A stretch of 64,000 nt of DNA from positions 2,985,234 through 3,049,233 of the forward strand of contig NC_068987.1 in the NCBI RefSeq assembly GCF_001194135.2, given 5' to 3'. Of the stretch, positions 1 to 64,000 are shown in pieces; positions within the stretch are counted from its first letter, which is position 1; each line of letters opens with the position of its first letter. Below the pieces are notes generated by a model. It was not told the DNA's origin. It saw only the letters and a program-made list of their open reading frames with translations, and did no database searches. Origin of the DNA: Octopus bimaculoides. Its lineage: Eukaryota. Position numbers and translations under genes: made by a program.

Positions 1-455
1 TATTTACCGCAAAATGAAGAAATGTAAAAGAAATTGTGAATTCTTCTGCAAATGTTGGAAGAAATCAGCTTTGGTACGTTACGTTTTCCATTTGCAAGTT
101 TTACTAATCCTCTTTAACACTGATAATGCTAATGGTAATTAATTCTAATTCCTAATTAATATTTGATAATAATCACCCAAATTTATTAATGCTTAATTCA
201 AACAACTGATTATAACTAATTAGTCATTCCATTTAATATTAATCACTGTTGTTAATTAACACTACTAATTAACATTTCTGAATATCTTTAAATTAATTAT
301 GTTCACACACACACATCTTTGTGTATGTATGTATATATATATATATNNNNNNNNNNTATGTGTGTGTATATTTGTATATGTATATGTATATATATATGCG
401 TGTATATATATATAGATAGATATATGTGTGTGTGTGTGTATCACTCTTTCACTCT

Positions 456-665
456 TTTACTTGTTTTGGTCATTTGACTGCAGCCATGCTGGAACATCGC
501 CTTTTAGTCGAACAAATCGAACCCATGACATATTCTTTGTAAGCCCTGTACTTATTCTATCAGTGTATTTTGACGAACCGCTAAGTTACGGGAATGTAAA
601 CACACGAACATCGGGTGTTAAAGTGATGGCGAGGTTGGGCTGAGGGGTAAACTCAGACACAAACA
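456..665 (-). mobile_element. 3' half of a tRNA-derived SINE (family B/C)
   Basis: Same sequence recurs at about 9275-9445, 14895-15040 and 33690-33875. Confidence 0.8.
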
Positions 666-1187
666 CACATACGTGAACACACACACATATATATTATGCA
701 TAATAAAAAAGAATTTAATTAAGTACATCGTCTCTTTCTGATTGAGTCTTCAATCGATTACTTCAAAGAATTGACAGTCAGTTTTAAATTTGGTGCCGGT
801 CTCTGTGGATAATGAATTCTCTTTGATAGTCTCTGGTTTTGAGATGAGTCGGTAGATTTATCCAGTTGAACATAAAATATACTATTCAACTTTCCTTCTT
901 TTTTTTTTCTTTTTTTTTGTTGTTTTGTCTGATTTTAATCTATTCCCACCTCTCTTCTCACCTGAGGATTCCAGTTTGGACCTCAGTCTTCTGTTGACAG
1001 CCTAATTGCACCACTGACAAATTCTGATTAACCAATTATAATCACAGCTACTTCTATATTGAACTTTTGGTATTCCTGCTTTAAACGTTCATACAAGGCT
1101 GAAACCTGTGGAAGAGGGAAACCCAGAAAGACAATGGCAATATGCTGACCAATCTATAAAACTCCACCACAACATTTAATTCCTTGT

Positions 1188-1433
1188 AGTAAAGATTGTT
1201 TGCCAACATAACATGGCAGTCCTGGTTTAGGATGAATGTTGCTGTAACTTAGCCCCAGGAGACATTGTCTCCAGCTGGCTTTAGGACACGATCTGTGTCC
1301 TTATATTTTCGAACAAGGGAATCTAGCACCCCCACTCAGTCCTAAACCAGGACTGCCATGTTATGTTGGCAAATAATCTTTATTCCAAAGTACTGTTACT
1401 GAATATCTCTTGTTGTGAGATTTACAAATAGTA
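1188..1433. mobile_element. Foldback/MITE-like element, copy A (about 45-50 bp inverted arms, 107-bp core)
   Basis: Arms 1188-1232 and 1340-1389; near-identical copy at 31882-32088 (3 mismatches in about 200 bp). Confidence 0.85.
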
Positions 1434-1943
1434 CTTAATTCCTTGTTGTTCAAGTTTGGAATTATGGTCTCACTAGGTTTATCTTTTGTGATTCAAACCT
1501 CCAAAATTGATCCCAAAAAATCCTTCATTACTCGCAACTGATTTGTGATAAAATCAAACATTTTACTCAAACCACCCTTTTCCTATTCTGTGTGTCAAAC
1601 ATGATACACAGGACTTATTTCTCTGGTGTCCATATATCATATCGGATACACCTTCTCAGCTTCCTTTCAACCCCCAAATTAAATTGGGACTTATGAAAGG
1701 AAAGCTTTATATCGCTCGTGGCTAAAAGTCTAAAAACAAACATGGATGTCTAGGACAAGTTTATAAAAATGCTTTGGACAGGCAAAGGGTGAACCATGTT
1801 GTCTGGGTTTAACTCTTCTCCCTGGTCTCTGACTGCCTTTAGTGAAGCTCATTCTGCTTAGAAGTTTAGAATAAATCCTTGTTCTTGTCCTGTTCTTGTT
1901 GTTGATGTTAAACATGAAGGTTTCTCCATTTTTTTTTTCTCAG

Positions 1944-2092
1944 CCCGAAGCTTCTTCTTCGTCCCATCGAGCTAGTCAGCGTCTCAAAAGATCAGAAGAT
2001 TACAGCTATTGGAAGAAGTGTGCAAAAGAGTATTCTTTAACTTTAGAAACTCAACAAAAGATGTCTGAATTCCCAAAGAAGCAAGCAGAAAT
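1944..2092 (+). CDS. TRPM2: TRPM2-like in-window exon 1 (PEASSS...KQAEI)
   Basis: ttttctcag acceptor, AT|gtaagt donor, phase 2 fits the next exon. Confidence 0.7.
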
Positions 2093-4906
2093 GTAAGTAT
2101 TTCTTCTTCAATTTTATTTTGTTGTCCATGTATCTGGAGATAATGGGAGTGCATACTAAGTGTAAAGATCTCATGAAGTCTACATTAAGAAAGTCACACA
2201 TGTTTGTTGTTTGGTTCTGACTGAGCAGACCATAACAATCAAAGACATTCTGATTTTTAAACTTGTAAAAGAAACCACTTGTTTCTTTGTCTAACCCCCC
2301 AACTCCCTCACCTGTGTATCTAGGGCAGGGCTTCGTTGGGTAATTAGAGTTCGTTCCTAAACTTATGTCAAAGAAATCTTTATTTGATAATCCTTGAAAA
2401 AATTACATCTTGAAGAGGGAAGAAAAATGTCTTTATACAACAAGAGTCAAATATAATAATCATAATAATAATAATAATAATAGAATAGGAAACCAGACAG
2501 TGTTAATTAAGAAAGAAAGCAAACTATGCTGGATCATAGATATAGCATGCTCAGCTGACAACAAGGTATGTGATAAGGAAGAAAGAAAAGTCGAGAGATA
2601 TGACAGGTTAGCTTGGGAAGTTAAGCAGTTGTGGTCGATGAAAAAGGTGGTAGTAGTACCAATAATTATCAGAGTACTAATAACTGTCAGAAAACAGCCC
2701 TGCTTGGAACCGCTCGAATACTCCAGAAGGTGCTCGAAAAATAAGGGGTGTTACCTTAGTTCACTGGTAGGGAACAGCTGACGCCGTAGCACATCTCCAG
2801 CATTAGGAGTTGTACAAAGGCAAATATAATAATAATAATAATGATAATAATGATAATAATAATAATGATAAAATAACGATGTGTTTCCATGTTTTTTTGT
2901 TGTGGTTCAGTGTTAACAATTTAAAAGATGATATGCAACTGCAAAAGAAGAACATTAAACGCCTCAGTGATCGTGTTGTGGAACTAGAGAGGGCGCTACA
3001 GACCAGTAGAATATACTTGGAAGATATTAAACATATGTTGGATAAATCTGGTGAGTTTGTCTTCTGTCTAGCATCTATCAAAACTTCATCACCATTGTCA
3101 TCATCATCATCATCATCATCATAATCACCATCATCATCATCATCATCAACATAGTATCTCACCACAACCAATGTTTACAGCATCACCACCACTGCCACCA
3201 CTTTCACTATCATAACCACCATCATCACCATTATCACTATAATCATCACCAGTATCACCAACACCATTACCATCATCATCATCACCAACATCATTAATAC
3301 CATCACCTGCATCATCATTTCTGCTACAACCATCATTACCACCACCACCACCACCAGCACTATCAACACCACCTTTATCATTGCTCAGGTCTGCTCCCCC
3401 TTCCCACTATATATATATATATATATATCCATTTTTTTCCGTCCTTGTTTTCGTATGCATTCGCTACTTTCTTCTGAGGAATCTAATGCTCTTNNNNNNN
3501 NNNNNNNNNNNNNNNNNNNNNNNNNNNNNNNNNNNNNNNNNNNNNNNNNNNNNNNNNNNNNNNNNNNNNNNNNNNNNNNNNNNNNNNNNNNNNNNNNNNN
3601 NNNNNNNNNNNNNNNNNNNNNNNNNNNNNNNNNNNNNNNNNNNNNNNNNNNNNNNNNNNNNNNNNNNNNNNNNNNNNNNNNNNNNNNNNNNNNNNNNNNN
3701 NNNNNNNNNNNNNNNNNNNNNNNNNNNNNNNNNNNNNNNNNNNNNNNNNNNNNNNNNNNNNNNNNNNNNNNNNNNNNNNNNNATATATATATATATATAT
3801 ATATATATAATGAGTTCAAAGAGATATATTATCCAGACAGCTACCATATTAGCTCTCAGTTAAGTTCCAGTTAACGGCTAACCATAACCACAACGAGGTC
3901 AGTATCTAACGTCTGTGTCTACATTTAGTTGTTAATCACTCTGTGAATTCTTCCCATGGGTAATTCTTCGTTGGACAATAAAAGTTGTCTGGAGTGTATA
4001 ATTAATACTAATAACAATAAGAAAGATAATGGAAACTTGTACATCCACAAAATTCATCTGATGTCATATGTGTCCGTGTTTTATATTCACAGATGTCCAA
4101 GGTGTGTCCAGTACGAAAGGTCAGAGTCTCCATGTTGCCTCACGACAGTCTCCCTACCCTGGAACCAAACTTGCTCGATTCCCAGTCTTTGATAAATATG
4201 TGCCTTGGGAAGTAAGTCCTAGTTGTTGTTGATTTTGGTGTTGTTGTTGTTGTCTCTCTTGTCTGTTGGACAAGGCCATGTTGGAGCATCTCGGAGTGGG
4301 GGCAAGGGGGACCCTGAATTTCTATTTCACTGTCATTATCACCATCACTGTCCTAATCATAAGCCAACAATGGAACTTCTATGAAGTCACTTGCATTTAC
4401 TTGAAATAGCAGTCAAATCACCCTTAAATTCTACACTGCCAATCATAATGGGGTCCTGGATAGCTTGTCGTTGAGAAAAAATCAGGTGGTCACCACTGGA
4501 ATGGCTTTAAATGTGGTTTTGCTGAATCAAGACATGTGAGACAAGCATGAGGTCACCGTTTTGGGAGAGGAGAGGAGGTCAGCTTTTCCCTTCATTGGTC
4601 AGCAGTAATTTGTAGATACAGTCACATAACCACTTCTGCTGGGACCTGGGCTGTTTCTAGAAGCAGTTGCTGAGTCCCAAGTATACCTTTCTTATCAACC
4701 TTTCCATCCCTGGATATTCCATGAAGGAAGGATACATTAATAGATTCACAGAATCTATGGAGCCTCAAAGGATGCTGGTTATTTGTTAAGTAGAACCAGA
4801 CATATCGGCTTTTGGGCCTGTCCCTCCAGATTTTTTGTTGGAGTTTACCTCCTTTGCTTTAATTAAATGCTCAATTAATTATCCTACAAAGCAGCAAGGG
4901 TTTATG

Positions 4907-4971
<65 letters not shown>

Positions 4972-7900
4972 CATCATCATCATTGAGTGAGAGAGCAGGG
5001 CATGCCATCAAAGTGACACTGGGGTAAAATATACGAAGCCCATTATACCCATCATGACTACCCGTCTGATAAGGGGACACCAGGCACATGCATCACAACC
5101 ATATGTGTACGACATGGTGATCTCATATAAAGATAAACAGCACATGACCTTGCAGCTGGGGCCCAGTTAGAATTTTCTTCGGGTAGAGTAGCCCATCCCG
5201 CTCAAAAGGTCCCTGAATAAGGTTTGCTAAAGGATGTTGAGCAAAACACCCATGTTTCCAAAGGTGAATTATTCAAACTCCAAAGAATTCCTCTCAACAC
5301 ATGGCTATGATGCTTCCCCACTACTTCTGCTCATGATCAGAAATTATTATTATTATTATCATTATTATTATTATTANNNNNNNNNNNNNNNNNNNNNNNN
5401 NNNNNNNNNNNNNNNNNNNNNNNNNNNNNNNNNNNNNNNNNNNNNNNNNNNNNNNNNNNNNNNNNNNNNNNNNNNNNNNNNNNNNNNNNNNNNNNNNNNN
5501 NNNNNNNNNNNNNNNNNNNNNNNNNNNNNNNNNNNNNNNNNNNNNNNNNNNNNNNNNNNNNNNNNNNNNNNNNNNNNNNNNNNNNNNNNNNNNNNNNNNN
5601 NNNNNNNNNNNNNNNNNNNNNNNNNNNNNNNNNNNNNNNNNNNNNNNNNNNNNNNNNNNNNNNNNNNNNNNNNNNNNNNNNNNNNNNNNNNNNNNNNNNN
5701 NNNNNNNNNNNNNNNNNNNNNNNNNNNNNNNNNNNNNNNNNNNNNNNNNNNNNNNNNNNNNNNNNNNNNNNNNNNNNNNNNNNNNNNNNNNNNNNNNNNN
5801 NNNNNNNNNNNNNNNNNNNNNNNNNNNNNNNNNNNNNNNNNNNNNNNNNNNNNNNNNNNNNNNNNNNNNNNNNNNNNNNNNNNNNNNNNNNNNNNNTATA
5901 TATATATATATTACATATATAATATACAATATATACTGAATATATCTCTTTTGACAGAGTATATACGATGTGTATGATCCTAAAACATACACCAAACCAA
6001 AAGACCAATTTCTGGAATATGAAATTGTGTTTGTTGATGAAGATATCTTCGAGTAAGTACAGTTTTACTATTGAAAATATTTACTTTGCCCTCTAAACTC
6101 TTCCCAGTCTATTTAATGATTAACCATTTAACATTAACCATTTACCATTAACCATTTACCATTAACCATTTAACATTAGTATTATTCTGTCAAATGTAAT
6201 ACTTATTCATTCTCATTGTTTTGAATTAATCATGGAACGTCTTGTAGCTTAGTTTTCGTATGACATTGTAGGGCAAAGTGTAAGAGGCCAGATCTGGCCA
6301 GTTTGAACGTAAAACAGGTAGAATATCTAAGCCAAATATAACTGGTTTAAACACTAAAAGGTTAAATGTCTGCATATCTGTTTCCTGTCCTCTTGCATGT
6401 CTGTTTATGTCTTCTCTAGTTGTTTTACATAGTTACAGCTAACAGATTAGAGTTGATGGTCACATGATCATCTCATTATCACTGACCATATTCTAACAAA
6501 GATGCATACATTCCAAGATTTACGGCAGTAAAATAGTTGCCACAAAGAGTAGATCAATAGCTTCTGATGTTCTCTTGTGAATAGAATAAAAACTAGGGTT
6601 CCTTGTCAGGAAGGTGTGTGTATTGATCTCACGTTCCTGCCTTTAGGCTTTCACTTCAAACACACCAGCTCAAGTTGATTCGTTCTCAGTCGAAAGACAC
6701 CTGTTGTTATTTCTTGTTGTTTGTATTCATAATTGTGTACCATGTTCTCCATTTTTTTTTTGTCTATTTGTCTTTGTTGCCTACACATTCGTTAGCTTTC
6801 TTACAAAGAGGTCTAATGCTCTTAGCTTAGACTTTTTGGGGGGCAACTAGACCAAACCATCTCAAATGTAATTGCCCAAAATGGTCATGACTTCTGGGAC
6901 TTGACTGATGAAAGAAAGCCAAGAATGACCCGTCTTTTTTGCCTCTCCTTCTAATGGTTGTTTCTCTTGTCTGCCTTTGTGTCGTCTATCTGTCTGAACG
7001 TTTTAATGCCCTCTATTGCGTTTTTGTTCCATTTTTATATTTATATATATTTATATATATCATCGTTTAACGTCCGCTTTCCATGCTAATATATATATAT
7101 ATATATATATAGGGTGCAGTGAATAAATTGTCATCTAAATTATGCAAATGAAAATAATACTAACATTTCATTTTAACAGAGATATATTTACCGAAATTAC
7201 ATAAAAATATCTTGAGATACTAAAGAGTAAATTTATTCAATAAAATAAAGAAGTAGTATTGAACCAGTGCATGTTTGTTTTAATTTTTATTGGCGTAATG
7301 ACCCTCCCTACACAATAAAGTTTATTACTTAATCTTAACAGAAACAAATCAATATAATCTCATTACAAAAAAAATTGATTATTCTTTTATTTTATATATT
7401 TTTCTAATTTATATTTTCATAATTATTATTTCAAAAGCCATCAGGATTTTCTTTCATCTCCTGCCATAATCATCTGCCAAAATTTACCTCTAATTGCAGG
7501 TTACGGGCCCTTGAAGAACTTCGAGCCCAAATGCCAGAAGAAGAAAGAGTTGAACAACCTGCACTCCCTAATTTCCGACCTATGTGGAATGCAGTGGTTA
7601 CATATCGACAAGGAAATGCTACACGAGAGGTAGACCGGAGATCTTGGATTACGATAGATTCTCAGCCTGTCCGATACAAATTAGATCCTTCTGGAGTTCC
7701 ACAGTAAGTGTCGAGGTTTCTCTTTTTGGTTACAGAGAATGGGAGTTTGTTTGGGGTCACTTAACTGGTTGGTGACCCCCAACTGAAATAAATCCAACTG
7801 GATGAAGCGACAAAGTGTTGGCTTACTGATAGGGAAAAACTGTAAATCTGTATTATGTCATTGGCTCAGTTCACACAGCTGTAAACAGGTACCATGACAG

Positions 7901-10900
7901 GCATGGGCCCAGGAACAGGGGATGCAAAGAGTGTGCTTGCACCTGCTAAAATTTTTGTGGAGTGCAAAATCAAAATTTGCACCCTTCTTCTTCTTCTTCT
8001 TCTTCTTCTTATTCTTCTTCTTCTTCTTCTTCTTCTTCTTCTTCTTTACATTTAATGTCTGCTTTCCATGCTGGTATGGGCTGGACGGTTTGACTGAAAA
8101 CTTGTAAGCCAAGGGGTGCACCGGGTAGCCAAGAGCTGCACCAAAGTAAACAAATGAATGACATTGATTTATAGTTTAAACAATTTATTTACGGGACTTG
8201 CATTTGCTGTTGATATGCACAATTCTTCACTCCATTAATTTGTTGCCAACTGTTACGAGTTGAGAGGAATAAAAACAGGGTACCTCTGTGGATGTGATGT
8301 GGTGGTAGAAGTGAATATGTTTTGTGTCTGTGTGTGCGTCGTTCATCTGGGAAAGTAGTAGGCTATCTCGTGTCCTGATTCTTTCTGCCTGCCCCTTTAC
8401 TGACCACGGTATTTATAACAGCCACGGCAGCTAGAAGGACAGACATACTGCAGGAGAGATTGTGTCTAAATAGGTCAGCTCCTGTCCATTTGAACTTCGC
8501 CTGACATGGCTGAGGTCGTTGGTCAAAGGGAGATAATTTATCATTTTTTGTCTGGACAAAGAAAATTTCTTCGTGCCTGTCGGTCTGTGGTGGTTCAGAC
8601 GAGCAAGAATCCTTAGATTCGGTTTCGAATCTAAGCTTAGAGGAAAGAAGTGTTAGTTTTTACAAACAGAAATAAATAAATAAAAAAACATGACCTTATT
8701 TGTAAAAATTATGGGGGCTGGGTTTGCACCCCCAAAGCAAATTTTGTTCCTGAGCCAGTGATGACAGGGTATCAGAGCAGGCATACCAGTGATGACAGGG
8801 TATCAGGACAGGCATAGATGTGTGATGAAGAAGGTCCCTTGACAAACTTATGGTTTTAGCTTCTGCAAAGTACTTTGGACAAGTATCATTTATTGTATTC
8901 TTGTGTTGACTAATGTTTGGTTAATGGAATTGGCAGAGTGAAACTTTGTGGAGAGCTGTCGTGCATGTGTGTGTGTGTGTGTGTGTGAATGTGTGAAGTT
9001 GCATTCTTTTACATGAAAGGGTAACTGTTCGAAAGGCATCATTAAAATAAGTACAATTCTGAAACAATTCTTTCTAACTTTGGTACAATTCCAACAATTT
9101 TATATGGAGAGCTGAGTCTATCACATCAACCTCAGTACTTGACTTGTACTTTATTCTGTCAATCCCTACAGGATGACAGGCAATGTCGACCTGAACAGGA
9201 TTTGAACTCAGAACCAAAAAATGTTTTTGTCAGCATTTTGTCCTGTGCAGAAATGATTCTGCTTGGATCCTCTATCTGTTTCAGTCATTTGACTGCGGCC
9301 ATGCTGGAGCACTGTCTTTAGTCGAAACAAAACGACCCCAGGACTTACTCTTTGTAAGACTTGTACTTATTCTATCAGCCTCTTTTGCCGAATTACTAAG
9401 TTACAGGGACGTAAACACACAAGCAATGGTGAGGGGACAAACACAGAAAGATAAATGGTTGCTGGCAAATTTTTCTGCTCTTAAAAGGATTTTATCCTTT
9501 ATATATATATATATATATATACAGTTCAGTATTTATGTGTTGAATAAAATTTATCTTTCTACTTGTTCTACAATACATTTCAACACTTCAAAAACAAAAT
9601 TATGTTTGTTTACATATGACATAATATATATATCGAAATCGTAATTGAACCATATTCAATGACTGGCACCTGTGCCAGTGGAGCACTAACAGCACCATCC
9701 GAATGTGATCATTGCCAGAGCAGCTGTCTGGCTTCCGTGCCAGTGGCATGTAAAATTGTATCATAAAAAAAAAGAAACATTTACTGAAAAGAACTTTTTC
9801 CATTTCAGAAATCCAATGGGTCGCACGGGTATTCGAGGTAAAGGTTCATTATGGCGCTGGGGTCCCAATCATGTGATTCGAGGTGTTGTGACCAGATGGA
9901 GACGCAAATATACTACAGATTTTCAGCCAACCAACTATCTCTATGTCGATGGGAAACGAGTCTTGGAGTTTATTGCTGTGCGGAAAGAAGATGCAGATGA
10001 ATACCTCTTTTGTTTACCTGGGGTAAGTATTTGAGGCAGGTTCTAACACCCAGAGGTCACTAGATGGGGTTGGTTCTACCAATCTGGGGTTACTAGATGG
10101 GGTTGGTTCTACCAGTCTGGGGTCACTAGATGGGGTTGGTTCTACCAGTCTGAGGTCACTGGATGGGGTTGGTTTTACCAATCTGGGGTCACTAGATGGG
10201 ATTGGTTCTACCAATCTGGGGTCACTAGATGAGGTTGGTTCTACCAGTCTGGGGTCACTGGATGGGGAAGAGGATACAGAAGCGGATACACGTTTATGCA
10301 GAAGCTGATGGAGCAGCAGCCTCCCTAAGCATAAGCAACATTGTTGGTCCTTTATTTTCCTTGAGTGACAAGCCTCCCCTGAAAATTTGTTGCCCCAATA
10401 TTCTCTGACAAAAGAGAGACATTCCTTAAAGAGCCATAGAAAGGGTCAGATAAAGCAGTGTAGTGGGAATGGGTTCAAGAAAGGCTCACTGGAAAGGTCC
10501 ACCAAACAATGGTAATGTAGTAGACCTAATTATTATTAAATTTCACTCAAATATTTTATTTAATTTTTATTTATTAAATGCAGGATGCCCTCCATGGCTT
10601 GACATCCCCTTACAGTACGATGTGTGAAGCATTCATGAAATCTGTATTTGATGAACACGATGTTGATTCTAAAACTGAACTTGACCAAACCGACATGATC
10701 CAGGTACGTGTTATTGTTGTTGTTATTAGTGGAGAATAAAAGGATGAAGGACTCCAACAGACGTGGCAGACTAGAAATAATAGGTTCACAGTTTAATACT
10801 ACCATTTGATTCTTGGCTGTCTTTAGGGTTGCAGGCACCCAAACTTGGTTCCTGCTCACTAGACAACTTCCTCCCACCATTCACAAAGACCTTAAAAGAA

Positions 10901-13405
10901 ATTGGTCATAGCACTTACCTTTCCTCCTCCTCCCCTTACTTCACTCTAACAAACAACCACAATTGCAAATCACGTTGAAATCAAATTTATCTTTCATCTC
11001 TCCATGTTTCGTTGAAATAATTTCTAATTAAATATTGAGATTAACTAAATACAGGGCTTAACGTAATACGTGGGATTAATTAGATACTGGGGTTAATTGA
11101 TTTAATCTCTCATGCTTCTGTTGTGTGACCGTGTATCACCAAAACCTTTGTTATTTATGAAATGTCCTTTAGAGAAAAAGATCAATTAATCTTGAGAAAA
11201 AGATCAATTAATCTTGAGAAAAAGATCAATTAATCTTGAGAAAAAGATCAATTAATCTTGAGAAAAAGATCAATTACTTTAGAATTAAGTTTGTGATTTG
11301 CTTTCAGTTCTTAATTGTAACCAATTCAGTTTGTTTAAACACTTTAGAAAGGCATGAATGCTTCTCAGTCTCCTCCTTCTGGCCAACATAGTTGGTACAT
11401 TATTTACATTATTTACATTTGATGGATATTTGTCCTCATCTTCTTTGTACTGAGGTAGATTCATTTGACTAATAATTCTTCAAGATGATGCCCCAGCATG
11501 GCCGCAGTCTAATGAGTAAAACAAGTGAAAGATAGAAGATAAAAGCCATGGACATATGACAGTTAATCCTTCAGCATTCAGATTTCTCTCTCACATGTAA
11601 TCCTTATTTATTCATTGTTTTGGATTAATCCTGGATTATCTAATAGCTTCAAGATTTTGATGATGTGAATGTTTACTTTGAGAATGACATTGTAAGATAG
11701 GTGTGAGAGGTCAAATCTTACCATATTGAACACAAAACAGGTAAAATATTTGGGTCGAAAACGGCCAGTTTAAACAGTTAATGAGAGCCCTTAGAGTTGT
11801 GAAGGTGTTGGTGGCGCCGGTGAAATTACAAGAAAGTTCCTGTTAAATGTTTTCGTTTTGTTCTTTACAGTTTTATGCCCAGTTTGCGACTTCGACTCAC
11901 TGTCCCCGCAGTTCAGCATCACTGTCCAGTCCATCCCGCTCGACCAGTCAGACAATGCTGCCAATGTTGTCTGGTTCAAGAACAAGTCTTCGCACAGAAC
12001 AAGATAACCAAGGATTCTCAGCCTGTCTGCTCTACAAAGGTTACGTTGATGATCCAAGAAATACAGACAATGCCTGGGTTGAAGCTGAAGTCTGGAATTT
12101 TCATTATGACTTTGCAGATACCTTTGATAGTCGTATACTAGAAGTAAGTAACTCTAATTAACCAATTAACTCTAATCAACTAATTAACTCTAATTAACTA
12201 ATTAACTCCTCAGATAGTTATGTAAAGAATATTCTTTTCTACTCTAGGCACAAGGCCTGAATTTTTTTGGGACCGGGCCAGTCAATTAGATCGACTCCAG
12301 TACGCAACTGGTACTTAATTTATCAACTCCGAAAGGATGAAAGGCAAAGTCGACCTCATCGGAATTTGAACTCAGAATGTAAAGACAGGTGAAATATCGC
12401 TAAGCATTTTGCCCGGCGTGCTAACGTTACTGCCAGCTCACCACCTTTATGTGAAGAATGTTAGACAATCAAGACAACTGATAGGATTTGAACCAGGTAC
12501 CTATCACCTGGCAAGCAAACTTATTATCAATTGCACATTGCACATTAATGAAATAACCCATCCTGCTAGCATTAAGTGACTGACCATCTATGTTGTGAAG
12601 ATAAAACNNNNNNNNNNNNNNNNNNNNNNNNNNNNNNNNNNNNNNNNNNNNNNNNNNNNNNNNNNNNNNNNNNNNNNNNNNNNNNNNNNNNNNNNNNNNN
12701 NNNNNNNNNNNNNNNNNNNNNNNNNNNNNNNNNNNNNNNNNNNNNNNNNNNNNNNNNNNNNNNNNNNNNNNNNNNNNNNNNNNNNNNNNNNNNNNNNNNN
12801 NNNNNNNNNNNNNNNNNNNNNNNNNNNNNNNNNNNNNNNNNNNNNNNNNNNNNNNNNNNNNNNNNNNNNNNNNNNNNNNNNNNNNNNNNNNNNNNNNNNN
12901 NNNNNNNNNNNNNNNNNNNNNNNNNNNNNNNNNNNNNNNNNNNNNNNNNNNNNNNNNNNNNNNNNNNNNNNNNNNNNNNNNNNNNNNNNNNNNNNNNNNN
13001 NCAGCTCCTGTCAAACCATCCGACCCATGCCAGCAGGGGAAACAGATGTTGAGTAGTGATGATGATGATGCGTTCTCTGATGAGATGGAATGGTAAAGCA
13101 CCTGTTGCATAAATCGGTAATGTAGTTCCCTTGCAAGACATAGATTGACAGTCCTCTTCAATGGACGTGTTGTGCCACACAAGTCATTATTCATTAACAT
13201 CTTATATGAAGTCTATTCAGTCCTGGTTTTTTTTTTGTGTTGAGTGAGCTTAATCACATCACTCAACATGAATGTTGATGACTGAACACTTTGAAACAGC
13301 CCCCACTCCCTCCTCCACCTCTTGTATCTTATCTATTTCCATCATTTCAGCTTCATATTGAAACCTTCTGTTGTACAGATTACATGCACACACACAAACA
13401 CACTC

Positions 13406-13439
<34 letters not shown>

Positions 13440-13746
13440 ACATACACACACATCCATCCATCCATCCATTCATTCACACACACATCCATCCATACACACA
13501 CATCTATTCATGCACACACACACACATCCATCAATTCACAAACACACACACATCCATCCATCCACACACACACACACACACACACAGTATATGTGCATTG
13601 TGTTTTACAATAGTATTCTTATTGTTGTTGTACTTTTGCAGGACGCCAGTGTGAAATGGAAAGAAGTGTCCCCTTATGTGAAGTTGGTCGGGAATGAAGC
13701 TGTTATTGTACAGGAAGCTGCCAGGATCCATGATGCTTACAACTGA
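1944..13746 (+). CDS. TRPM2: TRPM2-like cation channel, 3' part (coiled coil + NUDT9-H domain); join(1944..2092,2911..3050,4093..4211,5958..6052,7500..7703,9809..10022,10584..10703,11871..12143,13642..13746)
   Basis: Nine GT-AG exons splice in frame (1419 nt, 472 aa + TGA). NUDT9-family motifs: HVASRQSPYPG..RFPV.D.YVPW, NPMGRTGIRGKGSLWRWGPNH, LYKGYVDDPRNTDNAWVE. An upstream TRPM-type coiled coil (RLSDRVVELERAL..LEDIKHML) argues for a channel rather than stand-alone NUDT9. The 5' part lies outside the window; exact orthology is unproven. Confidence 0.8.
2481..2826 (+). mobile_element. 5'-truncated R4/Dong-like non-LTR retrotransposon 3' end, in a (TAA)n tract
   Basis: RLE-type C-terminus IIDIAC..D..V..KE..KV.RY..L..EVKQLW...VVPII / QKTALLGTARILQKVLEK* (TAA 2742), short 3' UTR, (AAT)n on both sides. 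Confidence 0.8.
2911..3050 (+). CDS. TRPM2: TRPM2-like exon 2, coiled coil
   Basis: ttcag acceptor, G|gtgagt donor; VNNLKDDMQLQKKNIKRLSDRVVELERALQ. Confidence 0.8.
4093..4211 (+). CDS. TRPM2: TRPM2-like exon 3, start of NUDT9-H
   Basis: cacag / gtaagt; HVASRQSPYPGTKLARFPVFDKYVPWE. Confidence 0.9.
4975..5342 (-). mobile_element. Retroposon 3' segment ending in (GAT/AAT)n, embedded between (ATT)n tracts
   Basis: Non-coding, higher GC, bounded by trinucleotide repeats on both sides; family not assignable. Confidence 0.5.
5958..6052 (+). CDS. TRPM2: TRPM2-like exon 4
   Basis: gacag / gtaagt; SIYDVYDPKTYTKPKDQFLEYEIVFVDEDIFE. Confidence 0.85.
6166..6361. mobile_element. piggyBac-type MITE (TTAA flanks); related copy at 11567-11777
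   Basis: TTAA at 6162 and 6362, degenerate CC..TTTA termini; body matches 11567-11777 (gacattgta..gtg.gagagg...aaaacaggta.aatat). Confidence 0.7.
7110..7252 (-). mobile_element. 3' terminus (TIR) of a maT/Tc1-mariner-like element, inserted at a (TA)n tract
   Basis: Reverse complement matches 57145-57250; the TIR gggtgcagtgaataaattgtc resembles the left end at 56407. Confidence 0.75.
7500..7703 (+). CDS. TRPM2: TRPM2-like exon 5
   Basis: tgcag / gtaagt; ...WNAVV...EVDRRSW...YKLDPSGVPQ. Confidence 0.88.
7902..8760. mobile_element. Non-autonomous hAT-superfamily element, 859 bp
   Basis: 16-bp imperfect TIRs (catgggcccaggaaca / tgttcctgagccagtg, 13/16) and a perfect 8-bp TSD ATGACAGG (7894-7901, 8761-8768). 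Confidence 0.8.
9809..10022 (+). CDS. TRPM2: TRPM2-like exon 6
   Basis: ttcag / gtaagt; NPMGRTGIRGKGSLWRWGPNH...EFIAVRK...FCLPG. Confidence 0.92.
10053..10267 (+). repeat. 33-bp minisatellite, about 6.5 copies (GGGGTCACTAGATGGGGTTGGTTCTACCA(A/G)TCT)
   Basis: Direct tandem units at 10053, 10086, 10119, 10152, 10185, 10218, 10251; no spacers. Confidence 0.95.
10584..10703 (+). CDS. TRPM2: TRPM2-like exon 7 (degenerate Nudix box)
   Basis: tgcag / gtacgt; DALHGLTSPYSTMCEAFMKSVFDE...; symmetric phase-0, 120 nt. Confidence 0.8.
11172..11276 (+). repeat. Perfect 22-bp tandem repeat x4.7 (GAGAAAAAGATCAATTAATCTT)
   Basis: Units at 11172, 11194, 11216, 11238, 11260. Confidence 0.95.
11871..12143 (+). 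CDS. TRPM2: TRPM2-like exon 8
   Basis: ttacag / gtaagt; LLYKGYVDDPRNTDNAWVEAEVWNFH. Confidence 0.92.
12235..12440 (-). mobile_element. tRNA-derived SINE family A (other copies about 15990-16200 -, 30718-30930 +, 35027-35225 +, 35530-35684 -, 37470-37625 +, 43590-43790 +, 46020-46195 -, 61120-61335 -, 62045-62260 +, 63260-63475 +)
   Basis: Pol III A/B-box head (ggtgagctggcaga..., gagttcaaattc), shared body gcctttcatcctttcggggtcgataaattaagtaccag. Confidence 0.88.
13642..13746 (+). CDS. TRPM2: TRPM2-like terminal exon
   Basis: tgcag acceptor; DASVKWKEVSPYVKL...IHDAYN*; AATAAA at 13829. Confidence 0.88.
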   Translation, partial: DASVKWKEVSPYVKLVGNEAVIVQEAARIHDAYN

Positions 13747-13828
13747 TGGGTGGGGGTGTATGATGGGGGGAATGGGATGAGATGGGGGTGGGGGTTAATT
13801 GAAGACAACCACAACAACAACACTTATA

Positions 13829-13834
13829 AATAAA
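13829..13834 (+). promoter_or_regulatory. Putative polyadenylation signal of the TRPM2-like gene
   Basis: First AATAAA, 83 nt after TGA, followed by T/GT-rich sequence. Confidence 0.5.
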
Positions 13835-14894
13835 ATTATAACATTTATTTAGTCTTTGTTGTTAATTACACCACCCCCACTTGCCTCTTTAATTACGCCT
13901 CCCTCACCCCTCTTTCATTACATATCTCCCACCCCCTCTTCAATTAAACTTCCCCATATCCCACTTTAATTACACCTCCCTCTTTAATTACCCGTCCCCA
14001 TCTCCCTCCTTAATTACACCCTCTCCCTTTATATCCTGTTTTTTTTTAAATTCTATCTAAATTTCTGAACCATAGAATTGTTGTCATGGTTACAGGTTTC
14101 CAACATCATACTCACTGTTTCCCNNNNNNNNNNNNNNNNNNNNNNNNNNNNNNNNNNNNNNNNNNNNNNNNNNNNNNNNNNNNNNNNNNNNNNNNNNNNN
14201 NNNNNNNNNNNNNNNNNNNNNNNNNNNNNNNNNNNNNNNNNNNNNNNNNNNNNNNNNNNNNNNNNNNNNNNNNNNNNNNNNNNNNNNNNNNNNNNNNNNN
14301 NNNNNNNNNNNNNNNNNNNNNNNNNNNNNNNNNNNNNNNNNNNNNNNNNNNNNNNNNNNNNNNNNNNNNNNNNNNNNNNNNNNNNNNNNNNNNNNNNNNN
14401 NNNNNNNNNNNNNNNNNNNNNNNNNNNNNNNNNNNNNNNNNNNNNNNNNNNNNNNNNNNNNNNNNNNNNNNNNNNNNNNNNNNNNNNNNNNNNNNNNNNN
14501 NNNNNNNNNNNNNNNNNNNNNNNNNNNNNNNNNNNNNNNNNNNNNNNNNNNNNNNNNNNNNNNNNNNNNNNNNNNNNNNNNNNNNNNNNNNNNNNNNNNN
14601 NNNNNNNNNNNNNNNNNNNNNNNNNNNNNNNNNNNNNNNNNNNNNNNNNNNNNNNTTTAAATGATAGAAAATAATAAATAAAAATAATAAAAAATGAAAA
14701 AGATTATATAACTCAATCAATAATAGAAGTAAAAAGAAAAAAGAAACAAATATAAAATAGAACAAAATGTTTTTTTAATAAAGTGTGTAAGGAAAGTCAC
14801 TGAAAAGAGGGGGTCATGTGGGGTCTGAAAAGTGTTTGTGTATGTAGGGGGCATCGGATCTATACAATATATATTCTATTATTGCTTTTTGATT

Positions 14895-15039
14895 TGTTTC
14901 AGTCATTTTACTTCGGCCATGCTGGAGCATTGCCTTTAGTCGAAGAAATCAACCCCAGGTCTTATTCTTTGTAAGCCTAGTACTTATTCTATCAGTTCTC
15001 TTTTTGACGAACCGCTAAGTTACGGGGACGTAAACACAA

Positions 15040-15071
<32 letters not shown>

Positions 15072-15228
15072 GACGAGCTTCTTTCAGTTTTAAACTACGA
15101 AATCCACTCGCAAGGCTTTGGTCGGCCCGAGGCTATAGTAGAAGACACTTGCCCAAGGTGCCACGCAGTGGGACTGAACCTGGAACCATGTGGCGAGCAA
15201 GCAAGCTACTTACCACACAGCAACTCCT
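14895..15228 (-). mobile_element. Full composite SINE: tRNA-like head B + internal (TG)n + tail C
   Basis: Same architecture at 33690-34065; isolated heads at about 27085, 32945, 33510, 55885, 63895. Confidence 0.85.
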
Positions 15229-16199
15229 TATTGAAATTTATAGAAAAAACAAAAGTCGAAGACAGGTGTATAAACAACAAGCAAGTATATTAGTTTGATG
15301 GTCAGGAAAATGTAAAAGTCTTTTACATTTCAAGCCTATGCTCCTCAGCAGAAAGGAACGAGAGAAATTAAAGAGAGAGAGAATAAAAACAAAACTTGTA
15401 GATTTCAGCAATCCAGCATGGTGAATGAGAAAGAAGTAAATAGTGGGAACACACGGGGTGCGGACAATGAGGGTAGAGGTAGCGAGAGAGAGATGAGAGG
15501 AGGAAATGAGGTCGTAAATAGGGGAGGACAGTCTGTTGGTAGTTAGGTGTGGTGCTGGGGGGCAGAGGGGGGCAATAAAAGGTGTGCTTGAAGTTGGTTG
15601 GGAAACTTCAGCTTTGTAAAAGTCTACACACCACCACCATATATATATGTAAGACTATATCCATAAAATACTTCTCCAACCTTACCTTTGCTCTCTTTAT
15701 CCTTTTGNNNNNNNNNNNNNNNNNNNNNNNNNNNNNNNNNNNNNNNNNNNNNNNNNNNNNNNNNNNNNNNNNNNNNNNNNNNNNNNNNNNNNNNNNNNNN
15801 NNNNNNNACAGACAGACAGACACACACACATTCTCATTTTTATATATATAGATAACCATAGTATTATCAGAAGACACAACATATTATGAAAAGGTACAAC
15901 ACTACAGTCAACAGAAAATAATGAAGGGCCTAAAAACAATGTTAAACCTATACAGAGAAGGGCTCACTGTTTTTTACTTTTTCTGTTTTTTACTCTAGGC
16001 ACAAGGCCCTAAATTTTGGGGGAGGGGGCTAGTTGATTAGATTGACTCCAGTATGCAACTGGTACTTAATTTATCGTCCCCAAAAGGATGAAAGGCAAAG
16101 TCAACCTCAGTGGAATTTGAACTCAGAACTTAAAGATGGGCAAAATACCCCTAAGCATTTCGTCCAGTGTGTTAACAATTCTGCCAGCTCACCACCTTA

Positions 16200-16485
16200 A
16201 TGTATACGACTATATGACTTTCTTCAATGGTATATGACTAACTTCAATAGTAAATCCAGTCAATTGTACGGTATTCCTAAGATACACAAAAGTGAAAAAA
16301 TAAGTAATGCATGCAGGGGAGCCACAGGCATTATAGTCAAGATACCTACTCCTAATGACCTCAAATTAGGACCCATAATAGCAGGCCCCACATGTGAAAC
16401 TCAACACCTCTGTAACTTTTTAGACACCCTCTTAAAACTATCAAAAGCTACTTAAGGGACGACCTGGATATTCTCAATCAGCACA
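16200..16485 (+). mobile_element. Penelope-like element, RT N-terminal fragment
   Basis: QLYGIPKIHKS...LGPIIAGPTCETQHLCNFLDTLLK / IKSYLRDDLDILN (frameshifted). Confidence 0.8.
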
Positions 16486-16880
16486 TGCTGCACTGCTTGG
16501 CATTTACACAAGAAGGTCCAAAATGAACATTCCAGAGTGTTTGGGTGTCAATTTGAGGACAGAGCAATCTGAGGACATGTACCGAGAGTGATAAGAATCA
16601 AACATCCAGTCAGCATCATGGTGTTTGGAGTGATCACTAGTGATGGCAACATTATGCCTCCATTCATCTTCCCACACAGTCCCACACTCAACACAGAGAT
16701 TTACATCAAGTGCCTGGAGGAGGTAGCACAGCCCTGGGTCAAGAGGGTGGCTGCTGGAAGACCCTATGTCTGGTAACAGGATTCTGTACCTTGCTACACA
16801 AGCAAGAGAACCCAGTCGTAGCTGTCAGACAATTTCTGTGATCACATAAACCCCTGACATCTGGTCAACTAACTCCCCAG
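16486..16880 (+). mobile_element. maT/Tc1-mariner (DD37D-like) transposase relic, internally deleted
   Basis: KHPVSIMVFGVITSDG...W*QDSVPCYTS...IWSTNSPD; stops present; same family as 56407-57255. Confidence 0.82.
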
Positions 16881-17468
16881 ATGGGTGAAGAACAATTAAG
16901 ATGGCTATTTATTAAGGTGATTATGAGATTTGTTGTTACCACATATAAAAAATATACAACTTTGTCGAGTTGTTTGATGTACACAGCTTGCTTGAAGATC
17001 TCCAGTCCATTCGTTTCTTTAGTAGTTAGTTTTATCTCTGCGACAACTCAAGAGAAACAGAGAGTAAAAGGAATGTGGATGGATAGAAAGGATGATAAAC
17101 CTACTCTTGCTCATTGTTCAACATACTGGAAGATATGTTGTTGGCTGAGACCAAATTACCAAAGCAGTCGGCCGATATCTGGTTGTGTATTTATATTCTC
17201 GCCAATTAAATTAGGCCCAGCCAAAACAATAGGACTTCTCCATTATATCAAGTTTGAACTGTGATTAACTCAAAAACGTCTAGGATGTCAATTTATTTTC
17301 TTTAATCCCTTAGTACAAAAAGTCTAAGACAATAGACTGAGGATTTATTTGACAATGTGGAAAAATGTGGATTTGCTTTCAAATCTCAGCTTAGGCATTT
17401 TGTAGTTGTTTGCTACAAACACTAATTAACAGGCTTGACTAATCAAAATTACCCTTGGAGAAACAACC

Positions 17469-17477
17469 ATGATTGAG
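17469..17477 (+). CDS. GCNT: Putative upstream coding micro-segment (Met-Ile-Glu) of the GCNT gene
   Basis: caaccATGATTGAG|gtatgt donor; intron 17478..17653 ends in a long pyrimidine tract + tag; the splice is in frame with ATG 17666 via TTA AAC AGA ATT. Confidence 0.5.
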
Positions 17478-17665
17478 GTATGTCTTTTTCAAATGTATTT
17501 TACAGGAATGTTTATGACATTTTAAATTATAACTTTTACTCAATCATCACAAAAATTATGTATATTATCATTCACATTCATTTTTATATTGGTCCTGCAA
17601 TATTTTCATTTCATTCTACCTTTTTTTTCTTTCTTTCTTTATTTCTCCTTTAGTTAAACAGAATT

Positions 17666-19036
17666 ATGAAACTAAAACAACGAACCCTCTTTCTACTTAT
17701 ATGTGTATGTGGTGCAGTAACCTTCATGCTGTTTAGCAAATGGTATCACAGCAAAGCATTAGAAAGTATAGAAGTTAGGAAAAAGATGGTAGACTGCAGG
17801 CTTCTATTTAGAGTAGATCTTGACTATGTCAAAAAGGTTAGCTTAATAAAACAAAATAACAATACAGATACCATTTATCATCTGAAGAAACTTTCAGAAA
17901 ATTGTTCCAATTTCCGTCTGCAACATGGATATTTTAGCAAACTGGTTACTCAAATGGAGCTCGATTACCCAATTGCATTTGCTATCAAAATGTATGACAA
18001 ACCAAAGCAATTTGAAAGATTATTAAGAGCAATCTACTTACCACATAATGTTTATTGTATCCATGTTGATGCGAAGACTGATAACAGTGTATTTGAACTG
18101 ATAAAAAGCATCAGCATGTGTCTACCAAATGTTGTACTTGCAGAGAATCGAATAAATATTGTTTATGCTACATTTAGGCATTTACAAGCTGAACTAGAAT
18201 GCATGAAGGCATGCATCAAATCAAATGTAAAATGGAAATACTACATAAATCTTACTGGCCAAGAATTTCCATTGAAGACAAACCTGGAATTAGTTGAAAT
18301 TCTGAAGATTTTCAATGGAACGAACGATATTGAAGCATACAAGCACCCTAAAACTTTAGATTGGCGTGTAAAAAATAAGATAAAAATCAATGAGAAATCA
18401 CTGAGTATAACAAATGAAAGCAAACTACCATTGAAATATCAAATACAGTTGTATAAAGGAAGTGCCTATGGGATGTTTTCACGAGACTTTGTTGAATTTG
18501 TCTTGGAAGATGATGTTGCAACGACCATTCTTAATTGGATGAATGATACATACTCACCAGAAGAAAATATCTGGTCAACTCTTAATTCCCTAGAATTTGC
18601 CCCAGGTGGCTCTGGTGGCATTGAAATCCGACATGATAAACATCACTTTGCCTCAAAAGCTGTGATATGGGACTGGGATCCGGTTAAATGTTTCGGTAAA
18701 TCAATACGTAGTGTTTGTATTTATGGTATAGGAGATCTTCCATGGCTCAAAAGCCGTCCCCAAATAGTAGCCAATAAATTTGACGAAGATACCGATTCTA
18801 TTGTCTTAGACTGTTTAGAAGAGTTGTTAACAAACAGAATGCTAATCCAAAATGATGATCAGCTCAACTGGCACTATTATCATAATCTTCCACATGTCAT
18901 GCATAATGCAAAACTCAAAGCCAATGAAAAAACAAAAGAATTCCTGCAAAGCAAGAAAAGAAAATGGCTTTTGCAACAAGAACAATTTCTTAAACCTGTG
19001 ACAAAGAGACAGAATATTACAGTAGCAAAACAATGA
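17666..19036 (+). CDS. GCNT: Beta-1,6-N-acetylglucosaminyltransferase (core-2/I-branching, GT14), type II Golgi membrane protein, 456 aa (463 aa with the upstream micro-exon)
   Basis: Uninterrupted ORF; N-terminal hydrophobic anchor; motifs PIAF..ERLLRAIY.P.NVYCIHVD.K, WKYYINLTGQEFPLKTN.ELV, YKGSAY, DTYSPEE (catalytic Glu position), RSVCIYGIGDLPWL, ANKFD. GCNT1/3/4 subtype cannot be assigned by eye. Confidence 0.93.
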   Translation: MKLKQRTLFLLICVCGAVTFMLFSKWYHSKALESIEVRKKMVDCRLLFRVDLDYVKKVSLIKQNNNTDTIYHLKKLSENCSNFRLQHGYFSKLVTQMELDYPIAFAIKMYDKPKQFERLLRAIYLPHNVYCIHVDAKTDNSVFELIKSISMCLPNVVLAENRINIVYATFRHLQAELECMKACIKSNVKWKYYINLTGQEFPLKTNLELVEILKIFNGTNDIEAYKHPKTLDWRVKNKIKINEKSLSITNESKLPLKYQIQLYKGSAYGMFSRDFVEFVLEDDVATTILNWMNDTYSPEENIWSTLNSLEFAPGGSGGIEIRHDKHHFASKAVIWDWDPVKCFGKSIRSVCIYGIGDLPWLKSRPQIVANKFDEDTDSIVLDCLEELLTNRMLIQNDDQLNWHYYHNLPHVMHNAKLKANEKTKEFLQSKKRKWLLQQEQFLKPVTKRQNITVAKQ

Positions 19037-19129
19037 GCCAAAAAGTCTGCGTGAGTTGGAAAATGGTAGCATAGTTAAATTTATAAATCACTAACAAGCA
19101 GATACTAGCAACAACAACAATAACAATTT

Positions 19130-20090
19130 TTCCCAATTTTGGTACAAGATCCATTCTTACTCCTGAAAACTTAACTTTTGTGTCCAAAAATTCAATGCTA
19201 GCATTTGAAAAATAAAATGTAAATTTTATGTTAGTCTGAGTTTTTGGCATAACAGTCACAGAAACACAAAAAGTCAATTAAACTATTGAGTGACAGAGTT
19301 ATTTTGCCATCCCACACCATCCCACTTTTACCTCCACCACCGCTCCAATCATCCACATCATAGGATTTGATCAAATCTTAAATACCAATTTTTGAGGATA
19401 AAACGGATTTGTACGGATTACTGGAACCATGCAAATGCTTTTGTACATCATTTCACTGGCATTTCAAAAGTGTTACATGAAAGTTATCAACATCTTGTGG
19501 AAAAATATTATCATTTCAAACAAATGTTTCATGTCACCTATGGTAGCCTCTAAATACAATAAAAATATAAGAGAATTATTAACCTCTACTTCTGACTCCA
19601 AGAAAACCAACATTGGAGTTTCTTCTGCACACTGTACCTTGAAAAACAGCCGCAAGAGAGGTAAGACCTGTTCATTGCACAACAACATGAGTCAAGTGAA
19701 TTCCATCAGGAATCATAACAGAAATGTTATGATTTACGCGGAAGGTGGGACGTGTAGAGATTCCTATTTGGTGTACGCAGCAGAATGCATGAAACACAAC
19801 TTGATTTATGTTGGTTGTACAACAGAATAATTAAACAAAGGATTTAATGGGCACAGATTCGACATCAGACACAATAGCAGTAGTTTGACAGAACCTGCCA
19901 AACATTTTGCATCAATTTTGGAAAAGACTTCAAAAATGCCTATTCTCAGAAAAACATTCTGAATCTGCCACACTTTCAGTTCTCAAAATGCATGAGGAGA
20001 AATATATTTGTGAATTGCTAACATCATGCTTTGATGGAATGAATAAAATGACAGGGGAATTTCATCATATTTATAAAATCTGTTTGATTA
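19130..20090 (+). mobile_element. Penelope-like element, RT thumb + GIY-YIG endonuclease, with an inverted 5' piece (19150-19250)
   Basis: + strand: PTPSHFYLHHRSNHP...YQFLRIKRICTD, PMVASKYNKNIRELL, GGTCRDSYLVYAAECMKHNLIYVGCTTE*LNKGFNGHRFDIR; - strand: NIKFTFYFSNASIEFLDTKV. Confidence 0.8.
19211..19216 (+). promoter_or_regulatory. Putative GCNT polyadenylation signal, inside an antisense PLE fragment
   Basis: First AATAAA after the stop (175 nt downstream), followed by T/GT-rich sequence. Confidence 0.4.
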
Positions 20091-20151
20091 AATATTCTTC
20101 CTTTTACTTTTTTTCTTTTGTCTTTTTCTCTTTTTTTCTTTCTTTTTCTTT

Positions 20152-21117
20152 TTGTCAGTTGTAAAATTAGAATCTGACAGAGTACTATCTACAGAAATGA
20201 AAACGAAAATTGAGAAGGAGTACATCAGAAGGGTGAGAAAGCTAATGAAGTCAAAACTAAATGGTCTGAATTTAGTGAAGGCTGCAAATACTAGGGCAGT
20301 ATCATTACTTAGATACTCAGCAGCTTTTGTAGATTTGACAAAAACTGAATTAGCAAAGCTATACAGAAAAACTAGGAAGGAATTCAATATGAATGGAGGA
20401 CTTCATCCAAGGGCAGGAGTAGCAAGATTATACCTACCTAGAAAGGAAGGCAAAAGAGGGTTAATATCAGTGGAAGAGTTAGCTAGAGTAGATATAGACT
20501 CCTTTGTAGGTAATAGTAAAGAAAGTTTATTAAAAGCTGCTAGAGTCACAGTAAGACATAGAGAAACCAAAAATCCAAACGAAGTTAAACACCAGAAAAA
20601 AACCCCAGCAATTATCTGACTGCCAAGAGAAAGCGTTGCATGGTAGATTCCCAAAGATAGTTGCAAGAAATAGTAGTAGTGAGACATGGCTATGGTTGCA
20701 GAAAGAAAAGCTGAAGAGGGAGACAGAAAGTTTGTTAGTAGCTGCACAGGATCAAGCATTAAGGACTAATTGGATAAATGCCAAGATAGACAAAAACCAA
20801 GTAGATTCCTAATGAAGATTATGTTAATCAAAAGAGGAAAGTGTTACTCATATAGTAAGTGAATGCAGCATACTGGCACAGAAAGAATACAAGAAAAGAT
20901 ATAGCAATCCAGGGAGAGTAATCCACTGTAGAAAGCTAGGATTTGAACATTCTTAATAAATAGTATGAAGATGAACCTAGTAAAGTACTCGAAAGTAAGA
21001 AATATAAGATGTTGTGGGACTTTAACATTCAGACTGACAGAGGAATAGAAGCTGGGAGGCCAGATTTGGTAGTCGTAGATAAAGAGAATAGAAAGTGCCA
21101 GATAATTGACAATCCGC
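20152..21117 (+). mobile_element. R4/Dong-like non-LTR retrotransposon relic (RT C-terminus, zinc knuckle, RLE)
   Basis: EYIRRVRKLMKSKLNG...LHPRAGVARLYLPRKEG, SVTHIVSECSILAQKEY, LWDFNIQTD..IEAGRPDLVVVDK; stops and frameshifts. Confidence 0.85.
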
Positions 21118-21925
21118 CTTTCACTCTGATGGAGAGGCCCTTTGTTACCAATAGAGGTAGGAGGTCTCTGAGCTTTGCCCAGCCTATTCTTATTCTAGTA
21201 GCTACGTTCTCGGATCATCCACCTCCGCTACTGACTTGGTCACCTACGTAACGGAAGTTATCTACTACCCCTAGTTTTCCCCACTGGCATTTGATGGATG
21301 CTATTTTCTGCACCTCCCACACACAAGAACTATTATCCCTATTAACTTTGCTCTGATATTGCTGCACCTCTTATATGTCCATAGCTTACACTGGCCACAT
21401 CTTATGGAGTTTCTACCAATGTCTTTTCTGCAGACCGCAGAGGGCCTTCTACCTGAAGGGGTTTGTGATCTGTCTGCTCTCCTACTTACTAAGACTTTGG
21501 GTTTTGCTAGATTTACTCCAAGGCCTGAAATCTCCTCTCTAGTTCTAGTTGTGATTCAACTATAACAACGAGATCATCTCGTAGAGCTCCCACGGGCAGT
21601 CAGTCTCAAATTTCTCTGTTATTGTCCAGTAATACAGCATCGATTGTGCTCCTGCCTGGCACAAATCTGAACTGCATCTCATCCTAATTAGCTCTCTTCC
21701 TAATTAATTGATCTGTGGCCCCTTCTGTGACTTTCATCACCTGATCCAGCAGTTTGATGCCTCTGTAATAGGTTGTGTTACAGAATTCCAGTAGCCTTGT
21801 CCCCTCTTCATTTCGGGAACCAATTCCATAGATCCCCCCCCCCTGATACCAGGCTGCTGTCCCTCATGCCCATTGAAATCCCCACCCATGAAGATGAGAT
21901 CAGTGTCACTTGTCTTTGAGGTCGC
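21118..21925 (-). mobile_element. RTE-clade LINE relic (APE fragment + post-RT region with a Cys-rich PHD-like insert)
   Basis: GGDFNGH (APE) near 21880; GRNSIRCGQCKLWTYKRCS...VCGRC, VVDNFRYVGDQVS, RIRIGWAKLRDLLPLL on the minus strand. Confidence 0.75.
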
Positions 21926-21934
21926 CTGTTCATT

Positions 21935-22199
21935 TGGTAGACCCGTTGCCAGTGCCACCTGACTGGCTCCCTGTGGCGTTGGCACGTAAAAAGCACCATC
22001 CAAATGTGGCTAATGCCAGTGCTGCCTGACTGGTCCGTGCCGGTGGCACATATAAAGCCCCCACTACACTCTCGTTAGGAAGGGCATCCAGCTGTAGAAA
22101 CCTTGCCAGATCAGATTGGAGCCTGGTGCAGTCTACTGGCTTGCCAGTTCCCAGTCAAACCGTCCAACCCATGCCAGCATGGAAAACGGACGTTTAACA

Positions 22200-22230
<31 letters not shown>
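21935..22230 (+). mobile_element. Abundant retroposon 3' end ending (GAT)n (family D; copies about 25165-25480 +, 28205-28420 -, 38035-38220 -, 48240-48390 +, 53985-54175 -)
   Basis: Shared ...gttaggaagggcatccagctgtagaaac...caacccatgccagcatggaaa.cggacgttaaa.gatgatgat. Confidence 0.85.
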
Positions 22231-22231
<1 letters not shown>

Positions 22232-23076
22232 AAGTCTCTGCATATTTTTTGAATGGCTAATATGTCATAGACACTGTAAACGTTTTAGCTTCACCACACA
22301 ATCAAATATCACATCATTTGGCAGACAGGTACAAACCTGAAATTTTTTAATATTGTATGTTTTTTGTTTTGTTTTTTTATGAATTCTTGTTGACGGAAGC
22401 TGAAAGAAGTCTTGTGAGTTTGTTTCTTTCTTCTTGCCTTGGCATTGCACGGTTGTTGTAAACGAGTGTCTCCATCGTACAAGTTGGTGTCCTTCATTTC
22501 CAATCTTCTATGAGAACATATCTGTTCGTGGGGAAATCTTAACTTACTTGGAAACAGATAAAGGTTGGTGACAGGGAGGGCATTCAGCTGTAGAACCCAG
22601 GCATGGAAAAATGGACTTTAAAACGGCAACAACGATGATGATGTGAGCAAGTTATCGAATACTTGAAATGGTATAGATTTTGTTGCTTTTAGAAACTGAT
22701 TTCTTTTTTAATCTTAGAACGATTACATCAACATTTTCGTTATTTACATTTATGAAAACATATCGTTACAAAATTTCATTAAATAATATGCAATAAAGAG
22801 AAAGTTATAAGGAAACAATTTCAGAAAAACAGATATGGAAGTTGTCTTAGATTGGCGCTTAATTGTCTTGAACTGGCACTTAAACAATTGTTACAATTAT
22901 GGGTTTCCATAATTAACCTTCAAGGGGAAATAACTCCCAACTTTATCTTCCGTATCTAAAAAAAAACAAAAACATACTAAAGTTTTGTTAGTTTTATAAT
23001 TGTTGATGTTGTGTGGCCCCTGTTGATCCCTAAATCCTGCAGGCTTCTGAATTTGTAATCTTTACAACTATTCCAT

Positions 23077-23123
23077 ATGGAGAAATATGAGAAAATTAAA
23101 GTGGTTGGGCGTGGTGCCTACGG
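23077..23123 (+). CDS. NEK8: NEK8 exon 1 (too short for the ORF track)
   Basis: [21 protein letters not shown]|gtaggt. Confidence 0.9.
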
Positions 23124-23298
23124 GTAGGTTATTTTTGTATATAAATTTTAACTAAGACACATTAAAAGCATTTGAACGACCTTATTATCAAAGAAGTCTT
23201 AAGACAAGACAACAGCATGTCGGTGGTTTGGGTGGTAGAGTATGTTACTGAGTCGAGATTTTATTTTAATCACTCGATGTCGTTTAGCAGGTGCGTGT

Positions 23299-23333
<35 letters not shown>

Positions 23334-26300
23334 TGCGTTCCAGTTATATCCCAGATCTCCATGTCAAACCTTCGTTCTACACTTCGAAAGTTCCTGTACA
23401 AGTACAGGCCAGGACAAGACCTTCAGTTGCCCATCTATTTAAGCCTCGTATATCACACCGATGTTGTCCGAAGGAAAAGCAAGCCCAGTATCAATGGTGT
23501 TGCTGTTTGAGTACAAGTTGTTGGAACTGATACTATAAGACATCTGGTGGTACATTGCCCTTTATTGGTGTTTTATTTATCGACCAGCGGGAAGAAAGGT
23601 ACCGTTGACAGGATTCGAACTCAGGAAGAGCACAGGGCCAGGACAAATACTGTGCTATTTTCTGTGCCATTCGTATCATTCTGCCAATTCACTAGTAGCC
23701 TTATTCTAATGTGAAGTACAGTTCTTATTCTACTATTATCATTTCATACACATTCAGGATGTATTACAAGTATATAAAATCAATCCCTGTAATCCACTCG
23801 GACTTTTGACGTGTGTTGTGTTGTCGTTGTTCATTGATGTTTGTGGAGATGGAAAATGTCTTTCTGGAGCTGCGACTAAAAATTATTTACGACACTCTAG
23901 AACAATTAACAGAAGTTTTGTTTATTGTTTATTTATTGATCTTCGGATTAAGAATAAAGGGACAGTTTATACACACCACGGGAGACATACTACTTGGGTC
24001 TACAACAAAATAGCTGGTGTGTACCTATCTGTGATTCGCCCATCACAACTGGGAAAATAATCGCGCTGAATTCACGATGGCAAAATCTGTACCTTCCATT
24101 TGCGTGGCTGGTGAATGATAAACGAGAATAGAGTCGTTATGGCAACTGCCTCAACACTCAGAATTTGCAGCCAAAAACACATCTTTTATACAACTCATTA
24201 GAAGGTTCTAGAAAGTTGTATCACGTGATGGCTTGTTGCTCATCGATTGGTTAATTGTCACTCCTATCCAACGATTCATTTTCAAATCCACTGCACTTTA
24301 TTTTATTGATGCCCTTCCATCAGAAGACAGAGGTAAATTTCTCCCCTGTAGGATTCGAAATCAGAATGTCAAGTGTTGTAGCTTCTACAGAGGATCAGTA
24401 ACTGTGTCACACTGAATCTCCCCAAGAACTACATTAAGGATACACGTGTCTGTAGAGTTCTCATCCACTTGCACATTAATTTCATGAGCAGGCTGTTCCA
24501 CTGATTGGATCAACTGGAACTCTCATCATTGTAACCAATGGAGTGCAAAAGATGTGTGAGTTTAGAGGGGTATATTATTTGGGTGGATACTGTGGTAGCT
24601 CTCGTGTTCCAGGTTACAGCTAACTGCATCAATTAGTATTTTACATCTCTGACAAATAGAATGTTGTAGGGAAGGTGGACATTAAACGATGATAGTATAC
24701 CCTTCCCACGTGACAAGTGGTATGAATTAGTCACTATAAATAAGAGAGAACAAGAGAGTACCTGAAATATCAAAAAAGGAAACTAATTCAAAAATCCCTT
24801 CTGGTACGTACATCACATTTCTCAGGGGACCTGAAAACATGTCATAGAATGGCGCACAAGAACAAAAGATGACTTGTTGCTCAATGCAGTCTGGGCCTTG
24901 TCAGCCCCTGGTATCATGCTGAACAACAGACCATATGAGGTGTTGTAGTTTGGAGAGTTCTGCACACTGAAAGAGGACAGTGGTCATTCGGTTATACTGA
25001 GGTTATTAACAGAAGCACACAGCATGAAATTGGGGACTGACTGAAGGTAATGGGGGTTTGTTGGTGTATTGGATGAAACTCAACTCGGTTGCAACCACTT
25101 GGAGGAGCAGATATCCCACATTATATTGCATTCATGATAAAGCCATACATTTTAACATATATGTGTGTATGGCCGTTGCCAGTACCGCCTGACTGGCTCC
25201 CGTAGGATTTTCGAGCGAGATCGTTGCCAGTGCCCCTGGACTGGCTTGTGCGGGTGGCACATAAAAGACACCATTTCGAGCGTGGCCGTTTTCGTGCGGG
25301 TGACACGTAAAAGCACCCACTACACTCTCTGAGTGGTTGGCGTTAGGAAGGGCATCCAGCTGTAGAAACTCTGCCAAATCAGACTGGAGCCTGGTGTTGC
25401 CATCCGGTTTCACCAGTCCTCAGTCAAATCGTCCAACCCATGCTAGCATGGAAAGCGGACGTTAAACGATGATGATGATGTNNNNNNNNNNNNNNNNNNN
25501 NNNNNNNNNNNNNNNNNNNNNNNNNNNNNNNNNNNNNNNNNNNNNNNNNNNNNNNNNNNNNNNNNNNNNNNNNNNNNNNNNNNNNNNNNNNNNNNNNNNN
25601 NNNNNNNNNNNNNNNNNNNNNNNNNNNNNNNNNNNNNNNNNNNNNNNNNNNNNNNNNNNNNNNNNNNNNNNNNNNNNNNNNNNNNNNNNNNNNNNNNNNN
25701 NNNNNNNNNNNNNNNNNNNNNNNNNNNNNNNNNNNNNNNNNNNNNNNNNNNNNNNNNNNNNNNNNNNNNNNNNNNNNNNNNNNNNNNNNNNNNNNNNNNN
25801 NNNNNNNNNNNNNNNNNNNNNNNNNNNNNNNNNNNNNNNNNNNNNNNNNNNNNNNNNNNNNNNNNNNNNNNNNNNNNNNNNNNNNNNNNNNNNNNNNNNN
25901 NNNNNNNNNNNNNNNNNNNNNNNNNNNNNNNNNNNNNNNNNNNNNNNNNNNNNNNNNNNNNNNNNNNNNNNNNNNNNNNNNNNNNNNNNNNNNNNNNNNN
26001 NNNNNNNNNNNNNNNNNNNNNNNNNNNNNNNNNNNNNNNNNNNNNNNNNNNNNNNNNNNNNNNNNNNNNNNNNNNNNNNNNNNNNNNNNNNNNNNNNNNN
26101 NNNNNNNNNNNNNNNNNNNNNNNNNNNNNNNNNNNNNNNNNNNNNNNNNNNNNNNNNNNNNNNNNNNNNNNNNNNNNNNNNNNNNNNNNNNNNNNNNNNN
26201 NNTATATATGTGTATATGCGGAAACTCCCTTCGGTCATGAATGACCATGGGATTGCACCTAGAAAGTTACCCTCCCAGGCACAAGTCCGGGCAAGGTTGT

Positions 26301-29300
26301 TTATGGAAGACCAGCAGTCACCCATGCATACCAGCCTCCCCTCTCACGCCACTGATGTTATCCAAGGGAAAGGCAAAGGGGCCGATACAGCTTGGCACCA
26401 GTGATGTTGCAGCTCATTTCTACAGCTGAGTGAACTGGAGCAATGTGAAATAAAGTGTCTTGCTCAAGAAAACAACACCCAGCCCAGTCTGGGATTTGAA
26501 CTCACAATCTCACAATCAAAAGCTCGACGCTCTAACCACTGAGCCATGCGCCTTCACACACACACACATACACACACACATATATATATATATTTAACAT
26601 CTATGTTCCATGCAGGCATGGGTTGGACTGCAGTTTGATCTGGTAGTGGCAGTGGCGATGGTGGTGATGCTGCTGCTGCCGGGTGAACGGGGTGATGGTG
26701 GTGGTGGTGATGAGGATGAGGATGACGTATACAAAAACATACTTTTCCTTGTTTTTATTTAATTTTTGTCCCCAAAATTGTTATATTCTTGTTAAAAGTG
26801 GATATTTATGTAAATTCAATCTTAATCAATTCCAGAACTGTTTATCTTTGCCGTCGCTTGAGTGACAAGAAATTATTAATCATTAAGCAAATACCAGTGG
26901 AACAGATGACTAAAGATGAAAGACAGACAGCTTTGAATGAGGTGAAAGTTCTGTCGATGCTTAACAACCCTTTTATCATCAAATATTATGAGAACTTTCT
27001 AGAAGACAAAGCCTTAATGATTGTCATGGAATACGCACAAGGTTTGTATATTTAAGATCCTTTCCACTGTCATTGGTCGTGAGGGTGAGGTTGACAAGTC
27101 TGATTCCCAACCACATGGTCCTGGGCTCAATCTCAATGCATGACACTTTGGGTAAGTCTCTTCTGCTATAGTCCCAGGCTAACCAACGTTTTGGGAGTGG
27201 ATTTGTTAAAAGGAAACTGAAAGAAGCTTGTATGTATATGTATATATATGGTGGTTGTCTACTCCTTAAACAGAGTTTGACCACCTCCTGCACCTACACC
27301 TTAGCCCTTTCATGGCGTCTGATGTGGCTTTTTAAACCAGACAGTGTTTTGAAAAAACACCCACACAGATTGCACCTCTGATTTGCACTACCAATACCTG
27401 CAAGTAAGTTCTGCTCATTGTGGATCCTAACATGTCTTTTAAGACCCCCATTGGATTTGCAAACCCTCTGGCACACACCACATTCAAATGTGTATATATA
27501 TATATATATATATATAGTAATATAAATAATATATATATATGTGTGTGTGTGTATTTATATATATATATATATATATGATCAAAGACTTGTATTTCGTGTT
27601 GCAAGACAGTGTGTGAGAGAGAATCATGATATGTAGTAGGAGAGAAATGTGTCCGCTTGGATGATGACTCACTTGCACTAAACGAGGCTGCAAAGAGAGA
27701 GAGGACTGGAGACACCACTATGAAAGGCTGCTTAATAAAGAGAATGAATGGGAGGAAGAGAGTCTGCCGCATGTCGACCCAACAGAGGGACCAGCCATCC
27801 GAATTGACAGTACCTGGGTAGATAAAGCGATCAAGAGTATGAAGACAGGGAAAGCAGCCGGCCCATCAGGAATCACTGCAGAGATGCTCAAAATATCTGG
27901 CAGTGTCGGCTATAGCCTAGTCGCCCATATAGTTAATTTATTGGTTTGCTCAACAATGTGTCTGTCTGTTGCTGAAATACATTGGCAAAAGACACACACA
28001 CATAGACACATCATCATCATAATCTAATGTCTGTTTCCAGTGCTGGCATGGGTTGGACTGTTTGACAGCAACTGGTGGGCCACATGACAGGCCCAAGCTT
28101 TAATGTCTGTTTTGACATGGTCCCTATGGCTTGATTCTCTTCCTTATGCCAACCACTTTATAGAGTGTTCTGGGTGCTTGGACAGTTTCATCATCATTAT
28201 CATCATCGTTTAATGTCTGTTTTCTATGCTGGCATGGGTTGGATGGTTTGACTGAGGTCTGGAAAGCCAGTGGCTCCAATCTGATATGGCAATGTTTCTA
28301 CAGCTGGATGGCCTTCCTAACACCAGCCACTCTGAGAGTGTAGTGTAATGGGTGCTTTTTACATTCCACTGGCACAGGAGCCAGTGGGTGCTTTTTACGT
28401 GCCACCGGCATGGGAGCCAGTCACCAGATTTCAATTATAAAGCATTAGTCAACATGGGTGTGTGGTAGCAGACATGGCCCATGGCACCATGCATAGAATC
28501 AAACCCAGTTCCAAGCTGCTACAAGGTTGAACACACAGCTATGTCTATCTACATCCACTTTTGAAAGGCACCTGTAAAAGAAATTAGATTTATGCTTTCA
28601 AATGTTGGAATCATTAAAAATCTGGTTAATTAGTCATCAGGTTCGCTGATAATGTGCAGATTAGTGAAGTGTGAAACACAAGTGTCCTTTCCCCAGAACA
28701 ACCCAATTCAGTTTTAAAAGATAAACAACTTGTAAAATGAGATTAGAAGCCCAAAACATGGCACAAGTATCTACTTTACCATTGAACCTTTCCCACTTTT
28801 AGATAACAAACCTATATCTCTAATCTCAGCTATTTATTGTACTTCTCAGAAATTTCTCAACCCTCCCTTAGTGACTCGAATGTATGACATTGTGTTAAGG
28901 TGGCGAGTTGGCAGAATTGTTCCTGCACCGGAAGAAAAGGACCTAACAGCATTTCTTTTTAGTTCAAATGTTGTTGGAGTCCGTCCACTTTGACTTTCCT
29001 CCTTCCAGGACCAAGTAATTTAACAGTTAACTAATTGATTATCTGATGAATCATTTCATCCCTTAATCAATCCCTTTGTCAAAGTCTTTTTATAGCCATT
29101 CATCACTTCAGTAGCAGCCCCTCATCATTGATGAACCACTGTCTTCAGTGATGGACTGTTGTCAATGACAGACCATTGTCAGTGACGGACTCTTGACTGA
29201 TCAAGGTTTGTCACCAGTTGCAAACTAGTGACGGTCTTCTTTACCCACATAAGTTTTTAGAATATGTGTGTCACATGATCAGTGCTCATGTGAGTAAATT

Positions 29301-32300
29301 TCATGTGTCTTTGCATGTTTCATTTGGATTTGTGTGTGTGTGTGCATGTTATGTGGCCAGTGTCTATGTCTACCTACATGTGTGCATAGGGAGCATTTGG
29401 TATGAGACGATTGTATATGAGGAGATATATGTATATGTTGATCAAGTTGTGTCTGGTATGAAATATCTAGTTGGCATGTAGAAGATTATAGAGGAGTTGA
29501 GGGTTGTCATTAAGGCCCATTGTCAAAAACGGTATCCAGCTGTAAGAACAAATACTCCTATAAGCTGTACGTCGTCACCTGCTGACATTGAAAGGTGAAA
29601 GTATAAAACAGTATGGGAGAATAAAGAAAGAGACTATCTTACTGATTTGTTTCTTTATTCTTTTAAAGGTGGGACATTGTTTGAATTATTACAGAGCCGT
29701 AATGGACAACTTTTGGATGAAGAGGTCAGTATTTCTGTTTTTAACTTTTCCTTGTAATTTATAAAAGTGTTTGTCTTCTCATATTAACATGGACTGGGTG
29801 AATCTGATGGTATCTCTGCTTGTCTGACAGAAGAGTACTTCTATGTGTGAAGGCATGTGGCCTTGTAGTTAGAGTGTTGGATTTGTTATCATATGGATAT
29901 GAGTTCCGTTCCTTGACCAGGCAGTTCATTGTGTCCTTGAGCAAAGTACTTCATTTCCATTACTTCAGTTTGCCCGGCTGAATACTGGAACACCCCTCTG
30001 TCTCTCAGACTATCAACTTTCTGATGTCTCACAGGGTCAGCAATATCGAAGGGCTGAGAAGGTGTCCACATCTACTTGCAACTACATAAACATCTCGAAT
30101 CATCTCAAACATTCAAATAAATCAGTGTTCATTATGAGCGATGTCAATGATTGCTTGACTCTCTCTCTCTCTCTCTCTCTCCCCCCCCCCCNNNNNNNNN
30201 NNNNNNNNNNNNNNNNNNNNNNNNNNNNNNNNNNNNNNNNNNNNNNNNNNNNNNNNNNNNNNNNNNNNNNNNNNNNNNNNNNNNNNNNNNNNNNNNNNNN
30301 NNNNNNNNNNNNNNNNNNNNNNNNNNNNNNNNNNNNNNNNNNNNNNNNNNNNNNNNNNNNNNNNNNNNNNNNNNNNNNNNNNNNNNNNNNNNNNNNNNNN
30401 NNNNNNNNNNNNNNNNNNNNNNNNNNNNNNNNNNNNNNNNNNNNNNNNNNNNNNNNNNNNNNNNNNNNNNNNNNNNNNNNNNNNNNNNNNNNNNNNNNNN
30501 NNNNNNNNNNNNNNNNNNNNNNNNNNNNNNNNNNNNNNNNNNNNNNNNNNNNNNNNNNNCTCTTGTCGCAGAGATTTCCCAACTTTCCCCTGTTCCAGTT
30601 ATTATCACACACCCCCGCCACACACACTCACATGCATGCAGCCCCTTAGTATTAACTGACTACATTTAGTGGTGGTCACTGCTAATTGAACTTGTATTGC
30701 TCACACACCATCTTTCTAAGGTGTCAAGCTGGCAGAAACGTTAGCACACCAGGTGAAATGCTTTGTGGTATTTCGTCTATCTTTATGTTCTGAGTTCAAA
30801 TTCTGCCAAGGTCGACTTTGCCTTTCATCCTTTCAGGGTTGATAAATTAAGTACCAGTTGTGTACTGGAGTCAATCTAATTGACTGGTCCCCTCCCCAAA
30901 AATTTCAGGCCTTGTGCCTAAGTAGAAAAGACACCATCTCTCTGAAGAGCATCTCAGGCTGTTAGAGTTTCTTGAGCAAGGAAGACTTTTCCAAATTATG
31001 CTTATGGTAGGGTTGAACTCAGCACTACAAGTACAAGTCCCTCCATCACATTCTAACCTCTCATCACCCAACACAAAGCCACCTCCCTCAAGACTGTCCC
31101 ACCCACTCTCAACTGAGTGGAGTCTTGTCTTGTAAGTTACGTGGTAAACTCACTGGTGCTAGTGTCAGATAAAGGCACCCAGTCCACTCTGGAAGGTGGT
31201 TGGCATTAGGAAGGACACCCAACTGTACAAACCAGGACAAAGCAGACAGCAGAGCTTGGTGTAGCCCTCTGGGTTGCCGGCCCCTCTCAATCCATCCAAC
31301 CTCTGGGAGACAAATGTGAAATTGGGATTGGAAAATGTCTGTAAATCTGTTTGTTTTTATTTTTCCTTCACACAGGTCATCCTGCATTACTTTGCTCAGA
31401 TGCTGTTGTCTCTTCAACATGTTGACTCCAAGCAAATTCTTCATCGAGACCTCAAGACACAGAACATACTCCTAGATAAAAAGAAACAGATTGTCAAAAT
31501 CGGAGACTTTGGCATTTCCAAAGTTCTTAGCAGCAAAAGTAAAGCTTATACGGTAAGACTAGTTGTATGGAAGGAAAAGGAATGAAAGCATTGGGGATGA
31601 GAGAACAAAAATGATAATAAAGGACCATTTTGTGTGTGTGTGTATGGGTGGGTGGTGGTGGTGGCTGATTTATGGCTGAATGAAGATTAGAGGTGAGATG
31701 GAATCAGAGAAGAGTTTAAAATGAGGAATTTTGAAAAATTATAGATGAAAATTTTGTCTCAGAGTTGTAGAAAATGTGGTAATGTGGAATAAAATCTAGC
31801 GAACAGTGTTGTGTTAGATATAAGTGAACACTAGAAAATTACTATTTGTAAATCTCAATGAGAGATATTCAGCAACAGTACTTTGGAGTAAAGATTGTTT
31901 GCCAACATAACATGGCAGTCCTGGTTTAGGATGAATGTTGCTGTAACTTAGCCCCAGGAGACATTGTCTCCAGCTGGCTTTAGGACACGATCTGTGTCCT
32001 TATATTTTCAAACAAGGGAATCTAGCACCCCCACTCAGTCCTAAACCAGGACCGCCATGTTATGTTGGCAAATAATCTTTACTCCAAACATTATGCCTGA
32101 ATAAAAGATGGGATAGTCAAGGTTGGATTGTCTTTTATCATATCTGCTCCATGAGGGCTGACCTGAAGGCTCTAGAACAACTACTTCTACTGCTTTTACT
32201 AATACTACTACTACTGTGGCTGTTGCCACTACTACAACATTACCTCCAGAAAAGTATTATTAACTATTAACTGGAGAATCACAAAGGTTAAGACAAGAAA

Positions 32301-34802
32301 TAGGAAGTTGTGAAGTTCATGTCAGCTTCTAAGTGAAGGTTTGTGCCATAGAGGTTGGAGCGAAAGGTTTTGTGGAAAATCTGCTTGTGATCTTCTGAAA
32401 CATCTCTCTTGAAAGAACAAGACCAAAGCCTTAAAGGTAATATCAGAGACATCAGAGAAATGCTCCAGCTGGATCTGGTTGAGGTAGAACAAAGACAAGC
32501 TCAATGCCTGTTGAAGGCAATGTTTTTGTATTTCGGTGCTAAAGGAAATAACTGTGAGGGAGTCGTTGCCATGGCGTCGACGTTTCACTGCTACCATGAC
32601 AACCAGCGTTATTTCTTTGGGAACTGAATCAACAGAGAGGAGTTCCAACTTGATGAAAACCTCCAAACAGTTTAAATACACGGGTCTCCAGTATCCAAGT
32701 AGCCAAAAAGTATCAACAGAAGGGCAGCCAAGAGTCGTGGACTGGACCCCTTAGAATGTAAGAAATTAAGGGGCAAAACACCTGCCCGAGCAGGGGTTCT
32801 TCTCCGAAGACCTTCTGCTGTTCAGCTCTCTTGAGAGTTTCTTACCACAAGTTGGAAATTTCAATCACAAACATTCCTGAGTTATTTCCCTTGTAACTTT
32901 CCACGCGCGTCTTGCCACTCAATTTTTGTGTCTTTCAGAATAGACACGGAGATGTAGCTGTGTAGTTAGGACGATCACTTTACATCCACATGGTCGTTGG
33001 TTCAGTCCCCCTGCGCAGCATATTGGACAGATGTTTTCTACTACAGCCTTTGGCTGACCAATGCCTTGTGAATTCATTTGGTCCACAGAAACTGTGTGGA
33101 AGCCTATCATATGTGTGTGTTTATTTGGGCCCACTATTGCTTGACAACCAGTGTTGGTTTGTTGATGTCTGCGTAACTTAGTGGTTCTGCAAGAGGACAA
33201 TTAACACAAATAACATTACAAGAAATCCTAAAACATCCTTATACATACGATAAAATAACTCCCAGTTATTAAAAAAAGCAAGTGCTGGCATTGATTTGTT
33301 CAAATAAACTCTTTGAGGTAATGCTCCAGCATGGCAACAGCAGTCAAATGATTGAGAAAAAGTTAAATATAATCGATAAAGATATAAAATGCATTTTCCT
33401 GTTGATCACAATGGTGGATTGCTGGATGTCGTTGGTTGAGTCTGATTATTTCTCTCCTGCCAGAAATAATTAATTTAGTGCTAACGCATCAAATTTGAAA
33501 TAATTATGGAGGTATGGGCGTGGTTGAGTGGTTAAGAAGTTTGCTTCCCAACCACATGGTTTTGGGTTCAGTCCCAATGTGGGGCACCTTGGGCAAATGT
33601 CTTCTATTCATAACCCCAGAATGGATTTGGTAAACGAGACGGAAAAAAGCTTGTTCTGTGTGTGTGTATGTGTATATATAACTGTTTAACTTGTTTCAGT
33701 CATTTGACTGTGACCATGCTGGAGCACCGCCTTTAGTTGAGCAAATCGACCCCAGAACTTATTCTTTGTAAGCCTAATACTTATTCTATTGGTCACTGTT
33801 GCTGAACCGCTATGTTACGGGGACGTAAACACACCAGCGTCGGGTGTCAAGTAATGTTGGGGGAACAAACACAGACACACAAATACATACACACACACAT
33901 ATACAACAATCTTCTTTCAGTTTCCACCTACCAAATCCACTCACAACGGTTTGGTCAACCTGAGGCTGTTGTAGAAGACACTTGCCCAAGATGCCATGGG
34001 TGGGACTGAACTCAGAACCCTATGGCTGGGAAGCAAACTTCTTACCACACAGCCACGCCTATGCCTGTGTGTTAATATCTCCTTGTCTTGGCATCATGTA
34101 ATTGTTGTAAATGAGCATCACTGTCATACAGGTTGTGGCCTTCATTTCCAATCTTCCATGAAAATATTTCAAGCCACAGGGAAATATAACCTTACTCAGA
34201 AAGAGTTGAGGGTTGGCAACAGGAATCAGAAGGGCCTGTGGTTATAGAATGAATCTCCATCTGACCCATACAAGCATGGAAAAGTGGACATTAAAATGAT
34301 GATGATGATGATGTGTTAAAGAAAGGACAACATCATTATCTGAATGGCTTAGAGTAGTTTGGTAAGAAAGGGAAACAACTGAGACATGTTTCAGCTGTAT
34401 TAAACCTCATAAGTGAAGTGCTTCTTCTACTGTTCTTGCTAAAGTATAAATCTATTTATTCTAAGTGTTTTAATTTTTCACACCTTCTCTCATATAACAT
34501 TGTTCCTCTCTCGTTAGTGAAGCTCTCATCATTACATTAGCAACTAGAGCGACACCTATGCCTAATTAAAACATGTCCACATCTCTTTCTATATTTGCTG
34601 AAATAATTAAAATAACATCAATCAATAGACTGACATTGTCTTTTCCTCACCACATAATTATTTCCAACTAGAATCGTTACATTAAATATGTTAACACAAA
34701 CTTAACTATTATTATTCCATGCTGATGATGTCTCTGAGTTATTAACAGTGGTTTATTGATATCCAATATGTTAAAAACAAATTCACAAACACAAATTTCC
34801 AG

Positions 34803-34835
<33 letters not shown>

Positions 34836-37800
34836 TGTGAGACACATTACCTTTTACCAAAGCTTCTCTCTTCCAGGTTGTTGGTACCCCGTGTTACCTG
34901 TCTCCCGAACTCTGTTCTGGAATGCCGTATCCTTTGTTTCAAATATCACAAAACATCCCACTTCTGTTGTCGTTCACCAACACACAATTTTGGTGTGTTT
35001 TGCTTTTATAATATTCTTTGTTTTCAAGGCAAAGATCTGCCAGAATCGTTGTCATGCTGGGTAAAATGCTAAGCGTCATTTCGTCTGTTTTTATGTTCTG
35101 AGTTCAAATTCCATCGAGGTCAGCTTTGCTTGTCATCCTTTCAAACTTGATAAAAACAAGTACCTGTAATATACTGAGGTTCAATGTAAGGATTTGCTCC
35201 TTCCACCAAAATTTGAAACCAATATTCTTTCTGTTTTCTACCAGATTAGTTTATCACTAATCTCTATCACATGTCACAGTCAATAAATATTTTTCCCAGA
35301 TTTCTAGCAATGTGCTGTCCTTGAGAAGACCTCCCAAGCCAAGTGAAATCGTAGTCGTGGCTGATGGTAGTGTCATGTAAGTGGTATTTAAAAAGCACAT
35401 TTCAAGTGTCGGACCTCATGGAGGCAAAGCAACTGATGCCGGTGGCACGTGAAAAGCTACTTTTGAATATTGGGCCTCACAGAGGCAATGACCAAGACCT
35501 TTGGCATTATGTCATGCTTGAGAGGCTAAGTCAATTACATGGCCCCAGTATGCAACCGGTACTTATTTTATAGACCCCCCACCCCAAGGATGAAAGACAA
35601 AGTTACCCTTGGCAGAATTTGGACACAGATGCTGCTAAGTGTTTTACCTGACATGCTAACGATTCTGCCAGTTTGCCACCTTAATTACTAATAACAGCTA
35701 GAATTACAAAACGGTTAGGGGGTCATGTTAGGGGTCACGTATTTACTGGACCTAAAATTACTGACCTAGAAACGTGTTTCCTATTCTGTTATTCCTTAAC
35801 CAATTACAAAGATATAACCAAAAAAGTGACATCTGGGCTCTTGGTTGTGTTCTTTATGAAATGGTTACTCTGAAACGAGCCTTCGAAGCATCGGTAAGTA
35901 ACAATTTTTTAGTTAACCTCAACAATTGGCCAACATTTTTATTTCCAGAAAATATCACGGTAGTAAACACCAATTGATTTTCACCTCTTCTCGACTGTCA
36001 TCTCTTGACCTTTCACCTTTCAACCTTCATCTTTTAACCTTCAACTTCTTAATCTTTAATATTCATCTCTTAATCCTCTCCTTTAATCCCAGTTTCTTTC
36101 TACATTGTTTACTTTTACATTTATAACATAATAAACATTATAAATTGGTTAAAAATGGTAATTATTTAGCCCCACAAGCACTTCAGCAGTGGCTGAGGAT
36201 TGAACCAGATACTTCAGTTTGTTATTCAACATCTTGTTTGGATTCACTCACACTGCATCGATCGTCGCACAGAGTACCAAGGGTCACGACCAGGGGTGCC
36301 GGTTCTGGCACCTGCATTCGACAAGTCAACTACAGAACCAAACTCAAAATCGAAATTTGCCAGATGCAAGCATCCTGTTAAAGTATCGACTTTCAATGGA
36401 AGAACTTTTGGGATGTTAAATAATGCTGTTGATGATGAATCCATTATCCAGTGGTATTGGACACTATAATCTCCAGTTTGAGACAAAAAAGAGAGGAAAA
36501 TACACTCCTGATACAATCTGTAGCATCGATAAATTCAGGAACAATTTAAAATGTCTTCTGCTTTACACTGATATTCCTTGACTGGAATGGTTTATTTGTT
36601 GGATAAAATGTTCTCCTTTCAGACAAAGAACATCCCTGAAATGTTAGATTCCTCTCCTCTTCGCAGCATGCAACCTTATTGAAACTCATAAGCTGTCTAT
36701 TTATCTGTCTATCTATTGATCTGCTGTCTATTTATCTGTCTATCTATTGATCTGCTGTCTATGATCTGTCTATCTATGTGTCTATCTGTCTATCTATCTA
36801 TCTATTGATCTGTCTATCTATGTGTGTCTATTTGTCTATCTATCTATTTGCCTCTCTGCCTATTTATCTCTCTATTTTTTTTTCAATTTGCCTATCTATC
36901 TGTCTATCTATCCTCTTATGTACCTCACTATCTGTTTGCTTATTTTATAAGTGTATCTATGTAATTATTTACTGACCAAATTGTCTGCCTGTTTATTTGT
37001 CTCCTTGTCTATCTGTCTATTTATGTCTATTTGTCTCTCTGCCTATTTATCTATCTGTTTATTTATCTGCCTATTCATCAATTTGTCTATCTACCTATTT
37101 ACCATCTCTCCCAGAATCTTCCAGCTTTGATCATCAAAATTGTTGGAGGAACCTTTGAACCAATTCCTGATATTTACAGTGAAGAATCGCGATCACTCAT
37201 TCTAAGCATGCTTCACCGAGATCCTAGCAGACGACCAACCATAAACCAGATTATCACACAACCTCGAATTATTAATCATGTTCTCTATCTTTATACTGAC
37301 TGGGGCAAAATTCCATCAACCAGGTTTGTAAACTTTTTGTTCGTTTTATGGATTGTTAAGTTCTATCATCATCATCATCATCATCATTATTTCATCATCA
37401 TCATCTTCATCATTGTCATCGTCATCATCATCACCAGCAATACTGCAATATTGGTGAACTGGCTTCATCTGTCTTTACATTTTGAGTTCAAATTCCGCTG
37501 AGGTCGACTTTGCCTTTCATCCGTTCGAGCTCGAAAAATTAAGTACCAGCTGTGTACTGGGGCCGATCTAATTGACTGGCTCCTTCCCCAAAAATTTTGG
37601 GCCTTGTGCCTAGAGTAGAAAAGAATATTGGTGAACTGGTATTTAGGTTGTACTAGCAGGGAGTTCTAGGGGACAGCATGCATGACCCACACCCAGCTTA
37701 GTGAGATTGAGGCAGCTGATGTTTTGTTTTTGAATTCCTGTCAATCAGATGTCTTCAGGTCCAATGTGAAAAATAAGGTGCTAAGGTTTCCCGAGGGATG

Positions 37801-39334
37801 CAGCGTAGCGCTCAGGTGAAGAAGGACACGTAAAGTGTTTATGTAGCGGATCTGGGAAGTGAGAGTAAGGGAAGCAGAGAGATGTGGAGGAGACGGTGTA
37901 CAAGTTGGGAAGGGGTAAAGGATATTTTGTAGTTGTGGGGGGAAAAAGGGGAAAGACTGAGTAAAGTAGCCTGAGAAAGATTGGGAAGGGGAAGCAGTTT
38001 GCATATATAATCATGAAGTCATCATCATCATCATCATCGTTTAATGTCCATCTTCCATGCATGTATGGGTAGGACGGTTCACAGGAGTCGGCCAGGTGGA
38101 AAAACTACCCTAGGCTACTGTGTCTGTTTTGGCAGGGATTTTACGGCTGGATGCCCTTCCTAACACCAACCATTCCGCAGAATGGACTCAGTGCTTTTTA
38201 CGTGGCACTAGCACAGGCAGTGTTAGTTTTGGCAAGATTTTTACAGGGTAGTGCTATTTGAAAAGATCCTGGTACAGAAAGCTTGTAAGCATCAAGCACT
38301 TACACAGCTTGTGTAGATGACAAAAAGCAGATAATATGTGATAAAGAAAGTTTAATAACTGTCCTCTCTTATATACTTTGTCCCATTTCAAAATCAATGC
38401 AAATTTCAATAAAGTGACAGCTACCATACAACTTACAGTTTAGCAACAAAACTTGCTAAGTATGTGAATATAAATCAGAATGTAAGGAACGGAAAAGGTA
38501 AATAAAGACTACATATGTTTCAAAGTTAAACTTTATATGTCTTACATAACTCATAACACATACAAAAACGGTTTAGTTAATCCTCAGGTTCAATTACCTT
38601 CAGTTGTTTATATCATTGCATAGAGAAGAGTGAACAATTCCCTAATTTGGCTACAGTAAAATGGTAAGTGGAAAAAGTTATTCAGTTGCTGCAACTATTT
38701 GAGAGCTGAATCCGTACATATTTCATCTTCTCTTTTGAGCTCCCAGTTACCTCCCCCTCTCCCAAAAACCACTTCCTTTTAAACTCCATCTCTTATTTTC
38801 ATTATCATCCTTTCCCATACTACTTTCCACCATTTACCTCTTTCTTGTGCCTTCAATCGTCTCTCCCTTCCTTCTGAGCTGTCTTGCATGTTACTTAGCG
38901 GCCTCTGGTGTCCATTTTAGTGGTCTGCCAAAATGGAGCTGGTAAGGCCAAGAGCCACACCAGGCACTTTCGTCTGTTCTCGCATGGTTTCTATGGCCGG
39001 ACGCTCTTCCTAATGCCAACCACTTTACAGAGTGTACTGGGTGCTTCTTATGGGGCACCAGCTCTGAGTCTAACAACCACAGCAATAACAATACCATGTG
39101 TTGTCTATCTACCAGGGTACAAAGACCATTGTCCAGTATTCAGCCTTCAGCACGGAACAGACAGTCAGTGAGAGGAGGCAATAATATAACAAACAGAGGT
39201 ATGTCTGATAATGTCTTCCATTCTACTTGATTGAGCGACCCCATAACTGCTCCCTGTTGGCTCATAGTGAAATGGTAGTGATTGTACTGTTTATAGTATA
39301 GTAGTAGTACTAGCGGTGAGGGTCATGTATGTTG

Positions 39335-39366
<32 letters not shown>

Positions 39367-39457
39367 GGTAGAAGTGGTTGCTATGGTGATGGGGAATCTG
39401 CAGAGATTGTGGTGGTGGAAGTTGTAGTTGTAGCAATATTAATATTGTCACTTGTTG

Positions 39458-39489
<32 letters not shown>

Positions 39490-41985
39490 GGTAGAAGTGG
39501 TTGCTATGGTGATNNNNNNNNNNCTGTTTGTCTGTCTGCCTGCCTGCCTGTTTGTCTGTCTGCCTGCCTGCCTGTTTGTCTGTCTGCCTGCCTGCCTGTT
39601 TGTCTGATCCTACTGTGTTGTTACATCAATATTGATATCAGCCATGATAAATATTTGGAAGATGTTTATATCAAAAGTTGTTGTCATATCATTAATAACG
39701 ATCAACCATTTCTTAGGATTGCTAAAGAAAACCACCACCACCACCACACACACATACACCACCACCATCACCTTATTGAATATCAACAGTTGTCACTAGT
39801 CATTGTGAGTCAATTAAAGGTTGCTTGTGTTGTTGTTGTTGTTGAAATAAAAGACATGGTTCCATGTATTTAGATTCATGTGGGGCAGTAACAGAATGAT
39901 TGTTAATGGAGAGGAAATAGATGTATTGATGTTTTTTCAGGATTCAATAAAGGCCCAACTTCATAAATCTATTTTTACAATATTGTTGCATTTATTACAA
40001 TCAACTTATCTAATGGCAATTAATAAGAAGAATAGACGAAGAACAAGTAATAAAATGATTTTATTCAAGACTGGTTGTGGGAAGGTTTGCATTGTTCTTA
40101 TATGTTGAGATACAATTATTAAAAATGTTACAGCAGCTGTGAGTACAGAGAACCATATTGCAGGAACAGGACATTTTAATGTTGTGTCAGGGACACAGGA
40201 AGTCAAGTTACTATCTTGCTCTGACAAAAGACTTTATCCTTAATCTTAAATATTTTCTCTTCCTGACATCAAACTTATTTCATTCAGTCAACAAACTTTT
40301 TCTACTTCTTACTTTTGTGAACATTGACCATTGTTCAGTTTCCTTCGATTCAACTGTAAAAGCCAGGAAGATGTGGGATTGTTGCTCTAGAAATATTTTT
40401 TTTGATAAAGTGAAAATAGATTTGTCGAAAGATACATTAAATATTTTGTGATTGTTCTGGTTGTTTGTTTGTTTATTAAGATACTCTCTCAGAGAAAGCT
40501 CAGGCTGCGAGTTGTGTGTATTATTGGGGAGGTGGCATTCCACAACCACTGAAATTAACTCTGCCAAGTTGTGACACCCAAGTTATTCAAGTGGCAGCAG
40601 GAAGAACGCAGAAAGCCGCTGTCACTAAAAGTGGTCGATTATTTGTTTGGGAGGTAAGGTTTATTATAAACATTTAGCATGGTACAACTGGTAGTTTCTC
40701 AATGTCAACAGCCTGCTGACATTTCATTATGATTATGATTATTATTATTATTATTATTATTATTAACACTAACAAAGGCAGTGAGCTGCCAGAATGGTTA
40801 GCATGTTGTGCCAAATGCTTAGCGGCATTTCATCCATCTTTATGCTCTTGTGGTGAATGAGGGAGATTAGAAGTAAGACACCTACCTTCTCTTCATTGAC
40901 GCAGTCCTCTCTGGTGGTAATGCACCCTTCCACGTGACCCAACCAGAACACTAAAAATAGCAGCTGCTGTCCCTCACCTTGTTGAAGCGCTCACACGTCC
41001 AGCGCTCTCGGTTACCCTGATCAAAAGGCCCAATCGTCCCCTGCCTGCCCTTGCTCTTCTGGTCAGTTCCCCAGCTACTGATGTCATCCCACAGTTCTGA
41101 GTTCAAATTCTGCCGAGGTCAACGTTGCCTTTCAACCTCTCGGAGTCAATAACATAATGCCAGCTGAGCACTGAGGTCAATGTAATCGACCTGGAAATTG
41201 CTGGCGTTGTGCCAAGATTTAAAAGCATTATTAACACTAACACTTTTACCTCCCCCCCACACACACACATAACCTCCTACACTCCTTATCATTTTCTTAG
41301 AATTCAATATATTTTCAAACACCATTCTTGCTTTACTTTGAGGAGACACCTTGAAAGATTAAGTTGTTTATTTACTCAAACTTGAAACTAATTTATCTTA
41401 ACAAATCTCCATTAATCACCAGAAACGATTTCTTTATCAACTACAAAAGTAAAACACTAAAAAAGAACTATTTCCCTTCCTCCCAAAATTTCCTCACTTT
41501 TAAATAATTCAGTTATGTTTTTCGTGGACCCTTATCGCTACAATACCACACCATACTGTTACTCTACTGTGAACAGATCTCTGACTATTTCATCCATGAG
41601 CATTCCATTTGTTTGATCTCAACTGAATGAGATAGCATCAAAGTGGTTGAGTATTCCACAGTTACCTGTGTACCTTAATGTAATCCTCAGGTAGAATCAG
41701 TGGGACCAGACCCTTGAATTACAGCTACAGGTTCCTTAAATCTTATCTCAACCAAGAGCAGGGATTGAACCAGGGCCACAATCATTTCACCATACTTGCT
41801 ATATTAATTCTATTCCATAAGATTATTCTACTTCACTAATATACACTAAAACAATACTATACAATAACTCTACTGTATTATAACTCTACTACTATACTGT
41901 ACTATACCAGTGCTTCCTAAACTGGGTTCCGTGACCCCTGGCAGTCTGCAGAGGTAGTACTAGGGGTCCATAAACTAAATTCAAA

Positions 41986-42035
<50 letters not shown>

Positions 42036-44258
42036 TATGTATGTATATATATATGCACATACACACACATACATTATAACCGAACAGAGAACAAAGGGAG
42101 CAGTCATTTAATTGCTGAGTGTTGCCAAATACTTAGAGATAAGCACAGTATCCTTGGGTAATGTCTACACATCAACAAACTATTTGTGGCTGGCAGGACA
42201 CACCTTTAAGAGTGACATCAGGTAACCATGGTAACACAATATATAATAGGGATGACCTCAACACCCAGCTTTATTATTTATATGACAATACTTATCTAAG
42301 CATGCCACTCACCTGACCCTAGCTAATTACTGGTTATTTTTTTCTACTAATTAAGTCACCTGAATATCAGTCTCTCCTTTCTGTCTCGAGTGAAACATTG
42401 TTAAAGATCTTTAATCTTCAATGAGACCATCATTCATTGTTCTTCAACTTTCAGAGTACAGGAATTACTACTGACAGTGTCTTACCTGGAGCTGTAGAGA
42501 ATTCTAGTCCTGCTTTTATACCAAGATACCTGGAAGGTCAAGCAGCCGTCACAATTCAACATGTTTCTTGTGGAGATCTTTTTGCTGCCTGTCTAACAGG
42601 TTAGTTCATTATAGCATCATCATCATCGTCATCGTCATCACCACAGATTCTGCACTCATCACTTTCTGCTGCGTTGTCTATTCTGTATTTCATGTAGTCT
42701 GTTCTTGGTGCTTGCTCCATTTCACAGCCTCCGTTTCTGGTTTTAAAAAAAGAAAAAAAAAATGGAACTGGAGGCTCTAAATTATAATTATTATTATTAT
42801 CATTATTATTATTATTATTATCATCATCATCATCATTGTCATCATCAATTGTCTTTTACAGATCGAGGAATTCTAATGACTCTGGGAAGTGGTGCCAATG
42901 GTTGCCTGGGACATGGCAACTTTAATGATGTCACTCACGTGAGTTCCAGATACTCTTCTCACATTTATAATGTTCACAAGATATCATTTTCTTTCAGCAT
43001 CATGTCTCCATGAATACCATCACCACCACTACCACCACCACCACCACTACCAACTACCACCACCACCACCACCATCATCCATCAAGTGAGGATTTCTGCC
43101 AAATTTGTGACTTTGGAGATTTGATATTCCACCAACATTTTCGGTACCCCCTACCCCTTGCTTTTGCTACGTTCACTTCTNNNNNNNNNNCCCTTGCTTT
43201 TGCTACGTTCACTTCTGCAGTTACCCATCATTCCCTTTGCATCTCCCCTTTAAGGACTCTACCATCCAACTCTTACCCCTTTCACTCCCCCCCCCCCCAG
43301 TCTTCAATCAGAGAATCTCAGTAAAAGTATGTTTCGTATTACTGAGCTGAGATACTCTCTGTGCAGATTTGAGCAAAGTACCCCACACACCTGTACTGGT
43401 GTCAGGAGAGGAAACACCACTCCTACCATGCCTTCCCTGCCGCAAGTCATAGAAACCAAACCAAAACAAGTCTCATATGAGATCCAGTGTATGAGAGGAG
43501 TGGTGGCCCTTTATAAAACCTATCCTTAACTTCTTTGCAAACCACACCTGTACTACTCTGTCTCAATATTCACACCTGTCAGGTGACAAACCAGTAGAAT
43601 CATTGGCATGCTGAGCAATATACTTAATGCAATTTGTCCACCTTTATGTTCTGAGTTCAAATTCCACTGAGGTTAACTTTGCCTTTTATCCTTTCAGGGG
43701 TCAATAAAATAAGGACCAGTTGTATACTGGGGTCAATGTAACTGGCTTACCCCTCCCCTAAATTTGCTGGCCTTGTGCCAACATTTGAGACCAGCATTTA
43801 CACCTGTCCTTATCTTCCTTACTAGCCACACCTGTACTAATCTCTACAGCTGGGCCCTCTGCTTTTATTGTCTCAAACCCTGGCAGTTGTAATACAATGA
43901 ACCAATGACCAAAAGTGCTCCAGCCATATCTTTGTATATTAGGGATTGCATTGTCCAAACTGTTCCTCTTTTTAGGACAGTAACAAGGGATTTGAGATTT
44001 GGCTGCTATTTTTTGCAAGTTGAGCTCAAGTTACAGCCCCAGTAGCTGACAGGAAGTAACTGTCACACGATCTCACTCACCACCACCACCACAATGACAA
44101 CTTCTCCTGTTAATGATGACAGCTCCAGTTCACAGACAGTAGTTGAAAAGAATCTGATCTGTAGACATTCAACCTAACAGCAAACCACATTAATATTTGT
44201 GTGAGAGGCTTGTTAGCATGTTTGGTGGTTAAAGACACTACGAATAAATAAATATTCT

Positions 44259-44309
<51 letters not shown>

Positions 44310-45661
44310 ACTGGCATACATTCTATCAGAGAGCAACAATATGAAGGCCAAACAGTCTCAACATCAAATTAAATATAGGCTTTTGTTGAAAAGTTCAAGG
44401 AGAAAAACTGAAGAATTTATTTTGATAAATGAAATTATGAAAATGTCTAATTAGAAATAAAAAAGTATGTGAAATACTTTGGGAAAGAAATACATACAAT
44501 TGTATATATGTATATATTGGTATTGTCTCACCCATGCTAGCATGGAACATGGATGTTAAATGATATTGGGAAAGGTTGGTAAGTTCTTGAGAGACCCCCC
44601 TTAACTGGGCGGGGATGCAGTAATGAGGGAGGTGGCTTTGTGCCAAGCATTGAGAGACTACAGTATGATAGGGGGACGGGAACAGGTGTCTGTCTTACTG
44701 TAGGGGATAAACATGGCTGGTCCAGCTGGAAAGGGAGAACAGATGATGGTGATGAAATGAGCGCATACCCTCAACATACAAGAAGGTGAATATAAGAGAG
44801 AATAGAATTGGGAAAGGTTGGTGAGTTCTTGAGAAAGTGACAAATGGTTAGGGATGCGGAAGAGAGGAATGCATTGTCTTCTCTCTTGCTCACTACATCT
44901 GATGCTGCAAAGGCACACTTTTGCATTTCGTTGTACAAGTACACTGATGCTGCACATCCAATGGAGCATATTCATTGCATTTCTTTCTCACCTCTGCAGG
45001 TGTCCTTCACATTCGGGGACCCTGTCTTGGCATCCTATAATCTGACTTTTACTGTGAGAAAGAGACCTTTTCTTTATCAACAGAGGTAACAGCTCTCCAA
45101 ACTTTCTCTAATCTGTTCTTGTTCTTTCAATCAGGCTTTCAGAACATCTTCCTCCATTGCGAATTTGGTCACCTAGGCAACAGAAATGTCTATTGCCCCG
45201 CCACAGAGAGAGAGAGAGAAGGGGTGTGGAGAAAGTGTGAGATATGTATACATTTTTACACCTATATATATATTTGGGTGTGTGTGTATGTGAAATGTCA
45301 GGGGTATATATTCAGAGGGTACAATGAGAGTAGCAGTACTAGATACACATATGCCCCCAACCAAGAATGGTAAATTTTCTTTATAATTCTACTCTTTCAG
45401 TAAATTTAACTGGATTTATTTTGTTTTTAAATCAAAGCCAAAGTTATATTTTTATATACAAATATTATACCCTGTGACAACATCCATCTTACACCATCAT
45501 CTGTGTATGTGTGTGTGTGTGTGTCTGTGTCTGTGCGTGCATGCATGTGTATGTATGTGCGCGCATGCATGTGTATGTATGTGCGCGCACATGTGTGCAT
45601 GCGTGCGTGTGTATGTATGTGCGCGCACATGTGTGTCCGTGCGTGTGTGTGCGTGTGTGCA

Positions 45662-45693
<32 letters not shown>

Positions 45694-47973
45694 TGCATTT
45701 ATCTAGACGCTCTTAAACTTAAAATATATATATTAGTAGCTCCTTACTCCCAACAATGCAAAAGAGGAAAAAGAAACCATGGAAGACCCAAGACTGAGAT
45801 TCAAAGACACTGCAAAAAAAAGGGAACTTGAAGTGGAAAGGAATTGATCCCTAATATTGGTCAAATGCAAACTAAAAATTGACCATTATGGAGGAAAGTG
45901 ATCAAGTCATGCCAAAGCCACGAACAGTCCTAGTTCCAACGACTGACTGCAGGATGGGTAATGTGCACTGCTGTAATCTCTATTAATAGATGTGTACTAT
46001 ATTCTGTATTGGTCTCAAATTCTGGCAGGAGGCCAGTAACTTCAGGGGAGGCAAGACAGGTCGATTACATCAACCCCAGTACTCTATTGATACTTACAAG
46101 GTCGACCCCTGCAGCATTTGAACTCAGAACATAAGGTCAGAAGAAATAACACCAAGCATTTTTGCTGGTGGTCTAATGATTCTGCCAGCTTGTTACAATA
46201 TTAAACATTAGTATTCTGGTAGACATTAGTAACTAGTATTGTAAAGTACTATAATATATATTAGTGCCCGGTATATTGTATGTTAATACCTAGTACAGTG
46301 TTATGTAGAGGAGGGGGGGGCCTCCAGCCTTAGAAACCAAGCCGAAGCAGACAAAAGAACCTAGTGAGGCTCCTGGCCTTGCCCGCTCCCTGTCAAACCA
46401 GCCAACCCATGGAAAACAGATGCTAAATGATAATAATGGTGGTGGTGGTGGTGGTGGTGAGGAGGAGGAGAAGGACTATGACGACAATGATGCTGACGAC
46501 GACCGACCTAGTGTCATCAGTATCATAATTTTAACAACTGATTTAGTTTTCCATTCTGCACTCAATTTAATGATGTCTGTATTACAAGTTTTTGTCTGTG
46601 ATTTCTACCCCACCACTACCACCACCACCACCACCATTACACCCACCACTGACCTCTGTGGTTATGTCTTCCTCGTTCTTCTGATATATAGTGCCCCCCC
46701 CCNNNNNNNNNNNNNNNNNNNNNNNNNNNNNNNNNNNNNNNNNNNNNNNNNNNNNNNNNNNNNNNNNNNNNNNNNNNNNNNNNNNNNNNNNNNNNNNNNN
46801 NNNNNNNNNNNNNNNNNNNNNNNNNNNNNNNNNNNNNNNNNNNNNNNNNNNNNNNNNNNNNNNNNNNNNNNNNNNNNNNNNNNNNNNNNNNNNNNNNNNN
46901 NNNNNNNNNNNNNNNNNNNNNNNNNNNNNNNNNNNNNNNNNNNNNNNNNNNNNNNNNNNNNNNNNNNNNNNNNNNNNNNNNNNNNNNNNNNNNNNNNNNN
47001 NNNNNNNNNNNNNNNNNNNNNNNNNNNNNNNNNNNNNNNNNNNNNNNNNNNNNNNNNNNNNNNNNNNNNNNNNNNNNNNNNNNNNNNNNNNNNNNNNNNN
47101 NNNNNNNNNNNNNNNNNNNNNNNNNNNNNNNNNNNNNNNNNNNNNNNNNNNNNNNNNNNNNNNNNNNNNNNNNNNNNNNNNNNNNNNNNNNNNNNNNNNN
47201 NNNNNNNNNNNNNNNNNNNNNNNNNATAAAAGGAAGAGAAGGGACTGTAGGGGTTGGAAGATGGGGGGAGGTGAGAGAGACAGTATCAAAGAAACAAGAT
47301 GGAAGGAGGGGTGTAAGGCGGAGGGAGGTGACCAAGTGCATGTTAGAAAATCTTTACAGTGTAAAATGACCTCAGATCTACTCTAAAGAAAAATTTGGTA
47401 AATTGGAATATTATTGGGAGGGGGGGGGTCATTGGTGAATTATTCTGGGGTCTGGGAATATGTCCCCAGAAATTACAAACCTTGGACGTTTCGCACCGAC
47501 ATTTCTCCCCCTCCTGGGGCCATTGCGGAATCGTCTTTCTCCACTCTCCACAGACCTTCTGTGTTTAATAACCTGGGACTCCTTACCATCGTTACACATA
47601 TCATCATAACGACTACACAGTAATAACTTCTCTGTGCTATGATGATGATGAGGATGAGGAGGAGGAGGAGGAGGGTGATGGTGGTAGTGGTGTCCTCGGC
47701 GGTGATGGTGATCGGTGCTATCACCATCATCATCACCATCAGCATCATCATCATCATCATCATCTGCTCCATTACTGCTGTGACATCTCTAATATCTTTT
47801 CGCCTTTTTTTTCACTGTGCACCAGGCAAAAATAGTGGAAGCTCTTCTGGGTTATGAAGTGATGCAGGTGTCATGTGGTGCATCACATGTTTTAGCAGTG
47901 ACCAATGAACACGAAGTATTTGCTTGGGGGCGTGGAGATAATGGTAAGTGACATTAACAGAGAATTTATTCTC

Positions 47974-48006
<33 letters not shown>

Positions 48007-48196
48007 TTCCCCATACACACACACATACATGTGTACATATGTACCCCTATGTGTATGTGTGTATATGATTGATTGCTAAATCCACAATTTTTTTTATATT
48101 CTCTCTCTGTTTATTTTCTCTTATTCCTTTCTGTTGAAGAGCGTAGGCTTGAAACGTTAAACACTTTATAACTTTCCCAAGCGTCAAACCATTAAA

Positions 48197-48231
<35 letters not shown>

Positions 48232-51200
48232 TATGGTGTTAGGAAAGGCATCCAGCTGTAGAAACTTTGCCAGAACAGATTGGAGCCTGGTGCAGCCTTC
48301 TAATGGCTCACCAGTCCTCAGTCACACCGTCCAACCCATGCCAGCATGGAAAACGGACGTTAAGCGACGACGATGATGATGATGATGCAAAGGCAAGTAC
48401 CTTCTACTACATCCCTGGACCAACCAAAACTCTGTGAGTGGATTTTTTTGTTAATGGAAACTGAAAGAAGCTTGTTGTGTGCGTGTGTGTGTGTGTGTGT
48501 ATGTGTGTGTGTGTCTCCTTGTCTTGACATTGTCTGATTGTTGTGAAAATGATTGTTTCTGTCATACATGGAGTATCGTTCAATACCAATATTCTGCAAG
48601 AACATGTCTGGCCATGGAGAAATATTACCTTATTTAGAAACAGGTAAGGGTTGGTGATAGGAAAGGCATCTGGCCATAGACAATCTGCCTCAATAAACTC
48701 AGTCCAACCCATGCAAACAGGTAAAAGTGGACGTTAAAATGATGATGATGATGAGGGTGATATATGTCTACATATGTCTCTCTATATATTGTAAACACAC
48801 ACACACACGTCACTGTCTTCATCATCATCATCGTTGATGATGTGTGTGTCTGTGTATGTGTATATCTACATGTGTATATCTACATGTGTATATCTACATG
48901 TGTATATCTACATGTGTATATCTACATGTGTATATATATGTACATAGATGCTACATATATGTGTTTAGTATTTTTAGCAAGTGGTCATCTGATGTCCTAA
49001 TTATTTACTCATTGACATCATTCTGTGTGCCAATTTGCCATTTCTTCATTTCATTCTTTGTCTTGCCTTTCTCAGGTCGTCTTGGATTAACTACTCAAGA
49101 GAGCTGTCTTTCTCCATCAGCTGTGCCGATTCCTGAAAATATGCAGCCATTTTCTGTCCACTGTGGTGTGGATAGTTCTATTATATTAACTGTGGACAAG
49201 AAACTTCTAAGTTGTGGCAATAACAGGTCAGTTGGTCCATTATAAATATCATGGGTAGTGAAGACCAGTATTTCGTTAATAATCTAAGGTGTTTAACCCT
49301 TTTGTTACCAACCTGACTGAAACCGCCTCTGGCGCTGGAGTACAAATGTCTTGTTTTCATAAGTTTTGAATTAAAATCTTCCACCAAACCTTAGTCACAA
49401 TTTATGTTCCTAACACTAGCTTAATGATAACTAAGTTATTTTACTAAATTCTTTGTTATATTTAAAATTAATTGAGAGAAACACAGAGCATCTCAACAGA
49501 AATATGGTAACAAAAGGGTTAAAATAATAGAAAAACAATTCTTAACCCTTTTGATACCAACCTGGCTGAAACTGCCTCTGGTGCTGGAGTACAACTGTCT
49601 TGTTTTCGTAAGTTTTGAATTAAAATCTTCCACCAAACCTTAGTCACAATTTATATATATATACATATATTTCTCTGTGTGTATGTACCTTTGTGTGTAC
49701 TCTTGTCTAGACACCACATGATGGTTGTAAATGAGTATCACTGTTATACAAGTGAGGTTGTTTGTTTACAGTGAACTGTACCATCCTCCATGAAAGCCAA
49801 TGGTTTCTGCCTTGGCATGACAAGTATCCCTGTCAAGATAGTGAGGTGTTAGAAACAAAACTAGAGCTTCATCAATTCTTCAATGTATGCTCCAGCATGG
49901 CAACAGTCTAATGACTGAAATGGACAATAAATGATAAATGATAATCTCTGTCATAAATTTTTAATTACACTAATTAATTCAATTAGATTTTTCAGCTTCA
50001 TAACTTTGTGTTTTGTATGTATTAGAGCTGCTTATTTGATATTTAGAGTGTTTTTTGATAATGTCTTTCATTTTAGATATAACAAACTTGGATTAGACAC
50101 AGAGGAAGAGAATGTTGATGTCATCTTTAAGTTCACTGTAGTCAGTAGGTCGCCTTTAGGTGAGAAAGAAATAAAAAATGTTGCACTGGGCACATCCCAC
50201 ACTGCAGTTGTGACAGGTAAGTTCTTGTATTAAGCATCACACCTCAATCCGACGGATTCCTCTCATATCATTCATATTTGATGTTTCTCATTAACTCCAT
50301 AATTTGTCCTAAATATTTTAATGATTTTCAACTTTAATGTTGAACTAATTATTTTTTACTCATCTTTGCGTAAATGAGGCAACATCTGTAAACATTCAAT
50401 TGATACGGATCACTGATTCTCAAACAGTTGATATGGATCACTGGTTCTCTAACAGGATAAATTAACTTGTTTCAACACTTTTCTCACTTTGCTATGGTTT
50501 TTCATGTTGTTCTCTTGTGAGCACAAATTACTTAGAATTTTGGAATTTATACGACAAAGTATTTCTAATGAATAAGTTTGTTCTTTATCTCAGTTGTCTG
50601 ACCAATATGACCAAAATACTTGGCTGAGTCGCAACATTTTGGCTATTTGATCCCATAGTTCTGAGTTCCAGCCCCTCAGCTTCTGGGATAGACCAAAAGC
50701 TTTGTGGGTGAAATTTAGTTTGTGGTAGAAGGTATAAACCTCTTTGGGTGACTGCCCTTATTTTAGTTGATCAACTGAATGCATCAGCCACTTTTAAACC
50801 CTCAATCAACCCTTGGGTGTCTTTACCTGATTTCATGTAGTTGCAAGCATTTGGAGCAGGTCTTCCATCTCAGGGTTACTTACTTTCTTTCTGTTACCAG
50901 CCCTGAAAAAAAGGACACTGCTCTTTCTCTTCTAAATAAATAGATAAATATCACGGTGGTGCTCCAGCATGACCACAGCCACTTGGCTGAAACCCATAAA
51001 TAAATAAATGGAGTCAGTAAGATTTTAGAAGGCATGGAGGTACATGGTTTTGGGGTTAAGGTGTTGGACTCACAGTCATAAAGTTGTGATTTCAATTCCC
51101 AAACTGAGCAGTCCATTAAGTTCTTGAACAAAAAAGACTCCTTTTTTGTTGCTCCATTCCACACAGCTGAAAATGTTGTATCCTAACAAGATGATCTGAC

Positions 51201-51754
51201 AGTGAACTACAAACTATGGAAGGCCAAGAAAGCTCCAACTTTCTTTGGCATCCATGGTGGAGGAATTCTTGTTACACATCATTCAATGATGTGGTCATGG
51301 CAGGCTCGTAGCCTTCACAGGCCCATAGCATTGGCAGACATTCTTCACTTTGAGTTGTTGGAATGGTTAATGTTTCTCGTGAATAACTGCAAGTTGATGT
51401 TTGCAGGAGAATCCAAGACAAGGATAGAATTGGAAGAAGCTGAGGCTCTGAAGAGGAAGAACTCGTTGTAGCATTTAGTGTAGGGCTTGGTACAACCCAG
51501 GTTCCAAGAGTAGGAGGAGGAGGAGGTGGAGAGAGAAGGGAATGGGCAAAGGTTTAAGCAGAGAGTTAGCATGAAACTAGCCAATTCTCTCTTCTCAATA
51601 ACAATTCTTTTTTTTTATCCTAATTTGCTGTTTTCCCACTTTTTTTCTTCTCCAAGTTTTATTTAAGACTTTTCTTGGCCTACATTATGTTTGGCAAGCT
51701 TTCTTTTAATCTTTCTTTTTCTCAAAATCTATCTTTATAGTCTCTAAACTGTAA

Positions 51755-51796
<42 letters not shown>

Positions 51797-53071
51797 CAGT
51801 AGTAGCAGTAGTAGTAGTAGTCACAGCAACAACAACTGTTGTTGTTTGTGTTCCTGTTGCTGCTGCTGCTGCTACTGCTGTTGTTGTTGTTGTTTGTGTT
51901 GCCTTTTTGTTATTGTTAATGCCAGCAATTGATGTTTGTTGCAGTCAGTGGTGAATGCTTCACATTTGGTTCAAACCAGTTTGGTCAGTTGGGTTATGAA
52001 ACTGAATTCTCTTCTCGCAGCCGACCTCAGCGTGTTGACAGCCTAGAGTCATATGTAACTACTACTGTAGCATGTGGTGACACCTATACCATAGCAGTCA
52101 CTGAAGGTAAGTACTGTTCAGATGTGGCTTTAAACAAAGTCTGTCTGTAGCTTGACTTGATAAGAATACCAGTATTCACCTTAAGAGGGGAAAATTATAA
52201 AGATCTGCCTGAACGGATCAGGTTTCATTGAGGTAAATGCAAGGTGCAGTAAGGCTGTTTCATTGAGGAAAGAAATGTGAGAGGCAGCTTTATTGAGGTA
52301 CGCAACGTGGAGCGATGTGGATTGTTTTGTTGAGGTCAGCATTGTGTAGAGGGTGTGGCTGTTTTAGTGGAATAATGTGTAAAGGTGTCAGTGGAGGTAC
52401 ATGGCTTAGTGGTTAGAGCAGCAGACTCGTGGTTGAGGGATCACGAGTTCAAATCTCAGACCGGGCGATGTGTGTGTTTATGAGTGAAACACTTAAGTTC
52501 CACGTGGCTCTGGCAGAAGATAATGGTGAGCCTCTGCTGACTCTTTCGCCAAAACTTTCTCTCACTCTTTCTTCCTGCATCTAGCAGCTCACCTGAGATG
52601 GACCAGTGTCCCATCCAGGTGGGGAACCTATACGTCAATGAAACCGGGAAACCAGCCCGTATGAGCCAGGTATGGCTTAAAGCCATCAACTGTATTGAGA
52701 CAAAGAGCAGCTGAAATAGTTTTATTTATTAAACCTTTCCTCCAATGCTGGTATTGAAGTGTGATAAATATAAGAATTTTCTCTGGTCATGGATTATCTT
52801 TGTCAACTGGACGAAAGCCTATATTTTAGATGCTCACTTGTATTAAATATTCCTTTTCTTTTTTTAATTTGTGTTCTGTAATTATTATCTCACTTTTGTT
52901 CTTATTGCAGATTCAGAAGTATTTTCATGGGGAAACAGTTCTCGAGGTCGACTTGGCAGGAATTCAGAAAATAGTGGTATCCCTCAGAAGATTACTTTCC
53001 CAGATGATCCGTTCACTGTGACCTCAGTCTCTTGTAGCTATGGTAACACTCTCATTGCTACCAAACATTAA
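23077..53071 (+). CDS. NEK8: Serine/threonine kinase NEK8, complete, 678 aa; join(23077..23123,26836..27041,29669..29724,31376..31552,34877..34926,35812..35893,37115..37323,39116..39198,40481..40653,42455..42599,42862..42938,47826..47943,49076..49226,50077..50216,51945..52106,52911..53071)
   Basis: Sixteen exons sum to 2037 nt with every phase matching. [83 protein letters not shown], then RCC1 repeats ([57 protein letters not shown]): the NEK8 signature. Confidence 0.96.
26220..26557 (-). mobile_element. CORE-like tRNA-derived SINE
   Basis: Minus-strand A box tggctcagtgg, B box gagttcaaatccc, CORE-like cttgagcaagacactttatttcacattgctccagttcactcagctg; related pieces at about 29848, 51035, 53850. 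Confidence 0.75.
26836..27041 (+). CDS. NEK8: NEK8 exon 2
   Basis: ttccag / gtttgt; TVYLCRR...IVMEYAQ. Confidence 0.95.
27245..27495 (-). mobile_element. Probable LINE ORF2 C-terminus with two C2H2 zinc fingers + 3' UTR
   Basis: [23 protein letters not shown]...[21 protein letters not shown], no TGEKP linker, bounded by (TA)n. Confidence 0.55.
27600..27935 (+). mobile_element. RTE-clade LINE RT-start fragment
   Basis: [25 protein letters not shown]. Confidence 0.75.
29669..29724 (+). CDS. NEK8: NEK8 exon 3
   Basis: taaag / gtcagt; [19 protein letters not shown]. Confidence 0.92.
31376..31552 (+). CDS. NEK8: NEK8 exon 4 (HRD, DFG)
   Basis: cacag / gtaaga. Confidence 0.95.
31840..32088. mobile_element. 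Foldback/MITE-like element, copy B
   Basis: Arms 31882-31931 and 32039-32088; core near-identical to copy A. Confidence 0.85.
32285..32520 (+). mobile_element. HERO-like (RLE) non-LTR retrotransposon C-terminal relic
   Basis: With one frameshift: [44 protein letters not shown]. Confidence 0.55.
34877..34926 (+). CDS. NEK8: NEK8 exon 5
   Basis: ttccag / GTATCCTTT (U12 donor); [17 protein letters not shown]. Confidence 0.93.
34927..35811 (+). other. U12-type (minor spliceosome) GT-AG intron, NEK8 intron 5, 885 nt, phase 2
   Basis: 5' splice site GTATCCTTT (34927-34935); branch site TTCCTTAAC (35792-35800) 11 nt before the exon junction; no polypyrimidine tract. Confidence 0.92.
35812..35893 (+). 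CDS. NEK8: NEK8 exon 6
   Basis: aag acceptor / gtaagt; [27 protein letters not shown]. Confidence 0.95.
36690..37105 (+). repeat. Degenerate (TCTA/TCTG)n tract directly upstream of NEK8 exon 7
   Basis: Direct inspection. Confidence 0.9.
37115..37323 (+). CDS. NEK8: NEK8 exon 7
   Basis: cccag / gtttgt; [17 protein letters not shown]...[12 protein letters not shown]. Confidence 0.95.
39116..39198 (+). CDS. NEK8: NEK8 exon 8 (linker)
   Basis: accag / gtatgt; the only phase-2 to phase-1 open exon I found between exons 7 and 9; poorly conserved linker [16 protein letters not shown]. Confidence 0.72.
40481..40653 (+). CDS. NEK8: NEK8 exon 9
   Basis: ttaag / gtaagg; VYYWGGGI...[22 protein letters not shown]. 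Confidence 0.9.
42455..42599 (+). CDS. NEK8: NEK8 exon 10
   Basis: ttcag / gttagt; [30 protein letters not shown]. Confidence 0.93.
42862..42938 (+). CDS. NEK8: NEK8 exon 11
   Basis: tacag / gtgagt; [19 protein letters not shown]. Confidence 0.94.
45495..45690 (+). repeat. Complex (TG/CG)n microsatellite
   Basis: Direct inspection. Confidence 0.9.
47826..47943 (+). CDS. NEK8: NEK8 exon 12
   Basis: accag / gtaagt; [24 protein letters not shown]...WGRGDN. Confidence 0.95.
48855..48945 (+). repeat. 14-bp tandem repeat (GTGTATATCTACAT) x about 5
   Basis: Direct inspection. Confidence 0.9.
49076..49226 (+). CDS. NEK8: NEK8 exon 13
   Basis: ctcag / gtcagt; GRLGL...VHCGVDSS...SCGNNR. Confidence 0.94.
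49297..49518. mobile_element. piggyBac-type MITE, 222 bp, followed by a truncated second copy (49546-49654)
   Basis: Perfect 14-bp TIR CCCTTTTGTTACCA / TGGTAACAAAAGGG; TTAA at 49293 and 49519. Confidence 0.92.
50077..50216 (+). CDS. NEK8: NEK8 exon 14
   Basis: tttag / gtaagt; YNKLGLD...[12 protein letters not shown]. Confidence 0.93.
51270..51570 (-). mobile_element. CR1/L2-like LINE ORF2 C-terminal relic
   Basis: [23 protein letters not shown]...[14 protein letters not shown] resembles the degenerate C-terminal motif of this group. Confidence 0.45.
51945..52106 (+). CDS. NEK8: NEK8 exon 15
   Basis: tgcag / gtaagt; [13 protein letters not shown]...[12 protein letters not shown]. Confidence 0.94.
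52393..52682 (+). mobile_element. V-SINE-like tRNA-derived SINE
   Basis: A box TGGCTTAGTGG, B box GAGTTCAAATC, V-domain-like gatggaccagtgtcccatccagg. Confidence 0.65.
52911..53071 (+). CDS. NEK8: NEK8 exon 16 (terminal)
   Basis: tgcag; [13 protein letters not shown]...[14 protein letters not shown]; AATAAA at 53290. Confidence 0.93.
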
Positions 53072-53303
53072 CACTCGTTCCAATGAACTTGGTGCAGCTG
53101 TCTGCATTATATCAACACATAGTGATGGCTGCATTGGTATCACTGTCACGTGACTGTCACATGACTCACTTCTATTCATGCCTCACTAATTGCACTTGAA
53201 CAGGCAGACAGACAGACAGGCAGCAGAGAAGCCTTTAATAATATACTTATGTAAACTATGGTTGTAATGTATGTGTGTATATACTGATAAATAAATATAT
53301 ATA

Positions 53304-53338
<35 letters not shown>

Positions 53339-54176
53339 NNNNNNNNNNNNNNNNNNNNNNNNNNNNNNNNNNNNNNNNNNNNNNNNNNNNNNNNNNNNNN
53401 NNNNNNNNNNNNNNNNNNNNNNNNNNNNNNNNNNNNNNNNNNNNNNNNNNNNNNNNNNNNNNNNNNNNNNNNNNNNNNNNNNNNNNNNNNNNNNNNNNNN
53501 NNNNNNNNNNNNNNNNNNNNNNNNNNNNNNNNTATACATATATATTATGGTAGCAGAAAGGGAATTTTTAACTCCTATTTCTAAATTTGGTCCGTGGCGA
53601 AGCAATTAGCTGACCCCTAATTATAATTATGTTTATAATTATAGAATATTTACATATATGTGATGGACTCTGCTGTCGATCCTGATGTATGAGCATTCAG
53701 CTTTTGCTGAATGACCTGCACAAAGGATTTGTTTATAGGGATCAAATGATCGTGCCGCATTGCTTATCTCATTCTCTCCACCAAAACGACGTTGCTTGAA
53801 CAGGGGCACAGTGTGCCATGAGTCAGGTGTCAAAGTGATTGCAGAGTAATGCAAGATGAAGTATTTTGCTCAAGAACACCATGCACTACCTGGTCTAGGA
53901 ATTGAAATCGCAATTGCTAGATCATGAGTGCAATACTCTAACCACTAGGCCATGCGCCCTCACACACACACATGCACACACACATCATCATCATCGTTTA
54001 ACATCCGTTTTCCATGCTGGCATGGGTTGGATGGTCCAACTGCAGTCTGGGAAGCCAAGAGGCTGCACCAGGCTCCAATCTGATTTGGCAGAGTTTCTAC
54101 AGCTGGATGCCCTTCCTAACGCCAACCACTCCGAGAGTGTAGTGGGTGCCTTTTTACGTACCACCAGCACAGGGGC

Positions 54177-54222
<46 letters not shown>

Positions 54223-56406
54223 TTGTATGTATGTATTATACATGCACTTTTAACCAGCTGAAATAGCTGTTAAAATGTCAAACTTCTCAAGACCAGTCAA
54301 ACTTGTAAAAATTATAGAAAATATTTTGCTCTATTAAATGTAAACAGTGACACCATAGTGCTTTGTTGTATTTCAATATATATATTTCTTTATTGCCTGC
54401 AGGAGGCTAAACATAGAGGGAACAAACAAGGACAGACAAAAGGATTAAGTCGATCTCATCGACCCAGTGTGTAACTGGTACTTGATTTAATCGACCCTGA
54501 AAGGATGAAAGGCAAAGTCGACCTCGGTGGGAGTTGGCATTGTTGAATGCTCAAAATACAAGACTAGAAAATCAGCCAACAACTGATGAAAGGTCGTTCT
54601 TTATGTTGTTTGAAAGTGTCTTTTTGTTGTTCGAAAGAATAGTTCATGTTCCATGCACTCGTGCTTCATACTTTTTTGTTGTACACGTTTCATGACGTCC
54701 TGTGCCCACATATGCAAACATATACGTATATATATATANNNNNNNNNNATATATATCAATATGTAATTATAAGATCTAAGTGTAGGAAGTTAGTAAGCTT
54801 CAAGCAGTCAATGATAGGTTTAAAAAAGCCTTCAGGAACAATAATAATTTATTGGTGTCTGTATTATGCAGATAAATTGATAGGTAGTAGACAGGCATAC
54901 AACACCCACCCACACATATGTATGTGGATGGGTGTTGTATATGCATATATGTATCTGTACACATATATGAATACAAGTATGTATATGTAAGTGTGTATGT
55001 ATATGTAAGTGTGTATATATATATATATATATATATATGCCCCTACTATCTATGTTTGGTATTTGCATGATGTCATTGAGAACATCAAGGTATTTATGGA
55101 ATAAATTGAAATTAGGACAAAGCTGTAGGCCATCAGAATGTTTAAATTACAACAGAAAATGTAGGAAGTTTGTTTCATTGTTGTGAAACAATGAAGTTGA
55201 CAGTGGTAGCAGCTAGGAAGGTCGGAGTGTGGGCGGGGTTATGGAGACAGGTAAAGTATGGGAGGAGTGGGGGGGAAAGGATAGCAGCAATTACACGTTG
55301 TGTGAGAGAAGACATGTTGTTGGTACAAGGGAGGAATGAGCCAAGGGAGAAGGTTGTTAATAAACAATATATATATATATATATACATACATACACATAT
55401 GTATATATATAAGTACATATATACATACACATATACATTAACACACACATATATATAGAAAGAGAGAGAGGGGGTAGCAGACAGAGATATGTTAGATGGA
55501 AAGGAGGCACCTGACATTTGAACCAGATCAGAAACAGTCCAACCATGACCATCATCCTGTTTTTCTTTCTAAGCTACTAATATCTAGAACTACATTTGTA
55601 TAATGTGTCATTCCAATTTTTAAATGTTATAGTGTGATACGAAAGAGATTTAACTGTTATTTCTAGCAATTTTTTTGATAATGTGATGTTTGCTTATCTT
55701 GGAAAGATTCACCGAGGGTAGCGGGTGGGAAATAATCAGTAGATCAGATTAAATCAGAAATATTATCAAATATTCACTGAGTTAATTTTGCCATTAACAG
55801 GTTAATGTGTCAGGATGATACACCTGAGGATGGTGAGAGAGCAGACTGATTGAAATGTTTGATAGAAAATATAAACATCAAAGTTGAGGCTTGGTTGTAT
55901 GGTAAGACACCTGTTTCCTAACTACACGGTTCCTGGTTAAGTCCCAAAGCTCTGTGAGTGGATTTGGAAGACAGAAACTGAAAGAAACCTGTTGTGTATT
56001 TATCTATTTATATAAAAATGAAAGAAAAATCATTAAGTAGAGGACATCACTGACGAACGAAAAATATGTAAACACATGAGAGACAAGTAGAAGACTATTT
56101 CCTCTTCAGTTGTTGACCGCTTATTACTACCTGTTTTGTGCTTTTAACAAGACAGGAAAACTTCATAAGACAACAACGTCCAGAAATTTTAAGAGTATAA
56201 AATTTATGGAGGGTTAGGTCTTTGAACAAACAAACGACACCATAGTGGACGTATAGAAATGATTGACAACAACAGCTTCACACCCCTTTCTTTATCACCC
56301 ACCGTATCTACCCCTATAAACTGCTGACCTTTGACTCTGTCACTGTGCACCCACCGACTTCCGATCACCTCCCTATTTCTCATCTGTCTAAGGTTTTGCT
56401 ATACAC

Positions 56407-57255
56407 TAGGTGCAATGTGTAAATTGTCGCCATTTTATATTTTTAATTTCATGCATGCGCATTGCAGATTTTGATTTTATCAACTACACAGTATAGTAGG
56501 GTCAGTTGGGCACCATCCGTGAGAAAAACAGCACCATGATGCAATTTACTCTGCCAGAAATTTGGAAATGACATGCTGTACTGCTTGGCATTCATGCCAG
56601 AAGCTCCAATATGGACATTTCAGAGTGTTTGGGTGTCAATTTGAGGACATGAACCAAGAGTGATAAAAATCAAACATCCAGTCAACATCATGGTGTTTGG
56701 AGTGAGCACTAGTGATGGCTACGTTACGCCTTCATTCATCTTCCTACACCACCTCACACTTAACACAGAGGCCAGATCAAGTGCCTGGAGAAGTTAGTGC
56801 TTCCCTGGGTGAAGAGGATGGCTGCTGGAAGACCCTGTGTTTGGTAACAGGACTCTGCACCGTGTCACACAAGCAGGAGAACCCAGTCATGGTTGTCAGA
56901 TAATTTCTGTGACCACATCACCCCTAATATCTGGTCACCTAACTCTCCACACTGCCACCCCCTCTGTTATTATATGTGGGGGCACAGTTCAGCGAGAGAC
57001 CAGCAAAACTCCTTGTAACACCGAAGATGAGCTGAAGACAAGGATTATGGCAGCATTCACCAACTTAAACAAGGAGACCATCCAGAAGAGTTGCAGGAGA
57101 TTCCAAAGTCGTCTGGAGGCCTTGGTTGAAGCCAATGGTGATTTTATTGAATAAATTTACTCTTTAGTATATTTTTATGTAATTTTGGTAAATATATTTG
57201 TTAAAATGAAATGTCTGTGTTATTTTCATTTTTGAGTAATTTAGACAATAATATA
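56407..57255 (+). mobile_element. Near end-to-end internally deleted maT/Tc1-mariner (DD37D-like) element
   Basis: Left TIR ta-ggtgcaatgtgtaaattgtc; N-terminal MMQFTLPEIW..HAVLLGIHA fused to KHPVNIMVFGV; QDSAPCHTS; YMWGTVQRE...RLEALVEANGDFIE*. Confidence 0.85.
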
Positions 57256-58915
57256 TATTTTAGAAAGGACATCGGACATCCATCCATAGAAACCATGCCA
57301 AAGCAGCGCTCTGATGTTGTCGAATCCTAATCAGACCATCCAACCTTTGTCAGCTTAGAAGACAGATGCTAAAGGATGATGACAATGTATGACCGGCTTC
57401 TTTCAGTTTCCATCAACAAAATTCTCTCGCAACTCTTTGGTCAGCCTTGTGTTTATTGTACAAGACATTTTGGTGTGTGTGCCCATGTGTGTAAAGATGT
57501 GTGTGTGTTTATGAGCATTGGTGCAATGAGTGTTTCTATGTGTGCATATAGGAAAACAGATAAGCATCCTGATCATTGAGTATGATGTTGTTGTTGTTGT
57601 TGTTCTTGGTGGTGGTGGTGGTGGTCAGTGTTGTGATGAGGTGAACAGAGTAAGAAGTTGTACCTGTAATTAGTACGGTGCACACTGTAGTTCAGTGTAA
57701 TTAATTATTAGTACAGTAGCATGCGGTGGTTGTGGGTTGGTAGCTGTGCTGTGGTGATGGTNNNNNNNNNNNNNNNNNNNNNNNNNNNNNNNNNNNNNNN
57801 NNNNNNNNNNNNNNNNNNNNNNNNNNNNNNNNNNNNNNNNNNNNNNNNNNNNNNNNNNNNNNNNNNNNNNNNNNNNNNNNNNNNNNNNNNNNNNNNNNNN
57901 NNNNNNNNNNNNNNNNNNNNNNNNNNNNNNNNNNNNNNNNNNNNNNNNNNNNNNNNNNNNNNNNNNNNNNNNNNNNNNNNNNNNNNNNNNNNNNNNNNNN
58001 NNNNNNNNNNNNNNNNNNNNNNNNNNNNNNNNNNNNNNNNNNNNNNNNNNNNNNNNNNNNNNNNNNNNNNNNNNNNNNNNNNNNNNNNNNNNNNNNNNNN
58101 NNNNNNNNNNNNNNNNNNNNNNNNNNNNNNNNNNNNNNNNNNNNNNNNNNNNNNNNNNNNNNNNNNNNNNNNNNNNNNNNNNNNNNNNNNNNNNNNNNNN
58201 NNNNNNNNNNNNNNNNNNNNNNNNNNNNNNNNNNNNNNNNNNNNNNNNNNNNNNNNNNNNNNNNNNNNNNNNNNNNNNNNNNNNNNNNNNNNNNNNNNNN
58301 NNNNNNNNNNNNNNNNNNNNNNNNNNNNNNNNNNNNNNGTGGTGGTGGTGGTGGCGGCGGCGGTGGTGGTGGTGCTGGTGGTGGTAGTGGTGAGAGGAAG
58401 CACTTCATTTCCCACACCCCTGCCACCCACTCCCACATGAAAAGACACACCCACAACTGTCTGTGTGCTGCAGGGAGAGACACTGAATGTCTTCAATGCT
58501 CTCTGCATGGAGGAGAGAGAGAGAGTCAGGTCTTGGTTGTTGTGTCCCAAATATTGACCTGTTTACTATCTCTGTGTCCACCCACCTCATCCAAATGACC
58601 AACAGAACAACGATCATCTGCTGTTACACAGGATATGACTAAGTCAAATAGGTGTCTATATATTGATTAGAGATGAGATCAGGCATGGTATTTAACCCAA
58701 CACACACACACATAAAATGTGGTGGTGAAGCCAACACACGTTAGTAAAAACAGTCTTCCATACTTTGTGAGGTCTGTGACATCTGATGATAACACGAATA
58801 TTTTAACATATTTTATCATCTCTCTTTATTGGTATTAATATATAACATGTACATAACACGTATGTGTGTGTGTATATATATATAGGCTATAGGATATATC
58901 CTATATATATATATA

Positions 58916-58964
<49 letters not shown>

Positions 58965-60655
58965 NNNNNNNNNNNNNNNNNNNNNNNNNNNNNNNNNNNN
59001 NNNNNNNNNNNNNNNNNNNNNNNNNNNNNNNNNNNNNNNNNNNNNNNNNNNNNNNNNNNNNNNNNNNNNNNNNNNNNNNNNNNNNNNNNNNNNNNNNNNN
59101 NNNNNNNNNNNNNNNNNNNNNNNNNNNNNNNNNNNNNNNNNNNNNNNNNNNNNNNNNNNNNNNNNNNNNNNNNNNNNNNNNNNNNNNNNNNNNNNNNNNN
59201 NNNNNNNNNNNNNNNNNNNNNNNNNNNNNNNNNNNNNNNNNNNNNNNNNNNNNNNNNNNNNNNNNNNNNNNNNNNNNNNNNNNNNNNNNNNNNNNNNNNN
59301 NNNNNNNNNNNNNNNTATATATAGACATGAGCAAAAGTATGTGTGGGAAACTGAAGGCCCCTTCAGAACCTGCTTTAACAACATCCCAGAGAGATGCAAC
59401 TCCACAACCCTAGCCAAGCACTGTATCATCTCACCAATGTACTACAGGTGTAAATTACACACACACTGGACTGGACTGGACTGGACTGGACTGGTTAACC
59501 CATGATTATATTTGAGGACACCAGCTGGCGACATACAGTGAGATTGAACACCTAACCAATAGATTCCACAGCAAACTTCTTAACCACACAGCCACACCTA
59601 CAACTAAATCTGTTGAATACAATAAATTGTATTTGACAGATTAAATTAATACATTTCTAAATCAAGTTCTGTTCGTTATTTGTTAATCCACTTAAAATTT
59701 TTTTAATATATATGCTATGTATGCATGTATTGTTAGGCACTTGTAAGTATATATATGTGTGTGTGTGTGCATATACAGTACCAGAACAAATATCCAGTAA
59801 ACTTAGAACCACAAGTGGCTCAGATTTCTAGATTTTCCAGTTTCCTGGAGAAAGCCTAACTATATACTTATATAAAATAAACTATGGAAAATAAATTGTA
59901 TTTGACAGATTTAAATTAATACATTTCTATTGCAGGGTATGTTTGATGTCTGTTAATCCACTTAAAATTTTTTAAATATATTCTACTGTACCACGAATAT
60001 AGTATAATGTTTACAGGAAGGAAATTAAACAAAGAAAAGTAAAGAACATGATTTTATTTAACAAATATAAGAACAATTTAATGCAATTTTGATGCTGAGT
60101 ATGTTTTTAATCTTTGTCAATCCACCGAAAAAAGAAAAAAAGCAATGAACAAAACTGTTTTTAATAGATTGTATGCAGATTAACCAACTTCAAAAACTGG
60201 GTCTAGGAACTCAGTACAGGTCACAGCAAATTGCACAGGTATTGTTGTAGTATTACTGGATTTCTGGAAATTCCAGATTTCTAGAATCTGAATAATTGGT
60301 CTGTTAATGTATTTATGTTTGTTTCTTTATTTCTTATTTTGATTTATAGTTTTGGTCAGAAATGAAAATGTGTTTATTCAATGTAAAGTGTGAAATTTGA
60401 AAGATTCACACAGATTCAAGGAAACAGAAAAGAAGAGAAATGAGAAAGGAAAAGAAAAACAGTGGGGAGCAAGCAGTGGATGAAGGAGAGAAAGAGGGTG
60501 ACAGGCCACATATCCCAGAACATGTGGGGTACTCAGCCACGCCTTGCGGTACTGACTGCAATGGCATTGCTGCGGAGAATGGCTGTCATTTTATCAATGG
60601 ATTTGGTTTTGTCTGAGAATTGCTGAAAATAATGCACCACTTTGGATATTCATTC

Positions 60656-60711
60656 TTATATAGAGTGAAATGAGCGTCGGATCAAATGAAGGACTTGTTC
60701 AAAATACTCAC
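60656..60711 (-). CDS. Possible terminal coding exon of an unidentified minus-strand gene (GEYFEQVLHLIRRSFHSI*)
   Basis: Strong pyrimidine tract + ttcttcag acceptor on the minus strand, short open frame to TAA, unique UTR-like sequence, AATAAA at 60373-60378 (minus). No other exon found in the window. Confidence 0.35.
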
Positions 60712-62284
60712 CTGAAGAAACACAGAATAAAGAGTAGAGTAATGAAAGACATTGATAGATCATAAGTGGGACAAGTGAGGGAAGACAACAGTAATGAGAC
60801 ATTTAGAGGTCAGGTAACATGAGTAACAGGAGAGAGTGACAAGGGAGGGCAGTGTGACCCAGGTGTCAGAGTGAGGAGACCCAGGGGGGNNNNNNNNNNN
60901 NNNNNNNNNNNNNNNGGTGAAAAGGTGGAGCAGGAATATGTAATGGCACGGAGAATGAATTTGGAGATGACTGGCTGCACTGAAGGGTAAAAGGGGCGGG
61001 GCAGAAGATCGAACAGGGTGTGGCTTATTAAGGATGGTGGAAAACAGGTATTAAGGACAGGGTGGGGTGTAGAAGGAACAGGAACATGGTGACGCCCTCC
61101 TCCCCCTATAATGTAATCCTTTCTGCTATAGGCACAAAGCCTGAAATTTGGGAGGAGGGGGGATAGTCGATTACATCGACTCCAGTACGCAACTGGTACT
61201 TAATTTATCGACCCCCCAAAAAGGATGAAAGGCAAAGTCGACTTCAGTGGAATTTGAACTCAGAACGTAGGGACAGGCAAGATGCAGCTAAGCATTTCAT
61301 CCAGCATTCTAACAATTCTGCCAGCTCGCCCCCACCCCCACCCCATAATAATGGATGCTGACAAGAGGATGAGTGATAGGGAATTGAGAGAGTACTGGAC
61401 AGGAGAGGGTGAGGGATGAGGATGTTGGTAGGGGAATCTATAGCAATGGATTGATGAGGGTGAGAAAGAAGCTGGAGGTGGGGGAGATGAGAGGATGCCA
61501 AGGTGTGTGTGGTGGTAGGGGTTTGTCCCACCACCACTAGACAACTGGTGTTGGTTTGTTTACATCCTCACAGCTTTGTGGTTCAGCGAAAGAGAACTGG
61601 TAGAATAAGTACTAGATTTTTTAAAACATAAGTATCGGGGTCAAATTTGATTGAATGAAGCCCTTCAAGGTGGTGCTCCAGCACGGTCACACTCGAATCA
61701 CAGAAATACGTAACAGAGGTAAATAAAAACTCACAGCATTTATATGTCACCTGCTCATATCATACCTGTCCTTAATTACTTTCACAATAATGACAGCAAA
61801 TAATAATAATTCTGTCTCCAAGGTAACTGTACTAATCTTACACCTACCAGTGCCTCTGCTGATAACTACTTTTATATATTCGCCATGCAGTGAAGTTCCA
61901 GTTTGTGACCTTCCCCCCTCCTCAGCACTTCTTTTATCTTCATTTCTGATATTAATTACATATCATTATTCAGTCCTCCCTTCCGTGTTCCTTCATAGTC
62001 GGAACCCAATGCAAGGGTTTCTGCTCTCATTAATTACATACATAAAGGTGGTGAGCTGGCAGAATTGTTAGCACGCCAGGAAAAAATGCTTCGCAGCATT
62101 TTGTCCATCTTCACTTTCTGAGTTCAAATTCTGCTGAGGCGACTTTGCCTTTCATCCTTTCGGGGTCGATTAAGTAAGTACCAGTGAAACACGGGCCAAT
62201 GTAATTGACTAGTCCCCTCCCCACAAAAATCCAGGCCTTGTGCTTATAGTAGAAAGCATTATTATTATTGTTATTATTATTATT

Positions 62285-62343
<59 letters not shown>

Positions 62344-62449
62344 GGTAGTGAGCTGGCAGAATCATTAGCATGCCGGGCAAAATGCTAAGTGGTATTTCAT
62401 TTATATTATTTAGGTTATTTACATTTGATGGATATTTGTCCTATGGTGG

Positions 62450-63190
62450 TTATTTTGTAATAGTTTTCTAGCTGTATAAGGCCTCAACCACTTTCGATAC
62501 GTTGCATATATAACCTTTCTATGTCAGATTTTGGGTTGTGCATTCTAAATCCTGTCCTTATTTTTCTTGTTTTCCTGTCTATTTTGATTAGTTCATTTAG
62601 AGTCCAGTTAAAACTATTGTAGCTGTAACTTATAACTGCGACAGCTAGACTGTTGATACCTATTATTTTGTTTGTCGCATTGAGCTCTGTTTTCAGTATT
62701 AATCTAACTCATTTATAGTATTCTTTTCTTATCTTCTCTTTCATTAGTTGTGTGTTGTATCATATCTAGTTCATTGATTACTAATTATTTGTATGTCTGG
62801 CTTTGGTCTAAATCATTTGTTTTATCTAGTGTGATGTTGCTACTCTTAACTAATTTTCCTCTTTTCAAGGTTGCTTTGGCACATTTTTCTAAGTTAAATT
62901 TCATGTTTATTTCTCTGTACTGTCAATAGTAATGTTTCCAGCTGTTTATCATTTGTAGCGTATAGTTTTAGGTGATCCATATATAAGAGGGGGCTGATTG
63001 TTTTGCCATAACAGTTGTATCCACATCCAGTTCTGTTTATCATGTCAGATAAAGGTGGCAGTGCCAAGCAGAAAAGGAGTGGAGAGAGCATGTCTCCCTG
63101 GAATATTACTCTTCTAATGGGGATGGCTTTGGTTTTTATGAGTCCCTCTTTTGTCTGAAGCTGTAGCACGGCCTGCCATTTATTCATGGA
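62450..63190 (-). mobile_element. R4/Dong-like RT relic
   Basis: IFQGDMLSPLLFCLAL, LLYMDHLKLYA, MKFNLEKCAKATLKRG, NWTLNELIKIDRKTRK; stops present. Confidence 0.85.
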
Positions 63191-63207
63191 ATGTTTTATA
63201 TTTTATT

Positions 63208-63260
<53 letters not shown>

Positions 63261-63568
63261 TAAGGCCGTGAGCTGGCAGAATTGTTAGCACACCGAGTGA
63301 AATGCTTTGCAGTATTTCATGTCTTCATATTCTGAGTTCAAATCCTGCCAAGGTCGACTTTGCCTTTTATCTTTTCGGCATCAATGAAATAAATACCAGT
63401 TGCGTACTGAGGTTGATCTAACTGACTAGCTTCCTCTCCCAAAATGACTGGCCTTGTGCCAAAATTTGAAACCATTGAAACATACATAACTGGAACCTGG
63501 TGCAGCCTCCTGGCTTGCCAGTCCTCAGTCAAACCATCCAACCCATGCTAGCATGATAATGATGATCA

Positions 63569-63605
<37 letters not shown>

Positions 63606-64000
63606 GCTTCTTTCAGTTTCCATCTACCAAATCCACTCACATGCCTTGATTGACACTATTTTCCTTAGAAGAAATCTCAAAACAGCTTTCATTAAACCTC
63701 ATGTAATAATTGTATTAATTACTGATTTATATCTTAAAATCGTTCTTTATTATTTGTCATTTTAATGTTGTGCTACTTATTAAATTTGAGCTGTATTGTT
63801 AACATTGTCTAATGAATATCAAACCTTACGGTCTATTTGATGGCAGGAATGAGCTAATGTACGGCATAAATATTATATTTGATCACGTGTGCAAGAGTGG
63901 CTGTGTGGTAAGTAGCTTGCTTCCCAACCACATGGTTCCGGGTTCAGTCCCACTGCATGGCAGTTTCAGCAAGTGAGTATATGTGTGTGTGTGTGTACAA

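Follow-up and report, generated by a model that had tools for sequence, protein, structure and literature searches.

TRPS (TRP soromelastatin, ced-11-like) channels form the sister family of TRPM, and molluscs carry two TRPS paralogues. Enzymes of related architecture are the TRPM-beta chanzymes (Nematostella nvTRPM2 and Salpingoeca srTRPM2), whose ADPRase activity has been proven and which have a canonical Nudix box, AEFGEE or REFMEE, and a catalytic-base Asp (D1460 in srTRPM2). NUDT9 is a stand-alone mitochondrial ADP-ribose pyrophosphatase of ~350 aa with the box REFGEE, and vertebrate TRPM2 keeps on its channel a catalytically dead NUDT9-H that binds ADPR and serves in gating. In vertebrate TRPM2 this domain docks on MHR1/2, and in srTRPM2 it stands free. 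The TRPS family was defined with SLOG and Nudix domains (Himmel 2020, PMC7306681). In every species surveyed, O. bimaculoides and O. vulgaris among them, its NUDT9H was found to lack the residues for hydrolysis, a loss placed in an early metazoan TRPS ancestor (Morini 2026, PMC13143021). The catalytic loss in TRPS is therefore already known, having been published in 2026 for O. bimaculoides at the species level, and XP_052825070 was listed there as the O. bimaculoides TRPS (Morini 2026, PMC13143021).

The window analyzed here is a stretch of 64,000 nucleotides of an Octopus bimaculoides chromosome (CM046607.1:2985234-3049233 of GCA_001194135.2). The annotated gene, which ends exactly at window position 13746, encodes a 1704-aa product with the Pfam domains LSDAT_euk, TRPM2 and NUDT9_N, in agreement with a first-pass annotation that had recognized the NUDT9-H of a TRPM-type channel from the letters alone. 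Nine exons at 1944-13746 (+) make up the 3' end of this gene and encode the rib-helix segment, the coiled coil, and a complete NUDT9-homology domain; all are GT-AG, stop-free, and consistent in phase. The channel body and the exons before E1 lie upstream of the window, as do the regions that would show a TRPS-type TRP box 2/TRP segment or a TRPM-specific Cys-rich domain, and the octopus channel is known here from its annotated Pfam content. A C-terminal NUDT9H following a coiled coil, in a product with LSDAT/MHR and TRPM-type channel Pfam domains, is the arrangement of the TRPS proteins, the family of C. elegans CED-11. Judged from the sequence features described below, exon E7 very probably encodes the vestigial Nudix box of a NUDT9-homology domain at the C-terminus of an O. 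bimaculoides TRPS channel.

All nine exons are on the plus strand (+). E1 (1944..2092), the first exon in the window, encodes the post-TRP segment PEASSSSHRASQRLKRSEDYSYWKKCAKEYSL...KKQAE; it is flanked by AG/GT, its phase fits E2, and it was located by tblastn to residues 603-640 of the Tegillarca TRPS, right after the S6/TRP helix. E2 (2911..3050) encodes the C-terminal coiled coil (pole helix) VNNLKDDMQLQKKNIKRLSDRVVELERALQTSRIYLEDIKHMLDKS and was assigned by splice sites, phase, and alignment to the coiled-coil segment of the homologues P0001, P0130, and P0014. The NUDT9-H begins with its cap region in E3 (4093..4211, ...SLHVASRQSPYPGTKLARFPVFDKYVPWE), which was also matched by canonical NUDT9 and TRPM-beta queries. 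A second homologue search, in which the coiled coil and cap region served as the query, returned short fragments only. The domain continues through E4 (5958..6052, SIYDVYDPKTYTKPKDQFLEYEIVFVDEDIF) and E5 (7500..7703, LRALEELRAQ...WNAVVTYRQGNATREVDRRSWITIDSQPVRYKLDPSGVP) into E6 (9809..10022, NPMGRTGIRGKGSLWRWGPNH...LEFIAVRKEDADEYLFCLPG), which carries the conserved GRTG/GxG/WGPNH loop and the first core strands, includes GRTGIRGKGSLWRWGPNH at 9819-9872, and ends in ...FCLPG at 10022, directly before E7. The degenerate Nudix box and helix, DALHGLTSPYSTMCEAFMKSVFDEHDVDSKTELDQTDMIQ, are encoded by E7 (10584..10703), which has an AG acceptor, a GTACGT donor and phase 0 at both ends, and which contains the TRPS-type replacement motif G..S.YS..C..F ... 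DMIQ. E8 (11871..12143) encodes a FYAQFA helix, then a ~40-aa Ser/Thr/Pro-rich insert, then a 25-residue segment; the insert holds a conserved SRTSLRT (11976-11996) and was predicted to be disordered in the orthologue model, and an intact 14-residue motif was found at 12036-12077. The last exon, E9 (13642..13746), encodes DASVKWKEVSPYVKLVGNEAVIVQEAARIHDAYN followed by TGA, with the AGDDA and LYASH motifs eroded: 'ILE|DA' spans the E8/E9 junction and 'LVGNE' lies at 13684-13698.

With many N gaps in the assembly, one of them at 12608-13001 within the gene, E7 might be taken for a decaying remnant (a pseudo-exon or part of a pseudogene), or for an error of assembly or annotation that conceals the true box exon. 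This explanation is hardly credible on the evidence at the locus. Each of the nine exons has an open frame, fits its neighbors in phase and is bounded by GT-AG, and the order E6-E7-E8 is the same in orthologous transcripts and proteins. E7 by itself was 66% identical to the Tegillarca orthologue (9e-12), a degree of conservation like that of its neighbors (53-74% for the other NUDT9-H exons from E3 to E9, with E4 unmatched). The first-pass annotation had raised an intact box exon concealed in an N gap as a possibility to be checked; between E6 and E8 (10023-11870) there were no N runs, and no canonical box-like coding segment was present in those introns. The only gap in the region comes after the box, in an intron whose flanking exons join with a three-residue gap relative to NUDT9.

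The exon, the EAFMKS replacement, and the sorting of motifs into intact and eroded ones, all reported in the first-pass annotation, were seen again in the translation of 10584-10703 and its neighbors. GRTG..GKG..RWGPNH and the 14-residue motif are kept, AGDDA has become E-DA, and LYASH is eroded. That annotation had also stated that all Nudix glutamates are gone, and this statement depends on the register. It holds in the gap-free register (REFGEE to EAFMKS), the one given by a canonical-NUDT9 HMM for almost all clade members. For the octopus sequence alone, HMMER favored a shifted register (REFGEE to SVFDEH) in which one Glu survives; with the shift, the box becomes KSVFDE or SVFDEH, and one or two acidic residues are left. 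The loss of the catalytic signature, as originally claimed, was upheld in both cases: whichever register is taken, A, S or V stands in place of the Glu of 'RE' that coordinates Mg, and a Pfam scan of the spliced octopus protein gave no match to NUDIX (PF00293). NUDT9_N was not matched in that scan either, which is of little information. The metal-binding box glutamates and the AGDDA catalytic-base loop are replaced by a different motif, itself conserved, and in view of the inactive box mutants cited below we infer that the domain cannot hydrolyze ADP-ribose.

The surviving acidic residues leave room for a different proposal, namely weak hydrolysis of ADP-ribose or another Nudix substrate in a shifted geometry, with the acidic pair D-E in 'KSVFDE' and the 'LEDA' Asp at work. 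The octopus-only HMMER register with its one box Glu is in line with such an activity, as is an Asp that may align with the catalytic-base position in the molluscan subgroup. However, the acidic positions vary among orthologues (KDVLME, TYVLEQ, ENIFQE, AKVFGQ), and the predicted position of the helix backs the gap-free register, with zero box glutamates. The Mg-binding Glu, absent in all registers, has been mutated in known enzymes: double mutants without it were inactive, both in NUDT9 (RILGEE) and in nvTRPM2 (AILGEE), and ADPRase activity was likewise abolished in the box mutants REFGKK and AEFGKK (Iordanov 2019, PMC6461439). Residual hydrolase activity of the domain thus seems unlikely on sequence grounds, and the specific route through 'KSVFDE' and 'LEDA' is given very little credence.

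The closest relatives of the octopus domain were a Pecten protein named 'TRPM-like 2' and a Logan transcript, with 56% identity. A profile built from database orthologues recovered proteins of 1350-1690 aa with the same C-terminus, among them full-length relatives from Saccostrea, Strigamia, Tachypleus, Oppia, and, as 'protein ced-11-like', Parasteatoda and Dinothrombium. In the Tegillarca orthologue, S1-S6 and the TRP helix are contiguous with the same C-terminus. Pfam NUDIX (PF00293) was detected in 0 of the 19 best matches and NUDT9_N in 16 of them, whereas most canonical NUDT9 matches ranking after those 19 do carry PF00293. The replacement motif, in the form G..S.YS..C..F...DMIQFF.QFA, was also present in scallop, ark clam, oyster, gastropods, rotifers, and amphioxus, and divergent forms were found in spiders, mites, horseshoe crab, and centipede, including some proteins named "ced-11-like". 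The loss of AGDDA/LYASH is common to the clade together with the replacement motif.

A neighbor-joining tree of 91 sequences over 189 columns, with 100 bootstraps, was confined to the NUDT9-H domain. The octopus domain fell into a group of 34 sequences with 87% bootstrap support, together with the 'ced-11-like' proteins of Parasteatoda and Dinothrombium and the proteins of Strigamia, Tachypleus, and Saccostrea; octopus, Pecten, Tegillarca, and P0001 grouped at 99%, and amphioxus joined the clade at 57% support only. All canonical NUDT9, TRPM-type, and vertebrate TRPM2 sequences lay outside the 34-sequence group, and the full-length TRPM-type proteins P0166, P0208, and P0183, with a canonical or near-canonical box, grouped with NUDT9 enzymes and not with octopus. 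This domain tree, the motifs in common, and the Pfam domains annotated in the product are the basis of the assignment to TRPS. The taxa in the cluster (molluscs, chelicerates, a myriapod, and amphioxus) match those of TRPS, the absence of ADPR-hydrolysis residues is as described for the family (Morini 2026, PMC13143021), and no departure from the family was found in the octopus gene. Within TRPS, the molluscan subgroup shows the Ser/Thr-rich disordered insert with SRTSLRT and keeps DDPRNTDN, which is lost in the chelicerate members.

These results bear directly on the original reading, which had described a paralogue of an invertebrate TRPM2 chanzyme (TRPM-beta) that lost catalysis recently and in cephalopods only, and which, if true, would have represented a new independent chanzyme-to-sensor transition in cephalopods. 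The names of the relatives in the style of NCBI, 'TRPM member-like 2', point that way, as do NUDT9 and TRPM2 as the best solved-structure matches, and the octopus protein does resemble the TRPM-beta chanzymes in its C-terminal order of rib helix, coiled coil and NUDT9-H, in its fold, and in the common GRTG..WGPNH and 10-residue motifs. It differs from them in the box EAFMKS and the eroded AGDDA loop, and the tree sets it outside the TRPM-beta clade, with the ced-11-like proteins. The same degenerate box in bivalves, gastropods, rotifers, and amphioxus, with divergent forms in chelicerates and a centipede, contradicts a loss at the level of cephalopods, and 'octopus TRPM-like2' sequences have been placed in TRPS, with three other O. 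bimaculoides genes listed as TRPM-beta with catalytic residues conserved (Morini 2026, PMC13143021). The claim of a new dead paralogue gave way in the same manner, the domain being found in an old, already described clade, the outcome that the first-pass annotation had itself named as contrary evidence. We consider the TRPM-beta reading highly improbable. Because the motif is shared across phyla and the residues were found to be absent throughout TRPS (Morini 2026, PMC13143021), the catalytic loss is ancient and family-wide rather than cephalopod-specific, and would date to the TRPS ancestor.

Two other parts of the original reading stood: the replacement sequence is unlike the vertebrate RILRQE, and the loss is independent of that in vertebrate TRPM2, which belongs to another family. 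Of 11 hsTRPM2 ADPR-pocket residues, five have been kept in the octopus domain (the equivalents of H1346, G1389, D1431, R1433, and L1484) and six differ. Vertebrate TRPM2, with its dead domain retained on the channel, offers the best functional analogy for a non-catalytic sensor or gating role.

The spliced octopus domain had its best single match among PDB sequences in NUDT9 (1q33, 2.6e-30) and also matched Nematostella TRPM2 (6co7, 6.4e-29). The fold was assessed on an AlphaFold (AF2) model of the 56%-identical Pecten (scallop) orthologue, not of the octopus protein itself. This model had a pTM of 0.79 and showed a helix at the box position (PYSMQCQAFMKD, pLDDT ~93), in agreement with the gap-free register. 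Foldseek searches with the Pecten model gave srTRPM2 structures as the best matches (from 8sr9, 1e-14) and NUDT9 1qvj at 5e-13. The model thus suggests that the Nudix fold (alpha/beta/alpha with a Nudix helix) is retained in the orthologue, with the two-subdomain organization of NUDT9.

The many database entries of 300-470 aa (e.g., Pecten 'isoform X2' of 309 aa, Saccostrea of 438 aa, Branchiostoma of 389-468 aa, and Bulinus of 407 aa) suggest that the module might also be made as a stand-alone soluble protein. Wherever the context could be read, however, the short entries were fragments of channel genes. A Pecten gene model of 1106 aa with LSDAT and TRPM2 lies directly upstream on the same strand, LSDAT_euk and TRPM2 ORFs lie immediately upstream in a rotifer-like contig, and the octopus annotation is one product of 1704 aa, of which the domain is the C-terminal part, spliced behind a coiled coil and with no PF00293 match. 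A stand-alone module was rejected on the genomic context in Pecten, the rotifer-like contig, and the octopus record, and we regard it as quite improbable.

Taken as the C-terminus of a TRPS channel, the domain is most likely a module that folds but does not catalyze, and that has a regulatory or putative ligand-binding function. Such a pseudo-enzyme would have been kept to regulate the channel, and might do so by taking up a nucleotide-like ligand or through contacts with the melastatin-homology (MHR) domains in the cytosol. It has retained the GRTG..GxG..WGPNH loop, the 10-residue motif, and five of 11 ADPR-pocket residues. Between octopus and bivalves the replacement motif is nearly constant, which would fit a new surface for a ligand or partner on what was once the Nudix helix; the idea that the NUDT9-H of TRPS has been re-purposed as a sensor, and is not merely a dead enzyme, is speculative and, in our view, unlikely. 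A phospho-regulatory switch of gating could reside in the disordered, Ser/Thr-rich insert that is specific to molluscs and holds the invariant SRTSLRT. Neither the sensor surface nor the SRTSLRT switch was found proposed or tested in the TRPS and NUDT9-H literature cited here. To our knowledge, no ligand of TRPS channels has been described, and attempts to de-orphanize them could reasonably start from the conserved pseudo-Nudix helix and the partly kept ADPR pocket. What this locus still offers is of modest value: a gene model of the C-terminus verified exon by exon, and the exact replacement motif with its degree of conservation. The names 'TRPM2' and 'TRPM-like 2' given by NCBI in invertebrates mix TRPM-beta with TRPS.

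The gene model was obtained by translating open stretches of the window and mapping database relatives onto it by alignment, and it comprised nine exons on the + strand: E1 (1944-2092), E2 (2911-3050), E3 (4093-4211), E4 (5958-6052), E5 (7500-7703), E6 (9809-10022), E7 (10584-10703), E8 (11871-12143) and E9 (13642-13746, with the TGA stop at 13744-13746). All junctions were of the AG...GT type with consistent phases throughout, and the spliced product of 472 aa was open up to the stop. E7, the exon with the degenerate Nudix box, translated to DALHGLTSPYSTMCEAFMKSVFDEHDVDSKTELDQTDMIQ, exactly as read in the first-pass annotation; the preceding exon ended in ...EYLFCLPG at 10022, and E7 was bordered by an AG acceptor behind a pyrimidine/AT-rich tract and by the donor GTACGT. 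The other motifs quoted in that annotation (an 18-residue and a 14-residue stretch, ILE|DA and LVGNE) were all found in place. The product starts with a post-TRP segment (DYSYWKKCAKEY) and a coiled coil, followed by the NUDT9 cap region (ARQSPYPGT..RFPVFDKYVPWE), the core that includes the degenerate box, an insert rich in Ser and Thr, a strand carrying a conserved 10-residue motif, and a C-terminal helix. The order is that of a TRPM2-type C-terminus, not of a stand-alone NUDT9.

The window corresponds to CM046607.1:2985234-3049233 in GCA_001194135.2, a chromosome-level assembly of Octopus bimaculoides, where it was placed by exact look-up of an intronless neighbour gene (17666-19036), and the 21,371 bases compared with that record (window 7666-29036) were identical, N runs included. 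In the annotation of this assembly, the gene directly upstream of the neighbour ends exactly at the E9 stop and encodes a 1704-aa product with Pfam LSDAT_euk, TRPM2 and NUDT9_N domains; therefore, E1-E9 belong to a full-length melastatin-type channel, the body of which lies upstream of window position 1.

The spliced domain matched NUDT9 (1q33) at 2.6e-30 and Nematostella TRPM2 (6co7) at 6.4e-29, and Pfam scans of the spliced octopus protein yielded no NUDIX match. Queries of canonical NUDT9 and of TRPM-beta, the invertebrate TRPM2 chanzymes, aligned to E3, E6 and E8, with a single query reaching E9 (E = 2), but none aligned to E7. Three registers are possible for the box. The canonical-NUDT9 HMM gave a gap-free register for nearly all clade members, in which the residues opposite REFGEE were EAFMKS in octopus, QAFMKD in scallop, RTFMEL in rotifers and RKFLEN in oyster. 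A confident helix covered PYSMQCQAFMKD in the scallop orthologue's AlphaFold model (pTM 0.79); in this register that segment lies opposite 12 Nudix-box residues of NUDT9, the expected place of the Nudix helix. The first-pass claim that all box glutamates are gone held in the gap-free register but not in that given by HMMER with the octopus sequence alone, which was moved by a few residues (SVFDEH) and retained one Glu; the acidic positions of the shifted register varied freely across orthologues. The Glu of 'RE', which binds catalytic Mg2+, was absent from the octopus box in all registers. The AGDDA loop, the counterpart of the loop with the catalytic base D1460 in srTRPM2 (PMC11479946), was shrunk to E-DA, and LYASH was replaced by LVGNE. 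Since double mutants replacing the 'RE' Glu, RILGEE in NUDT9 and AILGEE in nvTRPM2, were without ADPRase activity (PMC6461439; PMC11479946), we infer from these mutants and the lost residues that the octopus domain is not an ADPRase, and the earlier proposal of a dead box is sound.

An exon hidden in an N gap could have supplied an intact box. Neither N runs between E6 and E8 nor a canonical box-like + strand ORF in the E6-E7 and E7-E8 introns were found, and orthologous proteins had the same E6-E7-E8 exon order as octopus. An N gap at 12608-13001 lies inside the E8-E9 intron; the E8/E9 junction aligned to NUDT9 with a three-residue gap only.

The best database relatives were a Logan transcript (P0001) and Pecten maximus 'TRPM-like 2' (P0002), each 56% identical and with the octopus-type replacement motif, which was further found in Saccostrea, Lottia, Plakobranchus, Dreissena, Branchiostoma and rotifer sequences. 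Pfam NUDIX was detected in none of the closest relatives, whereas most lower-ranked canonical NUDT9 matches had it. When 1.84 billion representatives were searched with a profile built from these sequences, the module turned up as the C-terminus of 1350-1690-aa proteins, including Saccostrea TRPM-like 2, Strigamia T1IZ08, TRPM-like proteins of Trichonephila, Tachypleus and Oppia, and proteins of Parasteatoda and Dinothrombium named 'protein ced-11-like'. In Tegillarca granosa KAJ8317915, S1-S6 and the TRP helix run directly into an octopus-type C-terminus (box DALHGLTTPYSTLCESFMRSV, versus DALHGLTSPYSTMCEAFMKSV in octopus). In a neighbour-joining tree of the NUDT9-H domain (91 sequences, 189 columns, 100 bootstraps), octopus, Pecten, Tegillarca and P0001 grouped at 99%, and the whole ced-11-like group at 87%, which took in no canonical NUDT9, TRPM-type or vertebrate TRPM2 sequence; the group enlarged by amphioxus sequences had 57%. 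Other signatures of the clade in the alignment were WGPNH followed by non-acidic residues (not AADP), EAE.WNFHY (not ETVAVNFHD) and DMIQFF.QFA.

TRPS (TRP soromelastatin) was defined as a ced-11-like sister family of TRPM with SLOG and Nudix domains, present in molluscs (two paralogues), chelicerates, myriapods and nematodes, among others, and Octopus vulgaris was one bait in the collection (Himmel et al. 2020, PMC7306681). Names such as 'octopus TRPM-like2' at NCBI were moved to TRPS by Morini et al. (2026, PMC13143021), who listed XP_052825070 (O. bimaculoides) and XP_029638531.1 (O. vulgaris) as TRPS. They reported that TRPS NUDT9H is devoid of the hydrolysis residues in every species they examined (O. 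vulgaris, O. bimaculoides, C. gigas, P. maximus, Pomacea, Aplysia, C. elegans and Branchiostoma), and placed the loss in an early metazoan TRPS ancestor. The locus may be XP_052825070 or a second octopus TRPS paralogue, and the family-level statement applies to either. The domain thus falls in an old, already described clade, and the dead box is a known TRPS property previously reported for O. bimaculoides. A loss specific to cephalopods in a TRPM2 paralogue, as first proposed, is refuted by that publication, by the ced-11-like grouping and by the motif in other molluscs, rotifers and amphioxus.

The fold was retained in the scallop model, with srTRPM2 structures (from 8sr9, 1e-14) and NUDT9 1qvj (5e-13) as best Foldseek matches. 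Conservation of E7 between octopus and clam (66% identity) equalled that of the other matching NUDT9-H exons of E3-E9 (53-74%), and the replaced helix is therefore under purifying selection. The ADPR pocket of hsTRPM2 consists of 11 residues (Yu et al. 2017, PMC5299621); the octopus domain retained the equivalents of H1346, G1389, D1431, R1433 and L1484, whereas T1347, Y1349, L1379, S1391, E1409 and H1488 differed, the alignment within the box being uncertain. Chelicerate TRPS lacked the R1433 equivalent. The octopus NUDT9-H would probably be a non-catalytic regulatory module and, by analogy with that of vertebrate TRPM2, may bind a nucleotide-like ligand or be a structural piece of the cytosolic assembly.

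Between the dead box and the conserved 14-residue motif stands a Ser/Thr/Pro-rich insert, disordered in the orthologue model and variable except for SRTSLRT (11976-11996, +, E8). This was kept in Pecten (SSRTSLRT), Tegillarca (SSRTSLRG) and a Logan sequence (P0009), with SSRTSVRT in P0112, and it resembles a phosphorylation site for basophilic kinases.

A Logan contig (SRR30952579, 5182-11179; rotifer-like sequences P0004/P0007/P0008, also Rotaria P0014) carried a compact gene in which LSDAT_euk and TRPM2 ORFs precede a dead NUDT9-H of the TRPS type. The data suggest that TRPS is present in rotifers; Himmel et al. (2020, PMC7306681) did not sample rotifers and reported no spiralian TRPS outside molluscs. 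In Pecten maximus LR736843.1, an identical 309-aa NUDT9-H product was encoded at two loci ~31 kb apart, one directly behind a 1106-aa LSDAT and TRPM2 gene model. This points to recent tandem duplication of scallop TRPS and to splitting of its gene model.

Downstream of the octopus gene, between two multi-exon genes, the intronless 456-aa ORF at 17666-19036 (+), annotated as a gene in GCA_001194135.2, contained a full Pfam Branch domain (PF02485, 2.9e-42), that of core-2/I-branching beta-1,6-GlcNAc transferases, and may be a retrogene-type single-exon glycosyltransferase. The next gene (~23077-64000, +) had a protein-kinase C-lobe exon and RCC1-repeat exons, seen at ~37160-37270 and ~49080-49230; its annotated 678-aa product, with Pkinase and RCC1 repeats, resembles NEK8/NEK9 in architecture.

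The E6-E7 intron contained a 33-bp minisatellite (10055-10267; 6.5 copies, 91% match, also with a 99-bp higher-order period) that begins just past the E6 donor and produces long spurious ORFs in two reading frames. The E7-E8 intron contained a perfect 22-bp x 4.8 tandem repeat (11172-11276), and an impure (CA)n/CATC-type microsatellite of ~200 bp (13387-13586) ended ~55 bp before the E9 acceptor. Across the whole window there were 16 N runs with a total of 4635 bases, and AT- or CA-rich simple repeats flank several of them. Four + strand copies of an interspersed, ~150-bp SINE-like repeat (462-605, 9277-9420, 14892-15038 and 33692-33838) showed 82-86% identity with the 9277-9420 copy as reference; three were in or beside introns of the TRPS gene, and short fragments were present on the - strand at 11489-11523 and 49888-49920.

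Follow-up and report, generated by a model that had tools for sequence, protein, structure and literature searches.

The closest described counterparts of the intron reported here are the GT-AG U12-type introns of human and mouse catalogued in MIDB, U12DB and IAOD, including those of TRAIP, TMEM107 and SCN5A. Their donor core GTATCCTTT and branch core TTCCTTAAC are identical to those of the octopus intron. Minor introns have been reported in Octopus sinensis, and molluscs are relatively rich in them (PMC10639083). In aligned genes, Saccoglossus and Aplysia have 136 minor introns in common, only 102 of which are also present in human (Larue and Roy 2023, PMC10639083). Minor introns very rarely arise de novo and are lost mostly by exact deletion (PMC10639083). 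This study gives numbers and does not cite NEK8 by name; a full-text literature search likewise turned up no mention of a minor intron in NEK8. Since the RefSeq annotation includes the junction described below, introns.info, the database of that study, probably already classifies the intron automatically.

We analyzed a stretch of 64 kb of Octopus bimaculoides DNA (64,000 nucleotides, hereafter the window), in which an earlier note had placed a U12-type intron within a NEK8 kinase gene.

Gene model and identity of the host gene

Human NEK8 is a cilia-associated kinase and a nephronophthisis/ciliopathy gene. The octopus gene was modelled by mapping a cephalopod transcript onto the window with tblastn and blastn, together with the splice sites and the translation. 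It comprises 16 coding exons and 15 introns, and its product is 678 residues long. The features are as follows (positions in the window).

23077..53071, + strand: NEK8 gene, start codon to stop codon
23077-23123, 26836-27041, 29669-29724, 31376-31552, + strand: exons 1-4
34877..34926, + strand: exon 5 (50 nt), ending with bases 1 and 2 of the Pro179 codon
34927..35811, + strand: intron 5 (885 nt), phase 2, U12-type, GT-AG subtype
34927..34935, + strand: intron 5 5' splice site, GTATCCTTT
35792..35800, + strand: intron 5 branch-site element, TTCCTTAAC, with the presumed branch adenosine at 35799
35810..35811, + strand: intron 5 3' splice site AG, just preceded by the purine-rich spacer caattacaa, with no polypyrimidine tract
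35812..35893, + strand: exon 6 (82 nt), third base of the Pro179 codon, then kinase subdomain IX
37115-37323, 39116-39198, 40481-40653, 42455-42599, 42862-42938, + strand: exons 7-11
47826-47943, 49076-49226, 50077-50216, 51945-52106, 52911-53071, + strand: exons 12-16

Pfam analysis located a Pkinase domain at residues 4-256 and an RCC1-like domain at residues 334-673. Protein matches in molluscs, echinoderms and vertebrates showed 56-71% identity over 100% of the length, and the full-length vertebrate NEK8 proteins among the matches listed were 57-60% identical over the whole length. The named full-length matches listed were predominantly NEK8. An N-terminal NEK-type kinase followed by a C-terminal RCC1-repeat domain, a size close to the approximately 690 residues expected, and the closest full-length similarity all identify the gene as the NEK8 orthologue. 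TRPM2/NUDT9-like exons are also present in the window, upstream of NEK8.

The predicted protein is identical, residue for residue, to XP_014773599.1 (RefSeq, Nek8 isoform X1, Octopus bimaculoides). The models of Argonauta hians and Octopus vulgaris also give the same protein reading across the junction between exons 5 and 6. The earlier note had suspected that gene predictors might mis-model this junction, which was not the case. Existing gene models are correct, and the annotation therefore stays unchanged.

Splice signals of intron 5

Exon 5 finishes with the bases TCT GGA ATG CC at 34926, and the intron opens with GTATCCTTTG at 34927. The donor agrees with the U12-type consensus at 9/9 positions and with the U1-type consensus at 3/9, having no G at either -1 or +5. 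For the other 14 NEK8 donors, the corresponding values were 3-6/9 against GTATCCTTT and 7-9/9 against the U1 consensus. From +1 to +9, the donor is the same as those of the minor introns of human and mouse TRAIP, TMEM107 and MROH1 (MIDB scores 93-99.5), and the branch core is that of the mouse Scn5a minor intron (MIDB score 96). The termini are those of the GT-AG subtype, with GT at 34927-34928 and AG at 35810-35811.

Downstream of the branch element TTCCTTAAC, which fits the TCCTTRAY consensus, 11 nt (caattacaaag, AG included) remain to the end of the intron. The presumed branch adenosine is thereby 12 nt away from that end, within the roughly 10-15 nt that define the U12 type. Four of these 11 spacer bases are pyrimidines. 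Between -23 and -4, the pyrimidine content rises to 65%, because the branch site falls inside that interval; two other NEK8 introns have equal or lower values. A poor fit to U2-type signals, which is one criterion for U12-type introns, was thus found in the weak U1 match and in the lack of a polypyrimidine tract from the branch site to the AG.

Exon 6 begins at 35812 with A TAT AAC CAA AAA AGT GAC ATC TGG, so that the spliced product reads SPELCSGMP/YNQKSDIW (slash, splice junction). The break occurs in the Pro179 codon, in phase 2, between the SPE motif of subdomain VIII and the DIWALGC motif of subdomain IX. The 34926/35812 junction is unambiguous, as the exon ends in C and the intron in G. 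Exon 5 is flanked by a U2-type acceptor on its 5' side and by the U12-type donor on its 3' side, and exon 6 ends at a strong U2 donor, GTAAGT.

On these exon borders, which are defined by homology, we recovered what the earlier note had described: a U12-type intron at 34927-35811 with a consensus donor and a branch site 11 nt before the junction, interrupting a Pro codon in phase 2 and dividing the kinase between subdomains VIII and IX, in a gene whose other 14 introns are U2-like. Its statement that no polypyrimidine tract is present holds downstream of the branch site and fails for the -23 to -4 interval. It was right that retention would truncate the kinase, since a retained intron would add 27 codons and then a stop.

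In both strands of the 64 kb, RTATCCTT occurs five times and TCCTTAAC twice, approximately the frequency obtained in shuffles. Among these occurrences, only the donor/branch pair of intron 5 falls exactly on exon boundaries defined by homology. The joint chance of both signals for one of 15 introns, estimated from base composition, is about 4e-7. A coincidental pairing of donor and branch site can be excluded.

No second U12-type intron was detected at any RTATCCT site on either strand of the window, these sites lacking an open frame ending there together with a correctly spaced branch site. Two of them, at 42148 and 43523 (+ strand), were considered as U12-type donors and rejected as intronic chance matches beside real exons; no other credible U12-type donor was found in the window. 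An Rfam scan of the whole window returned no hit, and hence no snRNA genes. Diverged SINE-like copies in inverted orientation are present in intron 5. They emerged only with a pattern search, the repeat search having returned no inverted repeat in this intron.

Transcripts across the junction

Two full-length RNA-seq contigs from another cephalopod (L007 and L008) carry TCAGGTATGCC joined directly to TTATAACCAAAAAAGT. As both read across this point, the predicted junction is used in that cephalopod. These junction transcripts belong to a species different from O. bimaculoides; its transcript data are those of SRR24189493, SRR24189498 and SRR27666083. The spliced NEK8 product aligns with NEK8 across animals without a gap at the junction.

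A third contig from this other cephalopod (L001) represents a distinct isoform, in which a cryptic U2-like donor, CAG/GTATGC, is used 7 nt upstream, exon 6 is skipped and the frame is shifted. This isoform is devoid of the conserved kinase subdomain IX. In at least one other cephalopod, the major spliceosome does mis-splice NEK8 around the minor intron.

Distribution of the intron in other animals

A U12-type intron at the same codon position and in the same phase was present in five further loci, with the donor GTATCCTT(T/C).

Lottia gigantea (L009): branch site TCTTTAAC, 10 nt from the 3' splice site
Bivalve-like metagenome contig (L012): branch site TCCTGAAC, 10 nt
Bivalve-like metagenome contig (L013): donor only, the contig stopping short of the 3' splice site
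Saccoglossus (L011): branch site TCCTTAAC, 12 nt
Branchiostoma (L002): branch site TCCTTAAG, 16 nt

Wherever the 3' end of the intron was present, a branch site resembling TCCTTAAC preceded the 3' splice site by 10-16 nt. The orthologous introns range from 159 to 885 nt in length, and no similarity of intron sequence was seen beyond the splice signals. Conservation of both U12 type and position, a supporting criterion, thus extends to Lottia, the bivalve-like contigs, Saccoglossus and Branchiostoma.

The intron is absent, and the exon continuous (132 nt), in the elephant shark Callorhinchus and the turkey vulture Cathartes. The site is also uninterrupted in the bryozoan Bugula and the crab Eriocheir. 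NEK8 does not appear in the MIDB lists of human or mouse minor introns, from which the positive controls TMEM107 and SCN5A were recovered. According to the earlier note, human NEK8 has no intron at this position. The vertebrate data agree with this; for human, the basis is MIDB together with the loci of the shark and the bird. The note had left the choice between an ancestral intron lost in vertebrates and a rare gain; the finding of the same U12 intron in Lottia, the bivalve-like contigs, Saccoglossus and Branchiostoma settles this for the former and against the latter.

The sample contains one or two species per phylum; tunicate, cyclostome, annelid, cnidarian and sponge loci and mammal genomes lie outside it. 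Therefore, how far back the intron originated and on precisely which branch vertebrates lost it are only bracketed. Contig L003 and similar ENA contigs encode the NEK8 kinase domain without introns and say little beyond the absence of the intron.

Discussion

Altogether, these results lead us to regard intron 5, with a probability of about 0.92, as a genuine U12-type GT-AG intron that is ancestral to protostomes and deuterostomes and was deleted in vertebrates. From the sequence of its splice sites, we infer that it is removed by the minor spliceosome. Under the accepted model of minor splicing, U11 snRNA and later U6atac would recognize the donor GTATCCTTT, and U12 snRNA would pair with the branch element TTCCTTAAC, whose branch adenosine lies at 12 nt from the AG. 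Ligation of exons 5 and 6 within the Pro179 codon would follow, the remaining 14 introns being handled by the major spliceosome. If intron 5 were left unspliced, the predicted product would be a kinase lacking subdomains IX-XI and the RCC1 domain. On this reading, the last ancestor common to protostomes and deuterostomes already had the intron, as a U12-type intron at exactly this position, and molluscs (cephalopod, gastropod and bivalve), hemichordates and cephalochordates kept it. It was lost by precise deletion rather than U2-type conversion, once on the stem of the vertebrates and, as separate events, in a bryozoan lineage and a crab lineage at the least.

Removal of intron 5 by the major (U2-type) spliceosome, with the U12-like motifs as coincidences or relics of a converted or "hybrid" intron, appears very unlikely. 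GT-AG termini suit both spliceosomes, the pyrimidine content of 65% between -23 and -4 is inside the range of U2-type introns of the same gene, and some lineages are documented to have converted minor into major introns (PMC10639083). Against this stand the U1 match of just 3/9 without G at -1 or +5, and the fact that both motifs are full consensus at optimal spacing. Moreover, molluscs, a hemichordate and amphioxus all keep the motifs in introns that otherwise show no visible similarity, a pattern that fits purifying selection for U11/U12 recognition and would be unexpected for a relic. Independent gains, in cephalopods or molluscs on one side and in deuterostome invertebrates on the other, would accommodate the patchy distribution that results from the absence of the intron in the bryozoan, the crab and vertebrates. 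Such gains are nevertheless most improbable: two deuterostome and three molluscan lineages agree exactly in position, phase (CC/N, same Pro codon) and type, minor introns are gained extremely rarely but commonly deleted (PMC10639083), and the absences are exact exon fusions, as loss predicts.

The idea that the junction is an annotation artefact, the true transcript having other splice sites or another exon structure, draws on the origin of the available transcripts, which come from another cephalopod, and on contig L001, which takes another donor and omits exon 6. Yet L001 is frameshifted and has lost subdomain IX, and two independent full-length contigs of its own species splice at the predicted junction. 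With a product that aligns gap-free to NEK8 across animals and a junction that leaves no ambiguity, we give this idea practically no weight.

The ancestral, minor-spliceosome intron that we favor might also have a function. It could act as a regulated throttle on this ciliary kinase, in cephalopods and perhaps in invertebrates generally, which vertebrates would have discarded with the deletion. Slow U12-type splicing in competition with nearby U2-type sites would then produce a tunable share of frameshifted, unproductive transcripts, of which the CAG/GTATGC donor 7 nt upstream and the skipping of exon 6 in the second cephalopod might be an example. The inverted SINE-like copies of the octopus intron could add a layer of dsRNA or RNA editing. 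We consider such a throttle unlikely.

The results add NEK8 to the genes that had a minor intron in the bilaterian ancestor, and the exact deletion in vertebrates, being clean and datable, is of use to studies of how minor introns are lost. Perturbation of the minor spliceosome should affect NEK8 in molluscs, hemichordates and amphioxus, and should not do so in vertebrates. Concepts of minor-intron function or evolution are not altered by this finding.

Compared with catalogued U12-type introns, the octopus intron displays the same short branch-site spacing and the same occurrence of one minor intron in a gene that is otherwise U2-type. U2-type sites bound the outer ends of exons 5 and 6, so that two spliceosomes must cooperate across them. 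The use of a cryptic U2-type site and exon skipping beside the minor intron are likewise seen in human minor-intron genes (PMC8034651, PMC6717393). The octopus intron differs from the catalogued ones in that its host gene, NEK8, does not belong to the minor-intron genes of human and mouse; the intron is therefore missing from vertebrate-centred catalogues. Vertebrate cilia genes with minor introns, such as TMEM107 and others hit by RNU4ATAC or ZCRB1 deficiency (PMC9992838, PMC13216214), resemble octopus NEK8 in being cilium genes with one U12-type intron that has to be removed for the gene to be expressed. However, the vertebrate NEK8 orthologue has lost its intron, and thus NEK8 dosage could depend on minor splicing, if at all, only in invertebrates. 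Finally, the phylogenetic pattern of the octopus NEK8 intron is that of the minor introns which date from the bilaterian ancestor and disappeared from the human lineage (PMC10639083). Ancestral minor introns lacking in human being already documented, this intron is a fairly ordinary, old case of a known intron type.

NEK8 gene model

The gene model was obtained by mapping with a cephalopod transcript, its exon borders being fixed at GT...AG sites.

23077-53071, + strand: NEK8 gene, 16 exons

Translation of the 16 exons yielded a 678-aa protein identical, by exact-sequence match, to RefSeq XP_014773599.1 ('serine/threonine-protein kinase Nek8 isoform X1', Octopus bimaculoides), with protein kinase (4-256) and RCC1-like (334-673) Pfam domains. 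In a search of 5.8 billion proteins, its named full-length matches were predominantly NEK8; identity over the whole length was approximately 65-71% with other molluscs and 57-60% with the full-length vertebrate proteins among the matches listed. Therefore, the gene identity proposed in the earlier note is correct. Assembly gaps of 10-721 N lie inside introns 1, 3, 8 and 11 (for example at about 25.5-26.2 kb, 30.2-30.6 kb and 46.7-47.2 kb); none of them touches an exon or intron 5.

Splice signals of intron 5

34877-34926, + strand: exon 5, 50 nt, 3' end ...CTC TGT TCT GGA ATG CC
From 34927, + strand: intron 5 donor region GTATCCTTTG, directly after exon 5
35792-35800, + strand: branch element TTCCTTAAC, followed by 11 nt (caattacaaag) to the intron end
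35810-35811, + strand: 3' splice site AG, by direct reading
35812-35893, + strand: exon 6, 82 nt, starting A TAT AAC CAA AAA AGT GAC ATC TGG

By its sequence, intron 5 is a textbook GT-AG U12-type intron. Its donor matches GTATCCTTT at 9/9 positions, versus 3-6/9 for the other 14 NEK8 introns, and the U1-type consensus MAG/GTRAGT at 3/9, versus 7-9/9; those 14 introns are U2-like, as previously noted. The distance from the presumed branch adenosine to the end of the intron, 12 nt, falls in the optimal range for minor splicing. The donor core also occurs in human/mouse TRAIP, TMEM107 and MROH1 minor introns (scores of 93-99.5 in the minor-intron database MIDB), and the branch core in a mouse Scn5a minor intron (score of 96; PMC6717393 supplement). 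The reported lack of a polypyrimidine tract was only approximate: purines do predominate in the spacer 3' of the branch site, yet the 3' region taken more broadly is ordinary for NEK8 introns. Joining 34926 to 35812 places the intron in phase 2 inside the Pro179 codon, and the exon borders confirm that it splits the kinase after the SPE (APE-type) motif, in subdomain VIII, and before the DIWALG motif, in subdomain IX.

Taken singly, neither 8-mer is enriched in the window relative to shuffled sequence (donor, 5 observed vs 4.9 expected; branch, 2 vs 2.2). What is not due to chance is their presence, correctly spaced, exactly at two borders independently fixed by protein homology; the joint chance for any of the 15 NEK8 introns, estimated from base composition, is approximately 4e-7. 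Among the RTATCCT sites on both strands of the window, only the intron 5 donor combined an incoming coding frame with a correctly placed branch site.

According to the established model of minor splicing, the donor would be bound by U11 and then by U6atac, and U12 would occupy the branch site; the two flanking exons, 5 (50 nt) and 6 (82 nt), are small, and across them the minor machinery would cooperate with U2-type complexes. As the earlier note anticipated, retention would truncate the kinase: the translated frame runs into the intron and ends at a stop, giving a predicted product devoid of subdomains IX-XI and of the RCC1 domain. Such a transcript is presumably a target of nonsense-mediated decay.

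Transcripts of another cephalopod

Junction use was assessed in Logan RNA-seq assemblies of another cephalopod (78% protein and approximately 80% nucleotide identity). L007 (SRR27666083) and L008 (SRR24189493), full-length contigs assembled from separate runs, read ...TTATGTTCAG GTATGCC/TTATAACCAAAAAAGTGAT..., in agreement with the junction that the octopus sequence predicts; the counterpart of 34926 to 35812 is thus used in this species. A third contig, L001 (SRR24189498), is 100% identical to these apart from an exact 89-nt deletion (site 570/571), and splices ...TGTTCAG straight onto exon 7 (AACCTACACG...). In this cephalopod the Gly codon is GGT, creating CAG/GTATGC; this is a good U2-type donor and lies 7 nt 5' of the donor of the minor intron. 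L001 is therefore explained by use of this cryptic donor and skipping of the 82-nt exon 6, resulting in a frameshift and early stop. The octopus Gly codon is GGA, so this cryptic donor is missing from the window. Behaviour of the kind seen in L001, with cryptic sites used and exons skipped next to a minor intron, is known from human minor-intron genes (PMC8034651, PMC6717393). This unproductive isoform hints at competition between the two spliceosomes at the intron site, and is the sole slightly unusual element of the case.

Annotation and neighbouring features

The earlier concern that gene predictors may mis-model the junction was not borne out, since the RefSeq octopus, Argonauta hians and Octopus vulgaris models agree on the junction peptide. 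In the O. vulgaris annotation, NEK8 is split, away from the minor intron, into two models (P0124/P0125; CAI9725164.1, CAI9725165.1); the first ends ...NITNREYRNYN, resembling exon 9 skipping with exon 10 out of frame.

A SINE-like dispersed repeat (core TGCCAGAATCGTTRNCATG) is present in six copies in the window versus 0.12 expected. Two lie inside intron 5 in opposite orientation (35038-35056, +; 35652-35670, -) and might anneal to each other in the pre-mRNA, forming double-stranded RNA; the others are at 40787, 61305, 62057 and 62354. Upstream of NEK8, two further features were found.

9690-10031 and 11847-12158, + strand: exons resembling NUDT9 or the TRPM2 NUDT9-homology domain
17654-19033, + strand: stop-free frame of 460 codons, Core-2/I-branching enzyme domain (PF02485, E = 3e-42)

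The former fit the TRPM gene mentioned in the earlier note: 9690-10031, the stretch searched, matched ADP-ribose pyrophosphatase 1q33 and TRPM2 structures (E = 8e-14 to 1e-7). The latter, which lies between the TRPM2-like exons and NEK8, probably represents a single-exon glycosyltransferase gene.

Distribution and origin of the minor intron

Genomic NEK8 loci were compared at the homologous codon.

NEK8 loci with the minor intron (donor; branch element and distance to intron end; intron length)
Lottia gigantea (L009): GTATCCTTT; TCTTTAAC, 10 nt; 159 nt
Marine metagenome contig (L012): GTATCCTTT; TCCTGAAC, 10 nt
Second, bivalve-like metagenome contig (L013): GTATCCTTC; donor side only, contig stops before the 3' end
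Saccoglossus kowalevskii (L011): GTATCCTTT; TCCTTAAC, 12 nt; 366 nt
Branchiostoma lanceolatum (L002): GTATCCTTT; TCCTTAAG, 16 nt; 539 nt

In all five the intron is in phase 2 in the same Pro codon as in octopus; L012 shares 82-85% identity with NEK8 of heterodont bivalves (Ruditapes, Dreissena, Mya). The intron sequences show no visible similarity beyond donor and branch signals, so these signals have been maintained by selection. At this position, the coding sequence is uninterrupted in the elephant shark Callorhinchus milii, the turkey vulture Cathartes aura, the bryozoan Bugula neritina and the crab Eriocheir sinensis; contig L003 also has no intron there, its kinase region being intron-less. 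NEK8, NEK9 and NEK1 are not in the human/mouse MIDB tables, in which the positive controls TMEM107 and SCN5A were found.

Several local features accompany these loci. Intron 4 (31553-34876), a phase-0 U2-type intron immediately ahead of VVGTP, occurs in octopus, Lottia, L013, Bugula, shark and bird but not in amphioxus or Saccoglossus, so its gain/loss history differs from that of the adjacent minor intron; in the crab, the upstream intron is located a few codons earlier. Within the amphioxus minor intron (L002 9757-9833), the final ~75 nt of the preceding exon are repeated in tandem with slight divergence, so that a second GTATCCTTT donor is present (9826-9833), and the annotated amphioxus protein P0001 has a triplicated C-terminal peptide, which suggests local duplications or assembly problems. 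A Bugula exon (L005 7485-7500) reads GATATTGGGCCTTGGGC versus GATATTTGGGC... in orthologues. This apparent 1-nt deletion could reflect misassembly or a genuine frameshift; because of it, the annotated protein P0117 is truncated (191 aa) and the gene is divided between two models.

The earlier note had left a choice between a rare gain and an ancestral U12 intron lost in vertebrates. An intron of this rare type occupies the identical nucleotide position in three molluscan classes, a hemichordate and a cephalochordate; descent from the bilaterian ancestor is the simplest explanation, and a rare gain can be discounted. Loss took place on the vertebrate stem, later than the amphioxus split and earlier than the shark-bird ancestor. 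Shark and bird keep the introns on either side (before VVGTP and after FEAA), and their single exon of 132 nt corresponds to octopus exons 5 and 6 combined, a hallmark of exact deletion as opposed to conversion to U2-type. The shark and bird loci and the human MIDB table are consistent with the earlier note's view that human NEK8 has no intron here. Some protostomes also lost the intron, independently. The original interpretation was largely right, and is sharpened to 'ancestral, lost in vertebrates'.

The observation of intron 5 is confirmed; its biological significance is modest. No mention of a NEK8 minor intron was found in the searchable literature. The introns.info database (PMC10639083) classifies all annotated introns of >1500 species; RefSeq already annotates the junction, and intron 5 is therefore probably listed there automatically. 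In the same study, Larue and Roy found molluscs to be relatively rich in minor introns, with deletion as the usual loss route and very little de novo gain; 136 minor introns are common to Saccoglossus and the mollusc Aplysia, only 102 of which are also in human. The phylogenetic pattern of the NEK8 intron belongs to this known, quantified class.
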